Shown: positions 1 to 64,000 of the stretch, piece by piece
Layout: the number at the start of each line of letters is the position of its first letter
Numbering within the stretch: the first letter of the stretch is position 1
Sequence record: LR535910.1
Length of the DNA: 64,000 nt
Strand: one strand, 5' to 3'
Notes under the pieces: generated by a model
Database searches by the model: none
What the model saw: the letters and a program-made list of their open reading frames with translations, nothing else
Told to the model about the DNA's origin: nothing
Program-made: the position numbers and the translations under genes

Positions 1-351
1 GCAAAGTCGCAGAATTATCGTAGTCTTGGTATTACACCGTCTGTGGGATGGGAGATTAAAATTAACGATGCTTACAGACGGGTATGGTGTTCTGCTCTCG
101 GTAGTGCTATTTCTGCTATGGGTTTGGACGTACCGACTTTTGCTAACTTTAAGGACCCGAAAAGAAATCACACGACCTTTACGGTAAGTGAAGATACTGA
201 CCGGTTATGTATCACATCGTTTACCGCGGAAGAGTGGTGCGCGTATGCGCCACATTTTAAAGCGCTTCAGGAGAAAGAAAAAGAGATAGCGAAAAATGCC
301 AAAGCAAGTAAAGCTGTGGACGCTCCAACTGGCGAAGTGGCGGATAGCTGA
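1..351 (+). CDS. Hypothetical protein, 5' truncated by the window edge
   Basis: The frame is open from base 1 (AKSQNYRSLGITPSVGWEIK...) and continues into the listed 43..351 ORF. Confidence 0.6.
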   Translation, partial: AKSQNYRSLGITPSVGWEIKINDAYRRVWCSALGSAISAMGLDVPTFANFKDPKRNHTTFTVSEDTDRLCITSFTAEEWCAYAPHFKALQEKEKEIAKNAKASKAVDAPTGEVADS

Positions 352-679
352 AAAACGGAATTTGCCAAAGCTGGATATAACGGTTAAGTCGGGGCTGAAA
401 TATTTGGCACCCGACTGGGACTTTCTGATGGACTACAAGAAGTCTGACAAAGGCCCCGACGCAGAAGCTGCGTATACCAAACGCTACCTGCAGAAGCTTA
501 GTCGGTTGTTTGATGAAGACACTGATAAGTTGATAGAGATTCTCCGCCAGGGCGAGGTCGTACTAATGTGCTATTGCCCACCGGGGAAATTCTGTCATCG
601 CCACTTGCTAGTTTCTTACCTTATTGAAATCGGTGAGTGGTTCGGTTATGAAGTAATTTACATGGGCGAGTTATCGTAA
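296..679 (+). CDS. DUF488-like (YeaO-related) protein
   Basis: Motifs LAPDWDFL, YTKRYLQKL and VVLMCYCPPGKFCHRHLL match the DUF488 pattern (LAP.W...Y...L...L.C......CHR). Confidence 0.7.
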   Translation: MPKQVKLWTLQLAKWRIAEKRNLPKLDITVKSGLKYLAPDWDFLMDYKKSDKGPDAEAAYTKRYLQKLSRLFDEDTDKLIEILRQGEVVLMCYCPPGKFCHRHLLVSYLIEIGEWFGYEVIYMGELS

Positions 680-870
680 GGAGTATTGAAAATGTATTTA
701 ATTGCTACTGGCCATCACCCACGAACGTTTAGCAGTTTCAGATTACACCGTGAAGCAGGACGGGAACACTTTCACTCTCGAGTTTACAGGGAATAAAGAA
801 ATGGCAGCTGGATTATTAGAATAACCGTGAATTTCCTTTGCACCGCACCCTAACTTTTTAAGGAGTCCTC

Positions 871-1266
871 GTGAAATTGATTATGCCTAAAACCGTTCCT
901 AATCAGGATATGGTTACGACTACACTGTTTTCTGAATCATTACGTAACTCTGTACGTCAGACCGCTTCACGTCTAGACGTAGCGGTTGAAGAACTCGACC
1001 CAGGGGTTTTCATGAAGTATGCGTTTATTGCAGAAGGTTACGCGATCGCCCTGAGTTATGCGCGGTATGTCGATGACGTGACAGAAGCTAAACGTTATTT
1101 AGAAGGCTGTTGTCAAGTTTTCCGTGAAGAAATCACCGAGATGGAGATGGTTGACCGCGGCTTACCTGAATTTGTAAAGGTGGGTTACGATAAGCTGTTG
1201 CAATCCATCGCGGATGAAATCGGACGTCGCGGGTTAACTGTAGTGCACAGCGCTACACTGCACTAA
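871..1266 (+). CDS. Hypothetical protein, 131 aa
   Basis: AAGGAG RBS before the GTG start; terminator directly downstream. Confidence 0.75.
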   Translation: MKLIMPKTVPNQDMVTTTLFSESLRNSVRQTASRLDVAVEELDPGVFMKYAFIAEGYAIALSYARYVDDVTEAKRYLEGCCQVFREEITEMEMVDRGLPEFVKVGYDKLLQSIADEIGRRGLTVVHSATLH

Positions 1267-1280
1267 CACCGTACGAGTAG

Positions 1281-1318
1281 GCTACCACACGATCATATGT
1301 GTGGTAGCTTATTTTTTT
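1281..1318 (+). terminator. Rho-independent terminator
   Basis: GCTACCACAC-N8-GTGTGGTAGC stem followed by TTATTTTTTT. Confidence 0.8.
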
Positions 1319-1334
1319 GTTTCTGGAGGCGTTA

Positions 1335-1868
1335 ATGGCAGACCGCTATCAGCCCGACCTAACACTCTCGTCGAAAGCGCTTGTCGTGGCGTTGATTAAT
1401 CACGATAACGGCTTGTCATTATCGCCTGACGAGATTGTGATAAGCGGGGTAGGGCCTATCGACTTAGGTGTTGAAAGTGCCCGTACCACGCAAGCGTACA
1501 TTGCAAAAGCACGTAAACCTAACGGTAAGAAGATTACCGTCTATTACGACCGTCTAGCTGCTAATAAGATTATCGACCCGCAAGGACCGATACTGGTTAC
1601 TGTAGCTCCCGGCGACACCTATGCTGATTTAGCGACAGTTGTAAACCAGTTGTGCGGTTTAAACTTGTCACGTGAGGACATCTCGACAGGGGTTATTACA
1701 CCAACAAACGAGCCGTTGATTGCACCGATGAGTGACGATTCACCGGCTTGGACGGCTACCTTTACATTCACGGCGTTTAATGAAAAAGAAGCTGTGGCAA
1801 GTCTGGATGAAGAAACTGTTTTATGCATCGGTGATGATGCAGTGTTAACCTACGGAGACGATGCATAA
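1335..1868 (+). CDS. Virion structural protein carrying the anchor domain shared with the 10.9-34.2 kb paralogues
   Basis: GGAGG RBS before ATG 1335; SKALVVALINHDN...RTTQA...VYYDRL matches the family pattern INxxN...RNT...YDRL. Confidence 0.7.
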   Translation: MADRYQPDLTLSSKALVVALINHDNGLSLSPDEIVISGVGPIDLGVESARTTQAYIAKARKPNGKKITVYYDRLAANKIIDPQGPILVTVAPGDTYADLATVVNQLCGLNLSREDISTGVITPTNEPLIAPMSDDSPAWTATFTFTAFNEKEAVASLDEETVLCIGDDAVLTYGDDA

Positions 1869-2341
1869 TGGCAACTGTAGTCAAAAAGAAACGTTTGCAT
1901 GAACTCGATTCTTACAACGGTGATAAGTCGAGCGCGGTAGCGCTTATCAGCGTTGATGAAAAGGAGTACAAACTTCCTCTCAGTGAAATCGGCGGTGGTG
2001 GGGCAGATGCAAACCCTATCCAAAACTTATCCGGTGCTGACGGTGTCGTTGAAATAGATCCCAATATTGCGGACGACTTCATCATCCGTTTAGGTGACCC
2101 CACCACTGCGCTTTCTATCACACCTATTACCGACCCGGTTCCTGGTACGCGATATGAGTTATTACTGACGCTACGTCAGGGTACCGGTGCAAACAAAATC
2201 ACCTGGCCGGCTTCGGTTAAATGGCCTAACGGTGCAGAACCTCCGTTATCGTACACGCTAGACGCCGAGGATGTGTTGTCGTTGTCATCTACGGATGGCG
2301 GTACAACCTGGAAAGGGGCCATTTGCGGAACAGGATACTAA
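1868..2341 (+). CDS. Putative tail fibre or appendage connector protein
   Basis: C-terminal LTLRQGTGANKITWPASVKWPNG..P.....DVLSL.S.DGGTTW pattern is typical of phage fibre-associated domains; translationally coupled to both neighbours. Confidence 0.55.
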   Translation: MATVVKKKRLHELDSYNGDKSSAVALISVDEKEYKLPLSEIGGGGADANPIQNLSGADGVVEIDPNIADDFIIRLGDPTTALSITPITDPVPGTRYELLLTLRQGTGANKITWPASVKWPNGAEPPLSYTLDAEDVLSLSSTDGGTTWKGAICGTGY

Positions 2342-2344
2342 GCC

Positions 2345-5300
2345 ATGCGCAAATTTAAAATCTCTGCTAAACGACATGCGTTGAACTATGCGATGTCGCT
2401 GGCTTACGGACATCAGGACTTTGTTCGCCGCAATACCGGTCTCACAAACGACGCCCACAAAGACCATTATCTGATTAACCCAGAAGGGGTGCTATCTAAT
2501 AACCGGCATTTCATTGCTGACTCCATGGCTGTGTATCAACCTAACGGTGACGCCACCACAGAAGGCCAATCGTTGCTGATTATTGGCTACTGTCACATGT
2601 ACATTGCTACCAAAAACCAGATGTGGTTAGATGCGGCGATTCGTGCATGGGAAGCGTACGCTACCTACTATTACGCAGGTCAGGCCATTCCTGAGTCACC
2701 GCAACGTTGGATTTGTAACTGGCTAGTTAACGGTAAAGAGCCAGTGCTGGCAGACTATCCGGTGCATCCGACCGAGCCAACCCACGGTGGTTATAAGTGT
2801 GTACCGGTAACGTTTACGAACGGGCGTTGCCAGATACCCCAAGGCGCACCATTCTTTGGTGAATATCTGAACAATTTCTTTTCTGCGCATCGTGGCCATC
2901 CTACTTGGGGTGCGGTTAATGCCGACGTACAGAAAATTAAGGAATCGGAAGACGGGTTAATTGACTGGTCTAAAGTCCCTGATTACTTAATCGTCAATCC
3001 AGAGAAACCTTACGATGTAAAAGCGTGGGTGGACTGGAACACGATGCTAAACGACCCAACCGGATATACACCAATGTGGGGCGGTTCTACCTCGAAAGGT
3101 CCGCGGTACGAACCTGACTGGTTTGTTGTGTGGACGGGTGAGAAGGTTCAAGACGGCGATGTCATCGAATCCGGTTTACCTGATGCCCAGAAAGGAACCG
3201 TACAATTAAAGGACACTAGTATTAACGGTGTATATTTGATTAACTACGCTTCCCAGGTACCTGTAGAGCACGGCGGATATTTGTTTGACCGCAATGAGCC
3301 GTGGCACAACCGTCCGGTTCATACCCCGTTAAAAGGGTCTGTTAACCAGATGGGTAACGCGGCAGATGCGGAAGTGTGGTTTATTGATGCCTGTTATCTG
3401 CTCTGGCGTATCACGGGTGAACCGCGCTATAAAGCCGCATTAGACTCTGTGTTCTATACAGCGCACGAGTACACGTATATCGATGCGAAGGACAAGTTTT
3501 TCCGTCGTTCTAAGCTAGCCGAAACGCCATTTACAGATGGTATCTCGTACGACTATAAATACCCCAGCACTGTTGAGGTCGCTTACAGTCGTGATGAAAA
3601 TGGTGATATTGTGTTCCGTTCTGAGGAAGCTGTGCAGAACTTTATGGAACAGCAAGCCGTGCGTTTCAGGATAAACAGTCAATCGAAGTTACGTGTGACG
3701 TATGGCGGTGTTTGCGACAACGGTGATGCACTTGCGTGTAAAGTGATGGTGGATATTAACCCCGTCAAAGCGGATACTGAAGAAGTAAACTGGTACGGCT
3801 GTACGCTTCCGGGATCAACATCGATGGAAGTAGAACAGCATGACATCGATTTAGGGCATCTGGCCAGAATGACCAATCCGGCCAACGGCGAAGATTACAT
3901 CATTGCCGATGCGCGAGCATGTTCGGACTACGGTGGGTGTACGTGGCAGGAGAAGTTTGAGAACAACATTTACGATGGTCGTTCAGGCACAATCGTAGAA
4001 GCGTTATTCCCGAACGACGATGCGGGTTTCATTATCGGTTTCTGGTTAACCGATGCCGGCGTTGCACCCCCGCAGTCAATTGTCTATCGTGCCGATGCTG
4101 ATTTCAACTTCCGTTTCGAAGATACCGACAAGTGGCGTTGGTGGTGGATGTTGCCCGCGACTAACGGGGAATGGAAACAGGTTATTATTCGCCCTGAAGA
4201 CGCAACACTCTCGGGCTATCAACCTGACCACGATACCGACGTCGAACCAAAACCGGCTGCGCCAAACTATACAACTATCGATCAGGTAACCATACTGCCC
4301 GATTCGGCTGTGGAGAATGCGCACTTTAGCTGGTATTGCGTAAACGATGTTCCGCCACTGTTTAATGGAGACGATGGTTGGACGTTAACGTTCCGTATTG
4401 TAATTCGGGGAGGTTCTGCATTTACGGGTAAAGTGGGCGATTGTACGATAAAAGATTACCGTCTTGACTCGCTCGCGTATTGTCCAGGTACGATACCGTT
4501 CTCGAACATTTATACGGAAGGAACGTATCAGCTAGGTGCATGGCACGGGATGCCGTATCCTGGCTATCAGTATCCGTTTATGTACACCATACACACCGAT
4601 GATCGCTACAAAGTCTGGCTCTTAAATCAGATTCGGTTTATGCACGATTCACAAACCAACTACCAGGCGCAGCTAGGTGAGTTAGGTCCAGGTTGTGCGG
4701 CGTATATTTGGAACCGTTGGGATAACTACACTTACGGACCGGCAGATACGTGGACAACGTTCCATTGGGGAGATGGACATCCGTGGGCAGGTTATCAGCC
4801 ACGCGCGTATAACGCCGCTGCGCGTTGTTGGTACGAATTAGTTGTGCGTGGTAAAGAGGTTCCACCTGAGCTAGTAGTGTACGTTGAAAATTGGGCTAAG
4901 TGGCTCGTAGGGTTCTTAGACCGCTTTGACAACCACACCCCGAATGAATTCCCTACGGCACCAAATAAACCGGTATGGGTAGAGAATGATTTCACAGCAC
5001 ATATGTGTGCGCTCTGGATAGCAGGCAGTGCTTACGCAGCAATGGCCGGTTGTACGGTGGATGGGTTAGACCGAATTATGGATATGGGAATGAAGGAGAT
5101 GGGTGATAACTTCACTGTCACCGACATTCCTGGGAAAGCCATTAACGGTGCCTGGTCTCCATGGGCAAATCCCACCACGGATAACGGTCAGGCTTTTGGG
5201 TTTTATACTGGAGAAGCGATGCGCGCAATCGGGTTGTATCTCCTCTATAAAGAACACGGCGCGGGACATGATATTTATCGTGACTTGGCAATCCCCGACC

Positions 5301-5362
5301 ACACAACAGCCTCGCTCGATATAACGTTTACTATCCCAGACGATCCGCTCGAAACTAATTAA
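2345..5362 (+). CDS. 1005-aa putative virion-associated glycoside hydrolase (GH8-like alpha/alpha barrel with inserted carbohydrate-binding-like region)
   Basis: TTEGQSL resembles GH8 TSEGQSY; NAADAEVWFIDACYLLWRITGEPRY resembles BcsZ [25 protein letters not shown]; Trp-rich beta-like middle region. Confidence 0.6.
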   Translation: MRKFKISAKRHALNYAMSLAYGHQDFVRRNTGLTNDAHKDHYLINPEGVLSNNRHFIADSMAVYQPNGDATTEGQSLLIIGYCHMYIATKNQMWLDAAIRAWEAYATYYYAGQAIPESPQRWICNWLVNGKEPVLADYPVHPTEPTHGGYKCVPVTFTNGRCQIPQGAPFFGEYLNNFFSAHRGHPTWGAVNADVQKIKESEDGLIDWSKVPDYLIVNPEKPYDVKAWVDWNTMLNDPTGYTPMWGGSTSKGPRYEPDWFVVWTGEKVQDGDVIESGLPDAQKGTVQLKDTSINGVYLINYASQVPVEHGGYLFDRNEPWHNRPVHTPLKGSVNQMGNAADAEVWFIDACYLLWRITGEPRYKAALDSVFYTAHEYTYIDAKDKFFRRSKLAETPFTDGISYDYKYPSTVEVAYSRDENGDIVFRSEEAVQNFMEQQAVRFRINSQSKLRVTYGGVCDNGDALACKVMVDINPVKADTEEVNWYGCTLPGSTSMEVEQHDIDLGHLARMTNPANGEDYIIADARACSDYGGCTWQEKFENNIYDGRSGTIVEALFPNDDAGFIIGFWLTDAGVAPPQSIVYRADADFNFRFEDTDKWRWWWMLPATNGEWKQVIIRPEDATLSGYQPDHDTDVEPKPAAPNYTTIDQVTILPDSAVENAHFSWYCVNDVPPLFNGDDGWTLTFRIVIRGGSAFTGKVGDCTIKDYRLDSLAYCPGTIPFSNIYTEGTYQLGAWHGMPYPGYQYPFMYTIHTDDRYKVWLLNQIRFMHDSQTNYQAQLGELGPGCAAYIWNRWDNYTYGPADTWTTFHWGDGHPWAGYQPRAYNAAARCWYELVVRGKEVPPELVVYVENWAKWLVGFLDRFDNHTPNEFPTAPNKPVWVENDFTAHMCALWIAGSAYAAMAGCTVDGLDRIMDMGMKEMGDNFTVTDIPGKAINGAWSPWANPTTDNGQAFGFYTGEAMRAIGLYLLYKEHGAGHDIYRDLAIPDHTTASLDITFTIPDDPLETN

Positions 5363-5368
5363 GTGTAT

Positions 5369-5410
5369 ACCAGCTATCCTTCGGGGTGGCTGGTACGCTT
5401 TATTTTATTT
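5369..5410 (+). terminator. Rho-independent terminator
   Basis: ACCAGCTATCC-TTCG-GGGTGGCTGGT stem (with G-U pairs) followed by a T-rich tract. Confidence 0.7.
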
Positions 5411-5432
5411 CAGATAGATGTTATCTCAGTGA
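5408..5432 (+). promoter_or_regulatory. Putative early phage promoter motif (copy 1 of 5)
   Basis: TTTCAGATAGATGTTATCTCAGTGA, aligning with copies at 9459, 57391, 61160 and 62980; intergenic, just after a terminator. Confidence 0.55.
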
Positions 5433-5489
5433 ACCTCTGAAATTTACGTTTCAATCAGAGCTTATGTCATGTATTAAGGAGCACTTAAA

Positions 5490-5822
5490 ATGTCTAAAGT
5501 CTATCACATTGCGGTATTGCGTCAGGCAACTGACCTTGAAGGCGACGGTGAACTTCGAATGCAGGAAGCCATTCTGAGCACTGTTAAAGAACTTAACCAA
5601 GCAAACAATTTCGATGCACGATTCGAAGCGCTGCCTGTAAGCCGTGGTGCTTTCTACGGCAGTCAAATACTGGCAACCCAGTATGCGATGGCTTTAAGTG
5701 AATTGCGCAATAACCCTAGTCCTGAAACCGCGGCGAAGATGAACAAGCTGTCGTTATGGATGAATAACCTGGATGTCCCCGCGGCATCCACTGTAAGTGG
5801 TTTGGGGGTGGTCAATGAGTAG
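5490..5822 (+). CDS. Hypothetical early protein, 110 aa
   Basis: AAGGAG RBS; first gene after the promoter motif. Confidence 0.75.
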   Translation: MSKVYHIAVLRQATDLEGDGELRMQEAILSTVKELNQANNFDARFEALPVSRGAFYGSQILATQYAMALSELRNNPSPETAAKMNKLSLWMNNLDVPAASTVSGLGVVNE

Positions 5823-6150
5823 AGTAATCGGTGTTGCCAGACCAATGCGTCTCAATAGGACGCCGATGATAAATCGTGATATCGGTGAAGCTGTAAAACA
5901 GTTGTCGAATATCGACGGTTACACCTTTAAAGTGATAACACTGTACGACTACCCAGAAGGTAAAGTTCCGCAAGAGGCGCTGGATAAATTCGTTAATGTA
6001 TTAGACGATTGCCTTAAGAGTCCAACGGACGTAAATCTTATCAAACTAAACACCATGTCCCTTGAACTGTACCGGTTGCGTAAAATGGGCATTCATGCTC
6101 GCATCGGTAAAGGTGACCAAACGTTGGCCGAATACTGGGCTAAACAGTAA
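5815..6150 (+). CDS. Hypothetical protein (start reassigned to ATG 5815)
   Basis: ATG overlaps the previous stop region; GGGGTGG upstream. Confidence 0.65.
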   Translation: MSRVIGVARPMRLNRTPMINRDIGEAVKQLSNIDGYTFKVITLYDYPEGKVPQEALDKFVNVLDDCLKSPTDVNLIKLNTMSLELYRLRKMGIHARIGKGDQTLAEYWAKQ

Positions 6151-6177
6151 GCTATTTTAAATCCTAAGGAGCATTAA

Positions 6178-6696
6178 GTGAATATTATCATGAACCTGTA
6201 TACCAAACGGGAACGTAACGTTTTAGAATCGGGCGTTGCCCCGGAAGTATTGGCTGCGGGGGATATTAGTATCGACCCATTGAAAGTGAAAGTCGCAGAA
6301 CTGTTCCCTCGCGACGAATGGGACATCTGGTATTTCCGTTGTTCGTCGGTATTAAATGCAATCAAGCAACTGTCTGATTATCAGCCTGGTCCGTATATCG
6401 GTACTTGGCACTGGTACGTTCCACGCACACCAAACTTCCTTTACCTGCACGACGATGATAAACGTACTCATATTCGCACTGTAGCGACGCCTGCGCGTTT
6501 GGAGCGTTATCTGGAGCTAATCCACGACCGGCCTCGTAACGAGCTGCAGAGCATCGTAGAGGTGCTCAGACAGGTACCTATGGACGGTATACTGGAACTG
6601 GACATGAAAATCGCCGATCGTCCGAGACATTACTGGGAATTTTCCTGGGTAGACGCGAAGTACGAAAACCATAACGTTATCTATCTGAAGCGTTAA
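6178..6696 (+). CDS. Hypothetical protein, 172 aa
   Basis: AAGGAG RBS before the GTG start; part of a co-directional run. Confidence 0.75.
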   Translation: MNIIMNLYTKRERNVLESGVAPEVLAAGDISIDPLKVKVAELFPRDEWDIWYFRCSSVLNAIKQLSDYQPGPYIGTWHWYVPRTPNFLYLHDDDKRTHIRTVATPARLERYLELIHDRPRNELQSIVEVLRQVPMDGILELDMKIADRPRHYWEFSWVDAKYENHNVIYLKR

Positions 6697-6706
6697 GGGG
6701 GACAGG

Positions 6707-7027
6707 ATGATGAACTGGTTACTTGCGCTGATTAACAAGCGACAAAAACAACTGTACGAAGAAAACCGAGAATTAGCTGCCGCTATCCGTCGTGTACAGG
6801 CCGATAACTTGCAGTTAAGACACGACCTCGCGAAACTGGGCGTTAATGCGAGTAGGCTCTGCACGCACATAAGTCGCTGTCACGACATTATCGAACGTAT
6901 TGGTCACTACCATCTTACGTCCCCTGCGCGGCGTGCCTATGACGCGGCCGTTCAGGGATTAAAAGATACCAGGAGTGCGTACGACGAGATGTTAGAAGAA
7001 TTTAGTAAACGTGAGGATAAAGACTAA
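6707..7027 (+). CDS. Hypothetical coiled-coil protein
   Basis: Heptad-like LYEENRELAAAIRRVQADNLQLRHDL; purine-rich RBS. Confidence 0.7.
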   Translation: MMNWLLALINKRQKQLYEENRELAAAIRRVQADNLQLRHDLAKLGVNASRLCTHISRCHDIIERIGHYHLTSPARRAYDAAVQGLKDTRSAYDEMLEEFSKREDKD

Positions 7028-7410
7028 TGGAAACACCACCGAACACCGATTTAGCACTGGCTATCGAGCACATGAAAAATCATCAGCTGACGTTACTGAA
7101 CGCAGACATAGATGGACAACGTCAAGGGTACGCGCTCGTTGCAAAAGCAGCGTTAGAACTTAACAAAATCCTGCTCGCTAAACTCTACGGCCTGGAGAAT
7201 AGCGTGCTTCACGCAACGCATCTGGGTGAGGCCAGCGAGCTGGTTACAGACGTGCGCCTATATGCATCGCGCGAAATGGAGCGCTTAGTCAACGAGTGGA
7301 ACGTTCAGTGTAACGGCGAGCGTGCTGATAACGATCCACGTAAAGTTGCACTGACGCCAGGCGTGTATATCAAGGACGGTAGCATCAACGAATATACCGG
7401 ATTTAACTGA
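7027..7410 (+). CDS. Hypothetical protein, 127 aa
   Basis: TAATG stop-start overlap with the previous gene; GAGGA RBS. Confidence 0.75.
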   Translation: METPPNTDLALAIEHMKNHQLTLLNADIDGQRQGYALVAKAALELNKILLAKLYGLENSVLHATHLGEASELVTDVRLYASREMERLVNEWNVQCNGERADNDPRKVALTPGVYIKDGSINEYTGFN

Positions 7411-7433
7411 TCGGTAGATAAGGGTAATTGATA

Positions 7434-7859
7434 ATGTTAACCATAGACGTAGCTATCTCTATCGAGCTTCAACGCATCGGTGTAGGTACACTAAAACTTC
7501 GTTATCGTGATTTACCGCATTACAACAAGATGTTTGATGTTGGGGTGATAAAGTTTTATAACCGATACGGGCCAAGAGAACTATGTCTATGGTTTGTCGA
7601 GTTAGCGATAACCTACGGCGAGTTTTATCATCCTAATACACCGCATGTCAGACACGTGTCAAGAGGGCACCTGGAAACTTCCAGAGAGTTCTGTCAGCGA
7701 TTGTATAGCGCGATGGAGGAGTCCGCACCCATCGACTATGACGTACCACCTGAACTGTTATTAATCGACCATGAAGGAGAAGCCGGTGTCTATTTCATTA
7801 CAGGGATTGACCATTCACGAGATTCAGAAATATTTACTCGAGGGCGGGAAACTGACTGA
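7434..7859 (+). CDS. Hypothetical protein
   Basis: AAGGG upstream of the ATG; overlaps the next ORF by 89 nt, so boundaries are uncertain. Confidence 0.5.
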   Translation: MLTIDVAISIELQRIGVGTLKLRYRDLPHYNKMFDVGVIKFYNRYGPRELCLWFVELAITYGEFYHPNTPHVRHVSRGHLETSREFCQRLYSAMEESAPIDYDVPPELLLIDHEGEAGVYFITGIDHSRDSEIFTRGRETD

Positions 7860-8091
7860 CGACTATCAAACCGCAGATATGTTGCTGCAGTCATTTGTGC
7901 CGCTACGCGCTGAGTATTACGAAATCGCGTTCCTGGGTGATGAATATTGTGTCCGCACGCAAGGACGTGAATACGAAGCAGTACGCGTTCCACGAACGCT
8001 CGGTGGGGTGATGATACTTATCGCTAATATCGAAGCACTCAATGCGAAATGTGCGTTATACATTGCACAAGGAGGCCGCAATGGATTTTAA
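7771..8091 (+). CDS. Hypothetical protein, 106 aa
   Basis: Protein-like composition; its end contains the RBS of the next ORF; start uncertain. Confidence 0.5.
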   Translation: MKEKPVSISLQGLTIHEIQKYLLEGGKLTDDYQTADMLLQSFVPLRAEYYEIAFLGDEYCVRTQGREYEAVRVPRTLGGVMILIANIEALNAKCALYIAQGGRNGF

Positions 8092-8239
8092 GTGGGAACT
8101 GTTATCGTTAGCAGAAGTTCGTAACAGAATCGATAGGGCTATTGCAAGGAGAAAACATGTTCGGCCTGTTTCAGGAGAAAAAACAATTGCGCCGCCAATT
8201 AGAAATACTGGAATTGGAACTCAGCCTATCAAAGACTGA
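8081..8239 (+). CDS. Small hypothetical protein, 52 aa
   Basis: GGAGG RBS at 8071 before ATG 8081; overlaps the next gene by 83 nt. Confidence 0.4.
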   Translation: MDFKWELLSLAEVRNRIDRAIARRKHVRPVSGEKTIAPPIRNTGIGTQPIKD

Positions 8240-8558
8240 GTTAGAAATTTCGAAAGAAGCGTGGAAGAGAAATCTTGATGAATCTTTCGAAGAACGCCGT
8301 AAGCTTACACGACTACTTTCTGAGGAACAGTCTAAGAACCGGAAACTCGAAGACGAGCTACGGGATGCCCGACGAGATGCGGATCTGCGTGACAAGATGT
8401 TAGGATGGAACCTGGGTGCCCTAATCTATTTCATAGAGCAACGTTGGGAACCAAAAACACTCCTTGAGTTACTCTATGAAAAACTCTCCTGTGTAGGTAA
8501 ACGTTCTGCAGCCATCGAGTATTTCCGTAGTCACGGTTTCGAGGTAAAAGATGAGTAA
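8157..8558 (+). CDS. Hypothetical coiled-coil protein
   Basis: AAGGAG RBS before ATG 8157; long E/K/R/L heptad segment. Confidence 0.7.
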   Translation: MFGLFQEKKQLRRQLEILELELSLSKTELEISKEAWKRNLDESFEERRKLTRLLSEEQSKNRKLEDELRDARRDADLRDKMLGWNLGALIYFIEQRWEPKTLLELLYEKLSCVGKRSAAIEYFRSHGFEVKDE

Positions 8559-8892
8559 AATGAACACGAAACGAACGTCAGTCGTGTTCCAGCAGGGACG
8601 CGCACGACTCTATAAAGGTAAGAAACTTATTGGTACATTTGAGTATCAAGAGAACCAGCTAATCGTCGATGTTATCATTCTCGGTTTAGCAGCGAAGTGG
8701 CCACCTTTAAAAAGGACATTGGCCAAACGTGCGATGGAGAAACGCCGACGCGACCAGATAAAAGCATTTAACAAACCATTTCCACATGAGGCGTACCGAG
8801 TACAGCCTCGTTGCGCACACATCACGACGTCACCCATGCTTGCTAAGCTTGATGTGTCCGATCTGAGAGAAATGTTAACTGTACATCCGTAA
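8551..8892 (+). CDS. Hypothetical basic protein, 113 aa
   Basis: GAGG RBS; overlaps the previous stop. Confidence 0.7.
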   Translation: MSKMNTKRTSVVFQQGRARLYKGKKLIGTFEYQENQLIVDVIILGLAAKWPPLKRTLAKRAMEKRRRDQIKAFNKPFPHEAYRVQPRCAHITTSPMLAKLDVSDLREMLTVHP

Positions 8893-8919
8893 TGTCGCAA
8901 CCCCTTAAGGAGTATTAAA

Positions 8920-9360
8920 ATGTTAAAGCCACGCAAACAGAAAAGATTACAGTTTGTCAAAATAGTACATCCGGAGTCCCGTCGTGTTACAGGTGGACGT
9001 CTCTACGTGGGTAAACACCGTAGTCGACTCATCACCTGGTCGGCAATGGCCAACGTAGCCACTCAACTCCAGGCAATGGTTGAAGACCGTTGTCAGTTAA
9101 AAGGGGACTTCTTTCAAGAGAAGAAACCCTACCGTGATATCTTCCGTACACTGAAAGCGTGCTGGGTACTCAGTTGGGTGCCTGGCCGCGAACAACTTTA
9201 TTTTCTGCGTAAGTTCCCACGCCCTATGCCGAAAGAAAACATTAGCGTTTTCTTAGACAAACTAAAACGTTTTAATGGTATCGGCATTAACGCTAATAAA
9301 GAGCAAGTTTCTGCTACAGTAGCAGCCCGGAAACTCTTACGCGATTACGTGGCCGATTGA
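8920..9360 (+). CDS. Hypothetical basic protein, 146 aa
   Basis: AAGGAG RBS; terminator downstream. Confidence 0.75.
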   Translation: MLKPRKQKRLQFVKIVHPESRRVTGGRLYVGKHRSRLITWSAMANVATQLQAMVEDRCQLKGDFFQEKKPYRDIFRTLKACWVLSWVPGREQLYFLRKFPRPMPKENISVFLDKLKRFNGIGINANKEQVSATVAARKLLRDYVAD

Positions 9361-9400
9361 CTTGAGAGGCACTTATCCCAAAAGCGGTCAATAAAGCAGC

Positions 9401-9438
9401 ACCCTACTCCTTCGGGAGTAGGGTTTCTTCTTTTTTTG
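9401..9438 (+). terminator. Rho-independent terminator
   Basis: ACCCTACTCC-TTCG-GGAGTAGGGT followed by TTCTTCTTTTTTT. Confidence 0.85.
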
Positions 9439-9458
9439 TCTAGTCCGATTACAATTAT

Positions 9459-9500
9459 TTTCAGATATATATTACTTAGGTGAGAGTTAACCATTAACTC
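9459..9500 (+). promoter_or_regulatory. Putative early phage promoter (TATATTAC core) with downstream GAGTTAA hairpin
   Basis: TTTCAGATATATATTACTTAGGTGA then GAGTTAA-CCA-TTAACTC; near-identical copy at 61160. TATATTAC is the described phiKZ early promoter core. Confidence 0.7.
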
Positions 9501-9535
9501 TTATCTAATCGACCATTATCTTAAGGAGTTTTAAC

Positions 9536-9982
9536 ATGTACATTCTGAATAACGAACTTACTAAGTACGCTAGCAAAAACCCGATTATGATTTCTTTCCT
9601 AATCGTGATGGCGGCCAACAAACAAGACCCTAGCGAATTCACTACTGAGGTCTTCGAAGAGATTATCGCTAACGCCAAAGAAGCCACGTTCCAGACCACA
9701 GAGCCTACTCGCGACGAGTTCCCCCTAGGTGAAGCCGGCGATGTAATGTTTAACGACATGGTTGCTTCGTACTACATCAATAGACGTGGCATGGAAATCG
9801 AATACGATGAACTTCCTACTAGCAGCTTTGCTGAAATGATTCGTGATTATCGTCGTCAAGTTGTCTCTGACGATATCGTAAAAAAATACATGGCACAAAT
9901 CAGCCCATTCAGTCTTGAATTCGAAAACCGCGCGGTTGCCTTAGCAACACATCGCCTGCGTTTAGAAAAAGAAGTACACTAA
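9536..9982 (+). CDS. Hypothetical early protein, 148 aa
   Basis: AAGGAG RBS; first gene after the promoter motif. Confidence 0.8.
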   Translation: MYILNNELTKYASKNPIMISFLIVMAANKQDPSEFTTEVFEEIIANAKEATFQTTEPTRDEFPLGEAGDVMFNDMVASYYINRRGMEIEYDELPTSSFAEMIRDYRRQVVSDDIVKKYMAQISPFSLEFENRAVALATHRLRLEKEVH

Positions 9983-10044
9983 TAATAACCCGGCGGGCAA
10001 AGTCCCGCCAATCAACCTGCAATCTACAAAAAAAGGAATATCCC

Positions 10045-10263
10045 ATGCGCAACCTCTTCTCCAAATCTGAAATCAAACCTATTGTTGAAACCACCGCCAA
10101 ACATAAGCCTGACATGATTGACCTGCTTCTGAAAATGTCTGCAGCAGAAGCCAAAGCTTTCATGAAAACAATGAAAGACGGCGATAAAATGATTGACAAT
10201 GTTGAAGTAACCTACGGTGTTAAAGACCGCCCAAAGAATAACGGCCTCGTGTGGGTCTGTTAA
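10045..10263 (+). CDS. Small hypothetical protein, 72 aa
   Basis: AAGGA RBS; Lys/Met-rich. Confidence 0.65.
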   Translation: MRNLFSKSEIKPIVETTAKHKPDMIDLLLKMSAAEAKAFMKTMKDGDKMIDNVEVTYGVKDRPKNNGLVWVC

Positions 10264-10284
10264 TCGACGATTGAGGATAAAGTC

Positions 10285-10716
10285 GTGAACGTAATCAAAA
10301 AGCTGAACGGCGATACTTTCCATGCTCTGATGCCGAAGGGTGCACGTATTCGGATAAACAACAAAAACAAACCCTATAAGACGGACTACACGTTCGACGC
10401 CACTGACCATGCATTCGGTATCTGCGACGAAGGGACGAACGATGTCAAATGGATTATCGTGGTATACGAAACGTCTAGTGGGTATAAGTTCTGGGATGCC
10501 TATGAACTGCAGAAGGGCTATTGGTGGTATGTCAGTTGGGAAGCTTTCAATGACAAGGTATCTTATTCGTGGAACGACTTCCCGCACTTTTGCTGGGATA
10601 GTTGGTTTCAAGAGTGCGGGGATAAGATTTCTGATCTTGTCCAGGAACTCTACAAACACTACAAAGAACACAATGGAAACTTCGTCTATCCTGAATGGGA
10701 ACTGCCGAAGTCGTGA
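10285..10716 (+). CDS. Hypothetical aromatic-rich protein, 143 aa
   Basis: GAGGA RBS before GTG; terminator follows. Confidence 0.75.
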   Translation: MNVIKKLNGDTFHALMPKGARIRINNKNKPYKTDYTFDATDHAFGICDEGTNDVKWIIVVYETSSGYKFWDAYELQKGYWWYVSWEAFNDKVSYSWNDFPHFCWDSWFQECGDKISDLVQELYKHYKEHNGNFVYPEWELPKS

Positions 10717-10720
10717 AGAA

Positions 10721-10765
10721 AAGGGAGCTTCGGCTCCCCTTCTTTTTTGTTTCCTTTTCTTTTTT
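10721..10765 (+). terminator. Rho-independent terminator
   Basis: GGGAGC-TTCG-GCTCCC followed by long T tracts. Confidence 0.85.
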
Positions 10766-10869
10766 TGTTTGCTCTTGTTCGGATTCTGGTACGCACTACG
10801 CTTTTAATATGCTGGCAGGGGGTCTAAAAATCTTACGACCTCAATAATCCCTTAACTCGAGTTAACGCG

Positions 10870-11667
10870 ATGTCTTTTACTTCAAAACAGAATCTGCTAA
10901 AACTCATCAACGAAGAGAATAAGATAAGCCCACCGCTTACCTTTGACGATGTTGATATCGGACTGCCGGAGGTTGTGTCAGTAGACGGTCGTGATTCGGA
11001 GGTAGTCCTTACCTCAAAAATGCGCGGTGATGAAGGTACGCAAGTGATTGTGGACTACCATCGTCGTCCATTAGAGGACTACCTTAAAGGCGATGTTGCC
11101 TTTGGAGACGAGGACGTGCAAACCACGCACGACTTACTCGCGGCGATTAACGAGCGTTTTAATCTGTCTATCTTACCTGAGGATATCGAAGATAACCCCA
11201 TTGATGGACAGACGCACACAGTCGTTGCTGTTGAAACTTCCCACGAGTGGCGAAGTCAAGCGGTCATCGAGCTGAAACCTGCTACACCTCTGGCAGAAGT
11301 AGTAACCAATACAGAGTTGAGCGGTCTTCTGTACCCGGATCACCAGGACATCCAGTTGGGTCAGGCGTATATCTATTCGCGTGACATCGATTGTAGCCAC
11401 ATCTCTCGTTTCCTGAGCCTCTTAGCGGTCGGTATCGAGGTAGATGACACGGCGTTGGCAATCGAACTCAACAAATGTGTTCCTGAGATTTGGGTAGCTG
11501 AAGATACCCCATCCCCGTATAACCTGCGTGGTGCCACTGTCGTATTCGACGGCGTACCTGCAGACTTGCCGGGAGCAAATACGGCGTTCGCGAAAGTCGT
11601 GTCAGTGCAACTGACCGATAAATGTACGAACTTCCAGGGCAGCCTCAACCTACACTTTAACAACTAG
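10870..11667 (+). CDS. Virion structural paralogue, class I (anchor domain plus C-terminal domain ending LHFN)
   Basis: LINEEN...RDS...YHRRPL N-terminus; VVTNTELSGLLYP linker; ends FQGSLNLHFNN. Confidence 0.75.
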   Translation: MSFTSKQNLLKLINEENKISPPLTFDDVDIGLPEVVSVDGRDSEVVLTSKMRGDEGTQVIVDYHRRPLEDYLKGDVAFGDEDVQTTHDLLAAINERFNLSILPEDIEDNPIDGQTHTVVAVETSHEWRSQAVIELKPATPLAEVVTNTELSGLLYPDHQDIQLGQAYIYSRDIDCSHISRFLSLLAVGIEVDDTALAIELNKCVPEIWVAEDTPSPYNLRGATVVFDGVPADLPGANTAFAKVVSVQLTDKCTNFQGSLNLHFNN

Positions 11668-11677
11668 GAGGGTATAG

Positions 11678-12520
11678 GTGTCTATTTACGATAAGCCCTC
11701 GAAAGAGATGTTGTTAGATGCTATTAACCGACAGAACGGATTAACGGCCAATCCACTCACATGGGAGCAGGTTGCAACTGGCTTCCCTGAGTCTGTCCAA
11801 ACGCCTGGCGCTGACCGGAATACACGTGTGCTCTTATACGGGTTGAACGGCAAGGGCTACAAAGGCAACGTTACGCTCGAATACGACCGTATCGAAATGG
11901 AAATTCTGTTCAGGAACGTAATACCGGTAGTCGTTGCCGACCCGGTAAATAAACTCTCTGAGTTGTTGCCGTTTCTGAATGCGAAATACGGCTTGTCTTT
12001 AGTTGCCGACGATATCGTTGACCAGTCAGTAAAAGATTTGGGAGAAAGCTGGTTAATCGATGTGACTATTAAGCCCGGTTGCTTGGCCTGGCAAGGTGGT
12101 TTCCGTTTACGCTTTGCGAAGTTCTTCCCGAACTTGGCGGATGTGGTTACGGATGTTGACCTCAGCGCAATTATCGCGCCGTTCGTGGTTGCTAGTAAAC
12201 CACAGGCTGAGTATGTGGCGTATGGTTACGATTGGACTGAACTGCAAAAACAGTTCACTACCGATTGGGCTTACAACCGCGCAATCACCGCGGCGGATGT
12301 TGAATTGCTTAACGAAGTGGTGCCATTAAAGTTTGCATATGTGACGGGGGCGACTGCGCAACCTGAACAAATTGCGCTTCAAGGTGCACGATATATGGGG
12401 ATAACTTCAGTCACACCGAACGATAGTTACAACCCCGATTATCAGCGTGTGGCGATTATCAAGCTAGCTGCGGACAGCAACTACGCCGGTAATCTCATCC
12501 TTCACTATCTCCCGATATAA
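11678..12520 (+). CDS. Virion structural paralogue, class I
   Basis: DAINRQN...RNTRV...GYKGNVTLEYDRI; ends GNLILHYLPI. Confidence 0.75.
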   Translation: MSIYDKPSKEMLLDAINRQNGLTANPLTWEQVATGFPESVQTPGADRNTRVLLYGLNGKGYKGNVTLEYDRIEMEILFRNVIPVVVADPVNKLSELLPFLNAKYGLSLVADDIVDQSVKDLGESWLIDVTIKPGCLAWQGGFRLRFAKFFPNLADVVTDVDLSAIIAPFVVASKPQAEYVAYGYDWTELQKQFTTDWAYNRAITAADVELLNEVVPLKFAYVTGATAQPEQIALQGARYMGITSVTPNDSYNPDYQRVAIIKLAADSNYAGNLILHYLPI

Positions 12521-12530
12521 GGATTTTGAC

Positions 12531-13376
12531 ATGCCACTTTTAGCCACTGCTGAAAAGATTATTATCGCGGAGGTTAACATCGAAAACAATCTCGATTTAA
12601 AAGTCGAAGATGTGGTTTTCGGCGTCCCTGCGATTCCGACGTCTGACGAAGACCTGGCAAAAGCCAATGGTCATAACGCGATGGTGCGCATTCAGGCATT
12701 GGCCACCGCTAATGCTATCGGTGCCACTACCGTGTATTACGATCGTGTTGACTTCGCAGACATGTTTACCGACCCAGACGGAATTCAACCTTTACGTGTT
12801 CCTGCACGACTCGATACCGTATACCGGATGCACGACGTGGTCGGGTTAATTAACCAGTATTACGGTCTCAGCCTTAAACCTGCAGATGTGGTGAATACCG
12901 AAATCGACAGGAAGACATGGCGTGTGGATCTGATTGCCACGCCCACTTCTTTAGGTTGGATAGGGCAACAACAGGTACAGCTGTTACCAGGCGATGCGTT
13001 GCTTCCTGCAAACTTCGAACCCTTAACAGTGACACCTTACGAGTATCCGTATTTCAACATCAAGGTCGGTCAAGGTGCAGTCTATTCGTATCCCTGGCGC
13101 TTTGATAATTTCGCGGAGGAATTTCAACGACTAGGTGCTGCGATAACCGCAGAACGTCTGGCACAGATTCTCAAAACGGTCACCGGTGATAACTGGACAA
13201 CGTACCGTAACCCAATCGACTTTAACCTTCGTGAAGCCGTCGTCGTCTATAACGGGCGTAACAAAGCGGAATTACCAACCAACCCAGCAGTCGACAACGT
13301 GCTGATTGTGGAGCTGTCGTTGTACTGTCTGAATTTTGGCGGGCGTTTGTATTTGCACTACAACGACCCTGATTAA
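12531..13376 (+). CDS. Virion structural paralogue, class I
   Basis: AEVNIEN...HNAMV...VYYDRV; ends GGRLYLHYNDPD. Confidence 0.75.
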   Translation: MPLLATAEKIIIAEVNIENNLDLKVEDVVFGVPAIPTSDEDLAKANGHNAMVRIQALATANAIGATTVYYDRVDFADMFTDPDGIQPLRVPARLDTVYRMHDVVGLINQYYGLSLKPADVVNTEIDRKTWRVDLIATPTSLGWIGQQQVQLLPGDALLPANFEPLTVTPYEYPYFNIKVGQGAVYSYPWRFDNFAEEFQRLGAAITAERLAQILKTVTGDNWTTYRNPIDFNLREAVVVYNGRNKAELPTNPAVDNVLIVELSLYCLNFGGRLYLHYNDPD

Positions 13377-13397
13377 TCCTGAGTAAAGGAAGTAAGA

Positions 13398-14309
13398 ATG
13401 AAACCTTTAAACAAAACGTCCGATCAGCTGGTTCTGGATTTTATTAATGAGAAAAACCCAGACGCAGAACTGGAACTTTCTAAAATAACGCTCGGCACAC
13501 CGACCCCTATTAGCGATGAAGGTGCCGATCGCAATACCAGCATGACCCTGACTGCGAAAAAGAACTCCGGGTACATCGGTACTCAGGACGTGACTTATAA
13601 TCGCCTGGAAGGCAGTGCGCTGTTCCGTAATGTAACAGCATACCTCGACGTTAAACTGCCGAAAACCACCACAGACCTGCTGACGACCCTGAACACCCAA
13701 TACGGATTGAAGCTGACCGAAGACGATATCGTTCCGGCGGCTATTCCGGAAAATACCAACCCGCCGCTGACTAACCCGAACGATCCGGACCCAGCACCGG
13801 TTGACCATGTCATTACCTTCAAAGAAGACTGCTACGCTTATCTGGGCAGCATCCCGGTTAAAATCGGTGCTAAGCCTCAGGTTGGTGAACGTCTGAGTCT
13901 GGTGGTAACACAAACCAAGCTCGACGGCCTGGTTTACCCAGATGGTCCAAGCGAAGCGAAGGGTCAGGGCTACATCTACTCTTACGGTGTAGACTGCACA
14001 GCAATCGCAGCATTCCTGAAAGTACAGGCGAAAGGTGTTATCGCTGGCGACTCTGCATTCCCGGTTGAGCTGAATAAAGTTGTGCCGGAACTGTGGGTTG
14101 CATCTGATGAGCCTGCGGATTATAACCTGAAAGGTGCTAACGTGTTGTACGTTGGTTCTACTACTGATGATGGCACTGCTTCAGGCGACGATCCTAAGAA
14201 ACCGGTTGAAGGTGCAAACACTGCTTACAACCAGGTTCTGCTGCTGCAGCTGGATGACACTCTGTGCACCAACTTCCAGGGCGTCATGTACCTGCACTTT
14301 AATGCCTAA
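13398..14309 (+). CDS. Virion structural paralogue, class I (probably abundant)
   Basis: DFINEKN...RNTSM...GYIGTQDVTYNRL; ends FQGVMYLHFNA; visibly rich in CTG/CCG/AAC codons; own terminator. Confidence 0.8.
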   Translation: MKPLNKTSDQLVLDFINEKNPDAELELSKITLGTPTPISDEGADRNTSMTLTAKKNSGYIGTQDVTYNRLEGSALFRNVTAYLDVKLPKTTTDLLTTLNTQYGLKLTEDDIVPAAIPENTNPPLTNPNDPDPAPVDHVITFKEDCYAYLGSIPVKIGAKPQVGERLSLVVTQTKLDGLVYPDGPSEAKGQGYIYSYGVDCTAIAAFLKVQAKGVIAGDSAFPVELNKVVPELWVASDEPADYNLKGANVLYVGSTTDDGTASGDDPKKPVEGANTAYNQVLLLQLDDTLCTNFQGVMYLHFNA

Positions 14310-14322
14310 TTAGGCCTCGCTG

Positions 14323-14362
14323 GGAGGAGGAAATCCTCCTCCTGGCTACTCCTTTCTTTTTT
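14323..14362 (+). terminator. Putative terminator
   Basis: GGAGGAGG-AAAT-CCTCCTCC stem, T tract about 10 nt downstream. Confidence 0.6.
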
Positions 14363-14378
14363 GGCCGAGGAGGCTATT

Positions 14379-15218
14379 ATGGCTTTATATAGTCTGTCTC
14401 AGCGACAATATCTGTACGATGCGATTAATGCCGAAAACCCGGATGCTGTTCTACCGATGGGTTTAGACAATGCTATCATCGGTACGCCGAAAGCAATCAC
14501 ACCGACAGCAAGCGGTGCCAATACTGAGATTATCATTCGTGGTCGTCAAGGTCGTGGCTATATCGGTCCTCAGACGTTCCGTTATAAGCGCTTGTCGCTG
14601 AACGACTTATTTAAGAACATGACACCTCAGGTAACTGCACCGAATGCCTACGGTTGGTTGAACGTGGAGTCGAAACGTACTGCGTTTGCGCAGAACCTGA
14701 ACGGTCGTTATGGATTAAACCTGGTTGCAGACGATATCCCAGAACAATACGTTTATCTGAACGTAAACAACACGATGCGTATTAACGCTAGCTGTATCCA
14801 ATACACTGGCAGCATCACCTTTATGTCTATCCGGGGCAAGAATAGTCTCGAAGACCTCGTGGTAAACGACATCTTGTCGGCTTTGAACCACCCTGCAGCA
14901 GCAAGCACTGGTAAGAAATACATGGGCTTCTTGACGTACGGGGAAGACTTTACCGATGAAGTGCAGGTTATGGCCTCGTTTAAGAACGGGCGAATGGACG
15001 TAGGAAGTAACTTTGATTTGGGTTACACGTCCAATCTGATGGCCACATTGGTCGCACGTGGGGTACCGTCGTTTGATCCGACGAACTGCACAATTACCCG
15101 CTACAAAACGAGTGAGTTGGCGACCGCCAATAAAGCGTACGATAACGTATTGCTGATTACCGGCATTCAGAACGACCCGAAAGTAATCGGCGAGTGTATG
15201 TTGCACTACAACAACTAG
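14379..15218 (+). CDS. Virion structural paralogue, class I
   Basis: GAGGAGG RBS before ATG 14379; DAINAEN...ANTEI...GYIGPQTFRYKRL; ends GECMLHYNN. Confidence 0.75.
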   Translation: MALYSLSQRQYLYDAINAENPDAVLPMGLDNAIIGTPKAITPTASGANTEIIIRGRQGRGYIGPQTFRYKRLSLNDLFKNMTPQVTAPNAYGWLNVESKRTAFAQNLNGRYGLNLVADDIPEQYVYLNVNNTMRINASCIQYTGSITFMSIRGKNSLEDLVVNDILSALNHPAAASTGKKYMGFLTYGEDFTDEVQVMASFKNGRMDVGSNFDLGYTSNLMATLVARGVPSFDPTNCTITRYKTSELATANKAYDNVLLITGIQNDPKVIGECMLHYNN

Positions 15219-15228
15219 GAATTAGCGA

Positions 15229-16116
15229 ATGGCTATTTATCAACCTTCTAAAGACGTCCTGTTGGCAGCAGTGAACGCACAGAACTCGCTTGCTGTTAAG
15301 ATGACTGACATCATCTGGTCCTCGCCAAAGGACATCCGTGGTACGGAGAAGGAAACGCTGACTAACCGTAACACGCAAATTAAAATTACGGCAGATGGGG
15401 TAACGGGCTCTACCTGGTCGGGTAAGAAAAATGTCTTCTACAACCGCATGAAAGTCGAAGACTTGTTAGTGTTGATTGGTGACACGTTGGCGATCGGCCC
15501 ATCCAACGAAACCTTGTATGCGGCCATTCCTGGACTGAACCAACGTTACGGTTTTGTTCTGGAAGAAGCTGACCTGCAGGACGCAGATATCGAATGGAAC
15601 GGTGATAAGACCGAAGGAACTGTGCGTGTTGTTGCACATCCTGAGTCTATCGGTTGGGTTGGACAGGCGACATTTAAAGTCGTGAAAGGCGATGAGTCGT
15701 TAGTCTCTGCGGTCACCACTAACGTCCTGACCGGTCTGAAATACCCGAACGGTCAGATGGGTTCCGAAACCGTTACTGCGGTCATTGCAGAGGTTTATTC
15801 CTACCCGTACAACTTCACCAAATACCGTGATGAGTTGCTGGCATACGTGCCGGGTATTCTGTCCGGACAGCCGTTAACGGATATGGTTAACCTGCTGAAA
15901 GATATCACGGGTACTGCATGGGTAGCGACCACCTCCGCTTCCTACGGTTTGGCGGGCGCGGAGGTTATCAGCGTTGGTCTGAATGACCCTGTTGCAATGC
16001 CGACAAACGCGAAGTACAAGTATGCGCTGGTGTTGAAACTGCCTGTTACCTGTACCACCATCGTCGGAACGTTGTATCTCCAGTTCAACGATCTGGACGA
16101 TCCAAGCGAGGTATAA
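15229..16116 (+). CDS. Virion structural paralogue, class I
   Basis: AAVNAQN...RNTQI...FYNRM; VTTNVLTGLKYP linker; ends GTLYLQFND. Confidence 0.75.
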   Translation: MAIYQPSKDVLLAAVNAQNSLAVKMTDIIWSSPKDIRGTEKETLTNRNTQIKITADGVTGSTWSGKKNVFYNRMKVEDLLVLIGDTLAIGPSNETLYAAIPGLNQRYGFVLEEADLQDADIEWNGDKTEGTVRVVAHPESIGWVGQATFKVVKGDESLVSAVTTNVLTGLKYPNGQMGSETVTAVIAEVYSYPYNFTKYRDELLAYVPGILSGQPLTDMVNLLKDITGTAWVATTSASYGLAGAEVISVGLNDPVAMPTNAKYKYALVLKLPVTCTTIVGTLYLQFNDLDDPSEV

Positions 16117-16119
16117 TTG

Positions 16120-16947
16120 ATGATCAACTATGCTAAGCCGTCAAACGAGTTGGTCTTTGACCTCATTAACCGGGATAACCCAAACCTACCTATTAAAGCG
16201 TCGCCGGCAAACTGCTACGTGGAGAAAGTGACGCAGGTTCCCGTTAATGCAGCTTCCAACAACCGCAATACGTCGGCACGCTTGCGCGGTATTCAGGGTT
16301 CCGGATTTCGAGACGCAATCACCGTTTACTACGACCGTGTGAACTTAGCGCGGTTATTGCCGTGGGGTCCTTCTGTCCAGGCGCAGTTCGTCACGTTTGA
16401 CGCGCCCAACCTCCACTCAGCCTTTTCGGTGCTCTTGGATACTTACGGAGTAAACTTCTCCGCAATCGATATCCAAAACTACTCACTGTTTGGTGCCAAT
16501 ACCCCAAATTACACCAATACACAGACCATTGCAGCGCTATCGACATCTCCGGCTTATATCGGTTCTGCGACGTTGCGTTATAACCGTGGTTTACCGGTAC
16601 TAGACACTTCGGTGAAATCAGATGTCTTGAATGCGATTCAAGAGCCTATTTCACCGTCTCTCGGTAAGAAGTGTATTGATTTGTTGACGTACGGTATTGA
16701 CTTTACCGCGTATAAAAACCTACTGACAGTAGATGCTTCTGGCCTACCGCAGTGGGCTGGTTTGCGTAAGGTGTTGGATGACCTGGGTATTCCGAACTAC
16801 GCGGGGCCACTGAACAGTAACACCGTTCAGGATGTGCCGACTTCCACCGCTCAGTTCGCTAACAAATCGTACGACCGCGTGGTTATCCAAACGGGCATCG
16901 ATGAGGAAGGCGTGAAAGGCGTGGCGTACTACCACTATAACAGCTAA
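16120..16947 (+). CDS. Virion structural paralogue, class I
   Basis: DLINRDN...RNTSA...VYYDRV; ends GVKGVAYYHYNS. Confidence 0.75.
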   Translation: MINYAKPSNELVFDLINRDNPNLPIKASPANCYVEKVTQVPVNAASNNRNTSARLRGIQGSGFRDAITVYYDRVNLARLLPWGPSVQAQFVTFDAPNLHSAFSVLLDTYGVNFSAIDIQNYSLFGANTPNYTNTQTIAALSTSPAYIGSATLRYNRGLPVLDTSVKSDVLNAIQEPISPSLGKKCIDLLTYGIDFTAYKNLLTVDASGLPQWAGLRKVLDDLGIPNYAGPLNSNTVQDVPTSTAQFANKSYDRVVIQTGIDEEGVKGVAYYHYNS

Positions 16948-16952
16948 GTGTA

Positions 16953-16977
16953 GGGGCTCTTCGGAGCCCCATCTTTT
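16953..16977 (+). terminator. Rho-independent terminator
   Basis: GGGGCTC-TTCG-GAGCCCC followed by ATCTTTT. Confidence 0.75.
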
Positions 16978-16994
16978 GGCGATGCGGAGTCCCT

Positions 16995-18407
16995 ATGCTA
17001 TTTTACTCGAAGGAGTCGGCACTGCTTGTATACGACCAAGTCAATCGGGATAATCCTGATTTAGTTGTTAAGCTGACGCCGGCTATCGCTGCTTTAACCA
17101 GCGGCCCAACTTCAGTTACGTTAAACCAGCGTAACACCAAAGCTGTTTTCACCGGGTATCCAGGGACAGGTGTACAAGGTAATGTTACCGTGTACTACGA
17201 CCGGATTAACCTGGCCACTTTATTTAATTTTGTGCCGACTGTGGCTATCAAAGATACAGTCTTAACGGTACGAGACGCGCTACCTGCAATAAACGACGCA
17301 TTGGGGCTTACATTAGTTGCTTCTGATTTGCAGTCACCTGACGCAAGTTTACCTAAACCGAGCGCTTCGCCGCAGACGTTGAAATTAAATATCTCAGGTA
17401 ATTGCCCTGCGTTTACAGGCAGCTTAACGATACGTTATACCGTCCCGAGTGGTGCAATTTACCCCGATTCTGGACCTGGCCCTAAAACGTTGCTGCAAGG
17501 TAACACTATCGCGGGTTATTTCGGAACAACCACAATTGCAGAGTTGTTTACACACTCTCAACTTCTTAATGCCACTATATCGGCCGGTGCGTTACCACCG
17601 GTACATTCTGGTGCCGAAGGTTGGTACAAGTTCTTTTACCAGGGTAGGGTTATTTACCTCCCGATTAGTCCTGTCGCTAGCTCCATCTCCTGGAATACGT
17701 TATATACAAACGGACTCGTTTACGGAACAGACGATAATGGTAAATACCCTGCGGCGACGCCCGTTAACCAGGGACGCATCATTAGCTTTACAGGCGCAGA
17801 CAACAAAAGGTTTTACTTCCGCGTTCGTCTACCTAGTGCCGGGAAAGACCCATACGTCAGCGGCACCCCAACTGCCGCTGAGTTAGCAGGTAGTGAGTTT
17901 GAGATGTTCAACTTTCTGTATAATGGAACGTGGGACAAACCGATTAACAGTTACTGGACGCTGTTCTGTTTATTGAAAGATACACTGAACACCAACGTCG
18001 CCAATCATCGCATGGCGACGTTGTCTGGAGCCAGTTGGACAAACTTAGGAAAATCATCGAGCGCAGGCAACTACTACTGGTTCCCGGTGCTAGAGTTGGT
18101 GGATAAGTCCACAGTTACCTTGGGTTTAGAAGATATCCATGGTGCGGTAGATTACAGTCTCCAACCGTGCAGCGTGTCCGCAGAAAACACGTTTAGTCTC
18201 AAGCCGTTGGTGCTCGGTAATCCAGATACTACCGATTTCGAACCGGTAGTTGTTACTTCAGAAAACAGTTTCGCACTGCATCCGCCTGCTTTAATGCTGC
18301 CGAAGACAGTCGACTTCCAACCCATTGCGGCTACCGCTGAAATGTATACGCCACCCGACAAGACATCGTTAACGTCACTTAACGGTGAACTGGACGGCTT
18401 TAAGTAG
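16995..18407 (+). CDS. Cassette 1 gene A: anchor domain, shared GPGP..GYFG domain, Pro-rich repeats, terminal NGELDGF
   Basis: Motifs VYYDRINL, SGPGPKTLLQG...GYFG, WYKFF, YWFPVLEL, TSLNGELDGFK. Confidence 0.75.
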   Translation: MLFYSKESALLVYDQVNRDNPDLVVKLTPAIAALTSGPTSVTLNQRNTKAVFTGYPGTGVQGNVTVYYDRINLATLFNFVPTVAIKDTVLTVRDALPAINDALGLTLVASDLQSPDASLPKPSASPQTLKLNISGNCPAFTGSLTIRYTVPSGAIYPDSGPGPKTLLQGNTIAGYFGTTTIAELFTHSQLLNATISAGALPPVHSGAEGWYKFFYQGRVIYLPISPVASSISWNTLYTNGLVYGTDDNGKYPAATPVNQGRIISFTGADNKRFYFRVRLPSAGKDPYVSGTPTAAELAGSEFEMFNFLYNGTWDKPINSYWTLFCLLKDTLNTNVANHRMATLSGASWTNLGKSSSAGNYYWFPVLELVDKSTVTLGLEDIHGAVDYSLQPCSVSAENTFSLKPLVLGNPDTTDFEPVVVTSENSFALHPPALMLPKTVDFQPIAATAEMYTPPDKTSLTSLNGELDGFK

Positions 18408-18418
18408 AGGTATCATCC

Positions 18419-19417
18419 ATGTCTTTTACTTTGCGTTGGAAAAATCCAAACGTAATCTCTACGGTAGTAAAAATCTACCGTGACGTTAAAGATATCACAC
18501 CGAGCGCTTTGCCTGAACCGATTGCAACGCTCTCAAATGGCGAGACAGAATGGCGTGATACCACCGCCGCACCAGGCGCAACCTATTATTACCTTCTGAC
18601 GGTAACCGCCAACGGTAAAACAGTGGCATCGTCTAGCCAGAAATACACCATTGAGATAAAGCGTGGGATTGGCCCAATGACTATTCTAAACGGTAACGAC
18701 CGTTTAGGGTTTATGGGTGCGGTTCCTTACGACGAACAATGGCTTCCGTCGCAAATGCCACCTGCATTTTTGGCGATGTTCCCTAATCTATTAACCGATC
18801 GTGTGGCGTTGTATAAATTTACCCGAAACGGGAAAATCTATTACATGCTATCTAACACGTCGCAGTTCCCGAATACGCCTGTGGACTGGGCTTCCCTCTA
18901 TCAAGCTGGTTTAGTCTACGGTACGGGCGATGCTGGCCCAGAGAACGGCCATGGAGCGCTACCGGCCACTCCACAAGACGCTAAGATAGTCCACAAAGGG
19001 GATACGTACATTATGCGTCTTCCTCGCGGCCTGACGATGTCTAGCGAGCCGCCTGCGTATCCTTTCGTAGCTGACTATAATGGGAAAACCCATGATGAAA
19101 TCGCTTCTCTAACCAACCCGTGTGAGTATAACGATTTGCTTTACACGATGGTTAACGAGGTGCCGTGGAAACAGCGTTGGGCTAACTGGGCAACGAACAG
19201 TTATACTTTTCTGGGGCAGGGTACTTTGGGAACCTCGGCAACGTATTTCGGCGGTGGTGTTCTCTGTATGGAACACGACACCACGGAAGACCGTGTGCTC
19301 CATCGTGGTATTTTTAACAATGCCGGTGGAACACCCGTATCCGCGATTCAGCGTATAAACTATTTATCACCCACCACGAAAGGGCGTTACTACCCTATCT
19401 TTGAACTGGTTGAGTAA
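18419..19417 (+). CDS. Cassette 1 gene B: FnIII-like N-terminal domain plus shared domain
   Basis: MSFTLRWKN...VKIYRD...ATLSNGETEWRD...YYY; paralogous to 21873 and 25229. Confidence 0.75.
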   Translation: MSFTLRWKNPNVISTVVKIYRDVKDITPSALPEPIATLSNGETEWRDTTAAPGATYYYLLTVTANGKTVASSSQKYTIEIKRGIGPMTILNGNDRLGFMGAVPYDEQWLPSQMPPAFLAMFPNLLTDRVALYKFTRNGKIYYMLSNTSQFPNTPVDWASLYQAGLVYGTGDAGPENGHGALPATPQDAKIVHKGDTYIMRLPRGLTMSSEPPAYPFVADYNGKTHDEIASLTNPCEYNDLLYTMVNEVPWKQRWANWATNSYTFLGQGTLGTSATYFGGGVLCMEHDTTEDRVLHRGIFNNAGGTPVSAIQRINYLSPTTKGRYYPIFELVE

Positions 19418-19426
19418 GGGGCAGTC

Positions 19427-20350
19427 ATGACTATACGGTTAAGCTGGCCATCTCAAGCCAGCAAAGGTCTTACCGCGATTGAAATCTATCGCAAGGAAGG
19501 CTGGAACGCAACAATCGACGTTTACAACCCAGGTACACCACACGCGACCTTATCAGGCAGTGCGGTAGAGTTCGTAGACGACATTGATACCCTGACGAAG
19601 AATACGACCTATCGTTATTGGGTGGCTGCTGTAAAAGACAACGAGCGTCTTATTGGCAGCCCGATTACGCAAGGGTTCTATCCAGACACCGGACCGGGTC
19701 CACAAACTATTTTGCGAGGCGATTGGGCTTCGGGTTATTTCGGTACAGTACCGAATACCGAGTTCTTTAATACCGCTGAGCTGAAGCTTATGTTGACCGC
19801 GCAACAGGGTAACATGCTGACCAACGATCCCCAGGAATGGCACAAGTTTATTTTCCATGGGCGAATAGTGTTCTTCCCAGCGACTATGCATTCGAGAAGT
19901 AACTCGGTACAAATGGCGTATCAGTACGGCATGATGTACGGTACCGACGATGACGGGAGCGTAGTCCCGCAGGGCGCGACAGCGACTAAACAAGACTGTA
20001 AGGTTACAAAAGACGGCCGCACGTACCGAATCCGTTTACCCTACGCAGTCCCGTACGACGCGGCTCTCTCGGGACAAGATTACAACAACGGCGAATGGCG
20101 GAACACGATGGGTCGTTTATACCCAATCAGCTCGCAATTCCCACCTATCGGTCTTGGTGCTATTGACTCGCTTACGATACAAGGTTCAACCTCCCAGCCG
20201 AGCGAAACGGGTGCCGCTGCGTTGGCACCGCTGTGGAGCAACAACATATTTGCTTATGCGTACGGTTATGCGCCGGCGGGAATTACTAACACTTCGGGTG
20301 TCGGGATCGCAGCCACGATGTTCTTTGCTTTTGAATTAGTCTTACCGTAA
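19427..20350 (+). CDS. Cassette 1 gene C: FnIII-like N-terminal domain plus shared domain
   Basis: IEIYRK...YRYWVAAVKD...DTGPGPQTILRGDWASGYFG; paralogous to 22865 and 26231. Confidence 0.75.
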   Translation: MTIRLSWPSQASKGLTAIEIYRKEGWNATIDVYNPGTPHATLSGSAVEFVDDIDTLTKNTTYRYWVAAVKDNERLIGSPITQGFYPDTGPGPQTILRGDWASGYFGTVPNTEFFNTAELKLMLTAQQGNMLTNDPQEWHKFIFHGRIVFFPATMHSRSNSVQMAYQYGMMYGTDDDGSVVPQGATATKQDCKVTKDGRTYRIRLPYAVPYDAALSGQDYNNGEWRNTMGRLYPISSQFPPIGLGAIDSLTIQGSTSQPSETGAAALAPLWSNNIFAYAYGYAPAGITNTSGVGIAATMFFAFELVLP

Positions 20351-20363
20351 CGGAGTAAAAGCC

Positions 20364-21860
20364 ATGGGGTTGTATACAGAACCTTCAATGGAACTGCTCT
20401 GCCAACAAATTGTGCGTGACAATCCCAGTTTAGCAGGAAAAATCACCGCCGACTCCATTGGGGTCAGGGGTGTTCCTGTTGCGAAAAACGTTAACGGACG
20501 AAACACACAGATTACGTTGGTAGGTAAACCCGGTAAAGGATTTGCTGGGGAAATAACGGTCTATTACGACCGGTTGAATCTGGCCAGTCTATTTAAGTCT
20601 GGCCCGAAGATGGCGAGTATTCCACGTAGCGCACAAACCCATGCGGAAGCGTTACCGGCGTTCAATGAATTGAACGGGTTGAACTTAACCGCGAGTGATA
20701 TCACCAGTCCAAACGTTGCATTAATGAAATACGCTACGCCGGAAACTGTAACTCTGACGGCGCACGCTAACTCCTTGTGTTATACCGGGTCATGCAAGAT
20801 GACCTATGTTTACGAACCGATTGCGATGTATCCGAAGTCGGGTCCTGGGCCAAAAGGATTAATGGCTGGTAATGAGTTATACGGATTCTTTGGGCTGGTA
20901 AGCGCGGAAGAGTTATTCACATCTGATGAAATGGTGTATGCCCTCTATAACGGCACCACCTGGCCTAACCGCTACGCTATCAAGTGGCTCAAATTCTTTC
21001 TGAATGGGGCGGTAGTGTTTGTTCCGACCCGTGCGATTTGCAACGTTACCTGGGCAGACCTGTACAACAAGGGTGCAATATTTGATTCCGGAGACGCAGG
21101 ACCTCGCCCGAAGTCGACTTACACACCTGTCGATGTTGAACAGTTGAAATACATGGTAAAACGGGATGATGAAGGAACGCATTATTTCAGAATGTCTATC
21201 CCGTATTACACCGAGAACGCCGCCGCGCCTGATTGGAGTAAACCGCCGTCAATCACCTCTATCCTGTCACTGACCAGCAAATTGGGGTCGGTGAACGTAT
21301 ATGGGGAGTGGGGAACTCTTAGCACGACTGATGCTAACTTCCTGGATTACGTGTGGTTACGACACCAGTTCGGTGCCGACCAAGCGTATTACCAGTCTAT
21401 CAGTGCGAGCTATCGTTCAAACACCTACATCTACACCTCTTCTGGCTTTTGGCCAATCCTGGAGATGTTTGATGTTGCCAATGAACCTGTGCCGTTGATT
21501 GACGAAGGTGCAGAATTAACATGGGCACCGTCCGTGGTTACTCTGACGGACATCGACCAAAATGAATCGCTTCGTGTGGTGCCTATTACGGAAACCTCCG
21601 CCGCAGCGAATCCACGTCCGTTAGTTTTCAACACCGACAACACCGAATCTGCCACCCCTGCCTGGCTGCGGGAAGCGTCATCAGACTCACCACGTCCTCT
21701 GCTTGCCGCGACGGACAATGATGAACGTGCATATTCCGTCGCGGTAACAGGCATGGCTAGCGTTAAGATTAGACCGATTATTCTCACGACTGACCAAATC
21801 GCCCAACCTTCAAAAATTACTCTGGGCGATACTAACGGTGAGTTGGATGGATTCCAATAA
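20364..21860 (+). CDS. Cassette 2 gene A
   Basis: MGLYTEPSMELLCQQIVRDNP; SGPGPKGLMAG...GFFG; ends DTNGELDGFQ. Confidence 0.75.
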   Translation: MGLYTEPSMELLCQQIVRDNPSLAGKITADSIGVRGVPVAKNVNGRNTQITLVGKPGKGFAGEITVYYDRLNLASLFKSGPKMASIPRSAQTHAEALPAFNELNGLNLTASDITSPNVALMKYATPETVTLTAHANSLCYTGSCKMTYVYEPIAMYPKSGPGPKGLMAGNELYGFFGLVSAEELFTSDEMVYALYNGTTWPNRYAIKWLKFFLNGAVVFVPTRAICNVTWADLYNKGAIFDSGDAGPRPKSTYTPVDVEQLKYMVKRDDEGTHYFRMSIPYYTENAAAPDWSKPPSITSILSLTSKLGSVNVYGEWGTLSTTDANFLDYVWLRHQFGADQAYYQSISASYRSNTYIYTSSGFWPILEMFDVANEPVPLIDEGAELTWAPSVVTLTDIDQNESLRVVPITETSAAANPRPLVFNTDNTESATPAWLREASSDSPRPLLAATDNDERAYSVAVTGMASVKIRPIILTTDQIAQPSKITLGDTNGELDGFQ

Positions 21861-21872
21861 GAGGTAACGACA

Positions 21873-22862
21873 ATGGCTTTTACAATTCGTTGGACGAACA
21901 ATAACCCTGGGGCTTCGACCGTGAAGCTGTACCGCGACACCAAACCTCTGGTGCGTACGGCATTACCTGAACCTCTGGCAACGTTCACTAACGGGGAAAC
22001 TGAGTATACTGACCGAACAGCGATACTGGGGACAACGTATTACTACATGACCACCGTGACAGTGGGAAGTCGGACACTGTTCAGTCCGCAGAAATCAATT
22101 CTAATTCAGAACCGTCGCGGTATCGGCATCGTGGCTCCACAGTACGGTGATGACCGCTTTGCGTATTACGGGTACGTGGCGTACGGTGAATTACCTAGCG
22201 CGGGTGATTATCCGCCAGGGTTTGTGGCCCTTTCTGGATACGACCCAACTGTTAAGCCGGGCTTGATGAAGTTCCAGCTAGACGGTAAAATTCTGTATCT
22301 GTTTAGTGGTCTTCGTGTGAACGGCAACACGCTGTATAGCCGTGATGCGATTTATAACGCGGGTTTGCTGTACGGTGTGGCGGGACCTGGTCCGGAAGGC
22401 GGTCATGGCGATTTACCTGACGTTGACCAGGCTGGGGAGTTTACGTGGTTGGGTGACCGCTATCGGATGCGCCTGCTGCGCGGTTTAACACTCGACAGTG
22501 AAAGCCCGGTCATGACACTCGATGCACAGTGGGACGGTAAACTCCATGACGCGTCACCGTATACTGCCGATAGCGAATACAACCGACTCATCTATGGGAT
22601 AAGTAGCTGGTTCCCAGAAAAGAAAAAAGTGATGTCCCTGATAAAGTGGTCGAACTCCAGCATATTCGGAAATGGATCGCTGGTGGCAGGCCGTGGGGCG
22701 CATTGTCAGGAGTTTGACCCAGAACGTAAGTTGGGGCTGACGCGCGGATGGGCGGCGGCGGATTCCACTGATACCGTGGATAACCTCCAGCGTATACAAC
22801 ATGTCCCTGGTGCGACCGTGGGCGGTATTTGGATTCCAGTAATCGAGCTTATCGAGGATTAA
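21873..22862 (+). CDS. Cassette 2 gene B
   Basis: MAFTIRWTN...KLYRD...NGETEYTD; YRMRLLRGLT; ends IPVIELIED. Confidence 0.75.
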   Translation: MAFTIRWTNNNPGASTVKLYRDTKPLVRTALPEPLATFTNGETEYTDRTAILGTTYYYMTTVTVGSRTLFSPQKSILIQNRRGIGIVAPQYGDDRFAYYGYVAYGELPSAGDYPPGFVALSGYDPTVKPGLMKFQLDGKILYLFSGLRVNGNTLYSRDAIYNAGLLYGVAGPGPEGGHGDLPDVDQAGEFTWLGDRYRMRLLRGLTLDSESPVMTLDAQWDGKLHDASPYTADSEYNRLIYGISSWFPEKKKVMSLIKWSNSSIFGNGSLVAGRGAHCQEFDPERKLGLTRGWAAADSTDTVDNLQRIQHVPGATVGGIWIPVIELIED

Positions 22863-22864
22863 TC

Positions 22865-23764
22865 ATGCCTATTACATTACACTTTGCACAACGGAAGCCA
22901 CAGGCGCTCGATAGCATCGAAATCTATCGCAAGACGCCGGGCAACGCCACCATTGATGTTAATGCACCGGGAACGCCTCTGGCAACCCTTCCGGGTGACG
23001 CTACATCGTACGAAGACAACGCTGTGGAAAACAACACCACTTACCGTTATTGGATAGCTGCGGTTAAAGACGGTGAGCGTGTCTTCAACACCCCTACCGC
23101 CCAAGGGTTCTTTTTAGACACCGGGCCTGGCCCCCAGAAACTGTTATACGGCGACTGGCACGCTGGATACTTTGGAACAGTAACGCCAGCAGAGTTATTC
23201 ACTAACACGGAACTGAACGGCCTCGTGGTGAATATGTTCAGTTCCGCCGTTGGTGCCTGGCATAAATTCATTTACAAAAACCGTATTCTGTTTATGTCCG
23301 ATAACTCGATAATAAACGCTAGCCCGCAGTTCATTTATAACCAGGGGATGATGTACGGCCAGGATGGCAATGGATATGTACCGGGCTGGGCTACTGCACG
23401 TAACCAACGGCGCACGGTGACGAAAAACGGTTACGAATACGTGGTGCGCTTGCCGTATTTGTTCGACTACAAATTCTGGACGTCTTACGTTGGAAGCGGT
23501 AACACTGAGTTGTATCTCGACGGTGAGTGGTTTAACACCTTCGCGCGCCTGTACAACTACAGTGGGCAGTTTCCGCGCTTTGACGACATTCCGGTCGGTC
23601 CAATCGATTCGGTTACTGCCCAACAATCTGCATTCTTTGCGGCTATGAATAACACGTCCAGTCAGTGGTACAACCTTCCACCTTACCCTGAGTCGCCGTC
23701 GTGGAGTAACTACGGTACCACTACAATACGCTCCATTGCGGTACTTGAACTCGTTCTGCCTTAA
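22865..23764 (+). CDS. Cassette 2 gene C (start reassigned to ATG 22865)
   Basis: GAGGA RBS; IEIYRK...YRYWIAAVKD...DTGPGPQKLLYGDWHAGYFG; ends VLELVLP. Confidence 0.75.
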   Translation: MPITLHFAQRKPQALDSIEIYRKTPGNATIDVNAPGTPLATLPGDATSYEDNAVENNTTYRYWIAAVKDGERVFNTPTAQGFFLDTGPGPQKLLYGDWHAGYFGTVTPAELFTNTELNGLVVNMFSSAVGAWHKFIYKNRILFMSDNSIINASPQFIYNQGMMYGQDGNGYVPGWATARNQRRTVTKNGYEYVVRLPYLFDYKFWTSYVGSGNTELYLDGEWFNTFARLYNYSGQFPRFDDIPVGPIDSVTAQQSAFFAAMNNTSSQWYNLPPYPESPSWSNYGTTTIRSIAVLELVLP

Positions 23765-23775
23765 CAGGAGACTTC

Positions 23776-25218
23776 ATGGGATTGTATAGCGCACCCGAAC
23801 TGGAATTACTCTGCCAACAAGTCGTAAGGGATAACCCTGAACTCGCAGGAAGAATCAGCGCTGATTCGATTGGGGTGAGGGGTATTCCTGCCGAGACCAC
23901 TAAGAATGGTCGTAACACGGTAATTACGTTGGTAGGAAAACCCGGTAAAGGTTTCTCTGGGGAGTGCACGGTTTATTACGACCGTTTAACATTATCAGAT
24001 CTATTTAAAATAGCTCCGCGCGTCTACGTACCACAAACGGCCAAGACCGTGCGGGATCTTCTCCCAGCTCTACGCGATTTATACGGTGTTTGGTTATCTG
24101 ATAGCAGTGTACAGTCGGTAGACGCGCCTATCAAATCGCTGGCAACGCCAACACGTATTAATTTAACCGCGTATAATAGCGTATGCTATCGCGGCTATAT
24201 CCCGGTCGATTATTTGAATGAAGCCGTGGGCTACTATCCAGATTCTGGGCCAGGCAATAAATATTTGTTGGCAGGGGACAGCACAAACGGATACTTCGGC
24301 CACGTTTCTCAGCAAGAGTTATTTACCTTTGCTGAACTAAACAACCTAATTCGTCCTGATGTTGCCCCAACGAAAATGACTTTCGAGTGGTTGAAATTTT
24401 TCAAGGACGGTAAGATTGTTTATCTACCGACTACCGGAACGTTAACAGCAACCTGGACGGCCCTTTATCAAGCGGGTGCCATTTTCGGTACAGGAGGCGC
24501 TGGTCCGTATCCAGACGGTATCGAACCTGTTGACCAGGCTTTGATTGTCACGAAAACTGAGAATAACAAGACGCATTATTACCGTGTCTCCGTTCCGGTT
24601 AGCCCTGATTTATCAAAGGCCACGCCGTTGTGGCTTATTTCACAACTCGGTGACGGTTCTACGGGTGGCGACTGGGCAAATGACACCACGTTAACCAGAA
24701 CCACCGTCTTCTTCACGCAACAACTGTTAACCGGGGGTAACCCTGTTAAAGTACAACGTTGCAATATGCGTGGTGGCTCAGTTGAATGGGTAACCCTTAC
24801 AGATACCACTTACTGGTGGCCTGTTTTAGAGGAAATCAATAAGGACGACATCGTCTTACCTTTAGCTGATGTGGAAGGGGATGTTGTGTGGCGCGTTAGG
24901 GTTATTCCTAATGTACCATCACCACAACCTGATAGCATTCGCCCTCTTGCAGTCGAGGTTGCGACAACAGATGCGCCGAGACCTCTAGCAACAACTGCGG
25001 AACAGGTGGAAGAACCTATCAGCCCGATTGTGGTGGGTGAACCAAACGTCGATACTGCGCTGCCGTTATCGACAGTGTCGAACAGCGTAGGTACAGTTAG
25101 GCCGATGGTTGTACTTGAACCACACGTCGACGCACCGCGTCCACTACCGCCTACTCAGGCAGAACCTCCACTTAAAACAGATTTAGCAACCGCGAACGGT
25201 GAGTTGAACGGCTTCTAA
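23776..25218 (+). CDS. Cassette 3 gene A
   Basis: MGLYSAPELELLCQQVVRDNP; SGPGNKYLLAG...GYFG; ends TANGELNGF. Confidence 0.75.
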   Translation: MGLYSAPELELLCQQVVRDNPELAGRISADSIGVRGIPAETTKNGRNTVITLVGKPGKGFSGECTVYYDRLTLSDLFKIAPRVYVPQTAKTVRDLLPALRDLYGVWLSDSSVQSVDAPIKSLATPTRINLTAYNSVCYRGYIPVDYLNEAVGYYPDSGPGNKYLLAGDSTNGYFGHVSQQELFTFAELNNLIRPDVAPTKMTFEWLKFFKDGKIVYLPTTGTLTATWTALYQAGAIFGTGGAGPYPDGIEPVDQALIVTKTENNKTHYYRVSVPVSPDLSKATPLWLISQLGDGSTGGDWANDTTLTRTTVFFTQQLLTGGNPVKVQRCNMRGGSVEWVTLTDTTYWWPVLEEINKDDIVLPLADVEGDVVWRVRVIPNVPSPQPDSIRPLAVEVATTDAPRPLATTAEQVEEPISPIVVGEPNVDTALPLSTVSNSVGTVRPMVVLEPHVDAPRPLPPTQAEPPLKTDLATANGELNGF

Positions 25219-25228
25219 GGAGTAACAG

Positions 25229-26227
25229 ATGGCTTTCACACTACGCTGGAAAAATGAAAATCCGGCAGGTTCAATTGTTAACATTTATCGGGGCACGGCT
25301 AAAATAAATACAGCCGCATTACCAGCCCCTATTGCAACTTTAAGTAATGGCGAAACGGAATGGACGGACGAAACCGTTATTCTTAACACCCGTTACTGGT
25401 ATCTTTTAACAGTAACTGTTAACGGTCGTACCGTAGGTAGTCCACAAAAATCCATTGTCATTAAAAACCGTCGTGGTGTGGGTGGCGTCGACCAGATTAA
25501 CTATTCCGATACTGACGACTTGGCGTTTCTGGGGCAGTTGCCGTTCGAAGAACAGATGACCTATGACGCGTTGCCTGCAGGCTTTCGTGCATTAACAGGG
25601 ATGTCGGGCACGGGCACGCTAATCATGAACAAGTTTTATCGTCATGGTAAAGTTTACTACATGATGAACAGCGGCGGACGATTTAACTCTACACTTTACT
25701 CGTGGAATGACATTTATAACGCGGGGCTTGTGTACGGTGTTGATGGATTTGGTCCTGATAACGGACGTGGTGATTTGGCTGGTGTTGACCAGAGTGGGTT
25801 GTTTGAATGGCAAGGCGACACCTATCGGATGCGATTGCTGCGCGGTTTAACCGACGGGGACGAACCGACAGTAATGACGTTGGATGAATCGTTGCGAAAC
25901 GCAGACCATGATGACTTGGAATATGGTCGCTGCGAATATAACGATTTTGTTTATCCGTTCGGAGATTGTATCCCTAACAAACAAATGCTCCCTAACTGGA
26001 CTAATATCAGTCCAGCGTCCATTTATGGGAGCGGTAGCGCTTACCAAGGCAAAGGTTTCTTGTGCCAAGAACGTGATCCTGAATCGGGATTAGTTCTGGT
26101 TCGTGGGTCTGCGCCTACCGATTCAAGTATAACCAATACGTCGAAACGTAACCTCTCCCAAGTTACGTTAATTGACAGTGCTGAGAAGGTCGGTTTGTAC
26201 GCATTCGTTATCGAGTTAGTGGAGTAA
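25229..26227 (+). CDS. Cassette 3 gene B
   Basis: MAFTLRWKN...NIYRG...NGETEWTD; YRMRLLRGLT; ends FVIELVE. Confidence 0.75.
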   Translation: MAFTLRWKNENPAGSIVNIYRGTAKINTAALPAPIATLSNGETEWTDETVILNTRYWYLLTVTVNGRTVGSPQKSIVIKNRRGVGGVDQINYSDTDDLAFLGQLPFEEQMTYDALPAGFRALTGMSGTGTLIMNKFYRHGKVYYMMNSGGRFNSTLYSWNDIYNAGLVYGVDGFGPDNGRGDLAGVDQSGLFEWQGDTYRMRLLRGLTDGDEPTVMTLDESLRNADHDDLEYGRCEYNDFVYPFGDCIPNKQMLPNWTNISPASIYGSGSAYQGKGFLCQERDPESGLVLVRGSAPTDSSITNTSKRNLSQVTLIDSAEKVGLYAFVIELVE

Positions 26228-26230
26228 AAC

Positions 26231-27133
26231 ATGTCGATTATCTTAAACTGGAAACAACAGCCAGGCCAGACTTTAGATTCCATTGAAATCTATCGTTACG
26301 ACAACCCTAGACAAAGTGTTAACCCAGTAGCACCGGGGGAACCTATTGTAACACTACCAGGTAACACAACGACGTACGAGGACAAGACCACCGAAGCGTA
26401 TAAAACGTATCAATATCGCATCGTGGCGGTAAAGGGCACTGAAAAGGTTATGGGGCTGCCGATTGTACAGGGCGACTTTCCAATGACAGGACCCGGCCCA
26501 CAGGAACTTATTCGTGGCGACTGGCATCGTGGCTACTTTGGCACACTGACAAACGAAGAATTTATTCTTAACCATGCCGAGCTGAATGGTTTAATTGGCT
26601 TTAATGCCTGGAACCAAGCTCCAACATTGTTCCATAAATTCGTTTTCAAAGGACGCATTCTGTTCATTCCTGACACGGTGACCCGTTTAGGGACGACGTG
26701 GAACGAACAATACCAGCAAGGTCTGGCCTGGGGAACAGATGACTACGGTTTCCCGCCACGGAGCGTCTCTACCACTAACCAGCGTCGGACATTTAATAAA
26801 GACGGTTACGAGTATGTGGTACGTTTGCCTCGACTCGGAGACTACAGTTATGGGCACAGCACCTACCTAAGCAGCGGTGGTTATTTTCAAGACGGCGAGT
26901 GGCACAACACGTTCGCAAGCTTGTTCCGCTACGCGGGCGTCGTAAGACGTTTTGGCGACTTACCGACGCGCTCCGGCGGTAGTCCAACCGATTCAAGCGC
27001 AACATTGTTTGCCAACGGTTATGACAACGCCACCCCCTGGTACTATCGCAGCAACTCACCAGACTCACCATCGTACACCTCTTCGACCAATAGCGCGTCG
27101 GTAGTCCACGTTATCGAACTGGTTCTTAGCTAA
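26231..27133 (+). CDS. Cassette 3 gene C
   Basis: IEIYRY...YQYRIVAVKG...TGPGPQELIRGDWHRGYFG; ends VIELVLS. Confidence 0.75.
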   Translation: MSIILNWKQQPGQTLDSIEIYRYDNPRQSVNPVAPGEPIVTLPGNTTTYEDKTTEAYKTYQYRIVAVKGTEKVMGLPIVQGDFPMTGPGPQELIRGDWHRGYFGTLTNEEFILNHAELNGLIGFNAWNQAPTLFHKFVFKGRILFIPDTVTRLGTTWNEQYQQGLAWGTDDYGFPPRSVSTTNQRRTFNKDGYEYVVRLPRLGDYSYGHSTYLSSGGYFQDGEWHNTFASLFRYAGVVRRFGDLPTRSGGSPTDSSATLFANGYDNATPWYYRSNSPDSPSYTSSTNSASVVHVIELVLS

Positions 27134-27144
27134 CAGGAGCTAAT

Positions 27145-27267
27145 ATGGGGTTTTACTCATCCACTGCACTTGAGCTGTTGTGTCGGCTCATTCAGCGGGA
27201 TAATCCCCAACACGCAGGTCGAATCAGCTGGAGTTAAAGGGATAGCGTACTTCACCATAACAGCTAA
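27145..27267 (+). pseudogene. Internally deleted relic of an anchor-family gene
   Basis: AGGAG RBS; MGFYSSTALELLCRLIQRDNPQHAGRIS matches the starts of the 20364 and 23776 genes; in shifted frames GVKGIAYF and HNS-stop match the end of 16120-16947 (GVKGVAYYHYNS-stop). Confidence 0.75.
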
Positions 27268-27300
27268 AAATAGGCCCCGAAGGGCCTATTTTCTTTTTTT
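27267..27300 (+). terminator. Rho-independent terminator
   Basis: AAAATAGGCCC-CGAA-GGGCCTATTTT followed by CTTTTTTT. Confidence 0.85.
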
Positions 27301-27311
27301 AGGACGTTGCA

Positions 27312-28631
27312 ATGATCAACTATAACAAACCTGTCATGCAGCTGGTTTGGGATCAGATTAATCGTGATAACCCGCAGCTCAAGAAACCACTCAACGCAAC
27401 CAACGTGGCGTTATTACAAGGTCCTTTAACCAATGCCTTGCGCGATGGCCGCAACAGCCGTATAGTGGTAAACGGATTACAGGGTGGTGGTTACAGCGGT
27501 AAGATGGACATCTACTACGACCGCTTAAACCTTTCGCAGTATTTTAAAGGCGTCAGCGTACCGGTTAAAGTACCTTATCGGGCGACGTCCTACCGCGACA
27601 TCATCGACCGGATTTCCGCAGCTTGTGGGTTGGTGCTTACTGCTGACGATTTAACGTATCCCGACAGCCAGTTTGCAATGATCACTGTGGCAACGGGCGA
27701 TCGGACGGTGGCGATTAAATCGGATAACCCCGCATTCACGGGTCACATTCCTATTAGCTTTATTCGTGAAGAGCCCAGCTTTGCCGACTTGTACCACACC
27801 ACCGAAACCGGAGCTTGGGAACCCATGGATGTTTACAGCACGGTCTATCGACTCGACTGGAGCATGTACACCCAACAGATAATCAATATCCCGATGGGTA
27901 CCCCGCTGCGACTAAACAGTAACTCGTACATGACCCAGTTCATCGCGGCGCTGTCGGCATGGTCGGGCATCCCGTTCACTATCGGTAATGCTGCTACTGA
28001 TAACCCGTATGACCTCTATGGGTATGTCGCTACACGCAATAACAACCCAGGCTTAGACCCTGATATGCGTGGGGAGTACAATTACTGCGTGAAGTTGACG
28101 CCACCTGAGGATATGGGTAATCTCCGTCGTCCGTTCTTCTTGCACTTTGGTCCGAAAAATAACGTGGCCTATTTGGCGCAGGAAAAGGACGTCGAACGTT
28201 ATGCGCGTTACATGAGGTTCCGGGAAACCAGCTCAAATTCGATGAGCGTCACGTTGTATCAAAACGAGTACGTGTTGACTCGGGCGGAAGCGCCTGAAAC
28301 AATGGATGATTTAACGGGTTCCCCGTATGGCACTCGATACTGTACCGGGAGTATTCGACGGCTGATGCAACACGCGTTTCCGACCGAAGAGATGTTCCAA
28401 GAAAGTATTGCTAACCGGCGTCGGGTACTGTACCACACTGCTTACACCACCACGTCATCGGCTATTACTTACCAGGGACTATACCGTAACGGATACCAAT
28501 CCAAACAAATGACGAGCCTCTACTCGAATTACTGTAACTATTTCATCTATTACGACCCAAGCAAAGGCGGCTATATGGTCTACAGTCCATATAGCAAAAC
28601 CGCCCCGGTCCCTTGGTATCCACCGCTATAG
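27312..28631 (+). CDS. Virion structural protein: anchor domain plus unrelated Tyr-rich C-terminal region
   Basis: DQINRDNP...RNSRI...GYSGKMDIYYDRLNL N-terminus; unique C-terminal half. Confidence 0.7.
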   Translation: MINYNKPVMQLVWDQINRDNPQLKKPLNATNVALLQGPLTNALRDGRNSRIVVNGLQGGGYSGKMDIYYDRLNLSQYFKGVSVPVKVPYRATSYRDIIDRISAACGLVLTADDLTYPDSQFAMITVATGDRTVAIKSDNPAFTGHIPISFIREEPSFADLYHTTETGAWEPMDVYSTVYRLDWSMYTQQIINIPMGTPLRLNSNSYMTQFIAALSAWSGIPFTIGNAATDNPYDLYGYVATRNNNPGLDPDMRGEYNYCVKLTPPEDMGNLRRPFFLHFGPKNNVAYLAQEKDVERYARYMRFRETSSNSMSVTLYQNEYVLTRAEAPETMDDLTGSPYGTRYCTGSIRRLMQHAFPTEEMFQESIANRRRVLYHTAYTTTSSAITYQGLYRNGYQSKQMTSLYSNYCNYFIYYDPSKGGYMVYSPYSKTAPVPWYPPL

Positions 28632-28645
28632 ACTAAGGTGTCACC

Positions 28646-30823
28646 ATGTCCTACACTCCTGATTTAGTGGCGACCGTGATTCGGTCGCTCAACCGTAAAA
28701 ACGCGGTCGCCAAAGCAGTAGACCCCGCTAACGTACGCCTGGTGTCCGTGGCGCATCGTGACGAAAAAACCCTAGACGTCACACTGACAGGGGGTCCGGG
28801 GTATTCGAATTACGGTCAAATTACGGCCCAGGTCACGAAACAAAATATTGCTGATTATTTCGCTAAGGTTAAGTTGGATGCCATTCCCACTTGTGCATCC
28901 ATTCACGAACTGTTGCCGCATTTAGACACTTTACTGGGGATTACCTTTTTAACCGACGACTTTGAAGACCTGCCTATCACTTGGACAAACAATGCTGCGC
29001 GCATCACGTTCCAGGCGAAACAGACAAGTCTTGTCTGGTACGGCAGCCAAACGCTAGATGTGATAAACGGCGACGTGGATATCAACACCGTCTACACTGT
29101 TACCAATATCATTCTCACGCTAAAGGCTGCGAATAAACAGCAGTGGATTAACTTCTACTCTAATGCAGTCAAACGGATCGTGGATCTTGATAAAGTCGAT
29201 GTCAGCGCCCCGATGTCCCCGGAGGATATAGGCCAAACCTCTGCGTATAACAGCGTCGTGGCTTTGACCGCTAGACCGGGGAGCGGGATGTTTGGAACGA
29301 AGTATGTGTTCTTTTCACGTAACAAACTCGAGACATATGCAGGCAAAACCACATACGTCCCGGATGATTTCACCGGTAGCCTGCACGATGCTCTGGCCAT
29401 CGAGACACTCGGCATTCGGAGTGTATTTGATGTAAACGAAATTGCTCCTGTAGAGAACTTGGCAGGCGAGTGGCCAAGACAAGTGCAATTGGCACCCGTG
29501 GAGGGTTCGTACAAAGTCATGGGCAGTGCCACGTTGAATGTGGCACGCTATCAAGATAACGAGCAAACCCTTAACCTGAACTACACAACTACGTCGCAAG
29601 TTTCGGACAGCTACTGGGCCACGACGTTGACCAACCATGCGGCGTGCGGGCGTTTGTTTGTTAACGTGACCGTAGATGCGGGGGCTTTCGTTTATCGCGA
29701 CAGCAACCTGAAACCGACGTTCGTTATCGACGAATTGCCGCAAATTGGCGAGGTGGTTTGGAACTTCGTTAACCGGGGAACCATTCTTGGTCGCGGTGGT
29801 TCGGGTATGGTCTATTCTCTGCCTGCGAACACATCAGCAGACGGAGCTGACGCAATCCACATTACCGATACCTTCCGCGGCAAAGTCACCATCGAAAACT
29901 ACGGCACCATCGCCGGAGGTGGGGGTGGGGGCGACTACTATGCGTTTAGCACCACCAAGATCGGTGGAGCTGGTGGTGCGCCTCTCGGGCCAGGCGCGGC
30001 GGTACCCAGCGGCACCAATAACCGTAACGGCTTAGCTGGGTCCCGTGACAAAGGCGGTGCTACCCAGTTAGTCGTCGCACAATTTACCGGCTACCAGAGT
30101 CGCTACTATGGCGGTCCTGGTGGCGATTGGGGCCAGCCGGGACGATATACAGCGTTCGAGCAATGGAACACCCCGGCTACCGGCTCGCCGGTCTATGTCT
30201 ACGGTCGTGAAGACGGGATGTCATGGACTCGCCCTGGGATGGCAGGCGAAGCCGTCGGTGGGAATAAAAGTATCGTCAACTGGGTATCCGTCGGAACGGT
30301 GAAACCGAATGTCACCGACGAGTACCAAGAGTTCCTCGACTACCTCGCAGATTTAGATGCCAACCGATTGGCCAGTGCGGATGGGATAGATAAAGTCACC
30401 GACCCAACCAAACCTGTAGTTGTGGAGTTCTTAGGTACGATTATTTCAGGTACGCTGTTCAAAAAGCAAAACATACCCGGCGGTTTGGTGGGAACACCAT
30501 ACGGCGATGCTGTAGCCAACTTACCAGCCACCACATTGTTTGGTATCATGGCACACTGTGTATCGGAGTTTGATATTGTGCACGACACTTGGCGTTACAA
30601 CCGCGCGGTAATGTTCACCCTAAAACCTGCGCCTACCGGAGTGATTGGCCTCGCTGTGGAACGCAACCGGGTGAAATCGGCTACCAGTAGTGCACCGGTG
30701 GAGAGGTTCTATGTCGATCGCTTCGTGTATTACGATGCGTATCTCGGTAAAATGATGGAATGTAATCCGTATACCAAATCTGCCCCTAAACCGTGGGTGC
30801 GGCCAACGATACCGTTATCGTAA
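28646..30823 (+). CDS. Putative receptor-binding protein: two anchor-like domains plus a gp38-like polyglycine adhesin domain
   Basis: FVNRGTILGRGG...GADAI...IENYGTIAGGGGGG...GGAGGAPLG...GGPGGDWGQPG...AGEAV.G...W..VG follows the glycine-rich motif order of T2/S16 gp38. Confidence 0.65.
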   Translation: MSYTPDLVATVIRSLNRKNAVAKAVDPANVRLVSVAHRDEKTLDVTLTGGPGYSNYGQITAQVTKQNIADYFAKVKLDAIPTCASIHELLPHLDTLLGITFLTDDFEDLPITWTNNAARITFQAKQTSLVWYGSQTLDVINGDVDINTVYTVTNIILTLKAANKQQWINFYSNAVKRIVDLDKVDVSAPMSPEDIGQTSAYNSVVALTARPGSGMFGTKYVFFSRNKLETYAGKTTYVPDDFTGSLHDALAIETLGIRSVFDVNEIAPVENLAGEWPRQVQLAPVEGSYKVMGSATLNVARYQDNEQTLNLNYTTTSQVSDSYWATTLTNHAACGRLFVNVTVDAGAFVYRDSNLKPTFVIDELPQIGEVVWNFVNRGTILGRGGSGMVYSLPANTSADGADAIHITDTFRGKVTIENYGTIAGGGGGGDYYAFSTTKIGGAGGAPLGPGAAVPSGTNNRNGLAGSRDKGGATQLVVAQFTGYQSRYYGGPGGDWGQPGRYTAFEQWNTPATGSPVYVYGREDGMSWTRPGMAGEAVGGNKSIVNWVSVGTVKPNVTDEYQEFLDYLADLDANRLASADGIDKVTDPTKPVVVEFLGTIISGTLFKKQNIPGGLVGTPYGDAVANLPATTLFGIMAHCVSEFDIVHDTWRYNRAVMFTLKPAPTGVIGLAVERNRVKSATSSAPVERFYVDRFVYYDAYLGKMMECNPYTKSAPKPWVRPTIPLS

Positions 30824-30869
30824 TTTAACGAGGAACTTGACGGGTTTAAAGCCTGAAGATAACCCATGC

Positions 30870-30901
30870 CCTCTTCCCCACGGGGAAGAGGCTTTCTTTT
30901 T
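30870..30901 (+). terminator. Rho-independent terminator
   Basis: CCTCTTCCCC-AC-GGGGAAGAGG followed by CTTTCTTTTT. Confidence 0.75.
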
Positions 30902-30928
30902 ATGACCCTATCAACTCAGGAGGTTATC

Positions 30929-31519
30929 GTGGTCGATCGTTGGAGTAAAGAGGGCATTATTCGTGCCAAAGTAAACATCGAAGCCGGTTACGTTAATAAC
31001 CCGAAAGATTTGGGCAAAGCAACGAACCGCGGTGTCACCGAACTCACTGCGCGCGAATATGGCTATAAAGGGGATATGCGTGACCTGAGCTTAGAAATCG
31101 CGTTAGACATTTACAACAAGCTCTGGTGGCAGCGGATGCGTTTAGACCAGATTATGAAAATGAATGTCCTGCTAGCTGACCGAATGTTTGATTTCGGCAT
31201 TAACGCAGGACGTGGTAACTGTATCAAGTCCCTGCAACGTATTCTGAACGTATTAAACCGTCAGGGTAAACTATACGATGATATCGATGCCGATGGTGGT
31301 ATCGGGCCACGTACGTTAACAGCGTTAGAAGGCTTCATCAAAGCCCGTGGGGAAGAGGGCCTGAATCGACTGATGTTCGCTTTAACCTGTCATCAGGTTG
31401 CGTATTACACGGAAATCAGTGAAGGGCGTGAGGATAACGAAGAGTTTACTTACGGCTGGTATGGCCGCGTCTATCAGGAAATGCCAGACTACGTGGCTAA
31501 GTTGGGGATGTGCAAATGA
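30929..31519 (+). CDS. Endolysin, glycoside hydrolase family 108 with C-terminal peptidoglycan-binding domain
   Basis: EAGYVNNPKDLGKATNRGVT matches the GH108 EGGY..P.D.GG.T..G.T motif; FDFGINAG, LQRILN and DGGIGPRTL are typical; AGGAGG RBS supports GTG 30929. Confidence 0.85.
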   Translation: MVDRWSKEGIIRAKVNIEAGYVNNPKDLGKATNRGVTELTAREYGYKGDMRDLSLEIALDIYNKLWWQRMRLDQIMKMNVLLADRMFDFGINAGRGNCIKSLQRILNVLNRQGKLYDDIDADGGIGPRTLTALEGFIKARGEEGLNRLMFALTCHQVAYYTEISEGREDNEEFTYGWYGRVYQEMPDYVAKLGMCK

Positions 31520-31617
31520 AACAGAATTGGTTTGCTGCCTTAATGAAAGCTATCTGGCGCGCCCTTGTTTTTGCCGCAAGGAGAAAACGTAATGACCCAC
31601 CGTCCAACTCCGCCTAA
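31516..31617 (+). CDS. Tiny ORF, 33 aa, amphipathic and basic (not in ORF track)
   Basis: ATGA overlap with the endolysin stop; MKQNWFAALMKAIWRALVFAARRKRNDPPSNSA. Confidence 0.4.
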   Translation: MKQNWFAALMKAIWRALVFAARRKRNDPPSNSA

Positions 31618-31744
31618 GTTCCCCGAAGTACAAACCGTTCCGGAAACGTATTACGATTCTGGGTTCTTCAAACTATTACGCGCGATCTTCTGTCGGAGGG
31701 TAAAGCCATGCAATACGACAACGACGACTGGCCGAAAGGCTTAA
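31592..31744 (+). CDS. Tiny ORF, 50 aa (not in ORF track)
   Basis: AAGGAG RBS before ATG 31592; MTHRPTPPKFPEVQTVPETYYDSGFFKLLRAIFCRR... Confidence 0.45.
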   Translation: MTHRPTPPKFPEVQTVPETYYDSGFFKLLRAIFCRRVKPCNTTTTTGRKA

Positions 31745-31800
31745 TGCCCATTTTACTGGGATTAATGGTCCTCACGATGCTCGTGCGTTATATGACGTGA
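31708..31800 (+). CDS. Tiny single-transmembrane ORF, 30 aa (not in ORF track)
   Basis: GGAGGG RBS; MQYDNDDWPKGLMPILLGLMVLTMLVRYMT, with an acidic N-terminus and one hydrophobic helix. Confidence 0.5.
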   Translation: MQYDNDDWPKGLMPILLGLMVLTMLVRYMT

Positions 31801-31807
31801 GGTCAGT

Positions 31808-32449
31808 ATGGAAGCACTTAAGTATAAGTTGTTAGAGAAGCCGTGGTTTATCCTCACGGATGATTTCCATTTCGAGTTTACGTTGCGCAGCCTCTATCGT
31901 GAACAGACCGGAATGGATGCGATGGTAGCATTAGCAGGTGTGCATCCGGATACCCCGTTATGGGTAACGGTACCGAGAGGATTTGTGACGGACCTGGCAA
32001 GCATTCCAGAAGCGTTACGTCCTATCCTGCATCCGGATGGGCCTTGGGCCGCTGCCGCTTGTGTGCATGATTTGTTTTACCAGAAACGTTCATCGGTAGG
32101 CTTTTACCCTGACACTGTCGAAGGTAATCTATCTCGTGCATGTGACAAAACATTCGCTGACCTGATGTTCTTACGTATCATGGAGGCATTAGGCGTTGAC
32201 ACCTTTATTCGTAAGTCCTTCTACCATGCCGTTCACGAGTTTGGTTGGCCGTCCTATGTAGACGATAACTCTAAGGTGGTTTATAGCCGGCCGGTAGAAA
32301 AGACGTTGTCCTATAATCGCAACTACCTGTTCTTTAGAACGTCGCGTACGTTAGCGATTCCTGAACACGAACGTGTTGACATTACTAATGGGCAACCGGT
32401 AAACGTGCAGTATTTGAATATCAAACGTGCGTTCCTGACTGCCCCTTAA
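31808..32449 (+). CDS. DUF1353 domain protein
   Basis: VTVPRGFVTDLASIP...WAAAACVHDLFY...AD.MF...M...GV is the DUF1353 signature. Confidence 0.8.
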   Translation: MEALKYKLLEKPWFILTDDFHFEFTLRSLYREQTGMDAMVALAGVHPDTPLWVTVPRGFVTDLASIPEALRPILHPDGPWAAAACVHDLFYQKRSSVGFYPDTVEGNLSRACDKTFADLMFLRIMEALGVDTFIRKSFYHAVHEFGWPSYVDDNSKVVYSRPVEKTLSYNRNYLFFRTSRTLAIPEHERVDITNGQPVNVQYLNIKRAFLTAP

Positions 32450-32458
32450 GGAGAGAAA

Positions 32459-32974
32459 ATGTTTCATCCGAATCCTGCCAACTTCGCGTTAAAAGAGTTG
32501 ATGCCGCAGGAATACATCGCGAAATACGGTGAAGGTGCTATTCGTTTCCTTAATCCGTTACTGCTAATCTCGCTCCAACAGATTCGTAATCGTTTTGGGC
32601 GGATGGTGATTTTAACCAGTTCCCAGCAACAGCGTAGTCTGCGTACCCTGCAGTTCTTTATTAATCAAGAGAAACCAAAGGGTGGGGATTGGCAAACTCG
32701 TGCAAACAAACTGTACGCCGAATCGGGCAGTATGCATAAATTCGGTAATGCGTTTGATGCAACAATGCTTGATACTCCGTTGCAGAAAGTACACGACTAT
32801 ATTGCCGCGAACCCTAACGAGTTTCCGTTTATTCACTTTATCGAGTGCGATATTACCTGGCTGCATGTTGACGTACGCAACCAGCCTGATATCACCTTCT
32901 GGTCACCGACACGTGGTACCGTTAAAGTGGTTAAGCAACAACCCATCGATTGGAGCAAGCTAGTTAAAATCTAA
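32459..32974 (+). CDS. Peptidase M15 family zinc endopeptidase (putative second cell-wall hydrolase)
   Basis: SMHKFGNAFD (SxHxxGxAxD) and WLHVDVR (HxD) zinc-ligand motifs. Confidence 0.8.
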   Translation: MFHPNPANFALKELMPQEYIAKYGEGAIRFLNPLLLISLQQIRNRFGRMVILTSSQQQRSLRTLQFFINQEKPKGGDWQTRANKLYAESGSMHKFGNAFDATMLDTPLQKVHDYIAANPNEFPFIHFIECDITWLHVDVRNQPDITFWSPTRGTVKVVKQQPIDWSKLVKI

Positions 32975-33067
32975 GCCACTTTAATCAAAAGTAATATCAT
33001 TTATCATTTGATACGTTTAATGCGCGTAGAGAGCGTTACAGAGCGTTTTAGAGGGTAAATAAAGCCC

Positions 33068-33110
33068 TTACCCACTCCCCTTACGGGAGTGGGTAAACAC
33101 TATTTATTTT
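33068..33110. terminator. Probable bidirectional terminator between convergent genes
   Basis: TTACCCACTCCC-CTTAC-GGGAGTGGGTAA with A/T-rich flanks. Confidence 0.7.
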
Positions 33111-33591
33111 CTTCTAACGGAACAATCGTAATCGGAGTAGGAACTTCACCGATAAACCCGCTGCTGCAGCGAAAGAATGTCATCCCTTTACCTTCGCCGG
33201 TATACGGGTTCACATCCGAAAAAGAGTAAGTGGGGCTATCGTTTACGGTTTTATTAATACGGTAATAACGCTCACCTGTGGTGGTGTTAACATTCCCGTC
33301 GATTTTGCCAATTGTATCTTTAAACATCATCGGTGACTCTAGTTTGCCACCGTCCCACGCTGCTACCCAGTTTGCACCCACATCCATTACTGTTACTGAC
33401 CGCGGCATCATTTGTAGGTTGTCCAGTACCGGACGGTAGTCTACAAACTTCTCCTGCGTCCCTGTGCATGTATAAATCACCAAGTCGTGATTCTTTACTG
33501 GTGTGGCGCTAAATTGTCCTATGTTGCTTGGCGACTGAACACAACCGGCCAACAGGTTTATAATCGCGAATACGATAAATAGACGTTTCAT
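33100..33591 (-). CDS. Phage-encoded lipoprotein
   Basis: MKR plus hydrophobic stretch plus lipobox LLAG-C17; lone gene in opposite orientation. Confidence 0.75.
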   Translation of the reverse strand: MKRLFIVFAIINLLAGCVQSPSNIGQFSATPVKNHDLVIYTCTGTQEKFVDYRPVLDNLQMMPRSVTVMDVGANWVAAWDGGKLESPMMFKDTIGKIDGNVNTTTGERYYRINKTVNDSPTYSFSDVNPYTGEGKGMTFFRCSSGFIGEVPTPITIVPLEENK

Positions 33592-33714
33592 AGAGTACCT
33601 TTCAGTGGTAAAAAATTTCTCGTTTAACAGCCAACTTTACTGCCATATTAAGCCCACTATGTTGTTTTTAGAACGATTTAGTATGCACCACAAACCTACT
33701 ATAAGGAAACAACC

Positions 33715-34242
33715 ATGGCAGTCATCTCTGCAAAAGACCAACTCGTTGCGCTGTTTAATGCTGCAAACAGCGGACTGTCTAGTCCGTTAACTTCTGCTGA
33801 CGTTACATTCGGCGCTGTTGCTGACTATTCACCAGCAGATTCTGGAGACACTCGCAACTCCAAACTCACCATCACTGCCACCGCGGAATCCGCTAACTTT
33901 ACTGGCGAGAAAGAGCTGCATTATACCCGCCTCGATTCATCGAACATCATCGGTGCGAAAGCAGTTACCGCTGACCAGGCAGAATGGGATACCGATGAAG
34001 AAGTGCTTGCTTTTGTCAACGCAGATCTAATTGCCGCCGGTAAAACGGAAGATGCGTTTGCATTGTCTGAACTCACCATTTCACGCGAGGACGGCGACAG
34101 TGGTGAGAAAATCATCACTGTTATGGTGAAAGAAGGCCACATTAAATACCAACCTGCCAGCCTTGCAGTTTATACTGTAACGCAGCCAATCGTTAAAACT
34201 GACCTGAGCACCACCAACGGTGAACTGGACGGATTCGTTTAA
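33715..34242 (+). CDS. Stand-alone anchor-domain virion protein ending TDLSTTNGELDGFV
   Basis: LFNAAN...TRNSKL...HYTRLD pattern and the same C-terminal motif as the cassette A genes; AAGGA RBS; own terminator. Confidence 0.75.
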   Translation: MAVISAKDQLVALFNAANSGLSSPLTSADVTFGAVADYSPADSGDTRNSKLTITATAESANFTGEKELHYTRLDSSNIIGAKAVTADQAEWDTDEEVLAFVNADLIAAGKTEDAFALSELTISREDGDSGEKIITVMVKEGHIKYQPASLAVYTVTQPIVKTDLSTTNGELDGFV

Positions 34243-34270
34243 CAAAACAACTTAGTAGTTTCTAAGAAAT

Positions 34271-34320
34271 AAATAAAAGGTACCTACCTCCCTTCGGGGA
34301 GGTAGGGCCTTTATTTTCTT
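34271..34320. terminator. Bidirectional terminator closing the minus-strand fibre/radical SAM operon
   Basis: AAATAAAAGG-TA-CCTACCTCCC-TTCG-GGGAGGTAGG-G-CCTTTATTTT. Confidence 0.85.
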
Positions 34321-34323
34321 TGC

Positions 34324-34995
34324 TTACATGCCGAGTGACTCGGACAATGTTTTTAATCCAGTGTAATCGCGCTTTTCAGCTAACTCACGGATTTGGCGTT
34401 TGTTATCTGCCATTGCTGAGTGCAACACTTGGTCACGTGCAACAATAGCGGCCAGCAACGCTTTACATTGGGCTACTGTAAACGGACTGTGCTTAGTATT
34501 CAGCGTATCGAGCCAGTATTCTGGTGCGGTATCTGCCTGAATGTATTGACCGAGGATGGTACGCGACGATTCATCGGCTTGAAAGTGACTACCTTCAAAC
34601 TCGATATAACCATGGCGCTCATCTTCGTAGCGGTGGTCGAGTTCCAACAGCATCTTCTGCACGTCTTCGTAAATGTAACGTGCGGTAGATTTCAGATTCC
34701 CGCGAATTTCGTCGAGGTCAATCTCCAGCACATTAGCAATAAACTCTTTCGTGCGTTTCAATGTGAAGTTAGCTTCAATCTCCGACATCTCATACAGCTT
34801 CATGCGTGCCAGGGCTTCTTTATCAGACATCCCTTCGATGAGATGGTAATGGAGTAATGCACAAAATCCGGTACGGCCCTGATCCTGCGCACCGATTCGT
34901 TCCATGAAATTACCGTGACGATCAATCGGCAAATCACGCTGGAAATAACGGGCGCGGATCTCTTCGTTCGTTAAGCTTTTGTCAGTAACAGACAT
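34324..34995 (-). CDS. DUF4376 domain protein (tail-fibre-assembly type)
   Basis: C-terminal GYIEFEGSHFQADESSR...YWLDTLN...FTVAQCKALLAAI pattern. Confidence 0.65.
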   Translation of the reverse strand: MSVTDKSLTNEEIRARYFQRDLPIDRHGNFMERIGAQDQGRTGFCALLHYHLIEGMSDKEALARMKLYEMSEIEANFTLKRTKEFIANVLEIDLDEIRGNLKSTARYIYEDVQKMLLELDHRYEDERHGYIEFEGSHFQADESSRTILGQYIQADTAPEYWLDTLNTKHSPFTVAQCKALLAAIVARDQVLHSAMADNKRQIRELAEKRDYTGLKTLSESLGM

Positions 34996-35537
34996 TCGTC
35001 CTCCTCAATCAGGCCAAGTTCTAACAACAAACCGAAGTCCAGCATCTGGAAGTCCTGATCGAGGTTACCGGCCCACAACAGAGAAATGTTGTGTTGCTCT
35101 TCTTCTTCCAACTGCGGGAGCAGGTGTTCTTCGAAGATTTGACGCTCTGTGTAATAAGCGTCAACCGGGTTATTGGAGCGTAAGTTACGAATACGCATCC
35201 GCGGGAATGACAAGCCCAACGCCACTAAACTTTCAGGACTGGCTTCATCAATAGAGTGACGTAGCAGTTCGATTTTGTGGCGTGGGTATGCAAGCAGTCG
35301 CTTCTCAAAGCCAGGGTTGCGCTTTTCGATTTCCGCGACAGACTCGTGTCCTTTCTCAACGCAGTAGACCGGGATCATCACATTCAGCCCGTATTTAATC
35401 AACAGGCTTTGGATTTCATCAGTGAAGTCTTCCCCTGCCACAATTGCGTGCACATTGTACAGCTTGCTTTTGCGCAGGAAGCGATCGACCAAGTGCAGTT
35501 TACGCTTCGTAAAATTGTGAATCAGTATTGACTTCAT
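34971..35537 (-). CDS. Unknown protein of the radical SAM cluster, 188 aa (start reassigned)
   Basis: GGAG RBS before the ATG at 35537; overlaps both neighbours. Confidence 0.7.
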   Translation of the reverse strand: MKSILIHNFTKRKLHLVDRFLRKSKLYNVHAIVAGEDFTDEIQSLLIKYGLNVMIPVYCVEKGHESVAEIEKRNPGFEKRLLAYPRHKIELLRHSIDEASPESLVALGLSFPRMRIRNLRSNNPVDAYYTERQIFEEHLLPQLEEEEQHNISLLWAGNLDQDFQMLDFGLLLELGLIEEDECLLLTKA

Positions 35538-36828
35538 TCTGGGCTCCGTTTTGTAATTTTTCTGCTTCAGCACGTTGGCGTACACAACGTGAACAATAGC
35601 ACATGGATTTATCATGCAAATCTGATGCGCGAGTCGTACCAGTTTTCTGATACCAATATTCCGCCGCCATCAGCTTCGCAGTAGTCCAACCACACTGACG
35701 ACGCTCGGCGTGATACGCTTTACGGTCTTCCAGTGTACCTTCACCGTTTTCGTACGATGCTGCTGCGCAGCTACCGCAGCTGTGTTTCATCGGACACCCT
35801 AAACAGGTTTCTGGGTAGTTGGTGTACTGCGTTTGAATCTCTTCTAACAGCTTACCACCGTCCAGGCTCACAAACTCACGACCGACCAGTTCTGCTACAG
35901 CAGAACGGGAAGTTACCGTGGACATGAAACGGTTACAACCGTAAATCTTGCGATCAAAGCCGAGACAGGTCATGTGCGTCAACGTACCGCAGTACGGTTT
36001 CAGGCGTTCTGGGTCGAGACGAACAGAGTCGTCATGTAAGAGTTTGTCACGCCAATCCGGGTCCCAAGTTGCCATAAAGTTCAGGCCATCCGGGATGATG
36101 TGCGTAATCGTGTTACGCGGGTTGGTGTGCAGACCCTTCTCAATCCAGTAGTCCATCACGTCCATCATCTGGTTCGCGATATCCAACGCCATATGGCGCG
36201 GCAGGATATCTTCGTACGTTACGTTACCAGAAATGGTACCACCGCCGGACATGTCAATTAACGATTTCATGCTGGCGGCATAGTGCGGCAATGTATCGAT
36301 CGTAAACGTCGCCTTTACGCCCAGCTCAGCGATGCCAACACTCTTCAGGTAATTGTAACCGCGTACCGCAGCTTCGTACGACCCTTCACGCGTCGTGGTA
36401 AAGATACGATATTTGTCATGGACTTCAGGTAAACCATCGATGGAGACCCCAATAGACAGTTTGTCTTTCCAGCGCTCGATAATTTCTTTGTTCAGCGGAC
36501 GGTCCAGAAGCGTACCGTTCGTGGAGATACTGAACATATACGGGCGATTGTGTTCTGCGCATAACTTCTCTGCGGTTTCAAAGGCCGCCAAAAGAAGTTT
36601 AGGCTGCATGAACGGCTCACCACCGATGATATCGATGATGACTTCAACGTTCGGGATATCTTTATCACGCTCGAAACAAGCGTGGATAAAATCAATCACG
36701 TCTGCTACTTTGTTGTTACGCGGATATTTACGCTCGTAGCAGTATTCGCAGTCCAGGTTACATGACAGGTTAGTCACAACCTGATACGTGCGTGGTGTGT
36801 ACTGGATTTGCTGTTCGCTATTACTCAT
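35500..36828 (-). CDS. Radical SAM enzyme with SPASM-type C-terminal domain (putative peptide maturase)
   Basis: CNLDCEYC (CX3CX2C), GGEP, SISTNGTLL, VSIDG; auxiliary Cys motifs YCGTLTHMTCLGFDRKIYGC and CLGCPMKHSCGSC...QC; extra C-terminal CYCSRC. Confidence 0.9.
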   Translation of the reverse strand: MSNSEQQIQYTPRTYQVVTNLSCNLDCEYCYERKYPRNNKVADVIDFIHACFERDKDIPNVEVIIDIIGGEPFMQPKLLLAAFETAEKLCAEHNRPYMFSISTNGTLLDRPLNKEIIERWKDKLSIGVSIDGLPEVHDKYRIFTTTREGSYEAAVRGYNYLKSVGIAELGVKATFTIDTLPHYAASMKSLIDMSGGGTISGNVTYEDILPRHMALDIANQMMDVMDYWIEKGLHTNPRNTITHIIPDGLNFMATWDPDWRDKLLHDDSVRLDPERLKPYCGTLTHMTCLGFDRKIYGCNRFMSTVTSRSAVAELVGREFVSLDGGKLLEEIQTQYTNYPETCLGCPMKHSCGSCAAASYENGEGTLEDRKAYHAERRQCGWTTAKLMAAEYWYQKTGTTRASDLHDKSMCYCSRCVRQRAEAEKLQNGAQNEVNTDSQFYEA

Positions 36829-37735
36829 TGTTCGCCGCCCGTTTACGCTTAGCAGAAATTACACGGTTGATGTAGTTATACGCATCAACGCCGATAGAAC
36901 GCGCCAGGCGATTACAGCCGACTTCCAATATCTCTGGGGCGTTCTGAATTTGCTCCTGCGTACCGTCGGCGTTAAGCCACAGCACTTCACTGCACGTGTT
37001 GCACTCGGTATCGAACATTTTACTGATTGCAAGCCCACATTCAGAATCGTTCTGCATGTTAAGGCGTTCGATATTGTCGAGTATTTTCCAATACCCGTAC
37101 ATGAAGTTCATGACGTGGTCTGGCGATAACGGTTTCGGCATCATCGCATCAAACAACAACGACACACCACCTGGACGGTAATGATAGATTGCTCGGTGCA
37201 GCTCGATGAAATCTTCGTACCAGCGTTTATCACCTAACTGGTCACGCGTCATCACACCCCAGGTGTAATAGTTGTCCAGCTCGTACAGCACTTCCAGCGC
37301 TTCGTGATTACCACCGTTTACAAAGTTCATAAACGGACGTTCCGACTTCTTGTAGCCGTCAATGGACACAAAGATAAGGTCGAACTGTTTCAGCAACGGC
37401 AGATGTGATTTACGCATCTTTAAACCGTTGGTGTACATGTGATGACGGAGGTTCGGATGAGACTCCTTCAACTCGTTCACGAAGTCTTCAATCTTGCGCT
37501 GCGCTAACAGCGGCTCACCGCCCGTCCAATGAATCTCACCGATATCCGGATTCTTCTCTAAAATCGAGAGAATCTCTTCACGTTGAAACTCACGAGAAGT
37601 ATCTTCTCTATCCATGTAATAAGCCCCTCCACAGAAGCTACAGTCTAAGTTACACTTAGAAGTTGCGACAACCGACAGAATTGACGGTTTGTCGTACAGT
37701 TCAGACGAGATCCTGGATTCTACTTGATCTGTCAT
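36821..37735 (-). CDS. Second radical SAM protein (short auxiliary domain; start reassigned)
   Basis: CNLDCSFC, WTGGEPLL, MYTNG, VSIDG; C-terminal C...CNTC...C; GGAG RBS before the ATG at 37735. Confidence 0.85.
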   Translation of the reverse strand: MTDQVESRISSELYDKPSILSVVATSKCNLDCSFCGGAYYMDREDTSREFQREEILSILEKNPDIGEIHWTGGEPLLAQRKIEDFVNELKESHPNLRHHMYTNGLKMRKSHLPLLKQFDLIFVSIDGYKKSERPFMNFVNGGNHEALEVLYELDNYYTWGVMTRDQLGDKRWYEDFIELHRAIYHYRPGGVSLLFDAMMPKPLSPDHVMNFMYGYWKILDNIERLNMQNDSECGLAISKMFDTECNTCSEVLWLNADGTQEQIQNAPEILEVGCNRLARSIGVDAYNYINRVISAKRKRAANNE

Positions 37736-37757
37736 TGCAGGTTGCTCCAGTATATTT

Positions 37758-38645
37758 TTAAATATAATCAATGGCGAATAAAGGATCTTCGTCTACGTTA
37801 GCGCCAGGCACCAGTAGCATCGGGTCGTGATAGGCAGCTAAAATTTTGTTCAGGTCGGCGTGTCTTTCGTTCAGACGTTTCAAATCGGCCAACGTTACCG
37901 AACGACCACGAATCTCAGAAACAGCTTCTGCTTCTTCTTTCGTTAAATCCACCTTCGTTAAGAGGAAACTTACCAGCTTACTCAAATCCGCTTCCGTCGC
38001 CGGATAATCCCCATATCGGGTTTGAACCAGATGTTGCATCCACGGTTTACGAATACGTTTGGTGATTTCGAAATCGTCAGTCAGTGCATACCAGACAGAA
38101 CGCTTTTTATCCCACACGAACTTATAGCTATACGCCATCATGTCCGCTAAACGGGTGATGCCGAGTTCTTTATACCCCTCGATATCGATGTATGGTTCGG
38201 TGTCGAAATACGTTTCCGTATCGGCAGGTACCAGTACAAAGTAGTAAGGGAACGAGCCCAGATAGTCCGGACTCCACCAACGGCGCGCCATCGGTTTTGC
38301 TTCCAGTTCGTCAAACGGTGTAAACATCAGTTCTAAATCGACGCTGTTGTTCAAAATCCCTTCACTGAAGAAATACTTACCGTCGACTAACACGCCACGA
38401 GAGTTACCATCGCCGTTAAAGATAACGATGGCCTCTGCAACCATATCACGGATCTTAAACGTATTTTCTACGGTGTAGTTCTTCTTGTCGGTCAAGAAGC
38501 GACCACGAACCTTTGGCCACTCACCAGGAATCTGTGCAATCAGTCTGACTTTGTCAGCGAGGTGTGCACGCACTGAATCTGGGGAAGATAGATGCAGCGG
38601 GTGGTTGAATGTGGTTTTATACGCAAGATGCAAATCGTTTTTCAT
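37758..38645 (-). CDS. Unknown protein between the Cys-rich peptides and the radical SAM genes, 295 aa
   Basis: GGAG RBS; co-oriented; no motif recognised. Confidence 0.75.
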   Translation of the reverse strand: MKNDLHLAYKTTFNHPLHLSSPDSVRAHLADKVRLIAQIPGEWPKVRGRFLTDKKNYTVENTFKIRDMVAEAIVIFNGDGNSRGVLVDGKYFFSEGILNNSVDLELMFTPFDELEAKPMARRWWSPDYLGSFPYYFVLVPADTETYFDTEPYIDIEGYKELGITRLADMMAYSYKFVWDKKRSVWYALTDDFEITKRIRKPWMQHLVQTRYGDYPATEADLSKLVSFLLTKVDLTKEEAEAVSEIRGRSVTLADLKRLNERHADLNKILAAYHDPMLLVPGANVDEDPLFAIDYI

Positions 38646-38667
38646 TTAATACTCCGAACGTTTTCTG

Positions 38668-38874
38668 TTATCGATTCCCCGCTCCACGGCTACAGCTTCC
38701 GCTGCAGGACCAGCTACACCCACCATTACAGTTATAGTGAGAAAGCGGTAAGCCAGCCAGGTTATTTGTGGTCGACACGGTGCCCTGGTTAGCGATATAG
38801 TTGTTTGCCTGTGCGGTTGTAATGTAACCTTCTACCGTAACGAGACGGTTTCGAATAGTCTTGAGACTGATCAC
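38668..38874 (-). CDS. Cys-X3 repeat peptide 3 (short core, 4 Cys)
   Basis: Leader MISLKTIRNRLVTVEG, core NCNGGCSWSCSGSCSRG; GGAGG RBS. Confidence 0.8.
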   Translation of the reverse strand: MISLKTIRNRLVTVEGYITTAQANNYIANQGTVSTTNNLAGLPLSHYNCNGGCSWSCSGSCSRGAGNR

Positions 38875-38885
38875 ATAAGCCTCCG

Positions 38886-39287
38886 TCAGTTAGGACCTGA
38901 ACAACCACCAGAACACGCGCCGGAGCAGTTTGCGGAGCAGGATTTGCCACAGCCGCCAGAGCAGTTACCAGTACACGTTCCGCTACAACCACCAGAACAT
39001 GAAGAGCTGCAACCCGTACAGCTGCTGCTACAGCCCGATACACAGTTTGCGGAACAAGTCGACCCACAACCACCCGTAGCAGACCCAGTACACCCGCCAG
39101 AACAACTCGAGCAACTAAAAGAGCATGTGCCACCACAGTCATAGTGCGAACGGCCTTGACCTGCGAACAAGTCGGCGTTATTCGTAGCTTTATTGCGAAT
39201 GTAGTTTTGCACATTCGTGGTGTTCTTTAAAGCGTTTGCATCGATCGTGTTTAATCGGTTATTCAGTTCTTTTAATCCAATTGCCAT
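38886..39287 (-). CDS. Cys-X3 repeat peptide 2 (20 Cys), putative radical SAM substrate
   Basis: Leader MAIGLKELNNRLNTIDA; core DCGGTCSFSC...CSGACSGGCSGPN; GGGGG RBS. Confidence 0.85.
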   Translation of the reverse strand: MAIGLKELNNRLNTIDANALKNTTNVQNYIRNKATNNADLFAGQGRSHYDCGGTCSFSCSSCSGGCTGSATGGCGSTCSANCVSGCSSSCTGCSSSCSGGCSGTCTGNCSGGCGKSCSANCSGACSGGCSGPN

Positions 39288-39297
39288 TTAATCCCCC

Positions 39298-39690
39298 TTA
39301 GCGACCTGAACAGCCGCCGGAGCAGGCCCCGGAGCAGTTTGCGGAACAAGAGCCGCCGCAACCACCTGAACAGTTACCGGTACAGCTACTACTGCAACCA
39401 CCAGAACAACCAGAGCAACCAGAACAGTTACCGCCACACGTCGAAGAACAGCTACCGATACAAGAAGCAGAACAGCTTCCTGAACAGCTCGAACAGCCAT
39501 GCGAGCAACCGTTAGAGCACGTCCAAGAACATGTCCCGCCGCAATCTAGCTGTGCTTTCGTCCAACCCCCAAATCGGTCTGCTGCATTATGGGCTTTAGA
39601 GGCCACTTGCGCCTCGATGCGGGGGCCTGTCGCCATGTTAGCTTCGACTATCTGGACGCGGTTTCTGACGTCTTTAATAGATATCGCCAT
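39298..39690 (-). CDS. Cys-X3 repeat peptide 1 (21 Cys), putative radical SAM substrate
   Basis: Leader MAISIKDVRNRVQIVEA; core DCGGTCSWTC...CSGACSGGCSGR; AAGGA RBS. Confidence 0.85.
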   Translation of the reverse strand: MAISIKDVRNRVQIVEANMATGPRIEAQVASKAHNAADRFGGWTKAQLDCGGTCSWTCSNGCSHGCSSCSGSCSASCIGSCSSTCGGNCSGCSGCSGGCSSSCTGNCSGGCGGSCSANCSGACSGGCSGR

Positions 39691-39755
39691 TACGCTTCCT
39701 TAAAAAGTAGAACGAGCGGACTATGTCCATAAACATAGTCCGGCTCGTAAACAAG

Positions 39756-40958
39756 TTACTTAGTACCCGCTTCAGCTTGAACATCGTCGCGCGAGGTGAG
39801 GTTGTTGTTGACGTGAACAGCAGCCTGCACAACACCTCCATACTGTTTATGGAGGTAATTCGGGTGTGGGTTATCCGCAGCCGCATGGTTCGCCAGATTC
39901 TGGTTTGCCTGCGAAATTGCGTTGGTGTTGTTTATAACCTGAGTTTTAAGACTGTTGATTTGTCCTTGCAGGTTATCAATTTGCTGTTGGAAGTCTTTGC
40001 CCTGATTCTCAAGATCCGTGACGCGCTGATTTGTTTCATTCAGTGCAGACTGAAGATCGTTAACCATCTTCTGTAATTGCAACACCAGAGAATTAAGGTT
40101 AGCTAATGCTAACGACATTTTCTGGTAATTTTGAGCAACCACGTTAAGCTGGTCGTTCCACGCGGCTAACGAAGCCACAATTGCATCGATGCGTTGCCCC
40201 AACGCCGTGTCTGCTGCTCTTAAGTCGCCGATATCGTTGATAGTGGCGTCAATGGCAGTCTGTACACTTTGAATCAGGGCACGAATCTCCGTCTCCGTCA
40301 GGCCATTAACCTGATGAATGTCGAGATTGTGTACGTTACCTTCGGCGTTGATGTGGGTATTTAAGGCGTCGAGGAAGTCGTTTCTCAGACCGTCCAGAAT
40401 ACCTTTAATTTCTTCCAGCTGTACTGCAGAGCCGGAGTTAATCGCATCTTTAATCCCCGCGAGTACGGTAATGATATACTCAAAACCGTAGATATCGCCA
40501 AGGTCTTTATACGTCGGGGCGGACGGGAACGTATCGGGTACGTTTCGAAGATCCTTGAAGTCCACCACACGGTCTTCAATTTTCAGCGACGCGATCGCTT
40601 GTCGGATACCTTCGACGTTCGCGGACTGAAAACCACCAACGACTTGCGCAGAGACTTCGATATCAGTAGGAATGGCCGAGTTAGTTACCACCACACCCAT
40701 GACCACTTCGCGGTTCTTGGTCATTTTCTGATATGCAGTATGTGCAAAAATCAGTTCGTAGTCTGTGCCGCGTTTATACGGGTAGACACCTGGTTTATTC
40801 GCAGCTGCCAAGCGGAAGGTATCCGCGTAGAAAGCTCCGTCAGGAAAAGCAAAAGCCCGGTTAACTTTACCAGAACCTAACGTAATACGCCGTGTAACGG
40901 CGTTCGACGTTAATGTCCCGGTAAGGTCGAGCGGGTACTGATGAATGATTTCGGCCAT
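39756..40958 (-). CDS. Short tail fibre or whisker-like protein with long coiled coil (start reassigned)
   Basis: YPLDLTG..SN attachment-type N-terminus shared with the giant fibres; HINAEGNVH and HAAADNPH repeats; heptad coiled coil in the C-terminal third; AGGAG RBS before 40958. Confidence 0.7.
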   Translation of the reverse strand: MAEIIHQYPLDLTGTLTSNAVTRRITLGSGKVNRAFAFPDGAFYADTFRLAAANKPGVYPYKRGTDYELIFAHTAYQKMTKNREVVMGVVVTNSAIPTDIEVSAQVVGGFQSANVEGIRQAIASLKIEDRVVDFKDLRNVPDTFPSAPTYKDLGDIYGFEYIITVLAGIKDAINSGSAVQLEEIKGILDGLRNDFLDALNTHINAEGNVHNLDIHQVNGLTETEIRALIQSVQTAIDATINDIGDLRAADTALGQRIDAIVASLAAWNDQLNVVAQNYQKMSLALANLNSLVLQLQKMVNDLQSALNETNQRVTDLENQGKDFQQQIDNLQGQINSLKTQVINNTNAISQANQNLANHAAADNPHPNYLHKQYGGVVQAAVHVNNNLTSRDDVQAEAGTK

Positions 40959-41005
40959 TGCCAAACTCCTTTGATTGGGGCTTCCTTGCCCCATAGCGCT
41001 ATCTG

Positions 41006-44000
41006 TTAGGTACGGAACATAAGATTGACCTGGATAATATCAGGCTGTTGACGTCCTCTCTCGTTCACCCAATCGTGCGCAATCGTTAACGTAAGATCAT
41101 CGCCATCCCACGCCACGATCGGTGGTGGGAATAAACCCTGAGCGCCCGTGGTAACAACCGGGATTGCACCTGTCACATTCGTAAACGTGTAGCTACGACT
41201 GTTCAGAACAACTGGTGTGCCGTTGGTCTCTCCCGGCTGTGGTAAGATTTGAATCTTACTATCCGAAAGATCGGTGGTGATTGGTAGTCCCCCAGCGTCA
41301 GTGAAAAGCCAAGAGCAAATATGCTGGTTAGCTGTTTCGAGCGCTGAAGAACTTACCGCCGCGACAAATGTAAAGGTGCACGGCACGCCTGCTGGCAGAG
41401 AGTGCTGTTTGTGGTGCACGGTATGTGGTGACGGCAATAACACTTCTGGATTTTCGTCAATGTTAACATCCGTACCTTCCGCCTCGACGTTGTAGAAAAA
41501 GCCATCCACCGCCTCCCATGGGGCAACGTGGACATTAAAGGTCGTTTCTACTCCCGGTGTACCTGGGACGACGAATTTACTTTGCACCACCACCATCAAG
41601 TTCGTTGAGGTCGGTGAGAAAGCGGGCGTTGGAATACCTACCCACTCCATTCCCAACGATGCCGCTTCACCGTTCTCATCAGCCGTTACCGTCGCGATTG
41701 TTGTAGGATGTTTCCAAAACGCCCCCGATTTGTTTGCCTGAGTAAACGCCGGCAAAGTTTTCAAGCCTTCGAAACGTTTGGACACCATCGCTTTACCGCG
41801 ACGCTGTGCGTCAGATACGGTATAAAGCAACTGACTATCCAGATAGCCTTTCGTAGCATCGATCGACAAAGGACCCATCGCTTCTTTACGCAATGGTGCC
41901 AGTCTGCCCGTTGCTGCATCCCTTCCCACTTCCACATCATGCTTATTCTCAACCGCCGCATGTTCCAACAGTTGTTTCACCGCCCCCAATCGCTTAGCAT
42001 GTTCGACGTTAGTCTCGACGACTCGCGACGAGCCCGTTTTAACATACCCGATATAGAGTTCCGTTTCAGTGTCTGGATGTTGAATCACGTCCATTACGTA
42101 CTTCGGTGTACCATTTTCTACCTTGGCGTGCAGGTAGAATGTCCGGTTCTGATGGTTTGTTGGAAATGCTGCGCTGAGGTCAATATACCACGTAGGCAGC
42201 TTATAAGTGCTCGAGCCGAAACGCAGGTCAACTTCCTCAGTCACATATACCAGCCAACCTTCGGCTGTTTCCACACCAGCAATGACGACCGATTCAGTCG
42301 GGCCACTAAAATTAGGAGCCGCGACAAAATCACTCGACGACATTGCGATACCACCACAATAGACGTAGTCGAGAGATGAGTTGTGTAGCATCACCTGATC
42401 ACGATGAGCCAGATAAGCTGGGCTGACTGGAGTGTGGGATGGTGCCATGCGTCCAATGCCGTGTGGAGCAGAAGAACGCGTCCAGGTACCGTTAGACAGC
42501 GTAAGACCAACACCGTAGTTAAGCGCACCCAAGTCGCCAATTTGGCGCAAGGTTAACGTGTGTGGAAGATACAACCCGAACTGAGTACCATCTACTGACA
42601 CCAGTGTAGGTTGTCCCGGCCGGCGTGTTTTTCCTCCCGTTATCTCGCCCAACGTAGCATAGTTCAAGCCGTAGTCGAGGTTGTTATAGAAGTCAAACAG
42701 TGCCAATATCGCTGCGGGGAATGTTACCTGCCCGTTGCTGATCGTTGGTTTCAGTGTAAAGTAGTAGATATCCAACACGTTAACATTGTTCACAGTACGC
42801 ATACATGCTACTTGTGCTAACGTGAGCGGTGTGGCCGTACCAATGCCGATGAACCAAATGGAGAACAGTGCCTTTCCGGCGTTATTTGCGGCAAGGATAA
42901 ATTCCGAAGCATAACCATTCGCAGCGCCAGCCGGTGCACCGTCGATGATCATCTGCTTCATCTTATCCCATTCGGCTTGTGACAGCGTCAACCGATCGGC
43001 ATGAATCGTGAAAGTGCCAGAAACGTTGTGGTAAGGGAATGTTTCTGGTCCTGTGCAATACCAGCCGTTTAACTCTGTACCAGGCGACGCCGGTGTAACA
43101 ATGTGGCACATCTGCGACAGATTCTCGTACGTGGTAGAATCTACTACACGACGATTGTTAGTTGGTCCATACCCCGCTTTACCTGAATAAGTGGTGTTCG
43201 GATCAAACTCAACTTCAATTGCCAAACGGGTACGCGGCTGTGACAACCAGATAAGTCTGGAATTCGCTCCCAGAGTCAGCGGATACGCCATGCCCAGCTC
43301 GTAGATAGAACCACGACCTTGGTTTAACATTACCGCACTAAAACTTCTGGCAGTGAAGTTGTAGTCGCACGACAGGTACTCGTACCAACTCACACCGTCA
43401 TCTAACGTTGTAATCGTGACATAAGGCATTAGGTCGCGATCGCCTGCATGTCCTTGCGAAACGATATACTTGTCTTGCGATGTTGCAAAGGTTCGGTTAT
43501 TAGCTTGACCTTCGCCCCATTTCCGGCTCGGAATCCCAATCTCAGCGCCACCGTTATAACGAACCGTGGTAAGATCGGCCACAATAGGGAATCGATCAGC
43601 ACCTTCCAGCGTTATCGTCATTGAACTACAATCAACAACAAAGCTTGACACCCATTGTTTAAAGTTAATAGTTTGCCCTGTAGTAGAAGCAAACCAAACC
43701 GTTGGAGTTAAACCAACACGAAAGTTCAGCCCATCCACACCAATCGCGTGATTACATTCCGGACCATGGACGAAATTTCGCGCACTATTCCACTTCGCCG
43801 ATGCGTCTGCGTAGATTTGTGTTACTGGCGCTACCAACACATCTGTATCAGAACGTTTCTGACCCTGACGCAAGTAGATATTATCTCCCGACGTTAACAT
43901 CCCACCTGTTAACACATCCGCCACAAACGTGTTGCTACCACCCAGATTAAGTTCGTCGAGTGCGATGCTACGCATACTCACGAAATAGTCACCGGAGGTA

Positions 44001-46189
44001 AGCACAGTACGGAGCAGATAAACCCGCTCGTTGCAAACGATCAAATCGTTTGTTGATGGATCAACAACCCATGGAGCGGTTGTAATCACACCGGCCGCGT
44101 TACCATTTCGGTAATCGCCCAACTGAACTTTAACAACACGATGATGTTTTGCATGGTCAATGGTGCCGTCAAAGATGACCAGGTAGTACGCACCGTCACT
44201 GCCTAAGCAGATCATTGCATCTGTACCGGTAATCACAATAGCAACCAGATTCACCCCAGGATACGCCGACATTCCAGCGGGTCGATAACGTACGGACGTC
44301 TGCTGCATATTTTCCAGCGTATTGCTTGGCGACACATCAGCATAGGCGTAATAGATAGCCCAGTCACCTGGTGGATTCCCGTTAGAACCGTTACGGAGCG
44401 AGTAAACCTTACCAGACTCGTAACGCGCCAAACCTTTCTGCCAGGTTTGGTTTTTGGTATACCCTTCGTAGTTCCCCTGGACTGGTATAGGCAAGAAGTT
44501 ATTGTTGCCGTACGATGATCCGCCGACAGTCCACGCCGGTAATAACGTACCAATCTTGTCATTCAGTGTGTCAATCTTTTGTTCAAGCAAGAAGCCCTGA
44601 CGCGAAGTGACCATCTTATCCGAGGTAGTGTCGATTGCATCCCACAGTTTAGCCAAACCTGTAACAGACGTGGATGCGTACGGCACGTTATCGAGATCTG
44701 CAATGGTGTGGGTGTGCGTTGTAAGCGCTTTGCCTGATAGCACGGTACGCAATGCGTTAGTAACTGGCTTTTCTAACGGTCCGGTATTGTCCATTTTCTC
44801 AATACCGAAATCTGCCGCGGTTAAGGTCAGATGCATCTGCCCGTTTGCGTCTAACACAAACCCTTTACCATTGACCGTATACGTGTCGTCCACATATCCG
44901 TCGAGTTTGTTCTTCAAGTCAGTAACAGCTTTTTGGGAAATCGCTGTGGACGCTGCAGCGGATGCCGAGAGGTTAGTAATCGCAAACAAACCCTGCACAG
45001 TTGTGGTTGCTGCAGGCAGCTCCGCATTCATGTAAACTTTGTTTGTTTCTTTACCAGAGCCGTAAATCTTCAACGTGTCGCTGGACTTGAAGTAGGCGTT
45101 TGCTGGAAGTATCTTCACCGAGGTCAAGTACATCTTAACCATATCCGGTGTAACGAGATACACGCTGTTATACACAGGTGCAAGCACACCTGCATCATAA
45201 GCGCCCCACTTGTCACCTGCTTTACCCGAGTGAACCCAAAGCGTGTTCAGACCAGCACTGAACTCCGTAGCGATACCCGGTTCGTTGTTATCCTGGTCAG
45301 CTTTTAATACCAGCGGTTTTGTCGAGGTGATAATGAACTTCTCACCTTTCATGCTGATAACGTGACCGGACGTTGTTTGGAATGTAATTGCGTCGTTATT
45401 CAGAACACGCATACGGCCCAGTAAATCACCCAGGGTATTATCCAGAAGCATGTCAACATGTTTCTGTTGGATACCGCTGGTAGACATTAGCGTCACTAAC
45501 TCTGCCAGTGTACGTCCAAACGCTTTAGTCGCATCCACGGCCTTACCGAGCACAGGGAGTGCGCCAATGTCACCGCAGGTGTAACCATGTGCATTTTTAA
45601 TCAGGTGGTGTTGATACATTTCGTCATCAAACACCTGTTTACCGTTCTGATAAATCAAATCGGTAACTTCGGCAAATGCCTCATCTAGTTCGTGGGCGCG
45701 CTCTAAAATACCCAGACGGATATCTTCCAACGCCTTTACGATTTCATCGCGAAGAATCGCTTCTTCGAGATCTTTTGGCGGGTCGATTGGCGAAATAATC
45801 GGCGGATATTTCATCAGCTCAGACCAATCGCAGTTGCGCGGGTCTTTCATATCCGTCTTAACCAGATACTTGCCGATTTCAGAAGCAGGGATGCGATACT
45901 GTCGACCAACCGACAACAACTCGTATTCTACCTCTGTGGCGTTCAGCAGCATTATGCTGCCGTATATTGCATCGTTCTCAGCCTCGGCTAATTCCTGGAA
46001 GTAATGTCCTAAGAAATAATCAAGACCTTCTATTAACTTACGTTTGGTTCCGGTTGTTTTATCGGTAACTGTTAACGTTAACCCGATGCGATAGAACGGT
46101 GCTTCGACGGGAATGACCGTCGAATAACGGTTCGGGTAAGTAGCGGTACTGAGGGTACCGTTAAACTGCGCCGCATCTTCTCTCGGCAT
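41006..46189 (-). CDS. Giant tail fibre protein, about 1727 aa (start reassigned)
   Basis: AGGAG RBS before 46189; APFY...G.DY N-terminus; ATTTVQGL and ASTSVTGLAKL fibre repeats; NPH-like motifs; beta-rich distal domains. Confidence 0.75.
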   Translation of the reverse strand: MPREDAAQFNGTLSTATYPNRYSTVIPVEAPFYRIGLTLTVTDKTTGTKRKLIEGLDYFLGHYFQELAEAENDAIYGSIMLLNATEVEYELLSVGRQYRIPASEIGKYLVKTDMKDPRNCDWSELMKYPPIISPIDPPKDLEEAILRDEIVKALEDIRLGILERAHELDEAFAEVTDLIYQNGKQVFDDEMYQHHLIKNAHGYTCGDIGALPVLGKAVDATKAFGRTLAELVTLMSTSGIQQKHVDMLLDNTLGDLLGRMRVLNNDAITFQTTSGHVISMKGEKFIITSTKPLVLKADQDNNEPGIATEFSAGLNTLWVHSGKAGDKWGAYDAGVLAPVYNSVYLVTPDMVKMYLTSVKILPANAYFKSSDTLKIYGSGKETNKVYMNAELPAATTTVQGLFAITNLSASAAASTAISQKAVTDLKNKLDGYVDDTYTVNGKGFVLDANGQMHLTLTAADFGIEKMDNTGPLEKPVTNALRTVLSGKALTTHTHTIADLDNVPYASTSVTGLAKLWDAIDTTSDKMVTSRQGFLLEQKIDTLNDKIGTLLPAWTVGGSSYGNNNFLPIPVQGNYEGYTKNQTWQKGLARYESGKVYSLRNGSNGNPPGDWAIYYAYADVSPSNTLENMQQTSVRYRPAGMSAYPGVNLVAIVITGTDAMICLGSDGAYYLVIFDGTIDHAKHHRVVKVQLGDYRNGNAAGVITTAPWVVDPSTNDLIVCNERVYLLRTVLTSGDYFVSMRSIALDELNLGGSNTFVADVLTGGMLTSGDNIYLRQGQKRSDTDVLVAPVTQIYADASAKWNSARNFVHGPECNHAIGVDGLNFRVGLTPTVWFASTTGQTINFKQWVSSFVVDCSSMTITLEGADRFPIVADLTTVRYNGGAEIGIPSRKWGEGQANNRTFATSQDKYIVSQGHAGDRDLMPYVTITTLDDGVSWYEYLSCDYNFTARSFSAVMLNQGRGSIYELGMAYPLTLGANSRLIWLSQPRTRLAIEVEFDPNTTYSGKAGYGPTNNRRVVDSTTYENLSQMCHIVTPASPGTELNGWYCTGPETFPYHNVSGTFTIHADRLTLSQAEWDKMKQMIIDGAPAGAANGYASEFILAANNAGKALFSIWFIGIGTATPLTLAQVACMRTVNNVNVLDIYYFTLKPTISNGQVTFPAAILALFDFYNNLDYGLNYATLGEITGGKTRRPGQPTLVSVDGTQFGLYLPHTLTLRQIGDLGALNYGVGLTLSNGTWTRSSAPHGIGRMAPSHTPVSPAYLAHRDQVMLHNSSLDYVYCGGIAMSSSDFVAAPNFSGPTESVVIAGVETAEGWLVYVTEEVDLRFGSSTYKLPTWYIDLSAAFPTNHQNRTFYLHAKVENGTPKYVMDVIQHPDTETELYIGYVKTGSSRVVETNVEHAKRLGAVKQLLEHAAVENKHDVEVGRDAATGRLAPLRKEAMGPLSIDATKGYLDSQLLYTVSDAQRRGKAMVSKRFEGLKTLPAFTQANKSGAFWKHPTTIATVTADENGEAASLGMEWVGIPTPAFSPTSTNLMVVVQSKFVVPGTPGVETTFNVHVAPWEAVDGFFYNVEAEGTDVNIDENPEVLLPSPHTVHHKQHSLPAGVPCTFTFVAAVSSSALETANQHICSWLFTDAGGLPITTDLSDSKIQILPQPGETNGTPVVLNSRSYTFTNVTGAIPVVTTGAQGLFPPPIVAWDGDDLTLTIAHDWVNERGRQQPDIIQVNLMFRT

Positions 46190-46221
46190 TGCAAACACTC
46201 CTAATCTGTAATAAAACGGAG

Positions 46222-46275
46222 ACCGCCCTCCCAATAACGGAAGGGCGGTTTACCTACGGACTACCCGCCCGTAGG
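46222..46275 (-). terminator. Tandem hairpins between two fibre genes (terminator or processing site)
   Basis: ACCGCCCT...AGGGCGGT and CCTACGG...CCGTAGG stems; TTTTATT follows on the minus strand. Confidence 0.5.
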
Positions 46276-46284
46276 CAGTCCGTC

Positions 46285-49200
46285 CTAAGAGGCCCACTCA
46301 CCCGAGTTGTTGCCTTCGTTTCTACGTTCAGTATCCAACGTTTGTAAAATCCAATCCCATGTCCTGGTGGGGATGTGGAATGGATTACGCTTCTCAATGA
46401 GAATCGTCTCGCCACCCGTGCGAAGTTCCACCGGTGTCGTTTCAGTAATCACGAACATCGGATTACCACTACTACCCACACCATTAATAGTGAACTTCGC
46501 TTGCAGCGGCGGCACAGAACCTTCCGGAGGCACGAACACGATGTGAATTGGCTGCATCGGTTTCGTGCGGGCAAGAATCCCAGATATCTGAACAGCTGTT
46601 GTCGATGCACTGAAAGGTATAACATTACCCGGAATTTTCTCACTACCCACGATGATATATCCAGGGTAGTTAGAGAGCATTGTCCCATTTACCGACACAA
46701 AACGCTCATTTTGAGTTGGGCGATAAGCCCGCATAAAGCCGTACTTCCATTCACCACCGTTAGACGTATAGTCTGCAGGAGCCGACTCAAGTAGCGGAGC
46801 ACCACGTTTCTGCAGCCCTTTGTAAAACGGCGCGGGGAGTTTACCGTTCGGTGCAAGTTCCGGATAACCCTCACTTGCAGCAGACATCGTGATGTATTCC
46901 GTAACCGGGTTATCGACGTTATCTCCAAAGTTCGCGAACTCGACGGTTGATATCGACATCTCCTCATGCCCAGAAGACTGGCTGTCCGGAGAACGCTCAA
47001 TATACGACTCAAATAGCGAGCGTAGATAATGGAAACGATTTAAATCTACTTCTGTTGTGGAAGGGTCCATCAAACCGTGGTTGATTGTGACGCCTTCACC
47101 AGTTTCGATGCCAGTAACACCAATCGATAAAGCGCCGCCTTTAAAATAATCAATCGCGTCAAACGGAAGGTCGTATTCTATCTCACGAATAGTTGCCGAA
47201 GCCTGGCCGCCTATCTTACTAATCGACGATATTCGCAGTATCTGCGTATCAACAATATAGCGATAACGAATAAGCCAGCGCGAACCAATGGCTGCGAACT
47301 CGCTAGCGATTGAAACCGGGAGATAGTCTAAACAGTCGGGCGACTGAACATCCACGCTCTTGATTACACGAGGAGCATCAACCAGCGTATTAGTAACGCT
47401 GGATTGTGTGGTGGCAATTCTTCCGGTTGGTTTATCGTACGGCGCAGCAATAAAGCCGCAGTTTAAACTGGTGTGGGAGTTACTCCACCGCAGGACTCTG
47501 GTTTTACCTTTCCCATCAGCAGAAGGGGCCATGAAGTTTAATGAAACTTCGACGTCCGAGGTTTTTGGGACTTCAGGATAATCAGTGTCGATTACCACCG
47601 AACCCTCGAATGTCGCCATTCCATTTTCTTTCGGGTTGCTTGGTGTAAACCAGCAATACGGGGACGCGTTTTCAGTGGAAACAACCGCCGCAAGAAGAAT
47701 CCTGAGCGAGGTGGCACTTACGAATTTATAATCAAATAACCCACGATCTAAACGAACGAGGTTATCCCCAGAAACAGACGGGTTAGTTGGATACGCATAC
47801 AGCCATTGTTTAGGTAATGGATCAACCTTATTCAACGGCAGCATTTTCGGGTTATCCGTCAACGACCAGTCGGTGTTACTCACCCCGTGTGCTAGACGTG
47901 TTTCGAAGTGCCGTTTAAGTTCGGACGCCATGCCGAAGTCAAACGTCGTTTCAAACTCGTAAGTCGTGCCTGCAACCAATCCCGCGTCAGGGACATCGAT
48001 GTGGCCGATATAGCCGCGTTCCAAGTTAATACCTTCCGTGTCCACAATAGGTTCGGCGCGCGAATATAACGCATCGGTTATCATGTTCACATAGAGGTAA
48101 TGCCTTAAACCGTTCGGCGTCTTAACAAACTCCTGCAGGCGGGCAACTTTGGTGTTTTTATCCGAGGCCCCAACCGCAAAGTCACCGTCGTAAATTGTGA
48201 AACGAATTGCGGCTGCTTTAGCGCTATCGTTACATTCTGCACGGAATGCTAAGCAGTGTTGCTTCCACCCCTCCTTGACAGTCGCCTCCAGATACCCCGC
48301 TTCTGTAATACCCGCACCGATTATTTCGCCGTCCAGATAAACAGAAACAGCACCACCGCCACGAACCCAAATCCGCAGCTTACCAGAGTCGCAACGAACC
48401 CACGTTTTCGCCAAGAGGTTAACGACCGACAAATCACCCATTCCAGTTGTCGTTAAACCAATCTGCGCACCGTAGTCCGTTTCCGGGACAGCAACCTCAA
48501 ACCCACTAAAATCAATACCGGCACCGGTATTAATTACCGCGTTCTGCCACGTTCTTTCCATACGGTTATCTGGAGAGAACCACTGGAACATCGGTGTGGT
48601 TTGCAGGTCTATCGAACCAGATACCGTCCCCTCTTTACGTGCACCATTTAACAGATAGAAATAATTCAAATCCGTTACGGCGAGGGTGGTACGTGTAGAT
48701 CCCACAGTCCAAGTCTTACCACGCACAGCGGCAAAATCGGTCACGGAATCCTCTTTCGCGTTTGCTAGCGCAGCTGCAACTACGTCTAAACGTTTTGACA
48801 GATCGTTCAGAACGTTCGGGGTAACGCCGCGATTATCCGACAAGCCGTTTAGGTTGGTAGAATATCGAGCGATACCGGGAACTGTTTGAGAAGCCGTTGG
48901 GATCTGTAAATCGGCGAAGTTGTGATGGTGACCTTTATCACTAAGACCGGTAACTGCTTCTGCCAACGCATCAGAAAGTGGTTTATCGACGTCAGCTGTG
49001 TTATCAGCCAAGTCCAGACCCAAATCCTTTTTCGTTAGCGTTCGGCTACCAGTGTCCATCGGCTGGTTATTCAGCAGCGTTGTCTTCCGGACGTACGAAG
49101 ACAGATCACCCTCGTACGGTAAGAGCGAAGCTGGGGTGACTGCTTGTCCCTTGACTACATCGCTCGGCTTATCAGTCAGCGTCACAACGCCGGGTTCAGA

Positions 49201-50415
49201 GGTCGTCGCGGGTTTGGCTGTGACCTTCCCGGTGACGGGATCGGCTTTTGACCCTTTACCCGTGAAAGTAATGCCGTTCACCCCGCTAATGTACAGTTTG
49301 TTGTCATCCGGGTCAACGGTACCACCGCCGGTACCAGGGTCTTGTTGATAGCCCATGAGAGCAGTTGTGGTCAGTAACGTCGTACCATTAAGCGTCAGCT
49401 TATCCATCCCCAAGGCACTGCCAGTCGACTCAATACGTAATGTATTGATGCCTGCTTTCCACTCCATAAACCGGGTGGTTCCAGTAGTGTCGGCATACCC
49501 ACACGCCAACACAACAGAGCCATTAGATTTAAGAGTGAATGCCTCAGCAGAGAACACAATTTCGGATTCACCAGCAGGAGAACGGAACAGGGCACGAGTA
49601 CCGGATATCGTCGCATTAAACACCCCTTTGGATTCCTTCGATACCCATTTAGAAATGTACTTGTCGATATCCGATTGTTGCAGACCCAGTGCACGGACCT
49701 CGCTGGTTAACTGACGCAACGTCTTTCCATACGCCAGGAAAGTATCTGGCGTTTTTAGGTTGACAGGATGCGCACCGGCCTGCGCCGCGGTAGTCCCATG
49801 AGGGTTAGTCGACGCAATGTGTCCGGGGTAGTTAAATGTGGCGATTTCAGTTCCTAAGCCCAAAACCGCATCTTTCAGCTCAGTAAGCTTTTCACGAATC
49901 TGCTCGTTGGCCGCCCCGGCATCTAACTCCACATCATGCACTGCAGAGGCAACATACTTTTTATTCAGCATGTCTGACCAAGCTACCGCTGCAGGGGTGG
50001 CTGGGTAAAGGGAAGGTCGATTACCTAAAAGCAGCCAATCTGCAGCCGTTGGGTTGTTGAGAGCCTTAATTAGCTCATCCAACATCTCAATCAAACCACT
50101 GTAAAACGTACCCCCGAGCATCTGGCCTTCAAAGACCACCGCACCACGCAGTTTAGGGTTAATAAGATGCACCCCGCAAAACACCGGGGTCGTCACCGAG
50201 TCGTCCAACGGTGTTAAAGCATACTCCAGCTCATAGTCCGTCCCGCGGGTAAGCGGTATGGACGAGCCGGCGAGCCTTACCACCAATCCTTCGAAAAACG
50301 GGCGATGATCTAGCATCACCACCCGATCGTTAGGATTGTCGGAGTCGATGATACGTTCCTCGATGAAGTGACACTCAGGATTTACACCCCGAGGATCGTA
50401 AGGATACGTTTTCAT
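46285..50415 (-). CDS. Giant tail fibre protein, 1376 aa
   Basis: YPYDPRG N-terminus, PFF...GTDY, HIASTNPHGTT, ATTSEPGVVTL, LGLDLADNTADVDKPLS fibre repeats. Confidence 0.75.
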   Translation of the reverse strand: MKTYPYDPRGVNPECHFIEERIIDSDNPNDRVVMLDHRPFFEGLVVRLAGSSIPLTRGTDYELEYALTPLDDSVTTPVFCGVHLINPKLRGAVVFEGQMLGGTFYSGLIEMLDELIKALNNPTAADWLLLGNRPSLYPATPAAVAWSDMLNKKYVASAVHDVELDAGAANEQIREKLTELKDAVLGLGTEIATFNYPGHIASTNPHGTTAAQAGAHPVNLKTPDTFLAYGKTLRQLTSEVRALGLQQSDIDKYISKWVSKESKGVFNATISGTRALFRSPAGESEIVFSAEAFTLKSNGSVVLACGYADTTGTTRFMEWKAGINTLRIESTGSALGMDKLTLNGTTLLTTTALMGYQQDPGTGGGTVDPDDNKLYISGVNGITFTGKGSKADPVTGKVTAKPATTSEPGVVTLTDKPSDVVKGQAVTPASLLPYEGDLSSYVRKTTLLNNQPMDTGSRTLTKKDLGLDLADNTADVDKPLSDALAEAVTGLSDKGHHHNFADLQIPTASQTVPGIARYSTNLNGLSDNRGVTPNVLNDLSKRLDVVAAALANAKEDSVTDFAAVRGKTWTVGSTRTTLAVTDLNYFYLLNGARKEGTVSGSIDLQTTPMFQWFSPDNRMERTWQNAVINTGAGIDFSGFEVAVPETDYGAQIGLTTTGMGDLSVVNLLAKTWVRCDSGKLRIWVRGGGAVSVYLDGEIIGAGITEAGYLEATVKEGWKQHCLAFRAECNDSAKAAAIRFTIYDGDFAVGASDKNTKVARLQEFVKTPNGLRHYLYVNMITDALYSRAEPIVDTEGINLERGYIGHIDVPDAGLVAGTTYEFETTFDFGMASELKRHFETRLAHGVSNTDWSLTDNPKMLPLNKVDPLPKQWLYAYPTNPSVSGDNLVRLDRGLFDYKFVSATSLRILLAAVVSTENASPYCWFTPSNPKENGMATFEGSVVIDTDYPEVPKTSDVEVSLNFMAPSADGKGKTRVLRWSNSHTSLNCGFIAAPYDKPTGRIATTQSSVTNTLVDAPRVIKSVDVQSPDCLDYLPVSIASEFAAIGSRWLIRYRYIVDTQILRISSISKIGGQASATIREIEYDLPFDAIDYFKGGALSIGVTGIETGEGVTINHGLMDPSTTEVDLNRFHYLRSLFESYIERSPDSQSSGHEEMSISTVEFANFGDNVDNPVTEYITMSAASEGYPELAPNGKLPAPFYKGLQKRGAPLLESAPADYTSNGGEWKYGFMRAYRPTQNERFVSVNGTMLSNYPGYIIVGSEKIPGNVIPFSASTTAVQISGILARTKPMQPIHIVFVPPEGSVPPLQAKFTINGVGSSGNPMFVITETTPVELRTGGETILIEKRNPFHIPTRTWDWILQTLDTERRNEGNNSGEWAS

Positions 50416-50427
50416 TCAAAAATCTCC

Positions 50428-53400
50428 TTAATCACGAATAATAAGTGTTCGACCTGACGTGTTTTTCGGATTGAACGTCATCATCTTGGATGGGTGCGCC
50501 GCCGGTGGAATTTTACCTGTATCCACTGGGCGGAACGAACTGTATGAATAGTTGCACATCGCGCTGTTCATCTCATTAATCGTTGAACCTGCATCCACCA
50601 CGCCAGTAAAGAATCTTGCGCGGTTTAAGCCGGAATAGTTAATCGCATAGTCAAGGAACGTGGCGTAATAACGATTCTTTGTCGGCATCGTGTTCAGGTT
50701 AGCGTAAGTCAAACGCACTTCTGTGTCGGAACTAAACAAACCACCCACGCCGTGATAAATCGGCGTACTCGGATCGGTAATCAGTTTCGTCAAGTCGATA
50801 TAGTCAGGACGGAGACGGGTAGACAAATCCTCAGTCCACGACTCGCCGGTCGACTGCAAGGTGTATTTCAGCGTCTTTGTTGTCGCGGTTAGCGTCAGCT
50901 CAAAGTTGATCGTTTTAGAATCGATGTTAATCGTTCCCACGAACGAAATACCGTCCGCTGTTCGCGCGTGGCTGAAACGCACCGATGGATTAAGTGCCGT
51001 CCAGTCATGGCCGGAACCAGTAACGCCGTTCAAGCCAATAACAACCTGTGCAGCACGTCCGTAGTTAACCGCGATTCCCGCATACGTGCTCACGCCGCCT
51101 GGAGTGGTAATACGCCCTGCGGTGCGTGCGACGAGTACAGAAATACGGTGCATGAACGTGGCCGAGTGATGGCAACACCCAATTACCGTTTCTAGCACAC
51201 TGTCCGCTGTTGCGGTTAAAGGTGTCCACGTTGCGGTAATGCCGTTATTCTGGAACATCGGGAATGTGTTGTGGACAAAACGATAATCGGTTACAGATAA
51301 ACTGGTTGTTTTAAACGTCCATTTATCAGCAGCCGGATCGTAGTCCGCTTTCAACATAGGCGTATAGCTGCTAGCCTGCGCGTAACGCCAATCGGCATCT
51401 ATACGTTTTGTACCCGGTGCACCCGTGGACCACACAGGCCCGCCTGTACCGTAAGTAAATCCGAATTCAGCTTGCGTCATGCCCCGTCGAATATGGGCGT
51501 TATCATCCTCGATATGCTCGCCTAATTCACGAAACTCACCTAAACGCGTCACGTTGCGGATTTCTACAAAAACCACACCGGTTTCACTGGTGATGATGGA
51601 ACCTATTTTGGTCATCGTCTCAGTTTCTGCCGTGTTTGGATTTTCGTAGATAATGTACTTGCCAGCATCGCCCGCCGCGTCAACATACACGCCAAACTCA
51701 GCATCTTCGTGCGTCGCTGGGAATAGCTCCGCCAGGTTAAATGTGGAGAGAGGTACTTTGTACTCGCGACCAACGAAATAATCGTTCGCTTTAATAGTAA
51801 CCATCCAGTCGGTGTAAGTGATGCCGTTTTCAATGATATCTGTGCCGGGTAAACCGTAACGAATAATGTTGATTGAAGCACCAGAGTCGACTGTCTTCGC
51901 GACCTTCTCTATCTCTGTGATGGCGTCCGCCTGTCGGATGACCTCACCACCGTCTAATGCCAGAGTGGCATCGTCAACCGCGGTGCCGAACTGTACTAAA
52001 CCGAACTCCGTCGTTGTTGCACGCTTAATCCCGAACGCAGCAGAAGTGTGTGTGTGACCGACGACTGCATACTTGTCCAGCTCAGCTTGTTGGAGCGGGG
52101 AAATCGGCAATTGTACATCTGGGACGTTCTGTACGTTCGATAAGCCAAAGTTAGTTTTATCGATGTAAATAGAACTCGTCAGTGGCATGTCGTTGATGTA
52201 CGATTTAACGGCAACCAACTTGCCCGTAAACTGCTGATCCAATTTCTTGATGAGTGCCGGCGTTGCGGCCAAGTCCTCACGATCGCCGAATTCAGTAGCC
52301 AACAAACGGACAGCCATCAGGCCAAGGTCATCGGACTCCGGTGGAACAAAGGTACAAATAAACGGAACAGACTGAATACCGTTACCGTTAATGGTTACAG
52401 TAGCTGTGGAAGTTCCGTAAAACAGTCCATCGCCACCTGACTCGTTACCCGGCAAATACGGCCCGACCGTAGTAGGGTCCAACAGTTTCTTACCGTTGAA
52501 CTCCAATCCACGGGAATCCGGATAAAGGATGAGCTGGTTAGCCCCACTTTGCCATGTAATCGGGTTGTTCCCGGCGTTAACGGTTTGCGAATCGCGTCCA
52601 ATAAAACGGATAACCCTCGGGTCAACCGTGAATTGTGCACCCACGCCTTCAGACTCATCGGTACCCACTGCCGACGTTATCGAAGTCAGGCCAGGCTTCA
52701 TACCGAACGTGCCGTTGATAGACTGTGCAGCCGCCGGTAAACGTAAAAGCTTATTCGCCAGCGTTGACAGTTTCGGCAACAGATTGTTAACGTAATCTGT
52801 CAGCTGCGGTTGCGTTTTTCCGTATACCAGTGTCGCGTCCGAAGCAATACCGTTATTCTCCAAAGCACGGATTGCGCCCCACGAATCGCGATGTGGGTTA
52901 TCCTTGCGCGGCACGTGCGCATGTGCCGGTGCATCACGGTACAGTTTATCGACAATCTGGTGATATTTTACCAGCAGCTGGTACACGTCATTGTTAACGT
53001 CAGGTGCCGGTGCGCCTGGTAATGAACGAATCTGGACGTAATCGTTCTCACCTGCCCACCAGTTTAGGTTGACGCCCGATTTAAACTTCAACCATTTTGC
53101 GACATCAGTTTTCTGATACCCTGGCGCAAATTCGCTCGGTGGGTTGTCAACGTTAAAGCTGTAGTTAACGGTTTGCTTGCTTGTTTTAACGGTGATGTCG
53201 TAAACGCCGTTACCTTCGCGTCTGACCACGCTAAACTCAACCTCACCCGCCAACTCGGTATCGGTCAGGCCAGTCGTCAACGTATAGCTGTAATTGGACG
53301 AACCGGAACCAATCGCTGTCGTTAAAGTAAGATAAATCGCGCGTTGCTTCAACTGAAGACGCAGGATACTCGCCCCACCGTTTGCGTAACAGAGCATCCA

Positions 53401-54141
53401 ATCGATCAACTCGCCTGGGTTCAACGTTGTTTCCGGTGGAATGCTCGGTAAACGGTATTTTACCGCTAACGAATACGCATCGAATGTCGTATTCTGGTAA
53501 GATAACGAATAACGACGACGTGACGCGTTATACGTGTAGCCGCCAGTACCGTCGTACGTCGCATACTGCTCGGATGTGATAAGCGTGACACCGGCGCGAT
53601 ATTGAAGGTCTAACGTGTTACGAGCAATCGGGTCAACGCGACTGATCGCTTCACCGAGCTTAGCACCAACCGCAACAATGGCTTCCATCAACTCGGATTC
53701 GCCACGCCAGTTTTCCCAGTCGAACTTAATATCGACCGGTGGGAAATATAAATCCCCAATGACGTTATCCCATTGGCAGTCAACGGGATAGCGATCTTTA
53801 TTCGCTTCTCGTTCTGCGGCGATCATTTCTGCAGTGGCTTCACCGATGCCAATTGCGTGGTAATCGAGTGTAAAGCCACTCTGATATTTCGGGTTGGTAA
53901 TCCACACGCCGCCGTGACAAACATGACCAGTGCGGGCCATGCCCGTAACGTACGCATGGGTGATGACGTAATCATCACCTAATGTTAATTTCTTGCCGCC
54001 ACTCTTGACCACCAGGGATGTGGTATAAAAGGGGGCGTGTGCGGGGAACAGCATCCGGTACTTAGTACCGATCGGCGTTACCGCTTCACCGGTCTGCATA
54101 TTCCCCGGTTCTTGATAGTGCGGGTCAGGGACGACAGCCAT
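50428..54141 (-). CDS. Giant tail fibre protein, 1237 aa
   Basis: APFY...GDDY, HVPRKDNPH, FGLSNVQNVPDVQLPIS, ATTTEFGLVQF fibre repeats; AAGGAG RBS. Confidence 0.75.
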   Translation of the reverse strand: MAVVPDPHYQEPGNMQTGEAVTPIGTKYRMLFPAHAPFYTTSLVVKSGGKKLTLGDDYVITHAYVTGMARTGHVCHGGVWITNPKYQSGFTLDYHAIGIGEATAEMIAAEREANKDRYPVDCQWDNVIGDLYFPPVDIKFDWENWRGESELMEAIVAVGAKLGEAISRVDPIARNTLDLQYRAGVTLITSEQYATYDGTGGYTYNASRRRYSLSYQNTTFDAYSLAVKYRLPSIPPETTLNPGELIDWMLCYANGGASILRLQLKQRAIYLTLTTAIGSGSSNYSYTLTTGLTDTELAGEVEFSVVRREGNGVYDITVKTSKQTVNYSFNVDNPPSEFAPGYQKTDVAKWLKFKSGVNLNWWAGENDYVQIRSLPGAPAPDVNNDVYQLLVKYHQIVDKLYRDAPAHAHVPRKDNPHRDSWGAIRALENNGIASDATLVYGKTQPQLTDYVNNLLPKLSTLANKLLRLPAAAQSINGTFGMKPGLTSITSAVGTDESEGVGAQFTVDPRVIRFIGRDSQTVNAGNNPITWQSGANQLILYPDSRGLEFNGKKLLDPTTVGPYLPGNESGGDGLFYGTSTATVTINGNGIQSVPFICTFVPPESDDLGLMAVRLLATEFGDREDLAATPALIKKLDQQFTGKLVAVKSYINDMPLTSSIYIDKTNFGLSNVQNVPDVQLPISPLQQAELDKYAVVGHTHTSAAFGIKRATTTEFGLVQFGTAVDDATLALDGGEVIRQADAITEIEKVAKTVDSGASINIIRYGLPGTDIIENGITYTDWMVTIKANDYFVGREYKVPLSTFNLAELFPATHEDAEFGVYVDAAGDAGKYIIYENPNTAETETMTKIGSIITSETGVVFVEIRNVTRLGEFRELGEHIEDDNAHIRRGMTQAEFGFTYGTGGPVWSTGAPGTKRIDADWRYAQASSYTPMLKADYDPAADKWTFKTTSLSVTDYRFVHNTFPMFQNNGITATWTPLTATADSVLETVIGCCHHSATFMHRISVLVARTAGRITTPGGVSTYAGIAVNYGRAAQVVIGLNGVTGSGHDWTALNPSVRFSHARTADGISFVGTINIDSKTINFELTLTATTKTLKYTLQSTGESWTEDLSTRLRPDYIDLTKLITDPSTPIYHGVGGLFSSDTEVRLTYANLNTMPTKNRYYATFLDYAINYSGLNRARFFTGVVDAGSTINEMNSAMCNYSYSSFRPVDTGKIPPAAHPSKMMTFNPKNTSGRTLIIRD

Positions 54142-54208
54142 TTTACACTCCTTTTCTCTGAGGGCGTCGAGTTCATACTATGACCCGAATCCTTAGAGGA
54201 AACAGCCA

Positions 54209-55471
54209 GTGACTACTGCTTATCAAGTGCGGGCCGACAGCGCTTTTGGCTTCTCTCGAGACACCCGAACTTGGGGAACCATCGATGTCACGCAGCCCTT
54301 AAATACCCTTTGTGCTAACTACCACTTTTTCGAAGTAGGACTAGAAGCACTAGGTGCTGAATACACCTTCTATAGCCAGTATCACCTGGCTGATTTACAA
54401 AACCGTACGGACACGTTGCAAGATTGGTTAAACACCAAGTCAGGAATCGCAATTCCAACGCTTGGGAAGGGCCTACCGAAGCTCGAATTCGTTGAGGCAC
54501 ACTACCAGTCTATTAATGCAGATGTGCCCGTAGAAACGCACCTGTGCCCTCCTGGGTACCACTACACTCAGGACTTCAATCCTGATGATGCACACGACGT
54601 TGTTGTAGTCTGCGACGATGAGTGGAAAGAGAAATACCGTACTGGGGTACTGTACAACATCAACGGTCAATGGGTACCGCACCAATCTGACCCAGTGGGT
54701 GTTCGCTTAACCGGCGCTGGTAACATCGTGCGGAGAGCCAACACACCCGACATCGGCTGTCTAGTGATGGCGAATATTGGTAAAGTGAAGACTTACCCCA
54801 TATCCGGTTTAACGATGAACAAACTCGATACTACGCGAGATTACTATTCTTCGTTAATGTTGACCTTACCCGATTCCATTACAGGGAAAACCGTTGGGTT
54901 CGTCATCGGGGGTATTCTGCATTGGTTGCCACCGCAGGGCTATTTCAGCGACCGTGCGATTATGCTGAGTCTGCCAAACCTTAGCGTGGCGAAGATTGTA
55001 TTGGAAACCCGTCGCTATTACGATTGGGACGCCATCGGTGTAGGTGATTTAAGTACGCCTACGTCCGTTCAACGTATTCGTAACTCAGAAACGTTAAAAG
55101 CGTTGCTGACGCACGAATCCTCGTTTATCTTTACGATAGACAACCCGTATCTCGAAAAAGAGATTCACGGAATAAGCCACAACGCTATCTGGGGCCGGTT
55201 CTATTTAAAAGACCCGACTGACCCAGATGGGAAGAAGACGCTAGGTCCTATCTTTAACCGTATTGGTAAATGTGTAGGGTACTGGCCGACCTGGGAAGAA
55301 GGGGAGTGGGTCTTCAATACCACATTCTTCGATCGGGAAAACTTTTTGTTGGGGAACGCGCGTTGGTATAACCAGAATTTGGTAAACGACGCGCAGGCAA
55401 TCGTCGGGCCTTTCGGGGCTTGGGGTAAGCCGTTTGTTGAAATGCATCGCTACAAAGCAAGAAAAAAATAA
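54209..55471 (+). CDS. Probable virion or baseplate structural protein, 420 aa
   Basis: GAGG RBS before GTG; divergent from the fibre operon; function inferred from position only. Confidence 0.5.
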   Translation: MTTAYQVRADSAFGFSRDTRTWGTIDVTQPLNTLCANYHFFEVGLEALGAEYTFYSQYHLADLQNRTDTLQDWLNTKSGIAIPTLGKGLPKLEFVEAHYQSINADVPVETHLCPPGYHYTQDFNPDDAHDVVVVCDDEWKEKYRTGVLYNINGQWVPHQSDPVGVRLTGAGNIVRRANTPDIGCLVMANIGKVKTYPISGLTMNKLDTTRDYYSSLMLTLPDSITGKTVGFVIGGILHWLPPQGYFSDRAIMLSLPNLSVAKIVLETRRYYDWDAIGVGDLSTPTSVQRIRNSETLKALLTHESSFIFTIDNPYLEKEIHGISHNAIWGRFYLKDPTDPDGKKTLGPIFNRIGKCVGYWPTWEEGEWVFNTTFFDRENFLLGNARWYNQNLVNDAQAIVGPFGAWGKPFVEMHRYKARKK

Positions 55472-55517
55472 AAGGTAAACCCTACTCCCATTGGGAGTAG
55501 GGTACCTATATCTTTTT
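55472..55517. terminator. Bidirectional terminator
   Basis: CCCTACTCCC-ATT-GGGAGTAGGG flanked by an A tract and a T tract, between convergent genes. Confidence 0.8.
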
Positions 55518-55531
55518 TGCCTGCAGGCCGA

Positions 55532-55741
55532 TTACGCGTTTACGTAATAGATGGCGTTGCCGAACATTTTGTTGTTGCCGCCACAAGCGGTAACTTTGAA
55601 TGCTACGCCGCCTTCAGCTTCAGCTTTTTTAGCCAGCGCTTCGGTAACTTCGGTAACGGTGCTCAGTCCAGAAACCTGAACAGTGCCTGCTTCTACCAGA
55701 CCAGAAACGTCGCTGCCTGCGGTGATTTCACGAATGCTCAT
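55532..55741 (-). CDS. DUF1471 (YdgH/BhsA/McbA-like) domain protein lacking a signal peptide
   Basis: GTVQVSG.ST...TEALAKKAEAEGGVAFKVTACGGNNKMFGNAIYY aligns by eye with McbA-type ...LAEKAAAAGASGYSITSATNNNKLSGTAVIY; GGAG RBS. Confidence 0.75.
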   Translation of the reverse strand: MSIREITAGSDVSGLVEAGTVQVSGLSTVTEVTEALAKKAEAEGGVAFKVTACGGNNKMFGNAIYYVNA

Positions 55742-55924
55742 TTACTTATCTCCATTAACAAATGATAGCAGAAGAACCCTATGTTCAACTACTTGTACTT
55801 CGAGGCATATTAACTGCCCCGACTCGTAAATTAGTTGACAATAAACCGGCTTTTGTGCGAAAAAAGTGGCTAACTGTGTACAAGCGATTCGGGTTATCGT
55901 TACAGTTAGGAGGTTTATTGTCAC
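55742..55924 (-). CDS. Possible small hypothetical protein, 60 aa
   Basis: Fills the gap between the spike and DUF1471 genes; its stop abuts the next ATG; weak RBS. Confidence 0.35.
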   Translation of the reverse strand: MTINLLTVTITRIACTQLATFFAQKPVYCQLIYESGQLICLEVQVVEHRVLLLSFVNGDK

Positions 55925-55949
55925 AATATACAGCTCACACGTAATTAAA

Positions 55950-56882
55950 TTAGTGCGGTGTGCTAGTGTCGTTGCCCGGACCATGGCCAGTATGCAAGTG
56001 AAGACTAAAGGTAATACCACCGATGATCGATTCACTAACCGTGAACGTACCCTTACCTTCACCCTTGCCCTTATAGAGGAAGTCCTTGCCTACTTCCAGG
56101 TTGCCGGTAAATAGATTCGTTGGACAATCGGTCTTCCAGTCTTCAGTCGTCCATGCCATGTTTTTCGACGCTGTAGAGTTGCGAGTTTCGCACTTCTCGT
56201 TAATCGTTTTTGTCTCGAGATTAATAGAACGTTTAGCATAAATGAAAGCGTCCTCTTTATTGATATTAACCTTCGATCGGCAGGCGTTTTCAAACCCTAA
56301 GTCATCCTCTGGGGAGTTAAGGTAGAACTTACGCCCTTCGTCATCTACTAACTGGAAAAACCCATCGCGCGTGTTCAATTGAAATAGATACGCGTTTTTC
56401 TCACCGTTAGTCATACTGGTGCGTAAAGTAACGTGACCATCCATCGGGGAGATATTCAGTACGTAGGCGTTAGAGAGGTCATCGGCCATCTGGTTTACTG
56501 GGTCAGCAGACCAGGCGTATACCCCATCTTCCAGTCGCTTAACGTTACTATTGTTTAAATCTTCCCAGAAGTACATATCGGTTTCACCGATACGCCAGAT
56601 TCTTACGTAGTCTTCTTTTTTCACATCCGGAGGGTTAACCCGGTTGCTGTTGGACTTCATCCATTTTGCAGTGATGGCATTACCTTGCTTTACAGTAAGG
56701 TTGTCAGTACCACTTAAACTGTTGTGTTGCTTCTCTACAGGTGTCTCTGTTGCATCGACAGCTGTAGGATTAATAAAGTTAACTTCGATAGGGATGACTT
56801 TAACTCGAGTGGCACCACGAGGTTTATCTTCCGCGACGATACCTATCGAGAAGATGTGCAACCCTGACTTAGATTTATTCAT
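55950..56882 (-). CDS. Baseplate central spike (gp5/gpV-like)
   Basis: OB-fold-like N-terminus (GIVAED...RVKV), beta-helix-like repeats, C-terminal SLHLHTG HxH metal-tip motif; GAGGAGG RBS. Confidence 0.75.
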   Translation of the reverse strand: MNKSKSGLHIFSIGIVAEDKPRGATRVKVIPIEVNFINPTAVDATETPVEKQHNSLSGTDNLTVKQGNAITAKWMKSNSNRVNPPDVKKEDYVRIWRIGETDMYFWEDLNNSNVKRLEDGVYAWSADPVNQMADDLSNAYVLNISPMDGHVTLRTSMTNGEKNAYLFQLNTRDGFFQLVDDEGRKFYLNSPEDDLGFENACRSKVNINKEDAFIYAKRSINLETKTINEKCETRNSTASKNMAWTTEDWKTDCPTNLFTGNLEVGKDFLYKGKGEGKGTFTVSESIIGGITFSLHLHTGHGPGNDTSTPH

Positions 56883-57069
56883 ACCACCCTCCTCTCATAC
56901 TACACTTTTTTACGTTTCGATCTCATCGTTTGACAATCGAGGAGAGTACGGGGGTAAGGGGGTTTATGTATTGGATGCGAACATAAACGGAGGTATCCGT
57001 AGGATACCGACATCCTTTTTTGTTTTTGTAGTTGACCTTGACTTTTAACCTAACGAGGAGTGCAGTACC

Positions 57070-57387
57070 ATGTCTTTATTTCAAACCATTAAAAGTGCAT
57101 TAGAGCGTAATGATGCAGACAGTGCCTTTACTGCGTTACAGAAAGCCAGTAACGGGAAGCTAGACAGCGTCTTTGCTAACAATCAAAGAATGCGCTTTTA
57201 CAAAGTCGGGGAAGTAGACCAATTCTACGACGAACTGTTTACGGGGGTAGTGCAAAGCGCGGTATACGCCATGCCGACTGAACAATTAAGTCAGTTTGAA
57301 AAAGGGATGCGTTACCAGCGGTTAAGTAACGACTACGCATTACTGAATCTGGCTATCGATGACTGCGTCGTGCTGGTCGTATACTAA
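57070..57387 (+). CDS. Hypothetical protein, 105 aa
   Basis: GAGGAG RBS. Confidence 0.75.
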   Translation: MSLFQTIKSALERNDADSAFTALQKASNGKLDSVFANNQRMRFYKVGEVDQFYDELFTGVVQSAVYAMPTEQLSQFEKGMRYQRLSNDYALLNLAIDDCVVLVVY

Positions 57388-57390
57388 GTT

Positions 57391-57416
57391 TTTACAGATA
57401 GATGTCATCTTAGTGA
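57391..57416 (+). promoter_or_regulatory. Putative early phage promoter motif (copy 3 of 5)
   Basis: TTTACAGATAGATGTCATCTTAGTGA, intergenic. Confidence 0.55.
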
Positions 57417-57507
57417 GCATTGTGTATAAACCCACAGTCGCTTAAACACCAACTGTTCTTTAGTAACAGTTTTTGGTCACTTTAGTGTACTTTAAAGGAA
57501 ATACCAA

Positions 57508-58746
57508 ATGTATAACGAATACGAATTAGTTTACCAGACACCGAAAGAAGCATTCTTTAATGCAGTAATTACTAACTCAATTGTACTGTTGGGAATGCAG
57601 TTCAGTATTCGGAGTATGGCTTACAGCGACGTAACGTGGCAGGATTGTGCGTACCTGCCACAAAAGCTCTCAACCGTTGTCGAAAAGCGGCTGCTTGACA
57701 AAGGGGAAGTAAAGTGCCGTTTAGGCCACCACGTCTCTGACTTAGCGCCGTGGGTTGAGTTAACCATGACATTCGAAGGGGATTCGCGGGTAGCTTACCT
57801 ATCGGGTAATCAAAACATCGGACGCGCCATTGCTGAGGGTAACACAATGTGGGTGCACTACATTCTTACTCTGCTGACCGGTAAACCGGTGTTCGAGTTA
57901 ACACCTGACATGCCGGCACTAAGCGATAGCAACTGGTGGACTGGCGGAGAGCTGAATACAGGGTTTAATGAGAAATTACAAAACTTTAATTCAGAGCGAC
58001 TCGATGTTGATGCGGAAGTGTTGGTGCAGCAGTTCCCCGAATTCACTGCGTACCAAATTACTACCGTATGGAATAGAGCGGTAAGCAAGCGCAGATTCTA
58101 CACGAAAAACGCACCGCGTGAAGCAGCCAAACCTGTGGAAATTGACGAAGACACCAAAGAAGCACTGCGTGATCTAGTCACCATAGCCAATGATGGCAAT
58201 ACGATGTTCTGGACATCTGATGAAAACGCTAACCATTATTTCGGTGAGATGTTAGACGCCGATGTTTGGTCAGTAATGCCGATAACAGAGCCAGGAAACC
58301 TTAAAGATTACTATAAGGTCGAAAAAGGCGATGTGGTTAATGAGAAGGTCGTCACCCTTCTTAACGTTTTCCGCGAAGTTATCCAATCGGAAATACTGTT
58401 AAGCATCTATAAGCGTAAGACCCCGGCCAGTGAAAATGACACGGCCTGGGTGTTTGACTGTCGACCGACAAATACAATATCGCCTGCGTTCTGGATACAG
58501 GTGTCAGGAACGCTGCAGCGTGTGAACAGTTCCGTTGTTTCTCGCCTGCCAGATTCTGAAATGCGCTCCGTTGCCGAACCTGCTTATTTGATGTCGGCGA
58601 AGGCGGTACGGGATGCGTGGGGTACCAGCGAACTGAAACAGTGGCATTACGACGCTATCATCAAATGGGGTGTTAACAATGGCTGGAAAGAAGTGACTAA
58701 GTACGGCCGTCAACTGTTGTTTGTCGCAGATTTGCGTTTACTGTAA
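57508..58746 (+). CDS. Hypothetical protein, 412 aa
   Basis: AAGGA RBS; long ORF downstream of the promoter motif. Confidence 0.8.
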   Translation: MYNEYELVYQTPKEAFFNAVITNSIVLLGMQFSIRSMAYSDVTWQDCAYLPQKLSTVVEKRLLDKGEVKCRLGHHVSDLAPWVELTMTFEGDSRVAYLSGNQNIGRAIAEGNTMWVHYILTLLTGKPVFELTPDMPALSDSNWWTGGELNTGFNEKLQNFNSERLDVDAEVLVQQFPEFTAYQITTVWNRAVSKRRFYTKNAPREAAKPVEIDEDTKEALRDLVTIANDGNTMFWTSDENANHYFGEMLDADVWSVMPITEPGNLKDYYKVEKGDVVNEKVVTLLNVFREVIQSEILLSIYKRKTPASENDTAWVFDCRPTNTISPAFWIQVSGTLQRVNSSVVSRLPDSEMRSVAEPAYLMSAKAVRDAWGTSELKQWHYDAIIKWGVNNGWKEVTKYGRQLLFVADLRLL

Positions 58747-58806
58747 TCTCGTCATCGGGGGTCTTGTACCCCCTTCTTATTTTTTAACCGTAAAGAGTAT
58801 TTAACC

Positions 58807-59388
58807 ATGCCACAACCAATTATTGAACAACATGAAATGAACTACGAAGAACTGACCCGCCGCTATCGCGTGAAAGCCCCACGGGTAGTAGAAGGTTGCG
58901 AGAAATACAAAGAAGCAGACTTCGTGGTATTCCAACGCGAAGGTGTTCCGATGATGGTGTTCGTAAAACACGTCACCACCGATAACGACGCCCGTCTAGT
59001 GATGTTGTATAACGTGATGGCTACCGTACTAGATACCGATATTGGACTGTTACGTCGTTATAAATCATCCTACGAACAGAAAGCGAAGGTGGTTGCTTTT
59101 GACTTACCACGCACGGTACTAGTAGATGGTTCCCGCCCGGCTATTCTTCGTTTTACGAAAAGCGAAGACGACAGTAACCCAGCGCATATTGTTCAGCCAC
59201 TAACGCTGTCGCAAGATACGTTACAGCAGAACGGCGGGATGGATTGGCTAAACGTCATGTTACCGGGCCTAGCCGAAGGTCAGGAATTGCATCTGGTTTG
59301 CTACACCCCATCCGTTGAGCACACCTATGCGCGTTACCTTACCGAAGAACACGGTTTCCGTAACCACCGCGGTATTTACATTGCGTAA
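58807..59388 (+). CDS. Hypothetical protein, 193 aa
   Basis: ORF after a weak GGGGG/CCCCC hairpin; co-directional run. Confidence 0.75.
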   Translation: MPQPIIEQHEMNYEELTRRYRVKAPRVVEGCEKYKEADFVVFQREGVPMMVFVKHVTTDNDARLVMLYNVMATVLDTDIGLLRRYKSSYEQKAKVVAFDLPRTVLVDGSRPAILRFTKSEDDSNPAHIVQPLTLSQDTLQQNGGMDWLNVMLPGLAEGQELHLVCYTPSVEHTYARYLTEEHGFRNHRGIYIA

Positions 59389-59397
59389 GGTGAATGT

Positions 59398-59961
59398 ATG
59401 TTCCGTTTACTAGAAATTCGAAACGATATCTGGCAAGAGCACATCCGCAACGATCCGGAGTGGGAAGGAGTTGAAAGTGATTTACCGGATAACCCCGACC
59501 AGCTGCTGGTGTTCCTTTATAGCGATAAAGCCAAACAGATCAAGGGGATATTTGAACGCAAAACGACAAGCTTGTCGACCTTACTGAGCTGCATTTGCTG
59601 TGGCGTCAGTGAGCTTGATCCCAATCTATTCGCCAACTATCTTGCGCGTAAAGTCCGTACACCGCTACTGGAGGTTACACTCCCGCCAGATATTCGTATC
59701 AGTAAAACCGTACCGACCGTTTTGCGTTTACAGGATGTGTCTGGTAGTAGCGACGACGGGGAAACAACGATTACTCTTTCCTCGTCAGAGAGTGAACTCG
59801 CAACCGAATCGTTTCTTAGCGAAGTCGAGGCCGGATTAAAGCAGGACGTAATCGTTTATAATCTCGGCGGTGTGCCTATTGAGCCCATTTTACACTTCTT
59901 TGAAAGCCAAACCTGCCATCTTGTAGAAAGCTTAACATACCACTTTAAAGGAGCTTTATGA
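59398..59961 (+). CDS. Hypothetical protein, 187 aa
   Basis: AAGGTG RBS; overlaps the next start. Confidence 0.75.
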   Translation: MFRLLEIRNDIWQEHIRNDPEWEGVESDLPDNPDQLLVFLYSDKAKQIKGIFERKTTSLSTLLSCICCGVSELDPNLFANYLARKVRTPLLEVTLPPDIRISKTVPTVLRLQDVSGSSDDGETTITLSSSESELATESFLSEVEAGLKQDVIVYNLGGVPIEPILHFFESQTCHLVESLTYHFKGAL

Positions 59962-60488
59962 TGAAACTCGAAGGCTACGTTGTTACTGATAAACCTTTTG
60001 CTGAAGCCAACCTGTCGCGTTCACAGGTTGTTTATAAAGACATCGATGTGCCTGCCGAAATCGTTAAAGCGAATCCCAGCTGGCTAATCAACCACGTTTC
60101 TTTGGAAATCACCAATCCGTTTATCAACGATCCAACCGACCCATTTGTCGACATGGGTAATTTCCGCGATATTCTTTCCCCGCATCAATACCAGACAGTG
60201 GCACAGAAGAAAGGGAGGCTGCTCACTGAAACGAATGAGTGGGAGCGTATCCAAGAGCGTCATCCTGAAAAGGGTTTAATGGAAATTTATCACCAACACC
60301 CTAAAGAGTTTGACAAATTACCTCTGTGGGCATCGGTGGCGTATAACTGCAGTGGGATATATGACCATCTGTTGCTGAGCGGATACGATGGCGCAATACA
60401 CGCAGCCGAAGGCCCGCACACGCCGGTAACTGTTTATCACACATTTCACCCAGCGCGCATCACTTTCATCGAAACGTTGAGTGTGTAG
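59958..60488 (+). CDS. Possible ADP-ribosyltransferase-like (ART-PolyVal-type) protein
   Basis: VSLEITNPF, LLLSGYDGAI and TFHPARI follow the order V.L...NP, L..GYDG.I, F.P..I seen in that family; N-terminal YHG motif degenerate. Confidence 0.4.
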   Translation: MMKLEGYVVTDKPFAEANLSRSQVVYKDIDVPAEIVKANPSWLINHVSLEITNPFINDPTDPFVDMGNFRDILSPHQYQTVAQKKGRLLTETNEWERIQERHPEKGLMEIYHQHPKEFDKLPLWASVAYNCSGIYDHLLLSGYDGAIHAAEGPHTPVTVYHTFHPARITFIETLSV

Positions 60489-60493
60489 TTTAT

Positions 60494-60534
60494 CTCCAGT
60501 AACCACGAGGGTTACTGGAGTCCTCTTATTTTTT
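60494..60534 (+). terminator. Rho-independent terminator
   Basis: CTCCAGTAACC-ACGAG-GGTTACTGGAG followed by TCCTCTTATTTTTT. Confidence 0.8.
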
Positions 60535-60567
60535 ACACTTAACTCAAATTAATTTGAGGTGTGGTAT

Positions 60568-61155
60568 ATGACAGAACGTATTTTACGACTGCAAGAGAAC
60601 AGGTTAGAAGACCTGCACGTAATGCGTAGTCGTGGCTTGTTCCCAGTGGGGCTTGACGTAAGTGGGTTAATAACTTCTGCGCAGCACGGGGACAAGGTCA
60701 TTACAATGCATTCACGTGGGAACGAAGTGGTCTCTGCGATTTTCATCGATAAGGTTATTCCGGACTCGGAAAGTGGTAAGGCGGCGGGACACATCATTTA
60801 CGAATACTTTCGCAGCATTCTATACGAGGAAAAGATAAACGTCAAAACTTTTATGGAATACGCTAAGCGAAATAACTACATCGATGCGCGGCTGATGGTC
60901 ACGGAAGGCACTCCAACTATAAACGGTAAAGTCCACCATCGCTTACTTGGAGCACAGTTGCCGAGACTAGGCGAGATACCAACGACGATAGAGCTGCACC
61001 AAAAAACAGATTGGCGACACAAAATCGAAGTGCTTCACAAGCTTTACGATTTATCGATCGTTCAAATCAAACTGGTGGACTTTACGCCTGCAAATATGCA
61101 AATCGCTAAGCGCGCGTTGGGTTTTCGTATTCTTAACACAACCTTCACATTGTAA
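60568..61155 (+). CDS. Hypothetical protein, 195 aa
   Basis: GAGGT RBS before ATG 60568. Confidence 0.7.
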   Translation: MTERILRLQENRLEDLHVMRSRGLFPVGLDVSGLITSAQHGDKVITMHSRGNEVVSAIFIDKVIPDSESGKAAGHIIYEYFRSILYEEKINVKTFMEYAKRNNYIDARLMVTEGTPTINGKVHHRLLGAQLPRLGEIPTTIELHQKTDWRHKIEVLHKLYDLSIVQIKLVDFTPANMQIAKRALGFRILNTTFTL

Positions 61156-61159
61156 AATA

Positions 61160-61202
61160 TCTCAGATATATATTACCTAGGTGAGAGTTAAGAGATTAAC
61201 TC
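61160..61202 (+). promoter_or_regulatory. Putative early phage promoter (TATATTAC core) with downstream GAGTTAA hairpin
   Basis: TCTCAGATATATATTACCTAGGTGA then GAGTTAA-GAGA-TTAACTC; near-identical to 9459. Confidence 0.7.
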
Positions 61203-61206
61203 AACT

Positions 61207-61235
61207 GGCTACCCTCGGGTAGCCTATTCTTTTTT
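61207..61235 (+). terminator. Terminator-like hairpin directly downstream of the promoter motif
   Basis: GGCTACC-CTCG-GGTAGCC followed by TATTCTTTTTT. Confidence 0.7.
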
Positions 61236-61260
61236 AAACCAATCGACTATAGAGTAAAAC

Positions 61261-61662
61261 ATGACTATCAAGAAGTTCTTACAAGCAGTAGTAGTTCTGG
61301 CCGCATGTGGTATTGCAGCAACTTATGCTTTCGATAAGCCAGACGTGACTGAATACACATCAGCTGATTCGGATTATGGCATTGCGCCGAATGAAAAACC
61401 CGAACTGATGCGTGAGGTCGAACAGTTACAAATCTACAGACTGACGGACGGTAAGAACTGCACAGGGCTGGTTATCGCTGATAAGAAATTGAAAATGTAT
61501 CAGCGGTTAATCGACATATCGTGCAATCAACCAAAAGTCACCTCGGTCAGTGTATCGCCACTGGAATTACCGAATTTGGTTGCTGTGAGCTTTTATCACA
61601 ACGATGTGCTCGTCGGTCGCATCACCCTCAATCGTGGAGATATCAAAAATGAAATGCAATAA
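61261..61662 (+). CDS. Exported small protein 1 (signal peptide, 2 mature Cys)
   Basis: MTIKKFLQAVVVLAACGIAATYA signal-like N-terminus. Confidence 0.7.
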   Translation: MTIKKFLQAVVVLAACGIAATYAFDKPDVTEYTSADSDYGIAPNEKPELMREVEQLQIYRLTDGKNCTGLVIADKKLKMYQRLIDISCNQPKVTSVSVSPLELPNLVAVSFYHNDVLVGRITLNRGDIKNEMQ

Positions 61663-62140
61663 CGTTAATCGCCACTTGGCCAAAGTGGTGCTTTTTACTG
61701 TGCTGTTGATGGCAGTTGTTGTTGGGCTACGGATTTCTAAGGCACGCGCTGACGAATTCAGCGGGTTCCAGGGCAGTATTAACGGCAGCATTCCAGCATA
61801 TACCCGCACCATCAATCTTAATGATAAGCCGTTCTGGTGCAATGCGCGTAAGCTGCTTAAGAAACAGTGTCGTGTAGTTGACATATCCTTCAACGGTCGT
61901 GTCGCTATCGTACACCGTCCTGGCGATAAAGATTGCCCAGGTGGTTGGTGGGGTGCAGTCGACCGTCACAATGGTGACGCGTTATGGCTTATCCCTAATC
62001 GTGATGAACTATCAGTGGAGAAAATTTGCAGCAAAGATTTCAGGGCCGGTTTTGTACAGCGACCGGATACCAAAACTCTGGCCTCCATCGCTATGTACTA
62101 CGGTATGGAAACCATCAAAACAATCGACTATTCAGAATAA
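61649..62140 (+). CDS. Exported small protein 2 (start reassigned)
   Basis: GGAG RBS; hydrophobic N-terminus ending ARA; PFWC...QCRVV...DCPGG. Confidence 0.7.
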   Translation: MKCNNVNRHLAKVVLFTVLLMAVVVGLRISKARADEFSGFQGSINGSIPAYTRTINLNDKPFWCNARKLLKKQCRVVDISFNGRVAIVHRPGDKDCPGGWWGAVDRHNGDALWLIPNRDELSVEKICSKDFRAGFVQRPDTKTLASIAMYYGMETIKTIDYSE

Positions 62141-62162
62141 CTCAAAAAATTGAGGTACTATT

Positions 62163-62573
62163 ATGAAACATTTTTTATTACCAGTTTTACTTGCTACTCT
62201 GGCCATTAGCTTCTTCGCTCGCGCTGGAAGTATCGAGTTACCAAAAGTTGTTAACGATCACGAATACGGCGGGCCGTTCTGGTGCCAGAACTCTGACGTA
62301 CAAGGCGGTAGCTGTCAGATCGTTGCGATGTCCGATAACAACCGTTACCTGTTAGTGAAAACGATGGGCGGTGTCGCATGTGGCGACCCTGAATACGGGG
62401 TTATTAACATGGCAACAGGTCAGGCCGAATCCATGAACTACAATGATAACCAAGCCTGTAGCGGTGAAGCCGTTGCTGAGTTTACTCGCGACCCAGGTGA
62501 TAATGCCCTGACGGTTATCATGTACGACCCTACGATTAAGAAAAACGTGGGCATCAATAAACTCGACTTTTAA
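62163..62573 (+). CDS. Exported small protein 3
   Basis: MKHFLLPVLLATLAISFFARA signal peptide; PFWC...SCQIV...ACGD...ACS. Confidence 0.75.
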   Translation: MKHFLLPVLLATLAISFFARAGSIELPKVVNDHEYGGPFWCQNSDVQGGSCQIVAMSDNNRYLLVKTMGGVACGDPEYGVINMATGQAESMNYNDNQACSGEAVAEFTRDPGDNALTVIMYDPTIKKNVGINKLDF

Positions 62574-62586
62574 GTAAGGAAACAAC

Positions 62587-62970
62587 ATGCGTGGACTTAT
62601 GGGTATTATCGCGGCGGTGTTCTTGACCGCTTCTGCTTCAGCTACAACCAGCGTAGAAGATTTACTGCCAGGCACACTGTATCAGTACAACCCGCCCTCA
62701 TTCGAAGTCTGTACTGGCGACGATGGCAGATGTGAAGAAGTCAGCCGTCACGACGAGTATATCCTGGTCCACGCAAAGGGCGAGGAAACTTGTCCGGCTG
62801 GTTACTACTTCTTGTTGAACTCAAAGGCACAAGAGATTGTGCCAGTAGAGACAATAACGTGCGACCCGACGCTTCGCGCGTCGCTCGCTTACAATACGAA
62901 AACCAAACAACGCCTCCTGGTTATTGAACAGCAAGGGGTGGTGCGTGGTTCAGTAGCGCTCGACCAGTAA
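62587..62970 (+). CDS. Exported small protein 4
   Basis: MRGLMGIIAAVFLTASASA signal peptide; FEVC...RCEEV...TCPAG...TCDP. Confidence 0.75.
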   Translation: MRGLMGIIAAVFLTASASATTSVEDLLPGTLYQYNPPSFEVCTGDDGRCEEVSRHDEYILVHAKGEETCPAGYYFLLNSKAQEIVPVETITCDPTLRASLAYNTKTKQRLLVIEQQGVVRGSVALDQ

Positions 62971-62978
62971 CCGAAAAG

Positions 62979-63003
62979 TTTTCAGACAGATGTTATAACG
63001 TGA
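62979..63003 (+). promoter_or_regulatory. Putative early phage promoter motif (copy 5 of 5)
   Basis: TTTTCAGACAGATGTTATAACGTGA, intergenic. Confidence 0.5.
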
Positions 63004-63099
63004 GATGACGACCCATCTCACTTTGGCCCTGCGGTGATTTCCCCAACACTTAGCCGCAGGGTCCTTTTTAATCGACTATTACTCGTAAGGATTAAGCAA

Positions 63100-63600
63100 A
63101 TGAACATGAACATTCTCGACGATACCCGTTCTTCTTTCTTTACTCAGATGAACGTTAACCCTGAACGTACCCGTGCCATTCTTTCTACTGGTTGGAAGTT
63201 GAAGTTGTTAGGCGAGTTAACCCTCAATCGCACCGACTGGCCAGCAGAAGCAACCGTATTGATTAACAGCATCCACAGCGAATGGTTAGATGCTACGTTG
63301 AATGCCCCACAGCTACGTCCGTACTATCGGATGCTTCATGCGGGTTATGAAGTATACCGCAAAGGTTGGTACGCCGCAGCCACTTATTGCAACACCCCTG
63401 AAGGTCGTGAAGACAACACCGTCGACCACGTATTAGTGAATAACTTCTGGGGCGACCAAATTGAAGTCTTACAACTCTCTACCGGTGACCGTATTCCGGC
63501 CTGTGAGTTATTCGAAACTAACGCACAAATGTACGAACCGTATGCAATGATTCGTGGCCGTAAGGTCCCAATCATTTCCCTTATGCATATGGGGCTGTAA
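63100..63600 (+). CDS. Hypothetical protein (start reassigned to ATG 63100)
   Basis: AAGGA RBS; terminator follows. Confidence 0.7.
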   Translation: MNMNILDDTRSSFFTQMNVNPERTRAILSTGWKLKLLGELTLNRTDWPAEATVLINSIHSEWLDATLNAPQLRPYYRMLHAGYEVYRKGWYAAATYCNTPEGREDNTVDHVLVNNFWGDQIEVLQLSTGDRIPACELFETNAQMYEPYAMIRGRKVPIISLMHMGL

Positions 63601-63607
63601 ATACGAG

Positions 63608-63636
63608 AGGTAGCCTACGGGCTACCTTCTTTTTTT
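63608..63636 (+). terminator. Rho-independent terminator
   Basis: GGTAGCC-TACG-GGCTACC followed by TTCTTTTTTT. Confidence 0.85.
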
Positions 63637-63654
63637 GTTGAAGAAGGATTAAAC

Positions 63655-64000
63655 ATGAACGAGATTACCCTGATTCGTTTCATCGACGACATGGTGACGT
63701 GTCAGAAAGCGAATCGTCAGGATACCAAACTGCGTATCAATCTGATGGAAGAAGAAGTCGAAGGGTTTCTGGAATACCCGCGATTGGTGAAGTGGTTTAA
63801 AGAAGCACTGCCGCGTAGCTGGGAACAGCTCGAAGCGTGGTTTGCTCTACCTATTGCAGAACGTAACCCTAACAATACGATCTTTACCGGAACCACTGCA
63901 TTAGATTTGGCTGGTTCGGTGGAGCAACCTAAACGTTTGGTTTTCTTCTACGTCAATGGCGATTCAATAATGGCTGATACAGTTAACTGGATTTCTGATG
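63655..64000 (+). CDS. Hypothetical protein, 3' truncated by the window edge (not in ORF track)
   Basis: AAGGA RBS, ATG 63655, open to the end (MNEITLIRFIDDMVTCQKANRQ...). Confidence 0.7.
   Translation, partial: MNEITLIRFIDDMVTCQKANRQDTKLRINLMEEEVEGFLEYPRLVKWFKEALPRSWEQLEAWFALPIAERNPNNTIFTGTTALDLAGSVEQPKRLVFFYVNGDSIMADTVNWISD

Follow-up and report, generated by a model that had tools for sequence, protein, structure and literature searches.

The 400-residue tail fibre encoded in the window, a 64,000-nucleotide stretch of sequence record LR535910.1, is best explained overall as a short shaft capped by three Cys-rich proteins that are matured by radical-SAM (rSAM) enzymes, a reading to which we give a probability of about 55% and which suggests an enzyme-matured fibre tip of a previously undescribed kind. 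It builds on the observed anatomy of the proteins, their homologies, gene fusions and synteny. Tail fibres determine what a phage can attach to and, to our knowledge, all well-studied ones fold and assemble with chaperones only. The source is a jumbo Salmonella phage of the SPN3US-like group (Seoulvirus), with 100% identity to SPFM4; the block of interest is situated within the tail gene region, and all its genes, from the short fibre through gp161, lie on the minus strand. The fibre is followed by the three Cys proteins (pepA, pepB and pepC), an accessory protein, a small rSAM enzyme and an rSAM/SPASM enzyme, in this order:

41006-54141, minus strand: three giant fibre/baseplate candidates, gp168-170 (1742, 1376 and 1237 aa), upstream of the short fibre
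39756-40958, minus strand: short fibre, 400 aa, orthologue of SPN3US gp167 (98% identity)
40359-40958, minus strand: N-terminal tail-attachment-type domain of the fibre, about residues 1-200 (homology and AlphaFold2)
39879-40295, minus strand: coiled-coil shaft, residues 222-360, one nearly uninterrupted helix (AlphaFold2)
39759-39902, minus strand: conserved C-terminal tail, residues 353-400, consisting of the NPH motif and about 35 residues
39712-39748, minus strand: stable hairpin with U-run, past the fibre stop codon and ahead of the pepA start
39298-39690, minus strand: pepA, 130 aa, 21 Cys, N-terminal helix and junction motif
38886-39287, minus strand: pepB, 133 aa, 20 Cys, same architecture as pepA
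38668-38874, minus strand: pepC, 68 aa, 4 Cys, GTG start, N-terminal helix and junction as in pepA and pepB
37758-38645, minus strand: accessory protein, 295 aa, SPN3US gp165 (PHROG 8030)
36821-37771, minus strand: small radical-SAM enzyme, gp164, 316 aa as ORF (Pfam Radical_SAM, E 1e-15)
35500-36828, minus strand: radical-SAM/SPASM-type enzyme, gp163, 442 aa, CxxxCxxC at residues 23-30
34971-35615, minus strand: gp162 orthologue, conserved protein, 214 aa as ORF (PHROG 7988)
34324-34995, minus strand: gp161 orthologue, DUF4376 protein, 223 aa, last gene of the block (Pfam DUF4376, E 1e-9)
34283-34306: bidirectional terminator-like hairpin after gp161

The open reading frame of the fibre (39756-40994) encodes 412 residues, but the protein is taken to span 400 (39756-40958), because Met13 is the start both in its relatives and in the SPN3US annotation. 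It matches PHROG 2163, "virion structural protein", with an E value of 4e-109, and its SPN3US orthologue gp167 was detected in purified virions by 25 unique peptides covering 70% of the sequence, without being classed as a head protein (PMC5694885, Suppl. Table 1). The initial annotation had described a fibre attachment N-terminus and a long coiled coil, and both features are borne out, the N-terminal domain being shared with the giant neighbours. Residues 72-227 are 27% identical to the N-terminal part of the 1376-aa giant (E 6e-7); the first 228 residues have relatives in 197 phiKZ-like phage records, labelled "minor tail protein" or "short tail fiber protein"; and residues 17-106 form a β-domain in the AlphaFold2 model, with a pLDDT of about 80. 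The coiled coil comprises about 140 residues (a 139-residue helix in the model), and Pfam and NCBIfam return coiled-coil-type matches only, at about 235-375. Presence in the virion, as judged by mass spectrometry of gp167, a shared N-terminal domain and an elongated shaft together mark the protein as a tail fibre. The "HxxxxNPH repeats" also ascribed to it were overstated: there is one exact HxxxxNPH near the C-terminus and one HxxxxxNVH before the coiled coil, but no array. A PDB sequence search with the fibre gave coiled-coil noise only, and a Foldseek comparison of its model with the PDB nothing below E 0.04; the N-terminal parts of podovirus fibres were set aside as fold relatives, their Foldseek matches being scattered, weak and unusable.

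What the fibre lacks is a globular tip, as had been claimed. The chain continues for about 35 residues beyond the NPH motif, and its final 40 residues are unstructured in the AlphaFold2 monomer (pLDDT below 50), so that a distal receptor-binding domain is not apparent at an end that is both unstructured and highly conserved. This tail is in fact the most conserved stretch of the fibre, where the commonest residue has on average a share of 0.76-0.80, the coiled coil being the least conserved part (0.45-0.57). Being the best conserved segment, it is unlike a host-range tip, and we propose that it is a joint rather than a receptor-binding end. A search of 5.8 billion proteins found the tail confined to orthologues of about 400 residues and did not find it in any other context. 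The fibre as a whole is 60-80% identical among relatives, versus 31-57% for the giants in the same genomes; the latter are virion proteins of paralogue family C and "baseplate/tail fiber candidates" (PMC5694885), and neither they, whose globular tips were presumed in the initial annotation by contrast with the short fibre, nor a 420-aa neighbour have matches in Pfam.

The range under study, 39298-40958, takes in pepA (39298-39690) besides the fibre, and the Cys-protein genes do follow the latter directly, as had been noted: a 65-nt spacer is succeeded by pepA, pepB and pepC, each with its own ribosome-binding site. Within the spacer lies the hairpin (dG -24.1 kcal/mol, z -3.6), which recurs at the same site in six relatives with differing stem sequences (z -2.8 to -4.7, folded singly; RNAalifold on a MAFFT alignment, in which the arms are out of register, gives zero pairs). 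This terminator-like element could uncouple the expression levels of fibre and peptides.

Fibre and cassette, whose co-occurrence across genomes the initial annotation had proposed as a check, stay together in all full-length relatives compared. The order is preserved in 18 of 18 IMG/VR loci with a full-length fibre homologue, in all four GenBank relatives inspected and in contig L112, down to 45% fibre identity; the adjacency is therefore not due to chance, with the proviso that all co-occurrences belong to one syntenic clade and hence are not independent. The finding named beforehand as telling against a peptide tip, namely the same fibre C-terminus in a phage lacking the peptides, was sought in relatives and not encountered. 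In the outgroup fibre homologues P0051 and P0052 the conserved tail is replaced by different C-termini; P0052 has no cassette within 10 kb downstream, and the P0051 contig stops about 600 bp beyond the fibre gene. As to the end of the block, gp161 is present in all loci compared and gp162, whose relatives start near residue 27 of the ORF, in 18 of 18 IMG/VR loci, being missing from outgroup L111; gp162 is not on the SPN3US virion mass spectrometry list (PMC5694885).

The three Cys proteins belong to PHROG 6085, of unknown function (pepA E 7e-40, pepB E 2e-41, pepC E 3e-25), and share a junction motif of the type NAxxLxGxxxxxYxCxxxCSWxC. Their cores are composed of Cys, Gly and Ser in near-equal parts, with zero Asp or Glu. 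Successive cysteines are spaced by four residues in 17 of 20 intervals of pepA (by three in the other 3) and in 16 of 19 of pepB, and both Cys count and four-residue spacing are strictly preserved in relatives, pepA having 21 cysteines in each of the 18 in which it was recovered. Pfam assigns no family to any of the three, and the Cxxx-repeat model TIGR04114 scores 18.4 bits for pepA and 16.4 for pepB (cutoff 20), without matching pepC. In two SPN3US-like contigs (L196 and L197), pepC carries an added C-terminal domain of 80-140 residues, which fits an exposed distal end and not a cleaved core of a ribosomally synthesized, modified peptide (RiPP); PHROG and PDB searches with this extra domain found no match.

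Proteins gp161-166 are missing from the published SPN3US virion list (PMC5694885). We do not take this as evidence against the presence of the Cys proteins in virions: pepA and pepC are not called in the SPN3US annotation, and pepB corresponds to gp166, annotated 24 codons too short and yielding, in that form, only two usable tryptic peptides where three were the minimum, so the absence weighs little. At full length, pepA and pepB each have three Cys-free tryptic pieces in their N-terminal part. Most deposited genomes of the SPN3US-like group omit or truncate these three real genes or call them on the wrong strand, a gap that also excluded their products from the databases used in the virion proteomics.

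The evidence that the Cys proteins are fibre parts comes from unrelated phages and prophages, in which a homologous repeat, preceded by the same junction motif, forms the extreme C-terminus of tail fibre proteins. Six such fusions were checked in context and lie in P2-like, lambda-like and T4-like tail modules:

L049: P2/Mu-like fibre ending in the Cys repeat, with sheath and tube genes downstream
L102 (Desulfoluna): fused fibre adjoining a lambda J-like protein; the fibre matches PHROG 6085 with E 1.6e-5
L103 (Deferribacter): fibre ending in the Cys repeat
L193: fibre ending in the Cys repeat, in a lambda-like tail module
L194: fibre ending in the Cys repeat, beside a T4 gp13-like protein
L195: fibre ending in the Cys repeat

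All six are followed by homologues of the small rSAM and rSAM/SPASM enzymes, the latter 31-39% identical over its full length to the 442-aa enzyme (E 1e-55 to 1e-89), and all but L194 by a homologue of the accessory protein; a 224-aa neighbour in the L194 cassette matched nothing. More widely, a profile of pepA, pepB and pepC retrieves 164 representatives at E ≤ 1e-3. The junction motif occurs in 53 of its top 150 matches and, in 38 of these 53, belongs to a longer protein in which at least 70 residues precede it; some 30 of those are fibre-like proteins of 185-560 residues with the repeat at the very C-terminus. The motif is common to these roughly 30 representatives and the fused fibres of L102 and L103. 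The fibre-like proteins align to the peptide profile from positions 5-35 onward, the N-terminal "leader" region of the peptides aligns with their final segment of coiled coil, and one fused fibre (P0137) carries a precomputed match to PF27846. A second split case is found in L104, where a 79-aa Cys protein directly follows the gene of a 607-aa tail fibre that apparently has its own non-repetitive C-terminal region. Since fused Cys-repeat fibres are accompanied by the same maturation genes, the "peptides" are better regarded as stand-alone copies of a fibre-tip module than as classical secreted RiPPs; judged by sequence, pepA, pepB and pepC qualify as such a module by their junction motif, their C-terminal repeat and the adjacent trio of rSAM enzymes and accessory protein.

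The proposal that distal fibre parts are encoded separately and matured by enzymes is strongly supported by comparison with these unrelated fibres, but its narrower form, a tip of this particular short fibre, finds no counterpart among fusions: none of the 53 homologues of the short fibre, all 355-432 residues long, is fused to a Cys protein. Somewhat short of even odds, we would extend the reading to a general one, in which the fibre ends of many unrelated tailed phages, with tail modules of myovirus-like, siphovirus-like and jumbo type, consist of a Cys repeat that two phage-encoded rSAM enzymes cross-link covalently ahead of assembly, and in which this module has been split, in SPN3US-like phages, into three paralogous mini-proteins that jointly cap gp167.

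Of the two enzymes, the larger carries the traits of a radical SAM/SPASM maturase, namely the CxxxCxxC motif (Cys23, Cys27 and Cys30) and C-terminal auxiliary-cluster cysteines, residues 280, 288, 298, 342, 345, 351, 354 and 379 being invariant among five orthologues. It matches Pfam Radical_SAM (E 1e-14), with no match to the Pfam SPASM model at E ≤ 0.01; its best NCBIfam models are TIGR04115, the CXXX-repeat maturase (125.6 bits, cutoff 350), and then PapB (113.6 bits). The small enzyme is similar over its full length to the small rSAM of other cassettes, and its best NCBIfam matches, HxsC included, all fall under cutoff, as indeed enzymes and peptides alike miss the curated cutoffs of all named families. 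Because the large enzyme starts directly at its cluster motif, only 22 residues ahead of it, it has no N-terminal leader-recognition domain. The accessory protein belongs to no Pfam family and its confident AlphaFold2 model (pLDDT 88) has no fold match in the PDB by Foldseek (best E 0.019, TM about 0.12), so that it may have a role like that of a RiPP recognition element (RRE); its Desulfoluna counterpart matches PHROG 8030 (E 3e-11) and, by BLASTP, the 295-aa protein itself (E 1e-6). Pfam, NCBIfam and PHROG searches with the nine proteins of the block identified no protease, exporter or transporter, or immunity gene, and the hallmarks of a classical RiPP cluster (an RRE domain, a leader protease or an exporter) are accordingly not seen.

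In the reading we favour, the 400-aa protein would be a short trimeric shaft, with an N-domain of phiKZ-like type, about 140 residues of coiled coil and, as its joint, the short conserved tail, and pepA, pepB and pepC would be stand-alone versions of a C-terminal fibre-tip module made of a short helix, the junction motif and (Cys-x-x-x)n, their helix corresponding to the last coiled-coil segment of fused fibres. The repeat would be modified in the cytoplasm by the rSAM/SPASM and small rSAM enzymes, aided by the accessory protein. The most likely product would be a ladder of sulfur-to-carbon cross-links, giving a stiff, redox-insensitive Gly/Ser/Cys rod; the cross-links are probably thioethers, as suggested by the enzyme family. 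We infer that the matured proteins are present in the virion, perhaps one each of A, B and C, as the distal part of a fibre. Their docking on gp167, most likely by their N-terminal helices on the conserved tail, is plausible in view of the neighbouring genes, a fibre end that has no tip but a conserved tail, and the two outgroups; the partner of that tail could instead be gp168-170 or gp161/162.

The alternative that survives best, which we consider unlikely, is that the Cys proteins are rSAM-matured mini-fibres located elsewhere, on the baseplate, on a giant fibre or as fibrils of their own, and that the tail of the 400-aa protein binds a different partner. Fusions and homology mark the module as a fibre tip and do not specify the shaft; the peptides supply their own N-terminal helix, a hairpin separates their genes from that of the fibre, and the short fibre is never fused to them. 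Such an arrangement would, however, leave a fibre that, putatively alone among the four, is modelled without a distal domain, directly precedes the cassette in every genome, and has a tail conserved in step with the cassette and replaced in a cassette-less outgroup. A second possibility, that the Cys proteins bind metal or iron-sulfur clusters or act as transient assembly factors of the giant fibres and do not end up in the finished virion, appears improbable. It would suit their near-equal Cys, Gly and Ser content and their absence from the virion list, and a metal-related role has been proposed for the rSAM-modified Cys-rich protein CrpA (PMC13692751); yet it explains neither the fusion to distal fibre ends in many phages nor the constant company of two rSAM enzymes and an accessory protein, and cysteines kept in number and spacing like a ruler argue against it. 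Least of all do we expect classical RiPP precursors, from which a leader of about 48 residues would be removed and a bacteriocin-like or metal-binding core released at lysis, their position beside the fibre being incidental: the leader-plus-core layout, nearest enzyme families that are peptide maturases (TIGR04115, PapB and others), leaders undetected in virions, and metagenomic relatives of the rSAM/SPASM enzyme that mostly adjoin small, non-fibre Cxxx proteins of Bacteroidales type would agree with this, but repeat and junction terminate fibre proteins of 185-560 residues that are encoded in tail modules, the "leader" matches their last coiled-coil segment, pepC can bear a C-terminal domain of folded size, and the block, all on one strand and set wholly among tail genes, combines an enzyme that has no leader-recognition extension with no gene for a protease, exporter or immunity.

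Should the capped-shaft reading be right, virion assembly would include a new principle, the chemical maturation of a fibre tip by dedicated rSAM enzymes, and RiPP-type chemistry would extend to a virion structural protein; the reading would also account for the two radical-SAM genes amid the tail genes of giant Salmonella and Erwinia phages. Neither rSAM-matured fibres nor peptides of the pepA/B/C type were described in the literature searched. SPN3US was reportedly announced as flagellum-dependent, which plays no part in the readings above; the Salmonella receptor paper contains nothing on the SPN3US receptor.

A precedent in layout is the gp38 adhesin of T2/T6-type phages, which sits at the end of gp37, their long tail fibre. 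The comparison with gp38, already drawn in the initial annotation, stands as far as gene position is concerned, both cases having a small Gly-rich protein directly downstream of a fibre gene and at its proposed or known distal tip; it does not extend to sequence, where no relationship was detected and the Cys proteins match none of the named adhesin families of Pfam, NCBIfam and PHROGs, belonging to PHROG 6085 only. Moreover, the phage block has three paralogues and a maturation cassette, and we know of no dedicated enzymes needed by gp38.

In terms of chemistry, the PapB-type ranthipeptide maturases (e.g. that of freyrasin; NF047865) are the second-best family of the 442-aa enzyme, matched over nearly the whole model, and their substrates also have Cys in a four-residue register. 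PapB links Cys to an Asp or Glu four residues away, a chemistry that is inapplicable as such to cores devoid of both residues; the score also lies below the cutoff of 340, and the phage products are not small peptides. In Methanococcus voltae, the SPASM rSAM enzyme CrpC installs thioether "ranthionine" cross-links on CrpA, and this system resembles the phage one in that the substrate of the rSAM/SPASM enzyme is a Cys-rich protein with repeats, rather than a short peptide, and has paralogues with a common N-terminal region, the function of the CrpA product being unknown (PMC13692751). CrpC, however, belongs to family TIGR04463 and has a leader-recognition domain (PMC13692751), CrpA has 17-residue repeats with C-x-x-Q/D acceptors instead of a four-residue period free of Asp and Glu, and there is no virus or fibre context. 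The HXS system, in which the rSAM pair HxsB/HxsC matures the HxS-repeat protein HxsA (PMC13128918), is built alike, with a large SPASM-type enzyme, a small rSAM and a small accessory protein acting on a tandem-repeat protein that works outside the cytoplasm; the phage enzymes have the HxsB (75 bits) and HxsC (45 bits) models among their better matches, though far under cutoff, but the repeat is His-x-Ser rather than Cys-x-x-x, and the setting is bacterial anti-phage defence and not a phage structural module.

Nearest by score is the bioinformatically defined CXXX-repeat system (TIGR04114 and TIGR04115; PF27846), in which a Cys at every fourth residue is likewise found beside an rSAM/SPASM gene and whose families are the top-scoring named ones for peptides and 442-aa enzyme alike; the phage proteins have its tandem Cys-x-x-x, with scores below the curated values of either model. 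No published function was found, in the literature searched, for its bacterial or phage form. The common bacterial form has a twin-arginine-type signal ("SRREFFK") and occurs as arrays in gut and rumen contigs of Bacteroidales type, whereas in phages the N-terminus is of fibre type or the repeat is part of a fibre protein, and an additional small rSAM enzyme and an accessory protein are encoded alongside; a role at the tip of a tail fibre would, if true, be the first biological role for this orphan rSAM system.

Over 35400-41100 the sequence has 100% identity to that of Salmonella phage SPFM4 and nine further SPFM phages; identity to SPN3US, a phiKZ-like jumbo phage (Seoulvirus) whose gene numbers (gp) are used here, is 97.9%. 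From 54141 down to 34324 the genes form a single tight block, all on the minus strand:

minus strand: three giant proteins of 1237, 1376 and 1742 aa (gp170, gp169 and gp168)
39756-40958, minus strand: 400-aa short fibre (gp167), after the giant genes
39712-39748, minus strand: stable hairpin with a U-rich stretch, in the gap that separates the fibre stop codon from pepA
39298-39690, 38886-39287 and 38668-38874, minus strand: pepA, pepB and pepC, small Cys-rich proteins, after gp167
37758-38645, minus strand: 295-aa accessory protein (gp165)
minus strand: two radical-SAM (rSAM) enzymes, gp164 (316 aa) and gp163 (442 aa)
34324-35615, minus strand: gp162 and gp161 (DUF4376), further conserved proteins at the end of the block
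34283-34306: bidirectional terminator-like hairpin closing the block

Records of SPFM1, 5-10, 12, 14, 15 and 20 (LR535901, LR535903-LR535908, LR535911-LR535913, LR535917) align to this 5.7-kb region only piecemeal, in about 40 short stretches (43-44% covered, 99% identity), and the protein database entries for them appear fragmented; these genomes have the look of error-rich assemblies rather than of true divergence. In the automatic annotation of SPFM2 (LR535921) the fibre is called 'Chromosome partition protein Smc' and the two rSAMs 'AlbA' and 'MoaA', names that stem from coiled-coil and generic rSAM similarity and are rejected as functions.

The short fibre is both tip-less and virion-borne. 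Its open reading frame encodes 412 aa, and because relatives and the SPN3US annotation begin at Met13, the protein is 400 aa long; the range initially annotated for it, 39298-40958, starts at the end of pepA and therefore spans the fibre gene plus the first Cys gene. The fibre-type N-terminus proposed in that annotation is borne out by homology to the N-terminal domain of the 1376-aa neighbour (27% identity, E 6e-7) and to proteins from 197 phiKZ-like phage records that go by the names 'minor tail' or 'short tail fibre'. A single-chain AlphaFold2 model (23 homologues in the alignment, mean pLDDT 61.7) has a β domain (17-106), one helix (222-360) that agrees with the long coiled coil described earlier, and 40 unstructured final residues, hence no globular tip, as had also been claimed; the reported HxxxxNPH repeats reduce to one exact motif near the end, the other being related and located before the coiled coil. 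In published mass spectrometry of purified SPN3US virions, gp167 is represented by 25 unique peptides (70% coverage) and is not assigned to the head; gp168-173 are present too, and gp161-166 were not found (PMC5694885).

The best-conserved part of the fibre is its last 48 residues, where the mean share of the commonest residue is 0.76, as against 0.68 in the N-domain and 0.57 in the coiled coil (20 orthologues, the most distant at 42% identity). When Salmonella and Erwinia relatives are compared, identity is 60-80% in the short fibre and only 31-57% in the giant neighbours. A receptor-binding tip would be expected to vary most; this tail, being conserved, rather resembles an interface with a partner that is itself conserved. 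Used alone as query against 5.8 billion proteins, the tail was found in orthologues of about 400 aa only.

pepA, pepB and pepC are real genes, each with a ribosome-binding site and separated by short spacers, and neither they nor the fibre gene is broken. Their products are paralogues built alike, with a helix-like N-terminal stretch (type MAIxLKxxxNRL), a junction of the type NAxxxxGxxxxxxxCxGxCSWxCS and then a Cys/Gly/Ser repeat; the cores are devoid of Asp and Glu. pepA has 21 Cys and pepB 20, nearly always at four-residue spacing, and pepC ends after four; in relatives the counts are 21 for pepA (in all 18 loci where it was recovered), 20-23 for pepB and 2-5 for pepC. Most GenBank records omit these genes, truncate them or call antisense ORFs in their place: in SPN3US (JN641803 143169-144285) pepA and pepC are unannotated, and gp166 (pepB) is 24 codons too short at the start; ORFs called in other frames of the same strand displace them in the window (38789-39214 and 39288-39500), and opposite-strand calls cover the Cys-coding repeats in phages Huxley, CR5 and Phobos and in the metagenomic locus L112. 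As annotated, gp166 yields only two usable tryptic peptides. The SPN3US virion study demanded three peptides per protein (PMC5694885); with pepA and pepC also absent from its database, its proteome is uninformative on the three proteins.

A longer gene takes the place of pepC in two SPN3US-like metagenomic contigs, encoding the usual 65 residues and then, after the four-Cys knot, an extra C-terminal part of about 140 aa (L196 8001-8633; P0110, 210 aa) or 80 aa (L197 8001-8444; P0136, 147 aa), with no relative in PHROG or PDB and possibly a swappable distal domain. That pepC can gain a C-terminal domain fits an exposed distal end; reading it as a RiPP core cut from a leader makes no sense with such an addition.

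The three proteins are stand-alone homologues of a fibre-tip module that other phages carry in fused form, located by scanning with the rSAM/SPASM enzyme. L049, an AT-rich viral contig of 31 kb, carries baseplate, sheath and tube genes of P2/Mu-like type; its 384-aa tail fibre, which matches many tail fibre families in PHROG, has a Cys/Gly/Ser Cxxx repeat at its end. Next come a 250-aa protein, an rSAM/SPASM with 31% identity to that of the window (E 9e-62), and a small rSAM. Fibres of Desulfoluna butyratoxydans (L102, 257 aa) and Deferribacter abyssi (L103, 302 aa), downstream of a lambda J-like central fibre protein, bear the same C-terminal junction motif and repeat as pepA/B/C beside rSAM/SPASM enzymes 38-39% identical to that of the window; the L102 fibre matches the peptides' own PHROG 6085 (E 1.6e-5) and a neighbour the accessory PHROG 8030 (E 3e-11). 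A second split arrangement occurs in a Thalassospiraceae genome (L104), where the gene for a 607-aa tail fibre is followed first by one for a separate Cys protein of 79 aa and then by the same three maturation genes.

A profile of the three proteins gave 164 matches at E <= 1e-3 among 1.84 billion representatives. Of the top 150, 53 contain the junction motif, which in 38 of these begins at least 70 residues from the N-terminus, and about 30 are proteins of 185-560 aa whose N-terminal parts are fibre-like and varied and in which the repeat closes the chain at the C-terminus. Because alignments begin at profile positions 5-35, they take in the N-terminal helix of the peptides; its match in fused fibres is their last short coiled-coil segment. 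Three matches checked in context lie in a tail module, immediately upstream of small rSAM, accessory and rSAM/SPASM genes: L193 (lambda-like tail module, then lysis genes), L194 (228-kb contig, T4 gp13-like neighbour; no recognisable accessory beside its rSAM genes) and L195 (Collar-domain fibre and endolysin nearby). Because phage fibres attach by their N-terminus and the Cys-repeat module is always C-terminal, the module is the distal end.

The maturation set of three proteins is conserved. The 442-aa rSAM/SPASM has CxxxCxxC at residues 23-30, and its set of conserved C-terminal cysteines is complete; its top named families are the TIGR04115 'CXXX-repeat target' maturase (125.6 bits, cutoff 350) and PapB (113.6 bits), and the pep proteins fall just short of TIGR04114 (18.4 bits against 20). 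The 316-aa protein is a smaller rSAM, a paralogue of which (303 aa) sits between pepA and pepB as a third rSAM gene in two related viral contigs (L011 9717-10628 and the same position in L022). The accessory protein has no match in family searches, and its confident AlphaFold2 model (pLDDT 88, pTM 0.83) has no significant match among PDB structures, possibly representing a new fold.

As the initial annotation had proposed checking, fibre and cluster co-occur: all 18 IMG/VR loci with a full-length fibre homologue keep a single gene order that comprises pepA/B/C, the accessory, both rSAMs and the two genes downstream of these, as do Stratton, Huxley, CR5, Phobos and L112, and the same fibre C-terminus without the peptides was found in none of them. 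Co-occurrence is weak evidence by itself, because these genomes are one syntenic lineage, and the nearest outgroup homologues, P0051 and P0052, are more telling: they keep the N-domain and coiled coil and have different C-termini. The 250-kb contig of P0052 has the same layout of three giant fibres and one short fibre, yet the 10 kb downstream contain no homologue of the peptides, the rSAMs, gp162 or gp161; that of P0051 ends too early to judge. gp162 and gp161, which accompany the cassette (pepA/B/C, accessory and both rSAMs) in every relative, are missing along with it in the outgroup locus L111; not in the SPN3US virion list (PMC5694885), they may be further assembly factors for the system.

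Judging from the enzyme families, the rSAM/SPASM would introduce sulfur-to-carbon cross-links along the repeat and the small rSAM would contribute a second step; the accessory protein would present the substrate, a role proposed because the rSAM/SPASM is without a leader-recognition extension of its own. The junction motif, most conserved across fused and split forms, is therefore a good candidate recognition site. From the anatomy of the parts, the N-terminal helices of the matured proteins would then dock on the conserved tail of the 400-aa shaft; that pepA, pepB and pepC are present one each per trimeric shaft is speculation from the three strictly conserved paralogues. Against docking, the fibre tail could bind some other partner, no fusion of the 400-aa shaft with a Cys protein was found among its 53 homologues, and a stable hairpin with a U-run lies between the fibre gene and pepA. 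This hairpin recurs at the matching place in six related loci (L003, L004, L005, L006, L010 and L016; z -2.8 to -4.7) with differing stem sequences, so that structure is kept and sequence is not; it could be a leaky terminator or RNA-stability element setting the fibre-to-cassette expression ratio.

Most metagenomic relatives of the rSAM/SPASM enzyme (about 29% identity; gut and rumen contigs) adjoin Cxxx-repeat proteins with a twin-arginine-type signal, often arranged in arrays, the classical TIGR04114/TIGR04115 system. At L123, L133, L144, L178, L182 and others, arrays of up to six paralogous Cxxx-repeat proteins lie by the rSAM/SPASM relative, each starting with such a signal ('SRREFFK...'), which suggests export following cytoplasmic modification. 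It follows that extracytoplasmic Cys-repeat products of at least two kinds are served by this enzyme family, the fibre-tip form being one branch. Another locus, L050 62-12243 (IMGVR_UViG_3300032251_000001, 136 kb, 29% GC), has six rSAM genes and, among them, genes for two Cys-rich proteins (192 aa with 31 Cys, 202 aa with 35), in each of which an N-terminal domain of ~95 aa is joined to a Cys repeat that is dense and of short period. Beside them lies a 557-aa protein with a Peptidase_G2 domain, an intramolecular chaperone of the kind usual in fibres and spikes; the locus may encode another enzyme-matured Cys-rich fibre system, distinct from the first.

Searches of a full-text library with few subscription journals turned up no account of rSAM enzymes acting on tail fibres or of pepA/B/C. 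Precedents for rSAMs maturing a whole protein are CrpA/CrpC (PMC13692751) and the HxsB/HxsC pair (PMC13128918). The components are of known kinds, namely rSAM/SPASM maturases, Cxxx repeats and tail fibres, and it is their combination and proposed role that are new.
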